Shown one piece after another: positions 1 through 33,549 of a stretch of DNA of 33,549 nucleotides (its first letter is position 1; the number at the start of each line of letters is the position of its first letter). The notes under the pieces are model-generated. The model saw nothing but the letters and a program-made list of their open reading frames with translations, made no database searches and was not told the origin of the DNA. The stretch is from Candidatus Colwellbacteria bacterium (GTDB lineage: Bacteria; Patescibacteriota; Minisyncoccia; UBA6257; Colwellbacteraceae). A program made the position numbers and the translations under genes. The stretch lies in NCBI GenBank assembly GCA_030700125.1, contig JAUYKE010000003.1, positions 1-33,549 on the forward strand, in the 5' to 3' direction.

Positions 1-328
<328 letters not shown>

Positions 329-355
329 TCACTTAAAAGCTAATTAATCCCTTCA

Positions 356-377
356 GGGCAGGCATTTCGGCCTGCCC
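356..377 (+). repeat. Hairpin GGGCAGGC-ATTTCG-GCCTGCCC in the 23S-5S spacer; 3' arm is a GCCTGCCCCGT-family repeat
   Basis: Perfect 8-bp inverted repeat. GCCTGCCCCGT recurs at 21569 and, on the minus strand, at 27484. Confidence 0.7.
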
Positions 378-394
378 CGTAGTGAAATTTTGTC

Positions 395-505
395 TGCTGG
401 TGTTTTACTCGAATGTGTCCCACCTCTTCCCATTTCGAACAGAGAAGTGAAAGCATTTGAGGCTGATGATACTCGGATTTCCGGGGAAAGTAGGGTACGC
501 CGGCA
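395..505 (+). rRNA. rrf: 5S rRNA
   Basis: Terminal helix TGCTGGTG/CGCCGGCA, loop C motif CCCATTTCGAAC, GATGATACT...GGGAAAGTAGG; lies directly downstream of 23S. Confidence 0.93.
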
Positions 506-566
506 TACAAAATTTCTACTACAGGGACGCGGAAGTGATGAGATTTGTGAAAGAGGGGGCTAGTTT

Positions 567-575
567 TGGTACAAT
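567..575 (+). promoter_or_regulatory. Extended -10 promoter element (TGGTACAAT)
   Basis: TGn+TACAAT lies 7 nt before the ATG at 583; no SD sequence. Confidence 0.5.
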
Positions 576-582
576 AACCTTA

Positions 583-1335
583 ATGCACCACCGCACTGTA
601 AAGCAGCTCGCCTTCGGCTCCATCGTTCTCATTACGACGGGCATTATCGCCACCGGCGTTTATTACTTTTATTTAAAACCGGCGCCCAGCTGTTTTGACA
701 ATAAACAGAATCAAAAAGAAACCGGGATTGACTGCGGCAGCTCTTGCATTCCCTGTGAAGTAAAAGGGTTGGATCTGGTAACCGAAAAAGTAAAAGCTTT
801 TCCAGCCGGCGAAAATAAAACAACCCTCTTAGCTAAGGTTAAAAATCCAAGTCAAAGTTTTCCTGTCAGTTTTTCTTATAAATTCAGCCTGGGCGGGACA
901 TTTTTGGACGACACCTTAAGAGGCAACGCGGTTATCGCCCCCGGTGCCAGTAAGTATTTTGTTATCCCCGGTGTCGCGCTCCCTACTAAAGATATAAAAA
1001 GCATAAATCTGGAGGTTTCGGAACTCAATTGGCAAGGCAAAAATAAAACCGAGATCAGAAATATTGGGATTACGACCGAAACTAGTGTCAAAGAAAATAG
1101 AATCACTGTAACCGGCACTTTAACTAATTCTTCAGCCACAAGTTTCCCGCGGGTAGATTTGACTGCTCTCCTCTTTAGCAAGGAGGGGGAAATTTTAAAC
1201 GCCTCGGTGACTCGACTGGAAAAAGTTGAGGCTTTCAGTCAAAAACAATTTATTGTCTTTTTCCCGGAAGTCGGGGGGCTCATCCAAAATCTTGATCCAG
1301 AGAAAACTGAAGTTTACTGGGAAGTAGATGAGTAG
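583..1335 (+). CDS. Membrane-anchored hypothetical protein with a small Cys-rich motif and Ig-like beta domains
   Basis: N-terminal TM helix, CFDNKQNQKETGIDCGSSC motif, beta-rich C-terminus. Start moved to ATG 583 because the ORF-track start overlaps 5S rRNA. Confidence 0.75.
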   Translation: MHHRTVKQLAFGSIVLITTGIIATGVYYFYLKPAPSCFDNKQNQKETGIDCGSSCIPCEVKGLDLVTEKVKAFPAGENKTTLLAKVKNPSQSFPVSFSYKFSLGGTFLDDTLRGNAVIAPGASKYFVIPGVALPTKDIKSINLEVSELNWQGKNKTEIRNIGITTETSVKENRITVTGTLTNSSATSFPRVDLTALLFSKEGEILNASVTRLEKVEAFSQKQFIVFFPEVGGLIQNLDPEKTEVYWEVDE

Positions 1336-2407
1336 AGCCCTCTCTAAAATAGATTGGGGGCTAACTGGGGCCGTCCTCTTACTCATGGCTATCAGTTTAG
1401 TTACTTTGGCCTCCAATCCTGAAAGGGAGTTATTTTGGCGGCAATCAATCTGGGTTCTCCTGGCCCTCGCTCTCATCTTTGGGCTACCCCTCATCAATTT
1501 GAGAGCCATCTTTAATTATCGTTGGCTAATCCTCGGAATTTATTTTTTTGTTCTTTCTCTCCTCGTTCTTACATATTTTTTCGCTCTCCCCGCAAGCGGC
1601 ACTAAAAGCTGGCTTCAAATTGGGGAGATCCAAATTCAGGCCTCGGAATTCATGAAAGCCGCCTTGATCATTCTTCTCTCCAGCTTTTTTGCTCTTCGCC
1701 ACGTGGCCATTGCCCAGCCCAAAGTAATTGCCATCTCTTTTTTCTATTTTTTGATTCCGACTATTCTTGTTTTGCTCCAGCCGGATTTAGGCACGAGCTT
1801 GGTTCTTTTCGGAATTTGGTTCGGCTATCTTTTGGTAAGCGAACTCCCGCTTCGCTATATCGCCGTTGCTCTCCTCATATTTGTCATTATTGGCGCTCTT
1901 GGTTGGAGCTTCGGCTTCGCTCCTTATCAGAAAGACAGGATTGCCGCTCTCTTCTCTCCGGAGACCGACCCCTTGGGGGTAAATTACAGTGTTCTTCAGT
2001 CCAAAATTGCCATCGGCTCCGCCGGGCTTTTTGGTAAAGGTTTTGGCCAAGGTTCCCAAGTTCAGCTGGGGTTTTTACCTGCCGCCCACACTGATTTCAT
2101 CTTTTCTTCTTTTGTCGAGGAGTGGGGCCTCCTGGGCGGTTTCCTCTTAATTGCCGCTTTCCTTTATCTAATCTATCGGATTCTCCAGTTGGGGTTGAGG
2201 AGCTATAATAACTTTGCCAAGTTTGTTTCTTTGGGAGTTGCCATCACTCTTTTCATTCATTTTTCAATTAACCTCGGCTCGGCCTTGGGTCTTTTGCCTG
2301 TCATCGGAATCAGCCTGCCCTTTGTAAGTTATGGAGGCTCTCACCTATTGACAATGGCGGCTTTGATCGGCATTATTCAAGGCGTTCACGAAAGACGGTC
2401 TCCGTAA
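1328..2407 (+). CDS. rodA: SEDS-family peptidoglycan glycosyltransferase RodA
   Basis: Multi-TM protein with QASEFMK, LLQPDLGT, QSKIAIGSAG, FLPAAHTDFIF and LPFVSYGGS motifs. Confidence 0.9.
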   Translation: MSRALSKIDWGLTGAVLLLMAISLVTLASNPERELFWRQSIWVLLALALIFGLPLINLRAIFNYRWLILGIYFFVLSLLVLTYFFALPASGTKSWLQIGEIQIQASEFMKAALIILLSSFFALRHVAIAQPKVIAISFFYFLIPTILVLLQPDLGTSLVLFGIWFGYLLVSELPLRYIAVALLIFVIIGALGWSFGFAPYQKDRIAALFSPETDPLGVNYSVLQSKIAIGSAGLFGKGFGQGSQVQLGFLPAAHTDFIFSSFVEEWGLLGGFLLIAAFLYLIYRILQLGLRSYNNFAKFVSLGVAITLFIHFSINLGSALGLLPVIGISLPFVSYGGSHLLTMAALIGIIQGVHERRSP

Positions 2408-3144
2408 TGCGCCGATTATCAATTGTAGCTTCTCCTTTAATAATCTTAGGGATTCTGGGGAGCAGTGCCCTTCTTGGCTATGCTCTCACTCGCCCCCCAG
2501 CGCCCAAAGCGATTGTTGTTATCCCGGAGGGAGCCACCGTTTACGATATTAATAAAATCCTCAGGGAAAAAGGAGTATTGACCGAGGAGCAAGAATCCCT
2601 CCCCGAAAGCCTAGAGGGGTATCTCTTTCCTGACACCTACGAATTCTTTGTTCCTTCAGGATTAGAAACGGTTGAATCCAAATTCGAGGAGAACTTTAAT
2701 CGGAAGGTGAGAACCGTTATGCCTGAAAGGTTAAGAGAGGAAGATCTGAAAGAGATTCTTACGAAAGCCTCACTTGTAGAAAAAGAGGTTCCTGAGTCAG
2801 CTGAGAGGAGAGTGGTGGTCGACATCATGATGAAGCGCCTTAAAAATAATGTCCCACTTCAGATGGATGCCTCAATTTGTTACTTCAAGAAAGAATCCTC
2901 TTGTCTGCCGATAACGGGGTCGGATAAGAATACAGATTCGCCTTTCAACACCTATCGCTATCGAGGTCTCCCTCCCCATCCCATCGGCAACCCCGGGGTG
3001 GATGCCATCTTCGCCGTCATGAACCCGACTGAAACCCCCTACTGGTTTTACCTCTCGGACCCGGAGACAAAAAAGACTGTTTTCTCGAAGACCCTTGACG
3101 AACATAATAACAATATTGTTAAATACCTAAACGCAACCAACTAA
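2407..3144 (+). CDS. mltG: Endolytic transglycosylase MltG (YceG family), short form
   Basis: LEGYLFPDTY, ASLVEKE, LQMDAS and SPFNTYRYRGLPPHPIGNPG motifs. Confidence 0.92.
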   Translation: MRRLSIVASPLIILGILGSSALLGYALTRPPAPKAIVVIPEGATVYDINKILREKGVLTEEQESLPESLEGYLFPDTYEFFVPSGLETVESKFEENFNRKVRTVMPERLREEDLKEILTKASLVEKEVPESAERRVVVDIMMKRLKNNVPLQMDASICYFKKESSCLPITGSDKNTDSPFNTYRYRGLPPHPIGNPGVDAIFAVMNPTETPYWFYLSDPETKKTVFSKTLDEHNNNIVKYLNATN

Positions 3145-3186
3145 AGCCCAAGTTAGCCGTTTTTGAAAATCGGCATTTTTGTTTTG

Positions 3187-6100
3187 ATGTCAAAATTACC
3201 AACAAACACCTTTTCTTCTCACCGGGGTACCTTGATTGAGCAGCCGGATCTGGCTCTCGTTCAAACCAAATCTTATGAATGGTTCCGACGAGAAGGATTA
3301 AAAGAACTATTTCAGGAGTTCTCTCCTGTTACTGATTATTCCGGCAAGCGGCTGGAGCTCTATCTCTTGGACTATTATTTCGATCTACCCAAGTACACCG
3401 AGGAAGAGTCCCGATTTAAGGGCATTACTTATGAAGCCCCTCTCCGAGCACGAGTCAAATTAGTCAATAAAGAAACTAACGGGAAGAAAGAGCAGGAAGT
3501 CTATCTGGGTGATCTCCCAATGATGACAACCCGCGGGACTTTTATCGTTAACGGTGTTGAGAGGGTAGTTATCTCTCAGCTGGTTCGCTCTCCCGGGGCT
3601 TATTTCACTATGAATCTTTATCGAGGGAGAAGGCTTTTCGGAGCTAAACTTATTCCTCATCGAGGAGCTTGGCTTGAATTTGAAACCGATCCTGACGGCT
3701 CAATCGGAGTGAAAATCGATCGCTACCGAAAGATTCCGGTCGTGAGCTTATTTCGAATTTTCGGCCTCGAAGATAAAGAGATTTTGGGCACCTTCGGTGA
3801 GATAATTAAACCAACCCTAGACAAAGACACCGCTAAGAATGCCGCTGATTCTTATCTCGAAATCTACCAGCGGATTCGGCCCGGAGATCTGGCTACTCCC
3901 GGGGATGCACAGAAGCTAATCGACTCAATGTTTAAGCAGCCGGAGCGTTACGATCTCTCGGTGATCGGCCGCTTTAAGTTAAACCAGCGATTAGAAGCGC
4001 AAAATTCGACCGGCCGCCTGCTCTCCCTAGACGACTTAATTAGAATTGTTAAAGAGATTATTCGCTTGAACGGCGACCCTACGGCCGAAGCCGATGACGT
4101 TGATCACCTGGGCAACCGACGCGTCCGGGCACTGGGCGAGCTATTGCAGATTCGACTGCGAGTAGGGTTTACGAGAGTCCGAAGGACCATTCAGGACCGA
4201 ATGAGTACTCTCCCGCCCGAAGATTTGACTCCTATCCAACTTGTTAACCCTCGGCCGCTCGTCGCTGTTATTCGCGAGTTCTTTGCTTCCTCTCAAATGT
4301 CCCAATTTTTGGGGCAGGTTAATCCCTTGGATGAGCTGGAGCACAAGCGGCGACTGACCGCTTTGGGCGTTGGGGGATTAACCAGAGAGCGAGCCGGCAT
4401 GGAAGTTCGGGATGTTCATAGCTCTTACTACGGTCGCATCTGCCCGATTCAAACCCCTGAAGGGGCTAACATCGGGTTGGTTAATCACTTAGCCAGCTTC
4501 GCCCAGTTGAATGATTACGGTTTTCTCATCACTCCCTATATAAAGGTCAAAAATGGGTGCTTGACCCAAGAGATTATTTGGCTTGACGCTAAAGAAGAAG
4601 AGAAATATAAGATTGCTTCAATTGCCGCTCGGTTCGATAAAAACAAGCACTTCATCGACAAGGAGGTCGATGCCAGGTTTAAGGGCGAACCGGGAACTTA
4701 TCCGGCTAAAGAAATTAACCTCATTGATGTTGCGCCTTCACAACTCGTAAGCGTTGCCACCTCACTTGTGCCATTCCTCGAGCACACTGATGCGAGCCGA
4801 GCGCTTATGGCTTCCAATATGCAACGGCAGGCGGTTCCTTGCATCGTGCCCTCCGCCCCTTATGTCGGAACCGGAGTTGAAGAACGAGCCGCCCGAGATT
4901 CCGGTCGAATGGTTATCTCTGACGCGAGTGGGACAGTTGACGAAGTTGATGCTAACCACATTGTTATTAAATCAAGCGACGGTAAAAAACACCGCTTCGC
5001 TCTGGACAAGTTTAAAATGTCCAATCAATACATTGCCATTTCCCATCGACCACTGGTCAAGAAGGGAGATAAAGTAAAAAAGGGTGATGTTCTGGCCGAC
5101 GGCCAATCAACCGATGACGGCGCTCTCGCCCTGGGCCAGAATCTAGTAGTTGCTTTTGCCTCTTGGGAAGGAGCCAATTTTGAAGATGCCATTATTTTCT
5201 CCGAGAAAATTCAGCGTGATGCCATTTACAGCTCAATTCACATTAGCGAATTTCAAGTTGACGTTCGCGACACCAAGCTCGGTCCTGAACTTACCACTCC
5301 GGACATTCCTAACGTTTCGGAAGATAAGCTAAGAAATTTGGATGAGGATGGCATCATCAGGATCGGAGCCGAAGTGAAAGGCGGTGACATTCTAGTCGGA
5401 AAAATTTCTCCTAAGGGTGAGAGTGAGCTCACTCCTGAAGAGCGGCTCCTGCGAGCCATCTTTGGTGAGAAGGCAAGGGATGTAAAAGACAGTTCTCTTG
5501 AACTGCCTCACGGTAAACTCGGCCGAATAGTGGGAGTAAAAATCTTCTCTCGGGAAAAAGGCGACAAGCTTGATCCAGGAGTGATCTCCCGGATTTACGT
5601 CCAAGTAGCAACCGTTCGCAACATCCAGGCCGGCGACAAGATTGCCGGTCGCCATGGCAATAAAGGTGTAGTGTCTCAAGTTCGGCCGGTTGAAGACATG
5701 CCGTATCTCGAAGACGGCACTCCGGTTGATGTGATCTTGAATCCTTTAGGGGTAATCTCTCGAATGAATCTGGGTCAATTATTTGAGACCCATCTCGGTT
5801 GGGCAGCTAAAAAATTAGGCTACCGGGCTTGCACCCCCGTTTTTGCCGGCGCCACCGAAGAACAAATTAAAACCGAGCTAAAAAAAGCCGGCTTACCGGA
5901 GAGTGGTAAGGTGACTCTCTACGATGGTCGAACTGGCGAAGCATTTAAAGGAAAAGTGGCCGTTGGGGTTATTTACTTAATGAAATTAAATCACTTGGTG
6001 GCTGATAAAATCCACATGCGTTCCATCGGACCCTACTCCCTTATTACCCAGCAACCGCTTGGCGGTAAGGCGCAACTCGGCGGTCAGCGATTCGGAGAAA

Positions 6101-6357
6101 TGGAAGTTTGGGCACTCGAAGGATACGGCGCAGCTCATACCCTTCAAGAGATGCTCACCGTCAAATCAGATGATGTTGTCGGGCGCTCGGCAGTTTATGA
6201 AGCAATTGTTAGAGGTGAGAGGGTTCGACGAGAGAATCTTCCTGCCTCTTTCAACGTGATGGTGAATGAATTAAAAGCCCTCGGGTTATCGGTTGAACCA
6301 CTAAGAGAGGAGGAGTCGGAAGCCCAAAGACGAAGAAAAAATATTCAAGATGAATAA
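3187..6357 (+). CDS. rpoB: RNA polymerase beta subunit
   Basis: GTFIVNGVERV, DHLGNRR, GDKIAGRHGNKG and GGQRFGEMEVWALE motifs; ATG at 3187 preferred. Confidence 0.99.
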   Translation: MSKLPTNTFSSHRGTLIEQPDLALVQTKSYEWFRREGLKELFQEFSPVTDYSGKRLELYLLDYYFDLPKYTEEESRFKGITYEAPLRARVKLVNKETNGKKEQEVYLGDLPMMTTRGTFIVNGVERVVISQLVRSPGAYFTMNLYRGRRLFGAKLIPHRGAWLEFETDPDGSIGVKIDRYRKIPVVSLFRIFGLEDKEILGTFGEIIKPTLDKDTAKNAADSYLEIYQRIRPGDLATPGDAQKLIDSMFKQPERYDLSVIGRFKLNQRLEAQNSTGRLLSLDDLIRIVKEIIRLNGDPTAEADDVDHLGNRRVRALGELLQIRLRVGFTRVRRTIQDRMSTLPPEDLTPIQLVNPRPLVAVIREFFASSQMSQFLGQVNPLDELEHKRRLTALGVGGLTRERAGMEVRDVHSSYYGRICPIQTPEGANIGLVNHLASFAQLNDYGFLITPYIKVKNGCLTQEIIWLDAKEEEKYKIASIAARFDKNKHFIDKEVDARFKGEPGTYPAKEINLIDVAPSQLVSVATSLVPFLEHTDASRALMASNMQRQAVPCIVPSAPYVGTGVEERAARDSGRMVISDASGTVDEVDANHIVIKSSDGKKHRFALDKFKMSNQYIAISHRPLVKKGDKVKKGDVLADGQSTDDGALALGQNLVVAFASWEGANFEDAIIFSEKIQRDAIYSSIHISEFQVDVRDTKLGPELTTPDIPNVSEDKLRNLDEDGIIRIGAEVKGGDILVGKISPKGESELTPEERLLRAIFGEKARDVKDSSLELPHGKLGRIVGVKIFSREKGDKLDPGVISRIYVQVATVRNIQAGDKIAGRHGNKGVVSQVRPVEDMPYLEDGTPVDVILNPLGVISRMNLGQLFETHLGWAAKKLGYRACTPVFAGATEEQIKTELKKAGLPESGKVTLYDGRTGEAFKGKVAVGVIYLMKLNHLVADKIHMRSIGPYSLITQQPLGGKAQLGGQRFGEMEVWALEGYGAAHTLQEMLTVKSDDVVGRSAVYEAIVRGERVRRENLPASFNVMVNELKALGLSVEPLREEESEAQRRRKNIQDE

Positions 6358-9300
6358 GGATCCAGATTTCACAGCTCTAAAAATTAGAATTGCTTCACCG
6401 GACGACATTCTCTCCTGGTCCTATGGAGAGGTGATCAAGCCGGAAACTATCAACTATCGGACTCAAAGACCGGAAAAAGACGGCCTCTTCTCCGAGCGAA
6501 TTTTCGGCCCAACCAAGGACTGGGAGTGCTACTGCGGCAAATACCGAAAGATAAGATACAAAGGTGTCCTCTGCGATAAGTGTGGCGTGGAGGTCACTCG
6601 GTCAATCGTTCGTCGGGAAAGAATGGGCCACATTGCCCTCGCCACACCGGTAGTGCACACCTGGTTTCTCCGAAGCGTTCCCTCGGTCATCGGCTTAATT
6701 TTAGATGAGCCGCTAAAGAATCTTGAGAAAGTTGTTTATTACGCCGCCTATATTGTTACCGGCGTGGACGAGGCAAAGCGTAAGGAAGCCCTGAGTGATG
6801 TTTTGAAAGAATTTAAGACCCGCGAGAAAGAAAGTGGGGGTGAGCTAGAAGCAGCTGTCGGCGAGGCCAAAGATTTTTTAAACCGTCTGCGTCCCGGCAA
6901 AGCCTTAACCGAGCATGAGTTCGCTCACTTTGGAAAAAGATTCGGCCACATCTTCACCGTTGGAGCAGGAGGCGATGGTATAAGGCAAGTGCTCGCCAAT
7001 CTGGATTTAAAGCAGATTATCCGAGGGATTGAAGAGGAACTCTCCACTGCAAAAGATGCTACCCGCGTTAAAAAGCTCTTGAGGCAACTGAAGCTCTTAA
7101 AGTCCATGCTCGTTAATAGCATCCGGCCCGAGTGGATGGTCATGACTGTTTTGCCGATTCTCCCGCCCGACCTGCGACCGATGGTGGCTCTCGACGGCGG
7201 GCGCTATGCCACTTCAGACCTAAATGATCTCTATCGCCGGGTGATTAATCGTAATAATCGCTTGAAGCGCTTAATGGAGTTGAGAGCGCCGGATGTCATT
7301 ATCATCAACGAAAAACGAATGCTTCAAGAGGCGGTCGATATTTTAATTGACAATGCCAAAGCCAAACAAGTCACTCGGGGACGTAGGCCAGCTCGCTCGC
7401 TGGCCGACATGCTCCGCGGTAAGCAGGGTCGTTTCCGCCAAAATCTTTTGGGCAAAAGGGTTGATTACTCCGGCAGGTCAGTCATCGTTGTCGGGCCTCA
7501 TCTGCGGCTTGACCAATGTGGTATTCCCAAGCGAATGGCCTTGGAGCTTTTCCGACCCTTCGTCATCAATAAAGTGATTGAACGGGGATTGGCCTATAAC
7601 ATCAAAAATTCCAATCGCTTGATTGATCAGGCCCCGCCGGAGATTTGGGAGATTTTAGAAGAAATAATCGCTGACAAAAAAGTCCTTTTAAACCGGGCTC
7701 CTACTCTTCACCGCTTAAGCGTTCAGGCTTTCCGTCCGGTATTAATCGAGGACCTGGTCATCCAGATTTCCCCGATGGTAACGAGCGCCTTCAACGCTGA
7801 CTTCGACGGCGACCAGATGGCGGTTCACCTACCCTTATCTCCGGAAGCCCAGTACGAGTCCAGCCACTTGATGCTCTCAACATTCAATCTCTTGAAGCCG
7901 GCCTCGGGTGAGGCAGTGACGGTCCCCACCCTGGATATGGTTCTCGGTTGCTACTACCTGACAAGAGTTAATCCCAAGGATAAAGACGTTGGCCGAACTA
8001 TGAGCAGCCAAGAAGAAGCTCGGCTGGCCTACGAGAACGATTACCTAGGGCTCCATGCCCCGATTAAGATAAAGGGGCAGGAGACCACTTACGGTCGGAT
8101 GATTTTTAACGACGTCCTGCCGAAAGGATTCGAATTCATCAACGAAACCCTTAATAAAAAATCACTCACCGCCTTAGTCGGTCGCCTGATCAGTCAATTT
8201 GGCTCGGAAGTGGCGGCCGAGACTCTGGATAAGATTAAAGAATTAGGTTTCTTTTACGCCACCATCTCGGGTATTAGTTTAGGATTTGACGACCTCATTG
8301 TTCCTGAAGAAAAAAAAGGAATTATTGCTGACGCCGAAAGACAGGTTTCGCTGATCAGGGGGCAATATGACGAGGGGCTCTTAACGGAGCGCGAGAGAAA
8401 GGAGCGAGTCATCGAGGTTTGGCACGACACTAAGAGCAAAATCGACAAATTGATCCCAACAAAACTCAGCGAGGATAATCCCGTTCATATGATTATCAGC
8501 TCGGGGGCACGAGGATCTTGGTCGCAGCCCTCCCAGATGGCTGGCATGAGAGGAACGATTATTAACCCCAAGGGAGAAATTATCGATCTCCCAATTCGAA
8601 GCTCACTTAAGGAGGGTCACACTAATCTTGAGTATTTTATCTCCACTCACGGTTCAAGAAAGGGTTTGGTAGATACTGCTCTCCGGACGGCGGAGGCGGG
8701 ATACCTAACTCGTCGATTGATTGATACAGCTCAGGACGTGATTATTAGACAGGAGAATTGCCGCACGAAGCAGGGATTAGCCATTTATCGAGAGGACGGC
8801 GCTGACTTTGGATATCGTTTTGCCGAACGGCTGACTTCCCGAATTACCTTGAAGGACGTTAAAGTCGGTCGGAAAGTGGTCGTAAAAGCAGGAGAGATAA
8901 TCAGCGCCGAGGCCGCAAACGCTATTCAAAAATCTGACCTCTCGATGGCCGAAGTCCGCTCGCCCATTACCTGCAAAACCCTCTACGGAATTTGTTCTAA
9001 GTGCTACGGGCTTGATTTGGGACGAAATGAGCCAATTAAACTTGGAGAAGCGGTCGGCATCATTGCCGCCCAATCAATCGGTGAGCTCGGTACCCAGCTA
9101 ACATTGAGAACCTTCCACACTGGAGGAGTTGCCGGTCGAGATATTACCGCCGGTCTTCCAAGAGTCGAAGAGTTGTTTGAAAACCGCACTCCCAAGCGAA
9201 AGGGGGTTCTTTCTTCAGTCGAAGGGACAGTTGTTAAGATTGAGGATAGCGGTTCCCTTAAGGTAATTCATGTTAAGAGTGCTGATTCCCGTAAGAAAAA

Positions 9301-9937
9301 TAAAATAGTTGAATACCCGGTCCTAAAAGGAATGGATATTCTGATTGACCTCGGCAGTAAGGTAATGCCCGGCGACCCCATGACCGAGGGACACCTTGAT
9401 CCGAAAGAGATCTTTGCCCTGAAAGGCAAGGTTGAAGCCGCTCGCTATCTCATTAGAGAGACTCAAAGGATTTATCGCGGCGAAGGGGCAACCGTTAATG
9501 ACAAGCATATGGAAGTGATTATTAGGCAAATGTTCAATCGACTGAAGATTACTGATTCGGGTGATACTGATCTTGTTCTGGGTGAGGTGGTTGATAAATC
9601 AGGTTTGAGGGAAATGAACGAAAGGATGGAAGCAAAGGGTAAGGCCCATGCTAAAGCCGAGGAATTAATGTTGGGCATCACGAGAGCGGCGCTATTGGCT
9701 GACGGCTTTTTGGCACCCGCCTCGTTCATTGAGACCACAAGAGTTCTTATTAGGGCTGCTTCAGAAGGGAGGATCGATCACTTAATCGGGCTAAAAGAGA
9801 ATGTCATTATCGGCCGCCTGGTTCCGGTAGGCACCGCTTTCCGCCAAGATGTTGTTAGTGAGGCAGATGCGGAGGGCAAGGAGGTAGAAGAAGCTAAAGA
9901 AGAAGCCAAAGAGGAGAAAGTTGTGCTCCAAACTTAA
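6350..9937 (+). CDS. rpoC: RNA polymerase beta' subunit
   Basis: N-terminal Zn finger, catalytic NADFDGD, GYLTRRL bridge helix, KENVIIGRL. Confidence 0.99.
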   Translation: MNKDPDFTALKIRIASPDDILSWSYGEVIKPETINYRTQRPEKDGLFSERIFGPTKDWECYCGKYRKIRYKGVLCDKCGVEVTRSIVRRERMGHIALATPVVHTWFLRSVPSVIGLILDEPLKNLEKVVYYAAYIVTGVDEAKRKEALSDVLKEFKTREKESGGELEAAVGEAKDFLNRLRPGKALTEHEFAHFGKRFGHIFTVGAGGDGIRQVLANLDLKQIIRGIEEELSTAKDATRVKKLLRQLKLLKSMLVNSIRPEWMVMTVLPILPPDLRPMVALDGGRYATSDLNDLYRRVINRNNRLKRLMELRAPDVIIINEKRMLQEAVDILIDNAKAKQVTRGRRPARSLADMLRGKQGRFRQNLLGKRVDYSGRSVIVVGPHLRLDQCGIPKRMALELFRPFVINKVIERGLAYNIKNSNRLIDQAPPEIWEILEEIIADKKVLLNRAPTLHRLSVQAFRPVLIEDLVIQISPMVTSAFNADFDGDQMAVHLPLSPEAQYESSHLMLSTFNLLKPASGEAVTVPTLDMVLGCYYLTRVNPKDKDVGRTMSSQEEARLAYENDYLGLHAPIKIKGQETTYGRMIFNDVLPKGFEFINETLNKKSLTALVGRLISQFGSEVAAETLDKIKELGFFYATISGISLGFDDLIVPEEKKGIIADAERQVSLIRGQYDEGLLTERERKERVIEVWHDTKSKIDKLIPTKLSEDNPVHMIISSGARGSWSQPSQMAGMRGTIINPKGEIIDLPIRSSLKEGHTNLEYFISTHGSRKGLVDTALRTAEAGYLTRRLIDTAQDVIIRQENCRTKQGLAIYREDGADFGYRFAERLTSRITLKDVKVGRKVVVKAGEIISAEAANAIQKSDLSMAEVRSPITCKTLYGICSKCYGLDLGRNEPIKLGEAVGIIAAQSIGELGTQLTLRTFHTGGVAGRDITAGLPRVEELFENRTPKRKGVLSSVEGTVVKIEDSGSLKVIHVKSADSRKKNKIVEYPVLKGMDILIDLGSKVMPGDPMTEGHLDPKEIFALKGKVEAARYLIRETQRIYRGEGATVNDKHMEVIIRQMFNRLKITDSGDTDLVLGEVVDKSGLREMNERMEAKGKAHAKAEELMLGITRAALLADGFLAPASFIETTRVLIRAASEGRIDHLIGLKENVIIGRLVPVGTAFRQDVVSEADAEGKEVEEAKEEAKEEKVVLQT

Positions 9938-9960
9938 TTTTGTTACTCTCACTTGAAGCT

Positions 9961-10380
9961 ATGGAAGGAAAATCATATGAAATCGGATATCTCGTAAAAG
10001 ACGAAGAAGGAACTAGCGCCCTAGTTAGCCATCTTAAACGATACGAGGCCGAAATTTTATTTGAAGGGGAAACAAAGGGCATCAAACTAGCTTATCTCGT
10101 CCAGCATCTACTTTCAGCTTACTTCGGCTACATTCATTTCAAAGTTGACCCCGGGGTAATAGGTGATCTGAATAATGCCCTAAAGCTTAACAGCCAAATT
10201 ATCCGGTTTCTTATCGTCACTCCGCCATTTACCAAGGAAAGGAGCCAAAGATTGGGCACCGAATCCGTGAGGCCCGAGAAGAGAGCGATTAAACCGAATG
10301 TTGAATTCAGCGAGAAACCGGAAGTGGCAGTTTCCAATGACTTGCTCGAAGAAAAGTTAGAAGAGATACTAAAGCAATAG
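9961..10380 (+). CDS. rpsF: 30S ribosomal protein S6
   Basis: YEIGYL...KLAY...AYFGYIHF...IIRFLI pattern and rpsF-ssb-rpsR synteny. Confidence 0.88.
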   Translation: MEGKSYEIGYLVKDEEGTSALVSHLKRYEAEILFEGETKGIKLAYLVQHLLSAYFGYIHFKVDPGVIGDLNNALKLNSQIIRFLIVTPPFTKERSQRLGTESVRPEKRAIKPNVEFSEKPEVAVSNDLLEEKLEEILKQ

Positions 10381-10405
10381 AATTTAGAAAATAGAATCTA
10401 GAAGT
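10378..10405 (+). repeat. Heptamer array (TAGAANN)x4
   Basis: TAGAATT TAGAAAA TAGAATC TAGAAGT, beginning at the rpsF stop codon. Confidence 0.8.
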
Positions 10406-10411
10406 AAAATT

Positions 10412-10852
10412 ATGAACTTAAACAAAGTACTTATAGCCGGAAGATTAACTGCTGACCCGGATTTGAGGACTACTCCTTCGGGCACCAATGTTGTTTCTTT
10501 TTCAGTCGCTACCAATCGAGTCTGGAGAGATAAAAACGGTGAGCGCAGAGAAGAGACGGAGTTTCACAATGTAGTTGCCTGGGGCAGACAAGCTGAAATT
10601 GTTAATCAGTTTTTAAAAAAGGGCAGTTTGATCTTGGTTGAAGGTCGTCTCCAGACCCGTTCTTGGGAAGGAAAAGACGGTCAAACTAGAAAAACGACGG
10701 AAATTGTAGCCGAACGGATTCAGCTAGGGCCTAAAACCGGATCTACCGCTCCGACAGCTAAAAGTGAAGGAGTGGATGAGGCGAAGAAAGAGGAAATGCC
10801 GGTAATCGATTTAGATTCCGAAAATATTAATCCGGAAGACCTACCGTTTTAG
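10412..10852 (+). CDS. ssb: Single-stranded DNA-binding protein
   Basis: NLNKVLIAGRLTADP, VEGRLQTRSW and the C-terminal EDLPF tip. Confidence 0.98.
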   Translation: MNLNKVLIAGRLTADPDLRTTPSGTNVVSFSVATNRVWRDKNGERREETEFHNVVAWGRQAEIVNQFLKKGSLILVEGRLQTRSWEGKDGQTRKTTEIVAERIQLGPKTGSTAPTAKSEGVDEAKKEEMPVIDLDSENINPEDLPF

Positions 10853-10853
10853 G

Positions 10854-11069
10854 ATGAGTGCTAAGAGAAAAAAGCAATGTTTTTTCTGTTCGCAGAATGT
10901 AGCGGATATTGATTACAAGGAAACCGATTTAATAAATCGATTCACTTCCAGTCAAGCCAAAATTATTGACCCGATTCACACCGGCACTTGCGCTAAGCAC
11001 CAGCGCCGGTTGGCAAGAGCCGTGAAGCGTGCCCGGTTTATGGGGCTTTTACCCTATGTTAGACGGTGA
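10854..11069 (+). CDS. rpsR: 30S ribosomal protein S18 (Zn-ligand-bearing form)
   Basis: CFFC...IDYK...TGTCAKHQRRLARAVKRAR..GLLPY. Confidence 0.97.
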   Translation: MSAKRKKQCFFCSQNVADIDYKETDLINRFTSSQAKIIDPIHTGTCAKHQRRLARAVKRARFMGLLPYVRR

Positions 11070-11623
11070 TGGATCAGCAGATTTTTTCCTGGCTCTATAA
11101 CTTAGCCGATAAAAACCAGCTCCTTGACTGGTTTTTAGTATTCCTAGCCGAATATCTCATTTTTATTTTAGCTATTGCTGCCGTAATCCTCATTTTGAAA
11201 GAGAAGAACTGGCGTCGCCGTGCCTATTTCGCCGCCTTGGTCACTATCTCCATCATCTTATCTCGCGGAATTTTTACGGAACTTATCCAGTTTTATTATC
11301 ACCATCCCCGCCCCTTTGTCGCCATGGACTTTGAACCGCTTATTTATCACGCCGCCACTAGTTCTTTCCCCTCCGGCCATATGGCCTTTTTCTCAGTTGT
11401 TTTAGCTGTTTGGTTAATTAATCGGCGAGCCGGAGTTTGGTTCTTTGTGGGCAGCATCCTAATCGGTCTAGGTCGGGTGGCAGTGGGCGTCCACTGGCCA
11501 AGCGATATTTTAGGAGGAATATTGGTCGGCGCCTTGAGTTTTTTTATTACTTACTATTTATTAAAACTAAAAGGTTTTACTTTAGATGGAAAACAAGCCA
11601 GTTATCAAAATCAAAAATCTTAA
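11069..11623 (+). CDS. PAP2-family phosphatase (BcrC-like undecaprenyl-PP phosphatase)
   Basis: RPF, SFPSGH and RVAVGVHWPSD motifs with TM helices. Confidence 0.9.
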   Translation: MDQQIFSWLYNLADKNQLLDWFLVFLAEYLIFILAIAAVILILKEKNWRRRAYFAALVTISIILSRGIFTELIQFYYHHPRPFVAMDFEPLIYHAATSSFPSGHMAFFSVVLAVWLINRRAGVWFFVGSILIGLGRVAVGVHWPSDILGGILVGALSFFITYYLLKLKGFTLDGKQASYQNQKS

Positions 11624-12326
11624 TAAGGTTTACGCTAACGGTTTTCAGGCGCTCCAAAACATTGATCTTAGCATTCATAAAGGTGAGATTTTTGGTCTTT
11701 TAGGGCCAAATGGTGCCGGCAAGACCACTCTCATTAATATTATCGCCGGCCTCACTCGAAAGACTTCAGGCGAGGTTTCGGTTTTAGGGCGGGATGTTGA
11801 GAAAGATTACCGCTTTACTCGTTCTAAGATTGGCCTTGTCCAGCAAGAACTCAATAACGACCCTTTCTTTAAAGTTCGGGAAATAGTTAGGCTGCAGGCC
11901 GGCTATTTCGGCGTTCCCAATCCTGACGATCAAGTGGAGGATATCTTGAAAAAGGTGAGTTTGTGGGAAAAGCGCAATCAAGGCGGACGAACCCTTTCCG
12001 GAGGCATGAAGCGGCGGGTGATGATCGCCAAGGCTTTAGTTCACAATCCGAAAATTATTTTTTTGGACGAGCCGACCGCCGGGGTGGATGTGGAGCTTCG
12101 CGCCAATCTCTGGAATCTGGTGAAATCTCTCCGCGACCAGGGTAAAACGATTATTCTCACCACTCATTATTTGGAAGAGGCCGAAGAATTAGCCGATCGG
12201 GTCGCCATCATTAACCATGGCCAGATTGTGCTCGTGGAGAGCAAAAAGGATTTGATAAAACACGGCAGTAAACTGCACGATATTTATCTTGAAGTTGTTC
12301 AAGAAAAGGTGGTAGTAGAAGGATGA
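11586..12326 (+). CDS. ABC-2 type transporter ATP-binding protein (YadG-like)
   Basis: Walker A GPNGAGKTT, signature LSGGMKRR, Walker B FLDEPT. Confidence 0.93.
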   Translation: MENKPVIKIKNLNKVYANGFQALQNIDLSIHKGEIFGLLGPNGAGKTTLINIIAGLTRKTSGEVSVLGRDVEKDYRFTRSKIGLVQQELNNDPFFKVREIVRLQAGYFGVPNPDDQVEDILKKVSLWEKRNQGGRTLSGGMKRRVMIAKALVHNPKIIFLDEPTAGVDVELRANLWNLVKSLRDQGKTIILTTHYLEEAEELADRVAIINHGQIVLVESKKDLIKHGSKLHDIYLEVVQEKVVVEG

Positions 12327-12457
12327 ACCGGGCAGTGAAAATTCGATCGCTTCGCGGCAAGATACATCATGGTGAAAAAACAATCCTGGAAATACTATAA
12401 AGTGCGCAGAAAGGCCGATTCTTATTTAAATAATCGAACTTCTACTGCCCGGTGAAC
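12324..12457. mobile_element. 129-bp MITE-like insertion with terminal inverted repeats and TGAAC direct repeats
   Basis: ACCGGGCAGT (12327) pairs with ACTGCCCGGT (ends 12453), plus TTCGAT/ATCGAA. TGAAC occurs at 12324 and 12453. Removing one unit restores ATG AAC ACC ATC overlapping the ATPase stop. Confidence 0.6.
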
Positions 12458-13213
12458 ACCATCGGTTTAATTACTCTTACCAGAAAGGAGTTAATGCGTT
12501 TTCTCCGCGTCCCTTTCCAGACTCTAGGATCGCCCATCGTTACCACTCTTCTTTATTTCACTGTTTTTGGTCTTTCCGTTGGTCGATTTGTGGGCGAGAT
12601 TGATGGTCTTCCTTACATTCAATTTATTATGCCGGGGCTTGTAATGATGAATTTGATTACCACCGCTTTCGGCGGCATTTCCTCCGGCTTTATGATGGCA
12701 AAGCTTATGAACACCCTTTCAGATATCTTAGTAACGCCCCTATCTCATTTAGAAATTATTCTCGGCTTCACCCTTTCCTCGGTTATAAGAAGCGTTCTCA
12801 CGGCACTTCTTATTTACGCGACTGCCCTCTTTTTCCTGCCTTTTGAGATTCAACATCCCTTTTACCTTCTTACAATTACCATTTTAGTAGCTTTCGTCTT
12901 TTCCTTACTTGGTCTTATCGTCGGTATTTGGGCAGAAAACTTTGAACAAGTAAGCTTCATCCCGACTTTCCTTTTAATGCCATTAAGTTTCCTAGGAGGT
13001 ATTTTTTATTCAATCAAAATGCTGCCGCCCCTATTCCAGCAGATCTCTCATTTCAATCCCTTGCTTTATATGATTAGCGGTATGCGTTACGGCTTCTATG
13101 GCGTAAGCGACGTGAACCCTTGGGCCGCTTTGGGCTTCCTTGCTCTTCTTACAGCCGCCCTAACAATCTTCACCGTCTATCTTTTCTCGATTGGCTATAA
13201 GATTAGAACGTAG
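12452..13213 (+). CDS. ABC-2 type transporter permease (YadH-like), GTG start
   Basis: KELMRFLR, YIQFIMPGLVMM, FLGGIFYSI and NPLLYMISGMRYGF motifs; multi-TM. Confidence 0.92.
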   Translation: MNTIGLITLTRKELMRFLRVPFQTLGSPIVTTLLYFTVFGLSVGRFVGEIDGLPYIQFIMPGLVMMNLITTAFGGISSGFMMAKLMNTLSDILVTPLSHLEIILGFTLSSVIRSVLTALLIYATALFFLPFEIQHPFYLLTITILVAFVFSLLGLIVGIWAENFEQVSFIPTFLLMPLSFLGGIFYSIKMLPPLFQQISHFNPLLYMISGMRYGFYGVSDVNPWAALGFLALLTAALTIFTVYLFSIGYKIRT

Positions 13214-13297
13214 TGCCCAGGGAGAGACTCGAACTCTCACATCCTTGCGGATACAGGATTTTGAGTCCTGCGCGTCTACCAGTTCCGCCACCTGGGC
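13214..13297 (-). tRNA. tRNA-Leu(CAA)
   Basis: Minus strand GCCCAGG...CCTGGGC acceptor stem, CAGGA-CTCAAAA-TCCTG anticodon arm, long variable arm, GTTCGAG T-loop; no encoded CCA. Confidence 0.96.
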
Positions 13298-13344
13298 TTC
13301 CGTTGAGTTTAGATAAATCCAAGTGTATTGTGAAGAGGAACCAA

Positions 13345-14148
13345 ATGGCTCGGGTAATTGCAGTTTGCAACCAGAAAGGGGGAGTGGGAAAGACTACCAC
13401 CAGTGTTAATCTGTCAGCTTATTTAGCTGCCCTTGGTCGGCGCGCGCTTCTTATTGATTTTGACCCCCAAGCTAATGCCACTTCAGCCCTTACTTACGAG
13501 CGAAATTTCCCCAAAAATATTTACCACGGTATTTTAAACCATTCTCATTACGAGGAGCTGGTTAGGCCAAGCGCCATTCTAAATTATCACTTTATTCCCT
13601 CCTCGCCCGATCTCTCCGGAGCCATTATTGAGTTGGTTAACCTGCCGGAGCGCGAATATTACTTGCGTAAATTTATTAACGAACTCCGACATCATTATGA
13701 TTATATTCTTATCGATTTGCCCCCCTCGCTTAGTCTCCTTACTGTAAACGGCTTAGTGGCTGCCGACGAAGTTTTAATTCCGGTTCAGGCCGAATATTAT
13801 GGCCTCGAAGGATTGGGCCAACTTCTCCAGACCATTCACCTCATTCGCGAGAATCTTAGACACCCATTATCCATTACCGGCGCCGTCATCACGCTTTATG
13901 ACAAGAGGGAGCGTCTCTCTCGTGATGTTAATAAAAATCTTCGGCGCCACTTTCCGCACCGAGTATTTAAAGTCGAGGTTCCCCGTTCAGTGGCTTTGGC
14001 TGAAGCCCCCAGCTATAGCAGGCCAATTATTCTTTATCAACCGTACTCTCCAGGCGCCTTGGCCTACCGTCGTTTGGCGCAAGAGTTGATTGAGCTCGAA
14101 TCTCAATATCAGATTCCAACTAGAGAGTTGGGCAATTTCAATGCCTAA
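13345..14148 (+). CDS. parA: Chromosome partition ATPase ParA/Soj
   Basis: NQKGGVGKTT, DFDPQANAT, DLPPSL and PRSVALAEAPS motifs. ATG 13345 follows a GAGGA SD; the ORF-track start lies inside the tRNA. Confidence 0.95.
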   Translation: MARVIAVCNQKGGVGKTTTSVNLSAYLAALGRRALLIDFDPQANATSALTYERNFPKNIYHGILNHSHYEELVRPSAILNYHFIPSSPDLSGAIIELVNLPEREYYLRKFINELRHHYDYILIDLPPSLSLLTVNGLVAADEVLIPVQAEYYGLEGLGQLLQTIHLIRENLRHPLSITGAVITLYDKRERLSRDVNKNLRRHFPHRVFKVEVPRSVALAEAPSYSRPIILYQPYSPGALAYRRLAQELIELESQYQIPTRELGNFNA

Positions 14149-14698
14149 AATCAAATCGCTGCCGCTTACATATTTTGGCAATCCGATACTAAGAAGGAAA
14201 GCCAGGAAAGTTAAAATTAGTGAAATAAAAAAAGCCGGTTTTCAGAGGCTTATCAAACAAATGGTCCTCACTACAAGGAAGGAATCTGGAGTAGGCTTGG
14301 CTGCTCCGCAGATTGGGAGATCCATTCAGCTTGCAGTCATTGAAATCAAGAAAACTAAAATCAGGCCCCAAATCACACCTTTAAAATTAACCGTCATTAT
14401 AAATCCCCAGATAATTCATTATTCAAGAGTAAGAATTCATGATTGGGAGGGGTGCTTAAGTTTTCCCGCAGTGAGAGGACTGGTACCAAGAAACAAATTA
14501 ATAAAAGTAAAATATCTAAACGAGCTAGGAAAGAAGCAAACTTTAGATCTAAAAGATTTTCAAGCGAGAGTTTTTCAGCACGAAATAGATCATCTAAACG
14601 GAATATTATTTATAGATAGAGTGAAAGATGTGAGAACACTTATGACACTGGGGGAATTTGAGCAACGCATTCTAAGGAAGGGTTTAAAAAGTAAGTAG
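14141..14698 (+). CDS. def: Peptide deformylase
   Basis: GVGLAAPQIG, EGCLS and QHEIDH motifs. Confidence 0.96.
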   Translation: MPKIKSLPLTYFGNPILRRKARKVKISEIKKAGFQRLIKQMVLTTRKESGVGLAAPQIGRSIQLAVIEIKKTKIRPQITPLKLTVIINPQIIHYSRVRIHDWEGCLSFPAVRGLVPRNKLIKVKYLNELGKKQTLDLKDFQARVFQHEIDHLNGILFIDRVKDVRTLMTLGEFEQRILRKGLKSK

Positions 14699-14724
14699 TA
14701 AGAATTTGTAGTAGAATTGAGATA

Positions 14725-15900
14725 ATGACTTTAGGCAGAGGACTAGAATCTCTTATACCACCCCGTGAACCCTTCGACCCTTCAACAAGTTCAGGGTCGC
14801 CCCGAGCAGAGTCGAGGGGCGACAAAGTTCAGGGTGAACCCACCAACGAACCCAAAAACGATTTGGGAAATAATCCTTTATCGGAGAACCAGAGCCAAAT
14901 AGGGGGTGAAGAAATTCAACCGTTGGGAGCAGATACTTCCCGTACGGAACATCCCGCAGGTTCACTGGGCTTGGTTCCCGACCGTAACGTCGGGACCAGT
15001 GAACCGAGGGAGAAGAAAATTTTGCCGCTGGAGCAAAATTATTCTGGTTCCGATAGGGGAGTATCTGCTCCCGAAGAAGCCGCTAAGGGAATTATCTTCC
15101 AAATTGAAACAGACAAAATTAAGCCCAACCCTCACCAACCCCGCCGTGATTTTGACGCGCAAGGATTGCAAGAGCTAGCCAATTCCATTAGAGAATTCGG
15201 CGTCATTCAGCCATTAATAGTCACTAAAAGTGAGAAAGAATCAGAGCGTGGCTGGGACGTAGAGTATGAACTTGTAGCCGGAGAAAGGCGACTAATGGCT
15301 TCTAAAATAGTCGGTCTCCGGAGTGTGCCGGCAATTATAAGGCAGGTTCCGCGAGATTATGAAAAGTTGGAACTTGCCGTTACAGAAAACGTCCAGCGAG
15401 CTAACCTAAACCCGATTGAGTTCGCAAGAGCCGTGGCCCGACTTCAGGAGGAATTTAAATTAACCCAAAGAGAAATCGCCACTCGTCTCGGTAAAAGCCG
15501 CGAAACAGTGGCTAATAGCGTCCGCTTGCTGAGCTTGCCATCGGAGATGCAAGAGGCAGTAGCCAAAGGAACTGTAAGCGAGAGCCAGGCCCGACTTCTG
15601 CTCTCGGTAGATGACGTTGCCCAAAGAGAAAAACTTTTCCAAGAAGTTCTCGTCGGCAGTCTCACCGTAAGAGAAATTAGTTCAAGGGTAAGACAATGGA
15701 AAGGCAGACCAGCCAGGGAGAATGCCAATATTGACCCTGAACTTCTAGCCCTGAAAGAACAGCTGGAAACAGCGCTAGGGGCTCCAGTGGAGCTTAAGCG
15801 TGATGGCGAAGGAGGAAAACTGACAATTAACTTCTATTCCAAAGAAGAGCTTGAAGGAATTCTAGCCAAATTTAAACAAAACGAGAGTCAATTTCTTTAA
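14725..15900 (+). CDS. parB: ParB/Spo0J with an N-terminal linker expanded by inserted repeats
   Basis: LGRGLESLIP, PNPHQPRR, VAGERR, ENVQRANLNPIE and an HTH region. Confidence 0.96.
   Translation: MTLGRGLESLIPPREPFDPSTSSGSPRAESRGDKVQGEPTNEPKNDLGNNPLSENQSQIGGEEIQPLGADTSRTEHPAGSLGLVPDRNVGTSEPREKKILPLEQNYSGSDRGVSAPEEAAKGIIFQIETDKIKPNPHQPRRDFDAQGLQELANSIREFGVIQPLIVTKSEKESERGWDVEYELVAGERRLMASKIVGLRSVPAIIRQVPRDYEKLELAVTENVQRANLNPIEFARAVARLQEEFKLTQREIATRLGKSRETVANSVRLLSLPSEMQEAVAKGTVSESQARLLLSVDDVAQREKLFQEVLVGSLTVREISSRVRQWKGRPARENANIDPELLALKEQLETALGAPVELKRDGEGGKLTINFYSKEELEGILAKFKQNESQFL
14765..14841 (+). repeat. Nested in-frame palindromic (REP-like) insertions in parB
   Basis: GTGAACCC direct repeats 69 nt apart enclose CCCTTCGAC..AAAGTTCAGGG, which is itself interrupted by a 45-nt double hairpin flanked by CGAC. 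Confidence 0.75.
14925..15072 (+). other. Copy 1 of a ~150-nt structured element, in-frame inside parB
   Basis: 17-bp closing stem GGGAGCAGATACTTCCC/GGGGAGTATCTGCTCCC; inner stems and loops are homologous to 28154-28302. Confidence 0.8.
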
Positions 15901-17575
15901 TCTCTTTTAGCTCTTTAAGTTTAAGGATAATCTTTAAAATTTTATCTTTATCGCTTGTGTCGCATCTTATCTTGATTAGGTAAAAGTGCCCTCTTCGCCG
16001 CGAGGCGGTGGAATCCATGCTTATAATATTAACGTGAGAACGGGAAAGTATACCCGAGATCTTTTTCATTAAGCCAAATTGATGAGCGGCTGTAATTTTT
16101 AACTCCGTTTGCTTTTTGCGCTTTTCGGATAAGATTCTGCCTTGCAGACCGGATTTTCTTAAAGCTTCTCTAATATGGCCTTTCGCGGTTGCGGTTTTTA
16201 CAAATTCGAGCCAGGAAGAAGATGGTTTTTTGTTTTTCTGGGTAATAATTTCCACGATGTCGCTTGAGTGAAGCTCATAATCCAAAGGAACAATCTTGCC
16301 GTTCACCTTTGCCCCAATGCACTCGTTGCCAATGTCGCTATGAATATGATAAGCAAAATCAACCGGCGTCGCTTCTTGAGGTAAATCGATTACCTCGCCT
16401 TTTGGGGTAATGGCGAAAATCCTGTCCTTCAAAAAATCAATTTTTAGCGAGTCAATAAACTCTTTGGGGTCAGTGAACTGTTTTTGCCAGGCGCGAAGCT
16501 GTTCCACCCAGGCAATTTCCTTATTAGTGGCAAGGGTTGCGAGCCGTCTCGAATAATTTTTTGTTCCCTTGGTTTCAACATAAGCCCAGTGAGCGGCAAT
16601 CCCGTTTTCCACCTCTTGGTGGATTTGTTCGGTTCTGATCTGAAACTCAACAAATTCCCCTTCGGTGCAAATTATTGTGGTGTGAATACTGCGATAACCG
16701 TTGGGTTTCGGCATCGCGATGTAATCCTTAATCCGCCCCGGAACCGGCGGCCAGAGATTGTGAATCACCCCCAGTGCCGCATAGCAATCCTCAATTGTTT
16801 TGACGATAATTCGAAAGGCAACCAGGTCGTGAATTTTATCAATATCCATCTCGTAGCGGAGTAATTTTTTATAGAGACTGGTATAACGTTTGGCTCGAAA
16901 ATCAAGCGCTACAGGCTCAATCCCATTTTCCTTGAGAGCTTTTAGGACCAGCGGCCGGATTTTCATTAAGAAGGCCTCTCGTTTTTCATAACGTCCCTTA
17001 ATGTTTGCAAGAAGCCAGCGATACTCTGTCGGATAAACGTAGGGAAAAGATAAGTCTTCCAATTGACCGCTTAGCTTTTGCATCCCCAACCGGTAGGCAA
17101 GGGGAGCGTAGATTTCCATTGTCTCTAAAGCAATTCTTTTTTGTTTCGTCGGCGGAAGGGCGTTTAATGTCCGCATGTTATGGAGTCGATCAGCCAGTTT
17201 AATCAGGATTACCCGAATGTCCTCCGCCATCGCGAGGATTAGTTTTCTTAGATTCTCAACCTGGGTCTCTACTCCGCGATATTTTACCGTTCCCAATTTT
17301 GTCACCCCCTCCACTAGGCGTTTGATATCTGGACCAAATTCCTGCTCAACGTCTTCGGCGGTGTAGTCCGTATTTTCAATAACGTCATGCAAAAGCCCCG
17401 CCGCGATGGTCGTCTCGTCAAGCTTCCATCTAGCCAACTCCTCGGCTGTCTTCAAACAATGATTAAAATAGGGCTCGCCGCTTTTCCGTTTCTGTCCCGC
17501 ATGCGCTTTTTCGGCAAAAGCATAAGCTCTCTGGACCAAGTCGCTTTTCGACGTGAGAAGTGTAGCCGTCTTCAT
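15872..17575 (-). CDS. rel: Long RelA/SpoT homologue (HD-SYNTH-TGS-ACT)
   Basis: QKRKSGEPY, IKLADRLHNMRTL, RIKDYIAMPKPNGYRSIHT, EFQIRT, TGS motif TPVDFAY and an ACT-like C-terminus; overlaps the parB 3' end convergently. Confidence 0.95.
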   Translation of the reverse strand: MKTATLLTSKSDLVQRAYAFAEKAHAGQKRKSGEPYFNHCLKTAEELARWKLDETTIAAGLLHDVIENTDYTAEDVEQEFGPDIKRLVEGVTKLGTVKYRGVETQVENLRKLILAMAEDIRVILIKLADRLHNMRTLNALPPTKQKRIALETMEIYAPLAYRLGMQKLSGQLEDLSFPYVYPTEYRWLLANIKGRYEKREAFLMKIRPLVLKALKENGIEPVALDFRAKRYTSLYKKLLRYEMDIDKIHDLVAFRIIVKTIEDCYAALGVIHNLWPPVPGRIKDYIAMPKPNGYRSIHTTIICTEGEFVEFQIRTEQIHQEVENGIAAHWAYVETKGTKNYSRRLATLATNKEIAWVEQLRAWQKQFTDPKEFIDSLKIDFLKDRIFAITPKGEVIDLPQEATPVDFAYHIHSDIGNECIGAKVNGKIVPLDYELHSSDIVEIITQKNKKPSSSWLEFVKTATAKGHIREALRKSGLQGRILSEKRKKQTELKITAAHQFGLMKKISGILSRSHVNIISMDSTASRRRGHFYLIKIRCDTSDKDKILKIILKLKELKEIKEIDSRFV

Positions 17576-17580
17576 AAATC

Positions 17581-17663
17581 CTAGAATCTAGTAAGTAGTA
17601 AATAGAAAATAGAAGAAACCGTCAAATCCTTCTAGATTCTACTTCCTACTTTCTATTTTCTAG
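17581..17663. repeat. Two inverted TAGNANN heptamer arrays forming an imperfect long hairpin
   Basis: Five units on + (17582-17616) and five units on - (about 17628-17662). Confidence 0.75.
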
Positions 17664-17695
17664 TTTGTGAGGATTATGATTAGGGCCCTAGCCCG

Positions 17696-19915
17696 TCATG
17701 ACCGACGGTCGGGTCTATGATTAGGACAAGTTTTATCACTGCACCTCTCAGGGATAGTTTTTGTCCCCTCCATCATTAAAGAGCCACAAAGCTCGCAGAT
17801 ATTTCCGGTTGGCTTTGCCTTAATCGCGTATTTGCATTGAGGGTAATTAGAGCAGCTATAAAAAACTCCGTAGCGTCCTCTCTTTTCAACCATCTCTCCT
17901 CCGCCAGCTGGCGGACCGCACTTGGGACACTTCACGCCCGTGCTTGATTTGAGAGCTTCAGCCCCATCTTTCTTAATGTATTTACACTTCGGATAATTAC
18001 TGCAAGAAATAAATTTTCCATATCGTCCTTCCCGCTCTACTAATTTTCCGCCACACTCGGGGCAGGCCTCCCCAGTTTCTTTGGGACCTTCAAGCTCCCG
18101 GCCATCAAACGTTCGCGCGCCGGCGCACTCGGGAAACTTCTTACAGCTCAAGAATTTTCCGGCTCTGCCGAGCTTAATGACCATTCCCGACCCGCAAATA
18201 GGACATTTGAATTCTGGATCTGCCTCCCCTAGATTAGTTGCTTTCTCCAGCTTTTCTTTCGCTTTTACCTCTTTAGAGAACGGTCCGTAAAAGCTTTTAA
18301 GAGTAGCAACATACTCTCTTTTGCCTTGGGCAATTTCATCAAGTTCATCTTCCATCTCGGCAGTAAATGAATCACTAATATACTTAGCAAAGTTTTGCTC
18401 TAGAAAATCGCTCACGACTTCTCCGGTGTCAGTCGGTTTCAGGGATCGGCTGATTTTTTCTACGTATCCGCGGTCAAAGATAGTTTTGATTATCGCGGCA
18501 TAGGTGCTCGGCCTGCCAATTCCTCTTTTTTCCAGCTCTTTCACTAAACCGGCCTCACTATATCTTGGCGGCGGCTCGGTTTGCTTTTTTTCATCGTCTA
18601 ACCGAACGAGGGTAATGATTTCCCTCTCTTTTACGCGGGGGAGCTCAACTTCTTCTCCTCGAGCTTGCGGGTCAGATGCTAGCCATCCCGGAAAGACAAT
18701 AATATTCCCAGTAGTAGAAAAGTCAGGAATGCTTGCCCCGTGGTCCGACGAATCAACGTTGGCCGATATTTTGGTTCTCAAAATTTTGGCTGCTGCCATC
18801 TGCGAAGCGATTGTCCTCTGCCAAATAAGCTCATAAAGTTTTATTTCATCGCTCCTTGCGCCGGCCCCCTTTTTACTGATATCCGTTGGCCGAATGGCTT
18901 CGTGCGCTTCCTGTGCCACTTTACTTTTGGTAGTGTAGCGGCGGGGGAGTAGATATTCTTTACCGAAAGCACTCGCTATCTCTTGGTGAATTTCATGCAC
19001 GGCGTCGGAACTGATATTAAAGCTGTCGGTTCTCATATAACTAATGAGTCCCTGTTCATAAAGCTTTTGGGCAATGACCATCGTTCGAGCGGGAGAGAAT
19101 CCCAAGCGGGAACTCGCCGCTTGTTGAAGAGTCGAGGTAATGAATGGAGGACGAGGATTTCGTTCCGCCTCCGTCTGCTTAACTTCAATTATTCTCCATT
19201 TATTCTCCCTCGCCTCCTTTAAAATCCTCTCCGCTTCTTTTTCGCTCGTCGGCCTCTCTTCGCAAGTTAAAAGCAAAGCATGCCCTTCATCGGTTTTAAA
19301 TTCACCGGCGATCACCCAATAATCCTCTGGCACAAATGCGCGTATTTCCCGCTCCCGCTCAGCAAGGATTCTAAGCGCCGGCGACTGAACTCTTCCGGCA
19401 GATAGCCCATACCTTACTTTCTTCCAAATAAGCTCGCTTAACTCATAGCCAACCAGGCGATCAAGCACTCGGCGCGCTTCCTGCGCCTTTCTCAAATTCT
19501 CGTCAATATCCCGAGGGTTTTTCAGCGCCTCCTCAATTGCTTTCTTGGTAATCTCATGAATTACCAGCCGCTTGATAATCGGTAATTTTACATTTTGATT
19601 TTTAATTTTTGATTTCTCAAGTCCCAAGACTTGAGTGATGTGCCAGGCAATTGCTTCACCTTCGCGGTCAGGGTCAGTAGTTAGTAAAATCTCACTCGCA
19701 TTTTTAGCTGCCCTCTTTAGATCCTCTATAATTTTTTCTTTACCTTTAGCAATCTCATAGTGGGGGATAAATCCGCCGGAGATATCAATCGCTTTTTTAT
19801 TACTCTTTGGCAAGTCACGAACGTGGCCAACGCTTGCGCGGACCTCGTATCCTTTACCTAGGTACTTAGATATGGTTTTAGCTTTTGTAGGACTCTCAAC
19901 GATAATTAATTTCAT
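17696..19915 (-). CDS. topA: DNA topoisomerase I (type IA) with C-terminal Zn ribbons
   Basis: IVESPTKAKTI, DPDREGEAI, SAGRVQS, LISYMRTDS, AHEAIRPT, GIGRPSTY and repeated CPxCG ribbons. Confidence 0.98.
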   Translation of the reverse strand: MKLIIVESPTKAKTISKYLGKGYEVRASVGHVRDLPKSNKKAIDISGGFIPHYEIAKGKEKIIEDLKRAAKNASEILLTTDPDREGEAIAWHITQVLGLEKSKIKNQNVKLPIIKRLVIHEITKKAIEEALKNPRDIDENLRKAQEARRVLDRLVGYELSELIWKKVRYGLSAGRVQSPALRILAEREREIRAFVPEDYWVIAGEFKTDEGHALLLTCEERPTSEKEAERILKEARENKWRIIEVKQTEAERNPRPPFITSTLQQAASSRLGFSPARTMVIAQKLYEQGLISYMRTDSFNISSDAVHEIHQEIASAFGKEYLLPRRYTTKSKVAQEAHEAIRPTDISKKGAGARSDEIKLYELIWQRTIASQMAAAKILRTKISANVDSSDHGASIPDFSTTGNIIVFPGWLASDPQARGEEVELPRVKEREIITLVRLDDEKKQTEPPPRYSEAGLVKELEKRGIGRPSTYAAIIKTIFDRGYVEKISRSLKPTDTGEVVSDFLEQNFAKYISDSFTAEMEDELDEIAQGKREYVATLKSFYGPFSKEVKAKEKLEKATNLGEADPEFKCPICGSGMVIKLGRAGKFLSCKKFPECAGARTFDGRELEGPKETGEACPECGGKLVEREGRYGKFISCSNYPKCKYIKKDGAEALKSSTGVKCPKCGPPAGGGEMVEKRGRYGVFYSCSNYPQCKYAIKAKPTGNICELCGSLMMEGTKTIPERCSDKTCPNHRPDRRS
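17900..17915. repeat. 16-bp perfect palindrome TCCGCCAGCTGGCGGA, in-frame in topA (PPAGG)
   Basis: Adds 5 aa after CPKCG relative to the sister ribbons CPICGSGMV and CPECGGKLV; CCGC direct repeats lie 15 nt apart. Confidence 0.7.
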
Positions 19916-20783
19916 ATTTCCCGCTCGCTTCCCTAATTAACCCTTTAAGTAATAGAACAGTAAGTGTCTGGTTCACTACTTGGGGTTCAAGCTTAGCCAA
20001 GGAAGCAATTCTGTCAATATAAATGGGCCCGCCAACCTCCTTTATAACTTTGAAAATTAATCCCTCGTTACCGTCGAGCCGTAGCTCTAGATCCTCATTT
20101 TTAATTCCTAGCTCCTCCATTCCTGTTTCTTGCAATAATCCAAGATCTTCGAGAATATCCGCCGCTTTTGCAATCAAAATTGCTCCATCTCTTATAAGGG
20201 CATGAGAACCAACGTAATTAGGATGAGTTACCGGCCCGGGAAGGACAAAGACACTTCGTCCCTGCTCGGCGGCAAAGCCAGCCGTTGCGAGCGCCCCGGA
20301 TTTAGTCGGGGCTTCGATAACTACGACCGCTACCGACAGCCCGCTTATAATTCGGTTACGGTGAATAAAATTCTGCTTAAATGAAGGCTCACCTGGCGGA
20401 TATTCCGAGATAATGGCTCCGCCGGTTTTGAGAATCTCTTCGGCTACCTTTTCGTTTTGGGCCGGATAAATTTCGTTAATCCCGTTGCCTAAAACTGCTA
20501 TCGTTCTACCTCCTATGCTAAGCGCTCCCCGATGAGCGGCAGTATCAATCCCCATCGCCAGCCCGCTTACTATAGTGATGCCTTGCCTTGCGAGTCTTGC
20601 CGCTATCTCTTCAGCCATTCCTATCCCAGCGGCGGTGGCTTTTCTGGTGCCCACAATGGCAACCGCCGGAATTGCGCTTCCGGGAAGCATCCCACGAAGA
20701 TGAATTTGCTTCGGCGGATTCTGGATCTCTTTCAGAAGAGACGGATAGTCCTCATTATTGATATCAATAGTTTGGAAATTCAT
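19896..20783 (-). CDS. dprA: DNA-processing protein DprA/Smf
   Basis: AIVGTRKAT, IVSGLAMGID, RNRIISGLS, SGALATA, a C-terminal wHTH, and dprA-topA synteny. Confidence 0.96.
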   Translation of the reverse strand: MNFQTIDINNEDYPSLLKEIQNPPKQIHLRGMLPGSAIPAVAIVGTRKATAAGIGMAEEIAARLARQGITIVSGLAMGIDTAAHRGALSIGGRTIAVLGNGINEIYPAQNEKVAEEILKTGGAIISEYPPGEPSFKQNFIHRNRIISGLSVAVVVIEAPTKSGALATAGFAAEQGRSVFVLPGPVTHPNYVGSHALIRDGAILIAKAADILEDLGLLQETGMEELGIKNEDLELRLDGNEGLIFKVIKEVGGPIYIDRIASLAKLEPQVVNQTLTVLLLKGLIREASGKYEINYR

Positions 20784-20786
20784 TTC

Positions 20787-20808
20787 ATGGTGAGCTTGTC
20801 GAGTCCAT
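20787..20808 (+). repeat. Degenerate TGAGCTTGTCGA-family palindrome in the dprA leader
   Basis: ATGG-TGAGCTTGTCGAGT-CCAT shares its 12-nt core with the 25475-25494 copy. Confidence 0.6.
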
Positions 20809-20858
20809 TATAAGTGAGTGGCAATCGGGATGCTTTTAATATATCATAACTGTAATTA

Positions 20859-21380
20859 ATGACTCGCGACTTTAGAAAACGCCTCACAATTAGTGTCGCC
20901 GTCGCCGCCGGAATTACTGTAGCTCTCCTCTCACTCTTGTTTCTTGTTGGTCGAGACGTTCAGAGCCAAGCGGGCAATATCAAATCCGCGAAAGACGGTT
21001 TAAAAACCCGAGTCCAACAGCTAAATGACTTGGCTCGACTAAGGGAAGAAGCCAAACTAGCTGAGCCAGATCTAGCTAAATTGAGACAGATCGTTCCCCA
21101 GCGAGATGAACTTTTCTCCGTTCGGCGCGAGCTGGAGCAATTAGCCAGCAATAACAATCTTGCCGTTAGCTTCACCTTTGGCAGTGAGAACCCGAAGGAA
21201 GATAATTTAGGGAGCATTAATTTTGAGCTTAAACTCCAGGGCGGCGAATATGAAGTGGGAAGCTTTATTAATCAAGTTGAATCAAGGTATCCTTTTGTGA
21301 GAATCAGCTCCCTGGACATGGTGCGCCAGGAGAATAAGTTTAGCTCTACGCTCGGGGGAAAGATTCTATTTAACGAATGA
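20859..21380 (+). CDS. PilO-like type IV pilus assembly protein
   Basis: N-terminal TM, coiled coil, then a ferredoxin-like pattern (ELEQLASNNNL...FINQVES..PFVRISSLDM). Confidence 0.65.
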   Translation: MTRDFRKRLTISVAVAAGITVALLSLLFLVGRDVQSQAGNIKSAKDGLKTRVQQLNDLARLREEAKLAEPDLAKLRQIVPQRDELFSVRRELEQLASNNNLAVSFTFGSENPKEDNLGSINFELKLQGGEYEVGSFINQVESRYPFVRISSLDMVRQENKFSSTLGGKILFNE

Positions 21381-21568
21381 AAAAATTATCTCAAGATATA
21401 ACTTTCCTCATTATCGGGGTAGTGCTTCTTATCTTTACCATCGGAGGCATTATTTACTTCATTGGATTTTTGAGTAATAATATCTTCTCGGCGCTCGCCC
21501 CAGGCCAAGATAACGGCGCAATAATCAAATTTGATTCAGAGGGTTTTGAATCACTTGGGATAGAGTAG
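21377..21568 (+). CDS. Small single-TM hypothetical protein
   Basis: ATGA overlap with the upstream gene; one hydrophobic helix. Confidence 0.65.
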   Translation: MKKLSQDITFLIIGVVLLIFTIGGIIYFIGFLSNNIFSALAPGQDNGAIIKFDSEGFESLGIE

Positions 21569-21604
21569 GCCTGCCCCGTGGTGAGCGGAGCGAATTTTAC
21601 GGGG
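21569..21604 (+). repeat. GCCTGCCCCGTG...TTTTACGGGG hairpin repeat abutting tRNA-Ile
   Basis: CCCCGT/ACGGGG stem; both ends are shared with the minus-strand copy at 27451-27484. Confidence 0.7.
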
Positions 21605-21677
21605 GCGCGTAGTTCAGTGGTAGAACGCTATCCTGATAAGATAGAAGTCGTAGGTTCGATCCCTACCGCGCCCACCA
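21603..21677 (+). tRNA. tRNA-Ile(GAT)
   Basis: GGGCGCG/CGCGCCC acceptor stem, CTATC-CTGATAA-GATAG anticodon arm, GTTCGAT T-loop, encoded CCA. Confidence 0.97.
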
Positions 21678-21732
21678 AAACCATACTTTTCGGTTTTTCG
21701 GAGGCCATTTATTAAGCAGCGCCCTGCTCCGT

Positions 21733-23679
21733 CTAAGAACCGGCTCCCAATACAATCCTGAAAGGACTATCGCTTGAGTCGCAATTTTTCGAAGCGGTTT
21801 GGGTTTGACAAACTTGAACCGTGTACGAACCATCAGGAGCAACACCACCAGTTCCAGTGCCGAGAGCTTCCAAATACTCACCTACCGACCAGCTGTACGA
21901 AGAATCAGACACGCCTCTCACGCCTTTTGCAATCGTATACGGTCCTGCAATAGGGTACCTGGGAGGAGGATAGACGCCCGTGTACGCCGTCGGATAGTTA
22001 GGAATTAACTTGATGTCATAGTATCTCGGCGCAGGCATTATTCTTATACAGTATGTCCCAACTGGGCATGGCGGAATGGGCGTGCTGTCGTACCATTTGA
22101 TTGTTTGTGTTGTGCCTTTTGTCCAAGTTTCTCCACCGTTCGGTGAAAGGACAGTGATAGATGATTGAAGAGAGCTGTCTACGTCTACCGTGAACACATG
22201 CTCATCACTCCCGCCTCGGCAGTCGCTTACTGTTGCTTTTACTGTGTACGTTCCTGCATTTGCCCATGCGTGAGATGCATTGAAAGTCCATACTTGTTTG
22301 TTCTGCGGATTTGGCGATTGACACGCTCCTGCAACTCCGGTTCCATCACCCCACGATATTGACCACGAGAGATTGTCGCCGTCAGCGTCAGTCGCGCCCA
22401 AACCGAACAAAACGGATTGATTGACTTTGATGTTATCAGTGGGAATTTGGGAGATCCTGTTGATGACGGGAGGAGAGTTTGTGCCCACTCCGTCGCTTAC
22501 ACTAACACTAACGCTTGTTTGGGCAGAAAGACCGCCATTGTCCGTGACTGTAAATGCGGGAGTGTACGTGCTAGTTTTTGGATAGACGTGAGTAAATGTT
22601 GCGGTTTGCGCTACAACTCCACTTGCTGAAGGAACCGCGCGCTCTGCAATACCGACACCAGCAACTTCATCCCCCCAGACTACCGAGTATGTAAGAGGTC
22701 CCTGTTCCGGATCAGAAGCTTTTACTTCCCACTTTCCAATCTCGCCAACCTTAAGAACGCTTGGGCCGGAAACGCCGCTGATGGTTGGAGGGAGATTACT
22801 GGCATTCCCACTTACAATCGTGAAGTAGTTATCACTTGAGTCACAGATCGTGGATCCGGTTTGGCAAATTTGAATCGTGTATGGGCCATCGGGCGCGATC
22901 CTACCTGCTGGGATCTCACCTACTGACCATCTATATGAGGTACCGTATCCACCGTATACATTGTTGACAATCGGATACGGCGCAATGCGCAGATAGCGAG
23001 GGGCTAACTTGATGTCGTAGTATCTCGCCGGGGGAGGGGGAGATCCAGAGAGTACCTCACCAGCTGGGCGTGACAGCACGCCGTCTCGCCATGTGATCGT
23101 CTGCGTCGTTCCCTTTGTCCATGTTTCGCCACCGTTTGGTGAAAGGACAGTAAGTCTGTCGGTCGGGAGTATTGGTGGAGGACATATGATAATTATTTTT
23201 GCGCGTGTTTGTGGACCTACAATGCCATAACCTGTTGTCGCAGGACTTCCAGAAGAAATAACCCCTTGCTTTGCTTGCCAGCGCTGCACCGCTTTTTCGG
23301 TAAGCTCACCATAGTATCCTGTTATGAGTCTTTCTGGATATACGGTTGGGTCCTCGGCTAGTATTTTCTGCAGTTTCGTCACCTCTCCTCCAGTTCCTTT
23401 GTCGTTTACGCCGCGATAAAGAGTGTACAAGAACACGGGACGACACCCTGGAAGAACTGACGGCGGTTCCGGCTCAGTCGGACTTGTGCCGCCCAACTGC
23501 TGCTGCAGAAGTTTAATCCGCGCTTGCAACTGTTCGACTTGTTCCTGCAGCTGTTGAATGGTGTGCGCAGTAGTATGATCAGCTGCGGCAAGATGGGGAA
23601 CAGAGAAACTGACTCCCAAAACCACGAAAATAAACAGCAATGATAATGTTAATAGTTTTATTTGATTGTTCACATTCAT
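21733..23679 (-). CDS. Secreted surface protein: signal/TM, coiled coil, PG_binding_1-like domain, two SPNGGE Ig-like repeats flanking two PKD-like domains
   Basis: GEVTKLQKIL..TGYYGELTEKAVQRWQ..GIVGPQTR; two WGD..H motifs; duplicated TVLSPNGGETWTKGTTQTI.W. Confidence 0.85.
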   Translation of the reverse strand: MNVNNQIKLLTLSLLFIFVVLGVSFSVPHLAAADHTTAHTIQQLQEQVEQLQARIKLLQQQLGGTSPTEPEPPSVLPGCRPVFLYTLYRGVNDKGTGGEVTKLQKILAEDPTVYPERLITGYYGELTEKAVQRWQAKQGVISSGSPATTGYGIVGPQTRAKIIIICPPPILPTDRLTVLSPNGGETWTKGTTQTITWRDGVLSRPAGEVLSGSPPPPARYYDIKLAPRYLRIAPYPIVNNVYGGYGTSYRWSVGEIPAGRIAPDGPYTIQICQTGSTICDSSDNYFTIVSGNASNLPPTISGVSGPSVLKVGEIGKWEVKASDPEQGPLTYSVVWGDEVAGVGIAERAVPSASGVVAQTATFTHVYPKTSTYTPAFTVTDNGGLSAQTSVSVSVSDGVGTNSPPVINRISQIPTDNIKVNQSVLFGLGATDADGDNLSWSISWGDGTGVAGACQSPNPQNKQVWTFNASHAWANAGTYTVKATVSDCRGGSDEHVFTVDVDSSLQSSITVLSPNGGETWTKGTTQTIKWYDSTPIPPCPVGTYCIRIMPAPRYYDIKLIPNYPTAYTGVYPPPRYPIAGPYTIAKGVRGVSDSSYSWSVGEYLEALGTGTGGVAPDGSYTVQVCQTQTASKNCDSSDSPFRIVLGAGS

Positions 23680-23738
23680 AAATAGCTAAATTTTACTTGC
23701 GACCTATTACTGAAATAATACAATACAATACAATATAA

Positions 23739-23814
23739 ATAGTATCCACTAAAGATTTTGACGAGGCGCGTAAAAGAGAGCTATATTTAAAATCCGCTGC
23801 TGATAGAAAGTTTT
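23739..23814 (+). pseudogene. C-terminal relic of a small GIY-YIG nuclease
   Basis: Frame 23739 reads IVSTKDFDEARKRELYLKSAADRKF, resembling the EARKRExYLKSxxGR tail of small GIY-YIG proteins. It is preceded by TAA and has no N-terminal GIY-YIG motif. Confidence 0.55.
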
Positions 23815-23886
23815 GGGCGATTAGTTCAGTGGTAGAATGCTTCCTCGACACGGAAGAGGTCGCTGGTTCGATCCCAGCATCGCCCA
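23815..23886 (+). tRNA. tRNA-Val(GAC)
   Basis: GGGCGAT/ATCGCCC acceptor stem, CTTCC-TCGACAC-GGAAG anticodon arm, GTTCGAT T-loop; no CCA. Confidence 0.96.
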
Positions 23887-23899
23887 CATAATAGTTTCT

Positions 23900-24955
23900 A
23901 TGCACTACACCGAAATTACCGACCAGTTTAGAGCAGATTTTTTCAAGCTCACTGACGAAGCCAAAAGCATTTGCATCACTGCCCATATGTCAGCGGACGA
24001 GGATGCGATTGCCTCTGCTCTCGCAACTTACCGCCTGCTTTCGGATAAATATCCGGGAAAAAACATTCAAATCATCTATACGGGCGAACCAAATAATAGA
24101 TTCCGGCCGTTTGAGAATTTTGAAAAAATCCAGTTTGTGCCGGATCTTTCAGATTATCTTGATAAATTTGACCTCGCTATATTACTCGATGGAGGCAATT
24201 ATCACCGCTTCATCTCAAAGCCAGACAAACTGAAAGAATTCCCAGGTAAGAAAATCTGTATTGACCATCACAGCTCGCCGCCGGATAAATTTGATCTCGC
24301 TCTTATTGCTCCTCAAATTCCATCCACCGCTGAGATTATTTACCTTATCTTCTATAAGAACGCCCCGATAAATAAGCCATTAGCCGAGATTTTTCTTTTG
24401 GGCATTCTCGGCGACACCGGCAATTTCTCTTATTTGAAGCCCGACCAGACAGAAACTTTCCTTACGGCAAAAAGATTAGTAGAAGAAAGCGGGATAGAAA
24501 TTGCCGCCCTACAATCCCGTTATCGCACCCTTGAACCGGAGATTTTAACCGCTCTTGGTGAGCTAATTAAAAATACTAGCTATCACAAGATTGATAATTG
24601 GCCTCCTCTCCAGGCAAGTTTTCTAGGTCGCACTTTTGCTGAGGACAACAGTCTTTCAGATAGACAAATAGGCGAAGCGGCGGAACTCTACACCGTTTTC
24701 TTCATCAGGTCCGTCGTGGGTTTCAGTTGGGGTTTTACTATACGGCCGAAGAGTAATGGGGAATGCAATATCTCCCTTAGATCTTTACCCGGAAGCGTCA
24801 ATGTCCGTGAGCTAGCAGAGCGAATGGGGGTTGGCGGTGGGCATGATCGGGCCGCTGGTGGGACGTTCAAGGAAAAGGGTAAAGTCTTGGATTCAAAGGA
24901 GTGCCTCGATAAAGTTCTTGATTGGATAAATAAGAATGAACCAGTCATCGGTTAG
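23900..24955 (+). CDS. DHH/DHHA1 phosphoesterase (NrnA-like)
   Basis: H..ADEDAIAS, ILLDG, IDHH, GILGDTGNF, SLRS and GGGHDRAAG motifs; start set at ATG 23900, after the tRNA. Confidence 0.92.
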   Translation: MHYTEITDQFRADFFKLTDEAKSICITAHMSADEDAIASALATYRLLSDKYPGKNIQIIYTGEPNNRFRPFENFEKIQFVPDLSDYLDKFDLAILLDGGNYHRFISKPDKLKEFPGKKICIDHHSSPPDKFDLALIAPQIPSTAEIIYLIFYKNAPINKPLAEIFLLGILGDTGNFSYLKPDQTETFLTAKRLVEESGIEIAALQSRYRTLEPEILTALGELIKNTSYHKIDNWPPLQASFLGRTFAEDNSLSDRQIGEAAELYTVFFIRSVVGFSWGFTIRPKSNGECNISLRSLPGSVNVRELAERMGVGGGHDRAAGGTFKEKGKVLDSKECLDKVLDWINKNEPVIG

Positions 24956-25045
24956 AAAATAGAATCTAGAATCTAGAAAATAGAAGTATTTGTAAATTGA
25001 ATCATTGAAAATTCAATGAAAATTGAGAAATGAAAATTGAAAATT
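24953..25045 (+). repeat. (TAGAANN)x5 array followed by a TGAAAAT-type array running into the RluA start
   Basis: TAGAAAA TAGAATC TAGAATC TAGAAAA TAGAAGT, then TGTAAAT TGAATCAT TGAAAAT TCAA TGAAAAT TGAGAAA TGAAAAT TGAAAAT. Confidence 0.8.
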
Positions 25046-25773
25046 CACTCTCTCCGCGAGTTATCTACGAGGACAAAAACTTCCTGGCACTTGATAAGCC
25101 GGCGGGGTTGCTAGTCCATCCAACAGCTAGCTCCAAGGAGCCCACTTTAGTTAACTGGCTTCTCAAGCGATATCCGGAAATGAAAAAAGTTGGAGATTCG
25201 GATCGACCGGGGATTGTTCACCGGCTGGATAGAGATACCTCCGGCATTATCCTTACAGCCAAAAATCAAAAATATTTTGAATATTTAAAAAATCTTTTTC
25301 AAACTCGCGCTATTAAGAAGACCTACCGGGCTTTAGTTTACGGTAAACTGACTCCTAAAAAAGGAATTATTGAAAAAGATATCAAGATAAGATCCGGCAC
25401 CACCAAACGCACGGTTTTTAAGGGTCGATCTGAAAAAGCGGCAGTTACGGAATACAAAGTGCTGAAGCACTTTGCCCTGAGCTTGTCGAATGGGTCACAG
25501 TCGTACTTCAGCTGGGTAGAGATAAAACCGCTTACCGGCCGTACCCATCAAATTAGGGTTCATCTCGCCTCCATCGGTCACTCGGTAGTAGGGGATAAAC
25601 TCTATGGTCCCAAGAAATCTAAGGAAGTCGGACTTCCTAATGCTAACCGCCAATTTCTCCATGCCTATTCATTGGAATTCAGTCCTTCTCCGGGTAAACG
25701 ATTAAAATTAGCTGCCGACTTACCGGCAGACATAAAAGAGGTTTTACGAAACCTAAAAGTTGCAAAACATTAA
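25030..25773 (+). CDS. RluA-family pseudouridine synthase (no S4 domain)
   Basis: DKPAGLLVHP, HRLDRDTSG, TGRTHQIRVH, GDKLYG and FLHA motifs. Confidence 0.95.
   Translation: MKIENSLSPRVIYEDKNFLALDKPAGLLVHPTASSKEPTLVNWLLKRYPEMKKVGDSDRPGIVHRLDRDTSGIILTAKNQKYFEYLKNLFQTRAIKKTYRALVYGKLTPKKGIIEKDIKIRSGTTKRTVFKGRSEKAAVTEYKVLKHFALSLSNGSQSYFSWVEIKPLTGRTHQIRVHLASIGHSVVGDKLYGPKKSKEVGLPNANRQFLHAYSLEFSPSPGKRLKLAADLPADIKEVLRNLKVAKH
25475..25494 (+). repeat. In-frame REP-like palindrome CCCTGAGCTTGTCGAATGGG (ALSLSNG)
   Basis: Same family as 14778-14796 and 28207-28225. Confidence 0.72.
25622..25638. repeat. In-frame palindrome AGGAAGTCGGACTTCCT (KEVGLP)
   Basis: 8-bp arms; CTAA direct repeats 18 nt apart. 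Confidence 0.6.
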
Positions 25774-25807
25774 GGAAGTCGCTAAACTGGATTGGCAATT
25801 CAAAGCT

Positions 25808-26107
25808 ATGATCGATGCAGAAACACTAAAAAAGTTGAAGCCTGGCACAAGAGTCAAGGTCCACGAAAAGCAGGGCTTTTTTGAGGGGATTGTTCTAGCG
25901 CGAAAGCACGGCACTGAACCGGGGGCCACTTTTACCGTGAGAGCTAAATTAGCTGACATTGGCGTTGAGAAGGTTTATCCGATTTATTCCCCCAACATCA
26001 AAAAACTAGAGATTCTAACTACTCCAAAAAGGAGAGTGAGGAGGGCTAAGCTTTATTATCTCCGCAATCTCCCCGAGAAAAAGATTAGACAAAAACTCGG
26101 AGTTTAA
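25808..26107 (+). CDS. rplS: 50S ribosomal protein L19
   Basis: FEGIVLARK, TFTVR, GVEKVYPIYSP and RVRRAKLYYLR motifs. Confidence 0.96.
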   Translation: MIDAETLKKLKPGTRVKVHEKQGFFEGIVLARKHGTEPGATFTVRAKLADIGVEKVYPIYSPNIKKLEILTTPKRRVRRAKLYYLRNLPEKKIRQKLGV

Positions 26108-26124
26108 TCAAAATAGTAGAGCGC

Positions 26125-26208
26125 GCGCGGGTGGTGAAATTGGTAGACACGCCACTTTGAGGGGGTGGTGCCCGCAAGGGCTTGGAGGTTCGAGTCCTCT
26201 CCCGCGCA
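26125..26208 (+). tRNA. tRNA-Leu(GAG)
   Basis: GCGCGGG/CCCGCGC acceptor stem, CCACT-TTGAGGG-GGTGG anticodon arm, long variable arm, GTTCGAG T-loop. Confidence 0.96.
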
Positions 26209-26259
26209 CAAGCAAATTTTGCTAATTAAAGGTCGTAAAATTAGATAAAATTTAATTCT

Positions 26260-26445
26260 ATGGAAGGACGCAAATCATTAGACTGTCGGCTTATGCCGAG
26301 TAAAAGTCAGTGCAATCTTTTTATGAGCGGCAGCGAAGAGCATCTCTTGCCGGCGGCAGTGGAGCACGCCGTAAATAAGCACGGCCACGAAGACACGCCG
26401 GAACTGCACGAGCAGATTAAAGGAATGATGAAAGACGAGGGGTAA
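26260..26445 (+). CDS. DUF1059-like small metal-binding protein
   Basis: DCR.MPS...C....G.EE.LL.AA.EHA...HGH..TPEL pattern. Confidence 0.75.
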   Translation: MEGRKSLDCRLMPSKSQCNLFMSGSEEHLLPAAVEHAVNKHGHEDTPELHEQIKGMMKDEG

Positions 26446-26471
26446 TTCTATTTAGAGGAGAAAAAAGTTAC

Positions 26472-26508
26472 CACACAAAAGCCCGCATCTTATGCGGGCT
26501 TTTGTGTG
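26472..26508. terminator. Bidirectional intrinsic terminator
   Basis: 17-bp perfect inverted repeat CACACAAAAGCCCGCAT/ATGCGGGCTTTTGTGTG. Confidence 0.8.
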
Positions 26509-26544
26509 ACGAGAAGCACTCCCCGCGCTATACTCCGCCCGCGT

Positions 26545-26572
26545 TTGACAAAACCTATTTTTCTGGTATCAT
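26545..26572 (+). promoter_or_regulatory. Sigma70-type promoter
   Basis: TTGACA-16 nt-TATCAT with a TG extension. Confidence 0.7.
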
Positions 26573-26616
26573 ATAGCCAGTTTTAGTTCTTCGACAACAA
26601 GAGATTGGGGGTTCTA

Positions 26617-26979
26617 ATGCCCGTAAAACGAGTACACGAAAGGCAACTCTCGATTAGCAAGCACATCAGAGCTCCCGACCATCAGCGACTGGCCGATGAC
26701 CTGAAGGCGGAGATCGACCGCAAGCAACGTCAGCTTCACCGCACCCGTCTTCTCCTGGAAGATGAACGGTACCTCGGCAATCGGTCTGGACCCCAGGGGC
26801 AGTGGAAGCAGCATCGAGAGAAGCTGCAGGAGCTGCAAGTGATGGAGACCGAGCTCGTCGCCGATCTTCAAAGGCTCGATGAAAGACTGTGTCAACTCGG
26901 CGGCCATCCGAATTTCCGAACCCCGATCGTAGAGGGGTACGGATTAGCGGATGCCCTCCGAAAACTTGGCAAAGAATAG
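26617..26979 (+). CDS. Hypothetical coiled-coil protein
   Basis: 120-aa ORF downstream of a promoter; heptad-like charged helices. Confidence 0.6.
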   Translation: MPVKRVHERQLSISKHIRAPDHQRLADDLKAEIDRKQRQLHRTRLLLEDERYLGNRSGPQGQWKQHREKLQELQVMETELVADLQRLDERLCQLGGHPNFRTPIVEGYGLADALRKLGKE

Positions 26980-26994
26980 TTGAGAGGAGAGCAA

Positions 26995-27393
26995 ATGGCG
27001 AAGGTTCTTATCTTGGAGGATAGCAAGACGAGCAGAGCTCTCTTTCTAGATCAGCTTGAAGGGGAGCCGGTGGAGGTCGTGATCGCGGAGACGGCGGCAG
27101 AGGCGCGAGACTTCTTCGAAAGCGATGAATTTGATGTCATCGCGCTTGATGGTATCGCTCCGAGTGCTCCAGATCAAGGAGCATCTCTTGTCGGACCCCT
27201 CCTCGCCCGCGAGTTTCGCAACAAGGGATACAAGGGTTTCATTGTCGCGATCTCCAGTGATTCGGAGGTACGGGCGCTCACGAAGAAGGAGGCAGGGGAG
27301 AGAGTACTTCATCGCGCTTACGCTTGTGAGAAGCTCCGTCTCGCCGACCTCATTCGGGAGCTTCTTCTGGGCATCTACCCCACCTCGAAGTAG
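26995..27393 (+). CDS. Stand-alone response-regulator receiver (CheY-like) protein
   Basis: KVLILED acidic pocket, FDVIALDG phospho-Asp, IVAISS and a late Lys; GAGGAG SD. Confidence 0.8.
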   Translation: MAKVLILEDSKTSRALFLDQLEGEPVEVVIAETAAEARDFFESDEFDVIALDGIAPSAPDQGASLVGPLLAREFRNKGYKGFIVAISSDSEVRALTKKEAGERVLHRAYACEKLRLADLIRELLLGIYPTSK

Positions 27394-27398
27394 AAGTC

Positions 27399-27431
27399 TG
27401 TGAGCGGGGCGGCAATGCCGCCCCGCTCACA
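27399..27431. terminator. GC-rich hairpin after the receiver gene
   Basis: TGTGAGCGGGGCGGCA-A-TGCCGCCCCGCTCACA, 16-bp perfect arms. Confidence 0.6.
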
Positions 27432-27450
27432 CGAACTTTTTCAAAAATTT

Positions 27451-27484
27451 TCCCGTAAAACTCTTTCAGAGTCACGGGGCAGGC
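27451..27484 (-). repeat. GCCTGCCCCGTG...TTTTACGGGA hairpin repeat
   Basis: Minus strand GCCTGCCCCGTGACTCTGAAAGAGTTTTACGGGA; ends match the 21569 copy. Confidence 0.7.
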
Positions 27485-27502
27485 AAACATTTCCAAACAA
27501 AC

Positions 27503-27529
27503 CAAAACCCCGCCTAAGGCGGGGTTTTG
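27503..27529. terminator. Bidirectional terminator at the end of the 3D-domain gene
   Basis: CAAAACCCCGCCT-A-AGGCGGGGTTTTG. Confidence 0.78.
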
Positions 27530-27973
27530 TTATAAGATCTCGACTCGGGCCACTTGGGTCCCGAACCGCAGCGCTTCGTCAGTGCTTGAGAACCAAACAT
27601 CAACTTTACCGTTCATTCTACTATGCATCCGGTCTTCTACTATGAAGACCTGATCACCGAATAGCGTCGGGATTCTGATTTTGGCACCGAGGGGCAGCCA
27701 GTTGGCCGCCACAACTCCCGGCCGAACCTTTGTCCCGGCAGCGGTCATGAACGGAGTATCATCTGTTTCTCCGACCCGACTGGAGTAAGCTGTAATTACC
27801 ACTTTCACAAACCTACTTTTCGCACTTTGAGGTGTCTCAGTCGGGCTTTGGTTCAAGAGGGCTGTATCTTGAGCCACCGGCAGTGGCTCGTAGCCTACTG
27901 CGCCTCCTGTAACCGCAATTTTCAAGGTTCCAAGCATGACTAAAAGAAACGCCGAGATGAGGTATTTACTCAT
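27530..27973 (-). CDS. 3D-domain protein (putative peptidoglycan lytic transglycosylase)
   Basis: Signal peptide, TAYSS..ETDDTPFMTAAG, VAANWLPLG, VEDR and VDVW motifs. Confidence 0.88.
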   Translation of the reverse strand: MSKYLISAFLLVMLGTLKIAVTGGAVGYEPLPVAQDTALLNQSPTETPQSAKSRFVKVVITAYSSRVGETDDTPFMTAAGTKVRPGVVAANWLPLGAKIRIPTLFGDQVFIVEDRMHSRMNGKVDVWFSSTDEALRFGTQVARVEIL

Positions 27974-28021
27974 TCTGGGCAATAAAAAACCCCGTTTTAT
28001 CGGGATTTCTACTGCTCCATC

Positions 28022-28051
28022 ATCCTACCATATCGGGTCTCAAAAAGTCAA
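28022..28051 (-). promoter_or_regulatory. Sigma70-type promoter for the 3D-domain gene
   Basis: Minus strand TTGACT-18 nt-TAGGAT with a TG extension. Confidence 0.6.
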
Positions 28052-28127
28052 CCCCAACACCTAATGAGGATGTGCATGGCCTTTTTGCGCCTACGGCACT
28101 AACCCTCATTAGGTGTGGGGGTCAACC
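28047..28127. repeat. 74-nt hairpin insertion flanked by GTCAACC direct repeats
   Basis: 13-bp perfect stem ACACCTAATGAGG/CCTCATTAGGTGT plus CCCC/GGGG. Confidence 0.65.
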
Positions 28128-28153
28128 AGTCGTCTACAGGGGGTCAAGAGGAG

Positions 28154-28302
28154 CGCCCAGCACCTTGCTGTCGTAGAGAACCTCTCGCAGTTCCGCTGGG
28201 CTCGGTCCCTGAACTTGTTGAAGGGCCAGCGGAACGAGAGGAGGAGGTCCGACCGCTGGAGTCGGACAATCCGAGTTCTCATAGACAGCAAGGTGCTGGG
28301 CG
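28154..28302 (+). ncRNA. Copy 2 of the ~150-nt structured element (unidentified ncRNA or ssDNA mobile element)
   Basis: 19-bp perfect closing stem and a three-way junction; stems covary with the parB-internal copy. Transcription is not demonstrated. Confidence 0.65.
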
Positions 28303-28358
28303 ACATCCCCCTTAAAGGAAGAGGTATTGGTAAGCACCCATGTTAAAATAAAAATGCC

Positions 28359-28895
28359 ATGCGAGAATATTTTACGCCCGGAATCGTCCTTGATAGGGAA
28401 CCGAGAAACGAATTAGACGAAGACATCATCATCTACACGAAAAATTTAGGCAAAGTAAGGGCCTTCACTAAAAGTAGCCGGAAAATTACTTCTAAGCTTT
28501 CCGGTCATCTCACTCCCGGTCGCCTGGCCAACCTCAGATTTGTTGAAAGAAACAAGCTCCAATTGGTAGATGCTCTATCTCTTCCCGCGCCCGGCAACCC
28601 CAAAGAGCTTTTGTTCTTCCTCAATTTTATCAACAAAACTACCCCTTACGGCGATGCCGATTTAAGTTTATGGTATATGGTAGAAGAAATTGTTGGAGGT
28701 AATCATTTGAGTCCCGCTATTTATCGGCACCTCCTTGAACGGCTGGGATTTGGCGGGGAAGAAGTTAATTGTCATTACTGCGAAAACGGTGAAGTAAACT
28801 TCTTTGATCCGTCCGAAACTGTTTTTTTGTGTTCTAAATGCCGCCCGGTAATAAATATTGACTTTGATGAACTCATCCTTTTGGAAGAAAGTTAG
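28359..28895 (+). CDS. recO: DNA repair protein RecO (short form)
   Basis: GIVL.....E.D..I.IYTK.LGKV...KSSRKITSKLSGHL and a CxxC..CxxC Zn finger. Confidence 0.88.
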   Translation: MREYFTPGIVLDREPRNELDEDIIIYTKNLGKVRAFTKSSRKITSKLSGHLTPGRLANLRFVERNKLQLVDALSLPAPGNPKELLFFLNFINKTTPYGDADLSLWYMVEEIVGGNHLSPAIYRHLLERLGFGGEEVNCHYCENGEVNFFDPSETVFLCSKCRPVINIDFDELILLEES

Positions 28896-30591
28896 AATAC
28901 CGTTCTTTGTTGGGCTTCTTATCTTGGTGCTCGTCGCCGGTTTTTTCCTCTACGAGCGGCTGAGGGGAGGGGTGGATCTCGCTATCCAATTACCGGACGG
29001 AGAAGTAGAACTAGGAGAGCCATTTGACATGGAGATTACTCTGGCCAATAACTCCGCTAATGCCTTAAGAAACGTTCGGCTCGAGCTTCATCTTCCGGAA
29101 GGATTGCTACTGGCTGACAGACCGGACGAGAAGATTATTTCCCGAGGAATCGGCGACATGGGAAACGGCCGGCTCCACCGGGAAACCGTCAAAGTGGTCG
29201 CTGTTCCCGGAGAGAACCCCAACTACACTGCCAAGCTAGTCGCCTATTACGTGCCCGCCTCGATTTCAGCTAACCTTCAGAAAACCGAGGAAAAAGAAAC
29301 TCGGGTTAGAAAGCCGAATGTTTTGTTGGAATTGGGTGCCCCTGAGAGAATTTTCTCAAACGAAGAATTAGAAATAAAAACCTCATATAAAAATGAGTTG
29401 GAGCCAGAAAGCGGCAATTATTCGCTAGAGCTTAAGCTCAATTATCCGCCGGACTTGGATATTATTAGTCGCGAACCGATACCCAACGGAGAAAATAATA
29501 ACTGGCGGCTGGCGGATATCGGTCTCCGGGAAGGATCTGTTACCGTGCATGGCAATATAGAACTGCCGGACAGCGCCAGTTTCAACGTTAGAGCCGAACT
29601 GGTAATGAGAATTCTAGGCAAGGAGTATCCGGTTGTCTCAGCCACAAAGGATATTGCCATTAACCCCTCACCCCTCGCTTTTAGGGTCGGTCTAGGGAGC
29701 GGTAAAGAAACGGTAGAGCTCGGAGAAGAATTAATCTATTTCCTCCAGTACAAAAATAACGCCAATGTTCCTTTGGAGGATGTGGTAATTAGTGCCCAAC
29801 TTACTGGTGAGATGTTTGACTTCGGTTCCCTTGAAACCAATGGCGCGGCCGACGTCCTCACCGACACCCTAGTTTGGAGCCCTACCCAGATTAAAGATCT
29901 GGAAATATTAGAGCCGAATGAGGAAGGACAAGTTTCCTTTGCCATAAAGGTAAGAAACGATTATCCGGTCCAAGGGGTAAATAATAAGAATTTTGTATTG
30001 AAGGTTGGTGCGAGAATCGAATCGCCAACCGTTCCTCCTCCACTCACTATCAATAAAACCGTAAATTCGGGTAAATTAGAAACGAAAGTCGCCGGTAAAT
30101 TAGCCATAGAAGCCGGAGTTTTCTTTCGGGATGCGGCCGCCAAAATTGTTAATGGCGGACCAATGCCCCCGAAAGTCGGTGCGCCGACCAAGTTTACAAT
30201 CCATTGGTCTTTAAGTAATGCGGCGACCGATCTGGGAGGGGTAGAGGTCAAAGCTAAACTGGAGAATGGAGTATCTTTTACCGGCAAAGTGAAAAGCAAT
30301 ACCAACTCCTTACCCCAGTTCGATCCTGTCACAAGAGAGGTGATTTGGCGGCTGGAGCGAATACCTGCCAATAGCGGCGTTATAGAGGCAAAGCCGGAAG
30401 CAATTTTTCAAGTAGAAGCAGTTCCTTCAATCTCCCTGGTCAATGAGTATATGCCCCTTCTTAGTACCACGGAGCTAAGAGGCAGAGATGAGTTCACCGG
30501 TGCGGAGCTGCGAGGCAGCGCCTCGCCTCTCACTACCCGTCTCGAGAAAGACTCTACCGTTCAAGTAGGCGACGGCTTGGTCAGGCAATGA
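28867..30591 (+). CDS. Membrane-anchored multi-Ig-like (DUF11-like) hypothetical protein
   Basis: N-terminal TM followed by repeated beta-sandwich patterns (Y.LQYKNN...LEDVVI, LEPNEEGQVSF). Confidence 0.75.
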   Translation: MNSSFWKKVRIPFFVGLLILVLVAGFFLYERLRGGVDLAIQLPDGEVELGEPFDMEITLANNSANALRNVRLELHLPEGLLLADRPDEKIISRGIGDMGNGRLHRETVKVVAVPGENPNYTAKLVAYYVPASISANLQKTEEKETRVRKPNVLLELGAPERIFSNEELEIKTSYKNELEPESGNYSLELKLNYPPDLDIISREPIPNGENNNWRLADIGLREGSVTVHGNIELPDSASFNVRAELVMRILGKEYPVVSATKDIAINPSPLAFRVGLGSGKETVELGEELIYFLQYKNNANVPLEDVVISAQLTGEMFDFGSLETNGAADVLTDTLVWSPTQIKDLEILEPNEEGQVSFAIKVRNDYPVQGVNNKNFVLKVGARIESPTVPPPLTINKTVNSGKLETKVAGKLAIEAGVFFRDAAAKIVNGGPMPPKVGAPTKFTIHWSLSNAATDLGGVEVKAKLENGVSFTGKVKSNTNSLPQFDPVTREVIWRLERIPANSGVIEAKPEAIFQVEAVPSISLVNEYMPLLSTTELRGRDEFTGAELRGSASPLTTRLEKDSTVQVGDGLVRQ

Positions 30592-30616
30592 ATCTGTGAT
30601 ACAAAAGGAATTACTA

Positions 30617-31933
30617 ATGGAACAGAATAACTTGATGGAGAAGATAGTAAGCCTAGCAAAGAGGCGGGGTTTTATTTTCCCCAGTTCGGATATCTATGGT
30701 GGAATTACCGGTTTTTGGGACTACGGGCCTTTGGGGGTAGAGCTGAAAAACAATATCAAGCGTGAGTGGTGGAAGAACATGGTTTACAAACGCGACGATG
30801 TTGTTGGGATTGACGCCGCTATTATTATGAACCCTGAAGTTTGGAAAGCGTCGGGTCATATAGCAGCATTTAGTGACCCCCTCGTAGAGTGTAAGGTATG
30901 TCACAACCGCTTTAGAGCTGATGACAAAGAGGTAATAATTAACCACGAAAAGACTCCACACAATATAAATGGAGTTTTGGTGCCTGTTGAATGGACAGAC
31001 CCTCGTAATTTTAATCTTTTGATTAGGGCTTACTTAGGTGTCGTCGAGGCGCAACAGAACGAAGTTTATCTCCGTGGAGAAATTACCCAAGGAGTTTTCG
31101 CTAATTTTAAAAACATCGTTTCCTCCTCCAGGGTAAGAGTCCCTTTTGGTGTAGCTCAAATCGGGAAAGCTTTCCGCAACGAAATTACCCCAGGACACTT
31201 TACTTTTCGCAGTCGAGAATTCGAGCAGATGGAAGTAGAATACTTCATCAAGCCAGAGGAAGAAGAAGGAGAAAAAGCATTTGATTATTGGAAAAAAGAA
31301 CGGATGCAATGGTATCTCGGTTTAGGAATGAAGAAGGAAAATCTTCGATTTCGTCCTCATGAGCCCGATGAACGCGCTCACTATGCTCGTTCTGCCGAAG
31401 ATATTGAGTATAATGCTCCCTTCGGGTGGAAAGAACTGGAGGGTATTCACCACCGGGGGGATTGGGATCTATCTCGGCATAAAATTAAATACCAGGATCC
31501 GGATGCAGGCGAAGAATACACCCCGTGGGTAATTGAGACCTCCGGGGGAATTGATCGAGCAACCCTGTTCTTCCTTATTGACGCTTATAGCGAGGATAAA
31601 GATAGGGTAGTTCTCAAACTTCACCCAAAAATCGCCCCTTACAAAGCCGCTGTCTTTCCACTTTTAGCCAATAAGCCCGAGCTTATTAGCTTGGCCAGAA
31701 AAGTCTACGACGATTTACGTCAGCATTTCCCGACTGCTTGGGACGACCGAGGTAATATCGGCAAGCGCTACTACTCCCAAGATGAGATTGGCACCCCTTA
31801 TTGCATAACGGTTGATCACCAGTCCCTGGAAGACAAGACTGTTACTGTTCGCGACCGCGACACCACCGAACAGAAAAGAATAGCCATCCAGAAATTAGCA
31901 GATTACCTAAAAGACCAAGTTTATGAATTTTAA
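30617..31933 (+). CDS. glyQS: Glycine-tRNA ligase, alpha2 type
   Basis: LAKRRGFIFPSS.IYGG, AQIGKAFRNEITP, REFEQME, ELEGI and IGKRYYSQDEIGTP motifs; AAGGA precedes ATG 30617. Confidence 0.96.
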   Translation: MEQNNLMEKIVSLAKRRGFIFPSSDIYGGITGFWDYGPLGVELKNNIKREWWKNMVYKRDDVVGIDAAIIMNPEVWKASGHIAAFSDPLVECKVCHNRFRADDKEVIINHEKTPHNINGVLVPVEWTDPRNFNLLIRAYLGVVEAQQNEVYLRGEITQGVFANFKNIVSSSRVRVPFGVAQIGKAFRNEITPGHFTFRSREFEQMEVEYFIKPEEEEGEKAFDYWKKERMQWYLGLGMKKENLRFRPHEPDERAHYARSAEDIEYNAPFGWKELEGIHHRGDWDLSRHKIKYQDPDAGEEYTPWVIETSGGIDRATLFFLIDAYSEDKDRVVLKLHPKIAPYKAAVFPLLANKPELISLARKVYDDLRQHFPTAWDDRGNIGKRYYSQDEIGTPYCITVDHQSLEDKTVTVRDRDTTEQKRIAIQKLADYLKDQVYEF

Positions 31934-33194
31934 GAAAACGGTTTTAGACAACGGTCTTCGAATCATTACCGCTCCTCAGCCGGATAATCCGGCGGTTACC
32001 ATTTTAGTTTTAGTGGAAGCCGGCTCGGAGTACGAAACTAAAGAGATTAACGGCCTCTCGCACTTCTTGGAACATCTCTGTTTTAAGGGGACTAAAAAAA
32101 GACCGAAAGCCATTGATATCGCCGGGGAATTGGACGGAATCGGCGCCCTTTACAACGCTTTTACCAGCCAGGAATTTACCGGTTATTTTGCTAAAGCTGA
32201 AGCTAAGCATTTCGGTAAAATTCTTGATGTCGTCTCTGATATCTATTTAAACTCGGTCTTTGACCCGAAGGAGATAGATAAAGAAAGAGGGGTGATTATC
32301 GAAGAAATTAATATGTATGAGGACCTGCCGATGGCGAGAGTTCACTACCTTTTTTTGGAGCTCCTCTATGGCGATCAGCCGGCCGGCTGGAACATTGTGG
32401 GGGAGAAAGAAATTATTAGAGCCCTGAAGCGTGAAGACTTTATCGCCTATCGCAAGAAACATTACTTGGCTGGAAAGACCATCGTCATTGTGGCCGGGAA
32501 TGTTAAGGAAGACGAAGCGATAGCTAAAGTAGAAAATATTTTTACAGATATCCCAACCGGTACTGAAGTTAAAAAAGCAAAACCCAAAGAAACTCAAGAG
32601 AAACCGGAACTTCTGGTGAAATTTAAAGAATCAGATCAAACTCACCTTATCTTAGGGGTCAGGGGTTATGACATTTTTGATAAACGTCGTTTTACCGTTG
32701 ATGTTATTAGCGATATCTTAGGCGGAGGTATGAGCTCCCGGCTGTTCCAAAAAATAAGGGAAGAAATGGGAGCGGCCTATTACGTTGGCGCCGGCTCTGA
32801 ATTTTTCAGCGATCATGGTTATCTTAGGGCTTCGGCCGGCATTGATCGCCAAAGACTACAGGAAGTTATTGAGGCAATTACTGCCGAATTCAAGCGACTG
32901 AAAGAGGAGCCAATTTCCCAGACCGAACTTCAGCGGGTCAAAGACCACCTTATCGGCAGCTTAATGCTAGGGTTGGAAACTTCAGATGACTTGGCCAGAT
33001 TCTACGGCGGTCAAGAGGTAATTGAGCGGAAAATTATGATGCCCGAAGAAATAGCAAGGCAAATTCAAGCGGTTACCGTAGAAGAGATTCAAGAGGTTGC
33101 CGAAGACCTCTTTCGGGACGAACGCTTAAACCTGGCTGTTATTGGCCCTATCCAAAATGGCGACCAATTGCGGCCGGCACTTAAAATAGATTAA
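31923..33194 (+). CDS. M16-family zinc peptidase
   Basis: Inverted zinc motif HFLEH, NAFTS, ERGVIIEEI and LGGGMSSRLFQKIRE. Confidence 0.95.
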   Translation: MNFKKTVLDNGLRIITAPQPDNPAVTILVLVEAGSEYETKEINGLSHFLEHLCFKGTKKRPKAIDIAGELDGIGALYNAFTSQEFTGYFAKAEAKHFGKILDVVSDIYLNSVFDPKEIDKERGVIIEEINMYEDLPMARVHYLFLELLYGDQPAGWNIVGEKEIIRALKREDFIAYRKKHYLAGKTIVIVAGNVKEDEAIAKVENIFTDIPTGTEVKKAKPKETQEKPELLVKFKESDQTHLILGVRGYDIFDKRRFTVDVISDILGGGMSSRLFQKIREEMGAAYYVGAGSEFFSDHGYLRASAGIDRQRLQEVIEAITAEFKRLKEEPISQTELQRVKDHLIGSLMLGLETSDDLARFYGGQEVIERKIMMPEEIARQIQAVTVEEIQEVAEDLFRDERLNLAVIGPIQNGDQLRPALKID

Positions 33195-33216
33195 AATAGA
33201 ATAGAATAAAAGGTAG

Positions 33217-33549
33217 ATGACAAGGCAAGTCACAGAAGTCTCTTGGGTGACGCTCTGGCGGATTTTGGCCATGGCGCTTTTTATTGGCGCCCTCTATCTA
33301 ATGAGGGAAGCGGTAATCATCGTCCTCCTGGCCCTCGTTATCTCCACCGCCCTTCACCCGCCCGTGGCCTTTCTTCATAGGTGGAAAATTCCTCGTATTT
33401 TAGGGACGATTATTCTCTTCCTGGCGGTCTTCGTCATCTTGGCCTTCATCGTCTATGCCTTGCTGCATGTTGTCATCCTCGAATTAAATTCTGTCGTTAG
33501 GGACTTATCTGAATTAACCACTCGGTTCTTTGGCTTTCAGGCACCGGCC
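33217..33549 (+). CDS. AI-2E family transporter (PerM-like), 5' part, truncated by the window end
   Basis: Own translation from ATG 33217: MTRQVTEVSWVTLWRIL...LLALVISTALHPPVAFLHRWKIPRILG, open to the window end. Confidence 0.8.
   Translation, partial: MTRQVTEVSWVTLWRILAMALFIGALYLMREAVIIVLLALVISTALHPPVAFLHRWKIPRILGTIILFLAVFVILAFIVYALLHVVILELNSVVRDLSELTTRFFGFQAPA

What the first reader, a model, noticed from the sequence alone, without database searches (positions are those of the whole stretch)
14925..15072. The same structured element is embedded in-frame and stop-free inside parB
Seen in sequence: copy B lies on the sense strand in the ParB N-terminal linker and is translated as roughly GADTSRTEHPAGSLGLVPDRNVGTSEPREKKILPLEQNYSGSDRGVSAP. 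About 110 residues separate LGRGL from the ParB/Srx core, longer than typical. A competing 17-bp helix with a 2-nt bulge is possible between 14875-14893 and 15043-15059. Inference: either the element is tolerated as a peptide insertion, analogous to Rickettsia palindromic elements, or it is removed or processed at the RNA level or modulates parB translation.
Basis: partly seen in the sequence, partly recalled or inferred. Interest (0 to 1): 0.8.

Follow-up and report, generated by a model that had tools for sequence, protein, structure and literature searches.

The report
Folded DNA repeat translated inside ParB
A 150-base, three-armed hairpin repeat that is scattered through the tiny genomes of Patescibacteria sits in frame in a floppy linker of the chromosome-partition protein ParB, where it is read through as harmless extra peptide; the family appears undescribed, and most copies point one way relative to the strand asymmetry used as a proxy for replication direction.

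Summary
Window 14921-15079 holds a three-way-junction hairpin (-87.9 kcal/mol, z -10) in frame in parB, between the LGRGL motif and the ParB core.

It is one of 9 copies in this 555-kb Colwellbacteria-type genome. The family occurs in 24 of 61 related genomes and 13 of 150 other genomes of the phylum. Stems covary strongly, loops are conserved, and no Rfam family matches.

Thirteen distinct ParB orthologues carry the element at the same place. It is always stop-free, but it is read in different codon phases and in both orientations. Base-pairing is kept (90.7%) while the peptide is not (mean identity 0.28). AlphaFold gives residues 20-120 pLDDT below 50. So it is a translated passenger, like Rickettsia palindromic elements, not an intron or a bypassed segment.

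New here:
- The element is more conserved than four-fold sites of the neighbouring parB core.
- G·U outnumbers A·C on one strand whichever way host genes run.
- 51 of 57 copies in regions of clear GC skew point against the skew.

This suggests a single-strand, replication-linked life cycle. I found no target duplication, and this genome has no recognisable transposase.

The scan has met this class of repeat before on other DNA.

The parts
14725..15900 (+). parB gene (391 aa): N-terminal MTLGRGLESLIPP motif, long linker, ParB/Srx core from about residue 123
   Evidence: ORF. Homologues carry PF02195, PF17762 and PF23552. In the AF2 model, residues 121 onward have pLDDT 80-93 and residues 20-120 are below 50.
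14921..15079 (+). Element copy B (covariance-model hit); the stem-closed core is 14923-15074
   Evidence: R1 175.8 bits, E 1e-43. R2 gives 154.1 bits on + and 21.5 bits on -. Fold.
14923..14941 (+). P1 closing stem, 5' arm (pairs with 15056-15074)
   Evidence: MFE structure. 18 of 19 P1 pairs show two-sided changes among parB copies.
14942..14950 (+). Internal loop GTA (opposite ATA at 15053-15055) and inner stem CGGAAC (pairs with 15047-15052)
   Evidence: model consensus.
14952..15011 (+). First arm: P2, CAG bulge, 10-bp P3, conserved 7-nt loop GCTTGGT (14969-14975), variable P4 hairpin (14976-14995)
   Evidence: P3 is 97% paired and P4 91% paired over 41 rows.
15014..15045 (+). Second arm P5, with the conserved hairpin loop inside CCGCTGGAG (15024-15033)
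   Evidence: This segment has the highest summed contig depth in 4 groundwater runs.
15056..15074 (+). P1 closing stem, 3' arm
28152..28307 (+). Element copy A, intergenic between a minus-strand gene (27530-27982) and a recO-like gene (28359-28895)
   Evidence: 150 bits.
14875..14893 (+).
   Evidence: Read from the sequence. A similar stretch lies in L121. R2 gives no match here.
14775..14819 (+). A different, small hairpin repeat in the same linker (CCCTTCAACAAGTTCAGGG plus a GTCGCCCC/GGGGCGAC hairpin), present or absent between strains
   Evidence: It is the exact 19-nt reverse complement of P4 of copy A (I18). Contigs of 2 runs skip 14775-14819, 45 nt. Eight matches to the 19-mer, counting this one, with up to 3 mismatches in the genome.

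Best explanation
Copy B is a resident copy of a widespread interspersed repeat of Patescibacteria, about 150 nt long, that I found described nowhere. Its defining feature is a fold. A long closing stem that differs from copy to copy encloses a three-way junction with two arms and conserved loop sequences (GCUUGGU and CCGCUGGAG).

Shown:
- The family is multi-copy and patchily distributed.
- It keeps its pairing through compensatory changes.
- It has one preferred folding strand that does not depend on host transcription.
- It points mostly against the local GC skew.

Inferred: it lives or spreads as folded single-stranded DNA in step with replication, in the manner of hairpin-dependent elements (IS200/IS605 ends, REPs, integron attC sites). 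The enzyme involved is unknown.

In parB the element landed in the disordered linker between the ParA-contacting LGRGL peptide and the ParB core. It has stayed there in a whole clade. The ribosome reads through it, giving about 50 residues of variable spacer peptide. Only stop-free versions whose length keeps the frame survive in this essential gene. The peptide itself is not what is conserved. A side effect on parB mRNA, through a very stable hairpin, is possible but untested.
For: Family and fold:
- 9 matches in the own genome at E 1e-43 to 8e-24.
- Matches in 24 of 61 related genomes, 1-20 matches per genome, and in 13 of 150 other genomes of the phylum.
- On 41 distinct rows, 91.8% of cells are paired against 59.7% when shuffled. 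55 of 59 pairs have two-sided changes. The covariation score is 0.778, against 0.211 shuffled and at most 0.14 when partners are slid.
- No Rfam family matches at the gathering score or at E <= 1.

Passenger peptide in parB:
- 13 of 66 distinct complete ParB linkers hold the element in frame, 0-26 nt upstream of the core.
- The conserved motifs are read in different codon phases (PLE or RW; LGL, AW or GHG), and in two lineages the element is antisense.
- The 13 parB copies are 90.7% paired, with 50 of 59 pairs changed on both sides.
- Mean peptide identity is 0.28, against 0.65 for the core.
- AF2 pLDDT is below 50 for residues 20-120.

Vertical descent and constraint:
- The window copy is closest to the orthologue L121 (0.85), not to its own paralogues (at most 0.74).
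- Element identity is 126 of 149, against 58 of 102 at four-fold sites of the core (Fisher p 2e-6). For L140-L151 it is 0.75 (paired columns) and 0.91 (unpaired columns), against 0.36.

Single-strand polarity:
- G·U 90 against A·C 27 overall.
- The same asymmetry holds in copies antisense to both neighbouring genes (33 against 9) and sense to both (26 against 8).
- 91 of 121 copies from 19 genomes point against the local GC skew; where |skew| is at least 0.1, 51 of 57 do.

Other points:
- No regular target duplication: mean flanking repeat 1.8 nt against 1.35 nt in controls.
- Most copies are intergenic; 3 of 40 lie in a long open frame, and one of those three is spurious.
Against: - No mobility event was seen. 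No empty-site allele of the parB copy appeared in contigs of 4 runs or among close homologues.
- The 96%-complete genome shows no Y1/HUH transposase, reverse transcriptase, TnpB, rve or DDE_Tnp_1 domain. It has only two tyrosine recombinases.
- The RAYT-like Y1 genes of 13 relatives carry their own short hairpins and lie on other contigs than the copies, or 28 kb away.
- Conservation above the four-fold-site level at a fixed locus is not expected of decaying selfish DNA. It would fit a host function, or gene conversion.
- If GC skew marks the leading strand, the favoured folding strand lies on the lagging-strand sequence. That is the opposite of what is reported for the active strand of IS608.
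- The orientation rule fails in three genomes: in regions with |skew| at least 0.05, 5 of 10 copies follow it in G018, 0 of 2 in G028 and 0 of 2 in G023 (my tallies; skew is weak in G018 and G028).
- GC skew is only a proxy for replication direction and correlates with gene direction.
- Alignments fitted to the model lean towards its structure.
Confidence: 0.62

Rival explanations
1. The parB copy has been co-opted by the host. The very stable hairpin in parB mRNA or DNA sets ParB dosage, for example as an RNase III target, a translational pause between the ParA-binding peptide and the core, or a transcription roadblock. It is kept for that reason.
For: - The element has stayed at the same spot across ParB divergence that saturates four-fold sites (identity 0.36), while the element stays at 0.75-0.91.
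- The window copy descends vertically.
- Pairing is kept among 13 parB copies.
Against: - Relatives inside the same clades carry only remnants (L130, L046, L044) or rearranged cores that lack the conserved loops (L122, L126).
- Sister genes carry opposite orientations (L151 and L057: core 0.89-0.90 identical, element 0.46-0.48).
- In the antisense copies the wobble pairs sit on the non-mRNA strand: 6 G·U and 0 A·C.
- 25-, 10- and 8-row ParB clades have no copy.
Confidence: 0.14
2. The family is a set of chromosome-maintenance sites in folded DNA that are polar with respect to replication. Examples would be an alternative loading or centromere-like site, or a fork-related site. The copy inside parB would then be analogous to the parS site inside spo0J of Bacillus subtilis (recalled, not from a call).
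For: - About 9 copies per genome.
- Orientation is tied to GC skew.
- No canonical parS within 2 mismatches in this genome.
- By my tally, 10 of the 12 genomes with 4 or more matches have no canonical parS match, against 19 of the other 49.
Against: - The family was not found in 37 of 61 relatives, although ParB homologues were found throughout the group.
- Six genomes have both the element and 3 or more parS matches.
- The stems differ between copies, so no fixed duplex site exists.
- parS clusters lie at contig ends in some relatives, so an assembly may miss them.
- Related genomes are not independent.
- No parS-like site lay within 1.5 kb of parB in any of 80 loci, so nothing links the two locally.
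Confidence: 0.06
3. The copies are genes or cis-elements for a structured RNA (a small RNA, a ribozyme or a processing signal). The parB copy acts in the parB transcript.
For: The pattern is typical of RNA: conserved loops and covarying stems. G·U exceeds A·C. The parB copy is on the sense strand.
Against: - Orientation is unrelated to the neighbouring genes: 10 sense against 13 antisense, my tally.
- Most copies oppose the majority gene direction.
- No Rfam match.
- Copies sit in frame in a gene in both orientations.
- No RNA run was available to test expression.
Confidence: 0.1
4. The element is taken out of expression, either spliced from the mRNA or skipped by the ribosome (translational bypass), so ParB lacks the peptide.
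Against: - The frame is open in 13 of 13 complete orthologous linkers, against 29.5% of frames in copies outside parB.
- Indels between orthologues keep the frame.
- No intron or ribozyme model matches.
Confidence: 0.02

Closest known systems
Rickettsia palindromic elements (RPE; passages read in the review PMC10969869)
   Same: Palindromic repeats of about 150 bp in a reduced genome. They are found both between genes and in frame inside essential genes, where they are translated without destroying the protein.
   Different: The review says each RPE encodes a conserved peptide and that nearly half the RPEs lie in ORFs. Here the peptide is not conserved: it is read in several codon phases and in both orientations. 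Only 1-3 of 40 copies lie in ORFs. What is conserved is a three-way-junction fold with fixed loops. The hosts are Patescibacteria. Sequence relatedness to RPEs was not tested.
Bacterial MITEs such as Correia/nemis, ERIC, Nezha and Chunjie (passages read in the review PMC3184786)
   Same: Small (under 200 bp), with no coding capacity of their own, multi-copy, folding into very stable hairpins, and sometimes overlapping genes.
   Different: By that review, MITEs have terminal inverted repeats shared with a parent IS, and flanking target duplications. Here the terminal stems differ between copies, no duplication was found, and this genome has no DDE or rve transposase.
bcr1 repeat of the Bacillus cereus group (passage in PMC3184786)
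   Same: About 155 bp, with compensatory changes that keep a branched fold, and a scattered, non-conserved genomic distribution.
   Different: bcr1 has 5-bp direct repeats at its flanks and is known to be transcribed. Neither is shown here. The orientation bias to GC skew and in-frame residence in a gene are, as far as I read, not reported for bcr1.
Single-strand, hairpin-dependent elements: IS200/IS605 ends and their miniature derivatives, and REP/RAYT (passages in PMC5027513; abstracts of PMC3333891 and PMC6006769 in the listing)
   Same: No terminal inverted-repeat consensus and no target duplication. Recognition by fold rather than sequence, with one active strand. Orientation in genomes is tied to replication.
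   Different: Those elements have separate hairpins at each end, a Y1 transposase and a fixed target tetranucleotide. Here there is one closed three-way junction. This genome has no Y1 gene. No strong target motif appears on reading the flanks. The polarity looks opposite to IS608 if the G·U-tolerant strand is the active one.

Membership tests
Rickettsia palindromic elements (RPE) | Palindromic repeat of about 100-150 bp, multi-copy in the genome | tested here: met
   148-159 nt, 9 copies.
Rickettsia palindromic elements (RPE) | Inserted in frame in protein-coding genes and translated | tested here: met
   Open in the parB frame in 13 of 13 complete orthologous linkers. Translation itself is inferred, not observed.
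Rickettsia palindromic elements (RPE) | Each family encodes one conserved peptide (review PMC10969869) | tested here: not met
   Mean peptide identity 0.28; read in different codon phases and antisense.
Rickettsia palindromic elements (RPE) | Sequence homology to RPE families; host genus Rickettsia | not tested
   No RPE sequence was compared. The host is a Colwellbacteria-type Patescibacterium, going by source names of the homologues.
MITE | Terminal inverted repeats with a family consensus, shared with a parent IS | tested here: not met
   The ends pair, but their sequence differs between copies: P1 identity to the window copy is 0.26-0.45 among paralogues. No DDE_Tnp_1 or rve domain in the genome.
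MITE | Flanking target-site duplication | tested here: not met
   In 34 copies the mean flanking direct repeat is 1.8 nt, against 1.35 nt for mismatched flanks; 3 of 34 reach 4 nt or more.
MITE | Filled and empty sites between close relatives (evidence of mobility) | tested here: inconclusive
   Presence, remnants and absence occur at the parB site across the tree, and orientation and subtype turn over. No clean empty allele was found.
IS200/IS605-type or REP/RAYT single-strand elements | A Y1 (HUH) transposase acting on the hairpins | tested here: not met
   PF01797 has no match in the own genome. It matches in 16 of 61 relatives, none adjacent to a copy. The RAYT-like genes have their own, unrelated flanking hairpins.
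IS200/IS605-type or REP/RAYT single-strand elements | Strand-specific, with orientation biased relative to replication | tested here: met
   G·U 90 against A·C 27. 51 of 57 copies oppose the GC skew where |skew| is at least 0.1. The sign is opposite to that expected for IS608, and skew is only a proxy.
IS200/IS605-type or REP/RAYT single-strand elements | Separate subterminal hairpins at the left and right ends, and a fixed target tetra- or pentanucleotide | tested here: not met
   The structure is one closed three-way junction. The flanks printed show only a weak preference, on my reading: the 5' flank often ends in A and the 3' flank often starts with R-A.
Integron attC site | Core sites RYYYAAC / GTTRRRY (recalled), arrays of cassettes next to intI | tested here: not met
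   The inner stem reads CGGAAC / GTTCCG or GAGAAC / GTTCTC, not the recalled core. Copies are dispersed over 6 contigs next to housekeeping genes. The two tyrosine recombinases on C18 were not characterised.
Any Rfam 15 RNA family | Match to a curated covariance model | tested here: not met
   No match over the element at the gathering score (whole window) or at E <= 1 in six loci with copies.

The most novel reading that the evidence does not exclude
The family is not merely selfish DNA. It is a set of strand-polar, replication-oriented folded-DNA sites that the cell uses in chromosome maintenance, for example as an alternative ParB/SMC loading or centromere-like site, or as a replication-fork signal. 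On this reading the copy inside parB is kept because it matters. That would explain three things: conservation above the synonymous-site level at a fixed locus, about ten copies per genome, and the scarcity of canonical parS in genomes rich in the element.
Probability: 0.07. Interest if true: 0.9.

Novelty: new variant of a known kind. Interest (0 to 1): 0.62.

Why it matters
Patescibacteria make up a large share of bacterial diversity, have tiny and densely packed genomes, and cannot be studied genetically. A repeat found across the phylum, kept as a precise fold, living inside an essential partition gene and pointing one way relative to strand asymmetry raises two possibilities. One is an unknown single-strand DNA mobility system that works without a recognisable transposase. 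The other is a host function written in DNA structure.

Two practical points follow:
- These elements inflate and scramble linker regions of annotated proteins, and they break metagenome assemblies. Contigs end inside the element.
- The covariance model built here can flag them.

The parB series also gives a rare natural experiment: one nucleic-acid element read in several frames and both orientations in one protein.

Tried and rejected
- **RNA evidence.** No RNA holder was listed among 21 runs, so expression could not be tested.
- **Contigs of four DNA runs.** No contig joins across the element. They only show that the element is highly repeated in the community and that contigs break in it.
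- **Rfam.** Nothing at the gathering score or at E <= 1.
- **Third inverted repeat, 12327-12453 (I24).** It folds weakly (z -2 to -3) and is not a family member.
- **A motif hit on contig C1.** It does not fold like the element.
- **Target duplications.** None.
- **In-situ inversion between L151 and L057.** The alignments are ambiguous, so I make no claim.
- **RAYT-like Y1 genes as the mobiliser.** By my tally, 8 of 13 genomes that have such a gene also have the element. But the genes are unlinked to copies and have their own hairpins, so this is left as a weak lead.
- **Canonical parS near parB.** None in 80 loci.
- **Clustered alternative palindromes in the own genome.** None.
- **Replication direction at the parB copy itself.** It cannot be read: GC skew in the window is weak and follows gene direction.
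- **MAFFT alignment of four copies.** It mis-registered the middle arm. I therefore gave the model the fold of the window copy and realigned with Infernal.
- **Literature.** Four searches on this element class found no description of it in Patescibacteria. Supplementary files were not consulted.
Full report
**What is there.** The window is contig C14 of a 555-kb, 41-contig genome that is 96% complete. Source names of the closest ParB homologues point to Candidatus Colwellbacteria, in the Patescibacteria. The parB gene runs 14725-15900. It begins with MTLGRGLESLIPP, and its ParB/Srx core starts near residue 123. Inside the linker, 14925-15072 forms a 26-nt inverted repeat around 96 nt. The stretch folds at -87.9 kcal/mol, against -46.0 +/- 4.2 for 200 shuffles (z -9.98). 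The fold has a 19-bp closing stem, a 3x3 internal loop (GTA/ATA), a 6-bp inner stem and a three-way junction with two arms. A second copy at 28154-28302 has the same architecture, different stem sequences and identical loop motifs.

**A family, not a pair.** A motif search found two more copies. A covariance model built from these four copies found nine strong matches in the genome, at E 1e-43 to 8e-24. Eight of them fill gaps between genes. The model matched in 24 of 61 related genomes (G000 included): 15 of 36 other genomes of the same family and 8 of 24 other families of the order, with 1-20 matches per genome. A second model, built from 42 aligned matches, matched in 13 of 150 further genomes drawn evenly across the phylum at E <= 1e-5.

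On 41 distinct rows, 91.8% of cells pair, against 59.7% in shuffles. 55 of 59 pairs show changes on both sides. The covariation score is 0.778, against 0.211 in shuffles and at most 0.14 with slid partners. This alignment was fitted to the model, which favours the structure. The most constant parts are unpaired: GCUUGGU in the first arm and the loop within CCGCUGGAG in the second. No Rfam 15 family matches, either at the gathering score or at E <= 1. Four literature searches on this element class found no description in Patescibacteria. Earlier notes of this scan describe the same class on other genomes. I treated those notes as leads only.

**The parB copy is translated as a passenger.** I collected 160 parB loci from genome and metagenome contigs. 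My motif patterns found a core in 102 of the 161 sources (the window included). In 87 of them the N-terminal motif lies in the same open frame, which gives 66 distinct linkers of 35-168 residues. Thirteen of the 66 hold a model match inside the linker, always without a stop. Three more hold a copy just outside parB. Three further loci, two cut by a contig end and one missed by my N-terminal pattern, also carry the element in frame (L124, L125, L154).

The element ends 0-26 nt before the first core codon. In 39 copies outside parB, only 29.5% of copy-frame combinations are stop-free, against 12.4% after mononucleotide shuffling. So the unbroken frames in parB indicate that the stretch is translated.

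The same nucleotides are read differently in different orthologues. CGCTGG is read as P-L-E in the window, L121 and L124, and as R-W in L143, L154, L159 and L162. GCWTGG is read as L-G-L or S-L-V in most, as A-W in L179 and as G-H-G in L159. L043/L136/L137 and L057 carry the element antisense. Close protein homologues show the same split: ADTSRTEH...YSGSDR in some and ...ERAWSP... in others. For the latter I had no DNA.

Among the 13 parB copies, 90.7% of cells pair and 50 of 59 pairs changed on both sides. Among the 11 of them whose peptide could be read in the parB frame, peptide identity averages 0.28, against 0.65 for the ParB core. AlphaFold2, run on a 23-row alignment, gives pLDDT below 50 and no secondary structure for residues 20-120, and 80-93 for most of the core. 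Splicing or ribosomal bypass is therefore unnecessary and unsupported.

**History at the parB site.** On a quick ParB-core tree of 80 rows, element-bearing genes fall in two neighbouring groups of 12 and 22 rows. Groups of 25, 10 and 8 rows have none (three near-identical rows were mislabelled 'none' there and are corrected).

The window copy is closest to its orthologue in L121 (0.85 identity; closing stem 0.66), not to any paralogue in its own genome (at most 0.74; closing stem at most 0.45). That argues for vertical descent rather than recent conversion.

The site also turns over:
- L151 and L057 have cores 0.89-0.90 identical, but their elements lie in opposite orientation and are 0.46-0.48 identical.
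- L143 and L162 show 0.80 for the core against 0.52-0.53 for the element.
- L130, L046 and L044 keep only remnants.
- L122 and L126 keep the closing stem but have lost the conserved arms.
- L124 and L125 have gained a fourth arm.
- L143 has a remnant of one subtype in front of a full copy of another.

**Constraint.** Between the window and L121, 126 of 149 element columns are identical (unpaired columns 0.94, inner stems 0.90, closing stem 0.66). At four-fold degenerate sites of the adjacent core, 58 of 102 are identical (Fisher p 2e-6). For L140-L151 the figures are 0.75 (paired) and 0.91 (unpaired), against 0.36. For L043-L057 they are 0.53 and 0.82, against 0.27. The aligned part of the non-element linker is also fairly similar (81 of 106), but it carries 51 nt of indels. 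Resident copies are thus kept closer to the family pattern than neutral sites. Either selection or conversion from a conserved pool could do this, and I cannot separate the two.

**Polarity.** The model scores 154 bits on one strand and 21.5 on the other. On the favoured strand, wobble pairs outnumber A·C mismatches 90 to 27 (40 rows, after dropping one duplicate locus and one reverse-strand hit). The asymmetry is the same in 13 copies antisense to both neighbouring genes (33 against 9) and in 10 copies sense to both (26 against 8). It also holds in the two antisense parB copies (6 against 0). So the strand that must fold is not defined by host transcription.

I then compared orientation with GC skew in up to 20 kb around each copy, with the element masked:
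- First set (5 genomes): 39 of 51 copies point against the skew, and 24 of 24 do where |skew| is at least 0.1. On contig C5 of G089, skew and orientation flip together (the 24 of 24 is my tally from its output).
- Second set (14 further genomes): 52 of 70, and 27 of 33 where |skew| is at least 0.1. In 20 of 26 contig arms, all copies oppose the skew.
- Together: 91 of 121, and 51 of 57.
- Gene-direction majority predicts orientation less well: 80 of 121.
- In three genomes the rule fails. In regions with |skew| at least 0.05, my tallies give 5 of 10 copies against the skew in G018, 0 of 2 in G028 and 0 of 2 in G023. Skew is weak in G018 and G028.

In the window itself the skew is too weak to read. 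GC skew is a proxy for replication direction, and copies on one arm are not independent.

**What moves it.** This is unknown. Flanks show no regular direct repeat. The own genome has no PF01797, PF00078, PF07282, PF00665 or PF01609 match, and only two adjacent tyrosine recombinases. Thirteen relatives have RAYT-like Y1 genes of about 220-270 residues, flanked by their own short hairpins. These are unrelated to the element and lie on other contigs than its copies, or 28 kb away. The combination of no terminal consensus, no duplication, a fold-defined strand and replication-linked orientation resembles single-strand elements such as IS200/IS605 (passages of PMC5027513). But the architecture differs, and the polarity appears opposite.

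**A lead left open.** This genome has no canonical parS within two mismatches, while 32 of 61 relatives have matches, often in tight clusters. By my tally, 10 of 12 genomes with four or more element matches have no parS match, against 19 of the other 49. Shared ancestry and assembly gaps at parS clusters could explain this. Nothing links the two locally.

**Verdict.** The finding is real. Its first interpretation, a tolerated and translated insertion, is right. The element belongs to an apparently undescribed, phylum-wide family of folded repeats. It works like an RPE inside ParB but fails the membership tests for RPE, MITE, IS200/IS605-type and attC elements. Its constraint and strand polarity are the parts worth following.

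Noticed in passing
window 14775-14819: A second, smaller hairpin repeat in the parB linker (CCCTTCAACAAGTTCAGGG followed by a GTCGCCCC...GGGGCGAC hairpin; peptide PSTSSGSPRAESRGD). Contigs of two runs skip exactly these 45 nt, and the closest homologue P0001 lacks the peptide. The 19-mer is the exact reverse complement of the P4 hairpin of element copy A (28207-28225), and 8 matches, counting this one, with up to 3 mismatches lie in the genome.
   Followed up: partly
window 17900 (inside the topA-like ORF 17696-19915, minus strand) and 10 other places in the genome: The 16-nt palindrome TCCGCCAGCTGGCGGA occurs 11 times (up to 2 mismatches), dispersed over the genome. The window copy lies inside the topoisomerase ORF near the peptide GPPAGGGE. 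It may be another small in-frame hairpin repeat.
   Followed up: no
window 28050-28120: A separate strong inverted repeat (AACCCCAACACCTAATGAGG ... CCCTCATTAGGTGTGGGGGT) lies just upstream of element copy A in the same intergenic region.
   Followed up: no
L201-L208 (relatives G023, G037, G045, G016, G021, G049, G022, G007): RAYT-like Y1/HUH genes of about 217-256 residues (motif MPNHYHLL or close variants). Most have the same short palindrome upstream and downstream, and the palindrome differs from genome to genome. This is a REP/RAYT-type arrangement in Patescibacteria.
   Followed up: partly
relatives G003, G008, G013, G019, G032, G038, G050, G053, G059: Canonical parS sites occur as tight arrays of 3-10 copies spaced about 45-100 bp apart, sometimes at contig ends. 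The window's own genome has none within 2 mismatches.
   Followed up: partly
window 13213-13297 (minus strand): A tRNA-Leu(CAA) gene lies under the 5' extension of the ORF call for parA (13213-14148). The real ParA start is probably the internal MARVIAV..., so the long ORF is an artefact.
   Followed up: no
G000 contig C18:16565-18565: Two adjacent tyrosine-recombinase genes (317 and 326 aa open frames). They are the only recombinase-type domains found among those searched. They were not characterised.
   Followed up: no

Follow-up and report, generated by a model that had tools for sequence, protein, structure and literature searches.

Copies A and B of the window (the whole stretch of DNA analysed, 33,549 nt) are members of a ~150-nt interspersed repeat family of the CPR/Patescibacteria lineages searched, which is apparently undescribed. 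The family multiplies within genomes; its new copies have exact ends at the closing stem P1 and no target-site duplication. Insertion sites include intergenic positions, other copies of the element and, with the frame preserved, essential genes. One strand (+) is under selection, and pairing is kept while the stem sequences drift. We rate the chances as somewhat better than even that the family is a non-autonomous mobile structured repeat, in the manner of RPE or REPIN elements, that moves as a folded single strand, and its spread as a folded single strand is most likely.

Overall structure of the element

Copy A occupies positions 28154-28302 (149 nt) and copy B positions 14925-15072 (148 nt). 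The two lie 13.2 kb apart on the same (+) strand. Both were delimited by their fold and by a covariance model (CM), which scores copy A at 139 bits (R1) and 125 bits (R2) and copy B, with CM bounds of 14924-15073 (150 nt), at 145 and 140 bits. Copies A and B share one three-way-junction fold, with a z score of about -10. The minimum free energies (MFE) are -93.1 kcal/mol for A and -87.9 kcal/mol for B, compared with -54 and -46 kcal/mol in dinucleotide shuffles, corresponding to z scores of -9.5 and -10.0, and none of the 200 shuffles is as low.

The fold is built from the helices P1 to P4. The closing stem P1 (17-24 bp) joins both ends of the element, and is followed by a small internal loop and the short helix P2, usually G-A-A-C/G-U-U-C. 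P3 is the long arm of the three-way junction and carries the asymmetric CGNAG/CGAG loop, the GCUUGGU bulge and an exchangeable tip, whereas P4 is a hairpin with the invariant loop C-CGCUGG-AG. In copy A, a 19-bp P1, a 3x3 internal loop and P2 lead to the junction, from which the P3 arm extends; this arm holds CGCAG/CGAG as its loop and GCTCGGT as its bulge, and the P4 hairpin ends in the loop CGCTGGA. The CGNAG/CGAG loop may be capable of forming two sheared G·A pairs.

An earlier note, made from the letters of the window alone, had compared the two copies, and its description agrees with the fold obtained here. The MFE structures contain the reported closing stems of 19 (A) and 17 (B) unbroken pairs, which are unrelated in sequence, and the GTA/ATA internal loop is found in both copies. 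P2 reads GAGAAC/GTTCTC in A and CGGAAC/GTTCCG in B and is followed by CGCAG, the 10-bp stems of A and B show three compensated differences, and the GCTYGGT segment and the identical last-hairpin loop CGCTGGA on unrelated stems are likewise present. In addition, the AGGGGGT.AAGA motif that had been noticed upstream lies 15-25 nt 5' of both A and B.

Covariation and the selected strand

The pairing of the element is maintained by compensatory changes. In the A-B alignment, 19 of the 47 predicted pairs are preserved by two-sided changes. Among 29 copies, 95.4% of the cells are paired and two-sided changes occur in 50 of the 55 pairs, giving a covariation score of 0.82 against 0.21 for shuffled alignments (0/500) and 0.10-0.15 for slid partners. 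The alignment of 98 rows, which represents 97 distinct copies, is 92.3% paired and has a covariation score of 0.86 versus 0.21 when shuffled (0/500), in line with the covarying stems that had been proposed from two copies. Stems are variable across copies and internal loops constant. The unpaired segments CGNAG, GCUUGGU, CGAG and CCGCUGGAG are conserved at a level of at least 85%, whereas all 24 pairs of P1 show two-sided changes among copies, and the outer 10-14 nt of this stem differ freely even within one genome.

The earlier note had proposed that a single-stranded fold is selected, with G-T wobbles favouring the + strand, and this proposal is upheld on larger sets by the covariation, the G·U excess and the MFE. 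G·U/U·G combinations outnumber A·C/C·A combinations by 74 to 18 in the 29 copies and by 292 to 84 among the 5111 cells of the 98 copies, in which G·U accounts for 5.7% of the cells. The MFE of the + strand is the lower one in 92 of 97 copies (one copy longer than 200 nt was dropped). Moreover, the + fold is favoured even in the 36 copies that lie flush with a stop codon, with 103 G·U against 32 A·C combinations. A mutual-information search for pseudoknots or loop-loop pairing revealed local register shifts only. The element copies have no reading frame in common: even the best one is open in only 33 of 72, and among the copies found in mnmA the frames are shifted against one another.

Family size and distribution

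The source genome (G000, 555 kb) harbors nine canonical copies on six contigs plus two composites, as detected by blastn and nhmmer, together with diverged and nested variants. The R1 scores of the nine canonical copies range from 100 to 153 bits. The earlier note had missed at least seven of these canonical copies, as well as the in-frame location of copy B in parB. CM matches, numbering 1-22 each, are present in 18 of the 41 relatives searched (G000 included) and in none of the other 23, and a wider sample of 150 other genomes from across the phylum adds 12 with matches. The inference of a dispersed element thus holds well beyond A and B, and the CM search has recovered further homologues, whose absence would have weakened the case for a conserved family.

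Public loci were collected by a loose three-motif pattern scan and then evaluated with the CM. The model accepts 23 of the 24 loci that carry a CPR label, but only 3 of the 96 labelled otherwise and 0 of the 47 from viruses. Most genome-contig hits of the loose pattern and all 47 viral ones are chance occurrences and were rejected by the CM. The family is common to Saccharibacteria-, Parcubacteria- and Peregrinibacteria-labelled genomes.

In agreement with the earlier failure to recognise a known RNA family, Rfam 15 gave no match to one. At gathering thresholds, the whole window returned rRNA and tRNA only; the region 28000-28400, searched at E up to 10, gave two chance matches to miRNA models; and nine loci searched at E up to 1 gave a single unrelated match, located in a flank. 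Full-text literature searches on CPR, Patescibacteria, Saccharibacteria or Parcubacteria in connection with structured RNA, repeats or MITEs returned no description of the family.

Insertion sites and mobility

Copy A is intergenic, with a recO-like gene in the same orientation 57 nt downstream. Copy B lies within the parB gene (14725-15900, + strand, 391 aa), in frame and in the sense direction, and supplies approximately residues 67-116 of the ORF. The parB frame remains open across the insert, and the encoded residues belong to the disordered linker that separates the N-terminal peptide from the ParB_N domain (Pfam, from residue 126). ParB linkers are long and hypervariable in this clade. 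The 19-nt apical hairpin of P3 in copy A (28207-28225, + strand) is the swappable tip of the element and recurs elsewhere in the genome: its reverse complement is found in the same parB linker (14778-14796, - strand), 130 nt 5' of copy B, and a one-mismatch copy is present on contig C25.

The mobility suspected in the earlier note is supported by near-identical copies at unrelated loci and by lineage-specific insertions. Two copies of the source genome (C34:16873 and C25:70598) are 98.6% identical from P1 to P1 and unrelated outside P1, and the homology between near-identical copies stops at the closing stem. Among the 16 pairs with at least 80% identity, 13 join copies of a single genome, or of a single public MAG or contig; one pair represents the same locus twice. 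Flanking direct repeats indicative of a target-site duplication are not clearly above the shuffled level, with 8 of 96 copies against 6.8 expected at k=4, and 3 against 0.4 expected at k=6, where the maximum among shuffles is also 3. No flank motif is conserved in general; 'NAG' before P1 and 'RA(C)ATC' after P1 are confined to one subfamily of the source genome. We also considered that the outer P1 might be a pre-existing terminator stem of the host into which the element had inserted. This origin was rejected because seven copies of the genome and one copy in another genome share P1.

Only about 7 of the 98 copies are located in Pfam-confirmed genes. The parB gene contains an insert in G000 (sense) and, independently, in a relative, G023 (antisense), and none is found at 23 other parB loci of relatives. 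In mnmA, the same loop is interrupted in three genomes, and a single ancient insertion is not favoured because each of these inserts is closest to other copies of the element and not to the other two; the mnmA gene of the source genome itself has no insert. In-frame read-through without a stop codon is observed in parB (G000 and G023), in the three mnmA genes, and in an Aminotran_5 (iscS-like) gene, whereas the insertion in a Mur-ligase (folC-like) ORF is ambiguous. The element is antisense in six of the seven Pfam-confirmed hosts (three mnmA genes, the iscS-like gene, parB of G023 and the folC-like gene), including five of the six clear read-throughs. Moreover, the element and a diverged 'type 2' relative are nested in either direction, and one copy has a foreign hairpin within its GCUUGGU bulge.

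In contigs from four DNA runs covering positions 13500-29500, no contig cleanly bridges an empty site of A or B, and the empty-site pattern of the C34 copy has 0 matches in metagenome contigs; neither an empty/filled polymorphism nor an excision product was seen in these contig searches. Depth is highest over the element, and contigs stop there or switch from one copy to another; this behaviour is consistent with a repeat in several copies but implies nothing further.

Orientation relative to neighbouring genes

Most copies are intergenic and are found in either orientation. Their placement relative to the neighbouring genes is asymmetric. The stop codon of a convergent gene lies at a median distance of 6 nt from the 3' end of the element and within 10 nt in 36 of 58 cases, whereas for co-directional genes the median distance from the stop to the 5' end is 129 nt, with only 4 of 43 stops within 10 nt. 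One copy has its 3' end abutting the apparent 3' end of a convergent tRNA gene, as judged by eye. Between tandem genes, 37 of 60 copies are antisense to both. In 72 of 98 copies, the flanking sequence, read on the strand of the element, is rich in C.

Since in most surviving copies the 3' end of the element is flush with the end of a convergent gene, its reverse complement would form the 3'-terminal hairpin of that gene's transcript. Downstream of the reverse complement, 19 of 96 copies have a T-run, defined as 5 or more T within 8 nt; on the other side, 3 of 96 do. Some copies may therefore have been co-opted as terminators or 3'-end protectors, because about one fifth of the flush copies are followed by a T-run. 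A canonical terminator, composed of a short GC hairpin and a T-run, is found beside the element in 1 of 96 copies on either side. In addition, the motif TTGAC is present within 60 nt downstream of 18 of 98 copies and upstream of 1 of 98, often 1-11 nt past P1 and with a -10-like hexamer at the correct spacing. Head-to-head pairs such as locus L017 have the arrangement 'stop | element | T-run | element | promoter'. Using sigma-70-like promoter hexamers, from which CPR promoters may differ, a strict scan located a promoter upstream of the element itself in 0 of 96 copies versus 13 of 96 downstream, and a relaxed scan in 2 of 96; of the four classes of promoter, the one directed into the element is the least frequent.

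Search for a mobilising enzyme

The earlier note had suggested an HUH/Y1 transposase, a reverse transcriptase (RT) or a nuclease as a co-occurring partner. None was recognised by eye beside the nine copies of the source genome, where a minority of the neighbours was also scanned against Pfam, and in whole-genome searches of five element-rich genomes Y1 and RT genes were found in G007 only. Y1_Tnp, RVT_1, the TnpB zinc-ribbon, IS110 and rve have no match in G000 (96% complete), G018, G010 and G040 (99% complete), each such absence being weak evidence because MAGs are incomplete. G018 has 22 element matches and yet no Y1 gene was found in it, and RVT_1 is present in one of the five element-rich genomes (G007). 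In G069, two rve matches were obtained, one of them over the cut-off. The integron integrase model TIGR02249 exceeds its cut-off in 0 of 5 genomes (G000, G018, G010, G040 and G069), and these five contain only one or two Xer-like tyrosine recombinases each.

Among the relatives, Y1 genes are present in 9 of the 18 element-bearing genomes versus 3 of the 23 element-free ones (Fisher p 0.016, for related and hence non-independent genomes), and the RAYT-like subtype (217-256 aa) in 8 of 18 versus 2 of 23. No Y1 gene was found in the other nine element-bearing relatives, G000 among them. At the 10 RAYT-like loci examined, each gene is flanked by its own short perfect palindrome, unlike the conserved loops of the element, and the best CM score for the element at these loci is 23 bits.

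Possible modes of spread and function

In the preferred reading of a mobile repeat, what moves would be one folded strand of ssDNA or RNA. It would be recognised in trans by a factor through its invariant junction, bulge and loop, not through its termini, and P1 would only set both ends side by side for cutting and joining. Such a recognition logic is reversed relative to classical MITEs, REPs and the ends of IS200/IS605, since in this family it is the interior that is conserved and the termini that vary, and this counts against the reading. Moreover, the strand that folds is for the most part the C-rich one, antisense to genes; IS608-type elements have the opposite strand preference, on the lagging-strand template, so that the bias runs the wrong way for an element of this type. 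Conservation of the loops across the phylum and the tandem G·A motifs would also be expected of a functional cellular RNA. The copies could accordingly be read as genes of a multi-copy family encoding a structured small RNA that acts in trans, which would be a new ncRNA class of the CPR as a whole and perhaps part of an RNP. The + strand would then be transcribed, P1 would shield the ends, the invariant loops would bind protein or RNA, and genic and nested copies would be accidents of duplication. The strong covariation with conserved loops, the G·U pairs favouring one strand, the possible tandem sheared G·A pairs, a motif frequent in RNA, the distribution across the phylum, and the presence of a spacer only at the 5' end, where room for a promoter would be needed, all agree with a small-RNA gene. 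We nevertheless think it improbable. Promoters into the element are the rarest class (0/96 strict, 2/96 relaxed, with sigma-70-like hexamers), and near-identical copies share no sequence upstream of P1, so the promoter is not copied along; the copy number among relatives ranges from none (23 of 41) to 22, so the element is not essential; and the strand that folds is antisense in 6 of 7 confirmed host genes and to both neighbours in 37 of the 60 copies between tandem genes. Alternatively, the element may serve its host in cis, with the minus strand providing the 3'-terminal hairpin of the preceding gene as a terminator, a block to 3' exonucleases or an insulator, so that each copy is kept at its site for this role and mobility is only its origin. 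The 36 of 98 copies with a 3' end within 10 nt of a convergent stop, the tRNA case, the T-runs (19/96 vs 3/96), the downstream TTGAC (18/98 vs 1/98) and head-to-head pairs such as L017 point in this direction. A cis role of this kind is about as improbable as a small-RNA gene, however, as the + fold is selected even in the 36 flush copies, in which the minus-strand RNA would bear mismatches and pyrimidine-rich loops, the T-run is absent in 77 of 96 copies, copies within coding regions cannot terminate, and 23 of 41 relatives have no element. The conserved junction and loops are also unexplained by a role in cis, because a simple hairpin would suffice.

A self-cleaving or self-splicing RNA, either a ribozyme or a minimal intron, would leave the host transcripts and could explain how insertion inside genes is tolerated. 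The compact fold with few invariant unpaired nucleotides, the bridging of the flanks by P1, the 150-nt CM bounds of copy B (a multiple of three), and the one mnmA site that is hit in three lineages, as by homing introns, are compatible with such an RNA. It is very improbable all the same: the host genes run antisense to the folding strand in 6 of 7 cases, of which five are in-frame read-throughs and the folC-like one is ambiguous, copy B is open in frame as well, Rfam contains no ribozyme or intron family that matches the region around A (E up to 10) or any of nine loci (E up to 1), and most copies are intergenic in either orientation. Mobilisation in trans by RAYT-like Y1 (HUH) transposases would make the element REPIN-like and genomes that lack the gene carriers of relics. 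The enrichment of Y1 (9/18 vs 3/23) and RAYT-like genes (8/18 vs 2/23) in element-bearing genomes argues for it, and the missing target duplication, strand-specific fold, compensatory stems and inverted pairs are REPIN traits as outlined in PMC3116915. However, all 10 RAYT-like loci have their own palindromes and reach at most 23 bits with the CM, the gene is missing in G018 with its 22 matches and in G000, G010 and G040, and the 98.6%-identical pair of G000 indicates recent activity without a detected Y1, making this route hardly probable. A further variant of the mobile reading, which we regard as doubtful, is that the fold itself is active, as a new CPR-specific class of ribozyme- or DNAzyme-like mobile element that would catalyse or directly template its own cutting and joining, or that the invariant junction and loops recruit a housekeeping enzyme, for example the single Xer-type recombinase or a factor of replication or repair. 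An active fold or such recruitment would account for the spread in genomes where none of the families searched yielded a transposase, for the conserved interior with free termini, and for the repeated hits in the mnmA loop.

Comparison with known repeats

The closest analogies by description are the RPEs and REPINs. RPEs, as presented in PMC10969869, are palindromic repeats of ~150 bp inserted in frame into genes. On the account given there, the element resembles them in its length of ~150 bp, its stable fold, its scattering in a reduced genome and the lack of a known transposase (PMC10969869), and likewise in its non-destructive, in-frame insertion in housekeeping genes, here parB twice, mnmA three times and an iscS-like gene (PMC10969869). 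The comparison is one by description, and the host here is CPR, not Rickettsia. Moreover, the element-encoded ORF with a conserved peptide has no counterpart here (best frame 33/72); the conserved feature is instead the three-way-junction fold with its invariant loops, and few copies are genic. REPINs show compensatory changes in transposed hairpins, which are predicted to fold as ssDNA or mRNA, according to PMC3116915. Non-autonomous hairpins with compensatory stems, insertion beside or into each other, and inverted doublets are common to REPINs or REPs, so far as PMC3116915 characterises them, and to the present family. REPINs have conserved REP ends, a variable spacer, an extragenic location and a cognate single-copy RAYT adjacent. 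In contrast, the element has variable ends, a conserved interior and some genic copies, and RAYT-like genes are associated with other palindromes or were not found.

The element also shares features with several other classes of repeats. ERIC/IRU, Correia/NEMIS and other MITE-like repeats are intergenic, 100-160 nt long and highly paired, occur in either orientation and are often co-transcribed, and some of them act as terminators or carry promoters. The present family resembles them in size, pairing, intergenic location and orientation in either direction; ERIC/Correia-type families, however, are confined to a genus or family, whereas the element spans many CPR candidate phyla. Neither the terminal inverted repeats of conserved sequence nor the target-site duplications that typify classical MITEs are seen here, and no parent IS was found among the families searched for it (rve and IS110, in G000, G018, G010 and G040). 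IS200/IS605 elements and attC sites offer a parallel for a strand-specific recognition of folded ssDNA without target duplication. The Y1 transposase of IS200/IS605 was not found in half of the carrier genomes. An attC site directly adjoins the stop codon of the ORF before it and folds on the strand antisense to that ORF, and the stop-flush, antisense placement of the element agrees with this arrangement. Unlike attC, the loop sequences of the element are conserved, its copies are dispersed among housekeeping genes without cassette arrays, and no integron integrase is over the cut-off. A retron, group II intron or SINE-like origin would involve an RT, and RVT_1 is present in one of the five element-rich genomes.

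Implications for CPR genomes

CPR/Patescibacteria genomes are among the smallest and most streamlined of bacteria, and are thought to be poor in selfish DNA and in known regulatory RNAs. The presence of at least 22 copies of a 150-nt element in a 0.7-Mb genome is at odds with the picture of genomes poor in selfish DNA, and the element retains an elaborate fold and inserts into essential genes without inactivating them. Our analysis provides a new covariance model for the annotation of CPR genomes and accounts for contig breaks in assemblies. The element is in addition a marker of recent genome dynamics and a natural source of insertions of ~50 residues in conserved proteins. Its invariant junction and loops, combined with a free closing stem, offer a defined target for finding a new nucleic-acid-handling activity. 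If the folded strand were an RNA with a trans function or catalysis, the family would constitute a new widespread class of RNA.

Other repeats adjacent to copy A

Copy A is flanked by parts of two other repeat families, which had escaped the earlier note. The 3' arm GAAGAGGTATTGGT of the diverged 'type 2' relative is located at 28318-28331 (+ strand), 16 nt 3' of copy A, and the same arm follows or encloses other element copies in the same genome. On the other side, a 72-nt hairpin formed by an inverted repeat (28051-28122, strand unassigned) is situated 31 nt 5' of copy A and is a neighbour of the copy, outside the element. The family of this hairpin has conserved ends, ACCCCAACAC.../...GTGTGGGGGT, and more copies in the genome, and one member is nested within a Saccharibacteria-labelled copy of the element.

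Common architecture of the two copies

The two copies of the element in the window, copy A (28154-28302) and copy B (14925-15072), both on the + strand, agree in sequence with their description in the earlier note. RNA folding yields one common architecture, with a minimum free energy (MFE) of -93.1 kcal/mol (z -9.5) for A and -87.9 kcal/mol (z -10.0) for B, and none of the dinucleotide shuffles was as stable as either copy. The closing stem P1 is unbroken, 19 or 17 bp long, and is followed by a 3x3 internal loop (GUA/AUA), inside which a 6-bp helix leads to a three-way junction. The long arm is interrupted by an internal loop (CGCAG opposite CGAG) and a GCUYGGU bulge and ends in a variable tip; the hairpin carries the loop CGCUGGA. 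When A and B are aligned pairwise, both-side changes preserve 19 of the 47 predicted pairs. The element has no match in Rfam 15, in line with the earlier note, which could not match it to RNase P, SRP, tmRNA, 6S, or riboswitch and small-ribozyme consensus sequences; in addition, no prior description of the family was found in the literature.

Distribution of the family

Searches of the genome holding the window (G000; 555 kb, 41 contigs) with blastn and nhmmer recovered nine canonical (type 1) copies on six contigs, together with two longer composites. The covariance model R1, built from the alignment of these nine copies (A3), scores them at 100-153 bits, and two weak R1 matches in G000 are diverged 'type 2' units. 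The search by covariance model proposed in the earlier note returned further homologues. Of 41 related genomes, G000 among them, 18 have R1 matches (1 to 22 per carrier); besides G000, the carriers are 11 of 24 genomes of its family and 6 of 16 genomes of the order outside that family. A second model, R2, built from 29 copies from 18 genomes (alignment A5), matches 12 of 150 further genomes, an even sample across the phylum; with only 20 candidates scored in each genome, the counts in this survey are minima.

Among public genomes, a loose three-motif pattern scan gave 120 loci, 26 of which were confirmed by R2. The model confirms 23 of the 24 loci with a CPR group in the record title (Saccharibacteria nine times, Liptonbacteria, Colwellbacteria, Nealsonbacteria, Azambacteria, Magasanikiibacteriota, Peregrinibacteria, Parcubacteria and 'Patescibacteria group') and only three of the 96 non-CPR-labelled loci, namely two contigs of one Actinomycetota-labelled MAG and one 'uncultured bacterium'. 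None of the 47 pattern loci on viral contigs was confirmed by R2.

Selection on the folded + strand

Standard pairs occupy 95.4% of the pair cells in the alignment of 29 copies, and 50 of its 55 pairs show both-side change. The covariation score is 0.82 versus 0.21 for shuffled alignments (reached by none of 500) and 0.10-0.15 in the slid-partner control. An alignment of 98 rows (97 distinct) is 92.3% paired and scores 0.86 versus 0.21 (0/500), the both-side-change measure being saturated at this size (reached by 20 of 500 shuffles). Both alignments are model-fitted; an unfitted MAFFT alignment of the nine G000 copies gives a like pattern (37 of 55 pairs). The compensated stems with invariant loops, previously noted for A and B, are seen on 29 and 98 copies, with covariation far over shuffles. 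Every stem varies, P1 most of all, and the unpaired CGNAG, GCUUGGU, CGAG and C-CGCUGG-AG are at least 85% conserved. CGNAG opposite CGAG could form C-G, G·A, A·G and G-C pairs with one bulged base.

The earlier claim that G-T wobbles favour the + strand is borne out: in 5111 cells there are 292 G·U/U·G against 84 A·C/C·A (in A3, which is unfitted, about 30 against 7), and the MFE is lower on the + strand in 92 of 97 copies (mean -73.8 vs -65.9 kcal/mol). Mutual information gave no loop-loop pairing. Reading frames through the copies differ, and the best frame is open in 33 of 72 copies at most, so that it is the nucleic-acid fold, not a peptide, that is conserved.

Multiplication, boundaries and nesting

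The G000 copies C34:16873-17022 and C25:70598-70747 are 98.6% identical, and the copy at C21:12361 shares 94.6% identity with both; similarity among the three stops at the first and last base pair of P1, beyond which the flanks are unrelated. Among 16 copy pairs at least 80% identical, one of which is the same locus twice, 13 lie within one genome or one public MAG/contig. Flanking direct repeats, as signs of target duplication, were not clearly above shuffled flanks, and no empty site was found in contigs aligned to the window or in the metagenome pattern scan.

Type 2, a diverged form with its own closing arms AACCAATATCTCTTC / GAAGAGATATTGGT, is seen on its own, nested in type-1 frames and enclosing a type-1 copy. 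Its sites in G000 are C16:12795-12922, C32:1948-2076, C25:49974-50186 and C16:10604-10819 (at the latter two, a type-1 frame has its interior replaced by a type-2 unit), and C21:12312-12540, where a whole type-1 copy sits between type-2 arms. Both nesting breakpoints fall at the CGSAG motif. The type-2 3' arm alone follows copy A (window 28318-28331) and the C25:70598 copy. Moreover, the GCUUGGU bulge of one Saccharibacteria-labelled copy holds a foreign hairpin with CTTG on either side, and in another copy the P3 tip is enlarged by ~190 nt of additional hairpins. G000 contains three occurrences of a 19-nt mini-hairpin, at window 28207-28225 (+), where it is the P3 apical tip of copy A, at window 14778-14796 (-), freestanding in the parB linker, and at C25:23327-23345; this recurrence suggests modular exchange of the P3 tip.

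Insertions in genes

Copy B lies inside the disordered linker of a ParB protein that starts with a conserved N-terminal peptide and has its ParB_N domain from residue 126. The element is absent from 23 parB loci of relatives, and the parB of G023 harbors a separate copy at another linker position in the opposite orientation. The ParB linkers of the clade (L030-L053), located between an N-terminal LG(R/K)GLxSLI peptide and the ParB_N domain, are unusually long (60-140 aa), hypervariable and of low complexity.

In MnmA, the same loop, directly after the ATGHYVR motif, holds a copy in three genomes (two Saccharibacteria-labelled and G040), all antisense with in-frame read-through. These copies are not mutual nearest relatives, that of G040 being closest to other G040 copies; judged by sequence, they would represent independent insertions, and one ancient insertion is not favoured. 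The insert is absent from the mnmA of G000. An Aminotran_5 (iscS-like) gene contains one copy as well, and a Mur-ligase (folC-like) ORF with a copy is an ambiguous case.

Placement and orientation

According to crude ORF calls, in which single rows are possibly wrong, 60 of 98 copies are flanked by tandem genes (37 antisense, 23 sense), 18 have convergent neighbours and 13 have divergent ones. Stop codons facing the 3' end of the element (n=58) show a median gap of 6 nt, with 36 gaps of ≤10 nt, versus 129 nt and four such gaps at the 5' end (n=43). The copy at L232:2001-2147 ends, by eye, 2 nt from the apparent 3' end of a convergent tRNA gene, so the tendency to lie flush with gene ends may cover RNA genes too.

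Where the next gene downstream runs in the direction of the element, a TTGAC(A) box is often found 1-11 nt past P1 with a correctly spaced -10-like hexamer. TTGAC occurs within 60 nt downstream of 18 of 98 copies and upstream of one; strict promoter-like sites number 13/96 downstream-forward vs 0/96 upstream-forward (16 and 2 in a relaxed scan). Of 96 copies, 19 have a T-run after their reverse complement and 3 have one on the other side. In 72 of 98 copies the element strand is rich in C over the ±2-kb flanks (binomial p 4e-6, though copies are not independent), and same-contig matches are mostly co-stranded (in G069, for example, 6/6 and 5/6 on its two large contigs); effects of gene strand and of replication strand are inseparable here. 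Adjacent copies form four inverted pairs, each of them head to head. TTATCCACA, which we take to be the DnaA-box consensus, lies ≤10 nt from the 3' end of three of 98 copies (L088, L109, L239) and within ~20 nt after both G000 composites (C25:~50200, C16:~10590), often followed by a C-run.

Mobilising enzymes and candidate readings

The earlier note suggested looking for a Y1 transposase, RT or nuclease. In genome-wide searches of five carriers, G007 has one Y1 and one RT, and G000, G018, G010 and G040 have no match to Y1_Tnp, RVT_1, TnpB zinc-ribbon, IS110 or rve. G069, covered by the rve and integron-integrase searches, has two rve matches, one over the cut-off. No integron integrase exceeds the cut-off in G000, G018, G010, G040 and G069, each with only one or two Xer-like recombinases. 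All these absences refer to draft genomes, 88-100% complete.

We lean towards a non-autonomous mobile element, which would spread as a folded single strand recognised via its invariant interior, some copies being co-opted as gene-end structures. The closest known kinds are RPEs, with in-frame insertions into the genes of a reduced genome (PMC10969869), and REPINs, compensated hairpins folding as single strands (PMC3116915). The defining features of known kinds, namely conserved termini, target duplication, a conserved peptide and a cognate RAYT, were not found here. A REPIN-type element driven by a RAYT is a poor candidate. Y1_Tnp matches occur in 12 of the 41 relatives, in 9/18 carriers and 3/23 non-carriers (Fisher p 0.016, though relatedness makes the genomes non-independent), and most are RAYT-like proteins of 217-256 aa with the HUH motif. 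Each of their genes has its own short, perfect flanking palindrome with no relation to the element, and the covariance model, run with filters off, found nothing above 23 bits at these loci. A host cis element or terminator is unlikely; 3' ends close to stop codons stand beside copies inside parB and mnmA. A trans-acting ncRNA gene family, with the + strand fold conserved and promoter-like sites mainly downstream of the copies, is no less doubtful. A ribozyme or intron seems very improbable; the Rfam scan gave no such family.

Other repeats in the window and elsewhere

The RAYT-like Y1 (HUH) genes at L262-L269 (G025, G033, G016, G021, G037, G022, G007), with genome-specific, perfect palindromes of 25-60 nt on both sides, are classical REP/RAYT-type units in CPR genomes; G037 has two in tandem. 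Three more long inverted repeats (window 8696-9098, 9212-9548 and 12327-12453; arms 21-28 nt, 85-347 nt apart) have no Rfam match at gathering thresholds.

A second family of hairpin repeats has conserved end sequences (ACCCCCACAC... / ...GTGTGGGGGT) around a variable stretch of 30-130 nt. It is found at window 28051-28122, 31 nt upstream of copy A, at C5:~5395, C13:15178-15310 and C23:~2603 of G000, and at L114:5430-5613. The hairpin nested in the GCTTGGT bulge of the Saccharibacteria-labelled copy belongs to this family, and the CTTG on both sides resembles a target duplication. A similar end adjoins a RAYT-like gene in L261.

Finally, a 139-nt intergenic stretch (window 17576-17716), just past the 5' end of a relA/spoT-like ORF (15872-17575, minus strand), is swapped for 51 other letters in contigs from three runs of three studies; this difference is an indel polymorphism among related strains.
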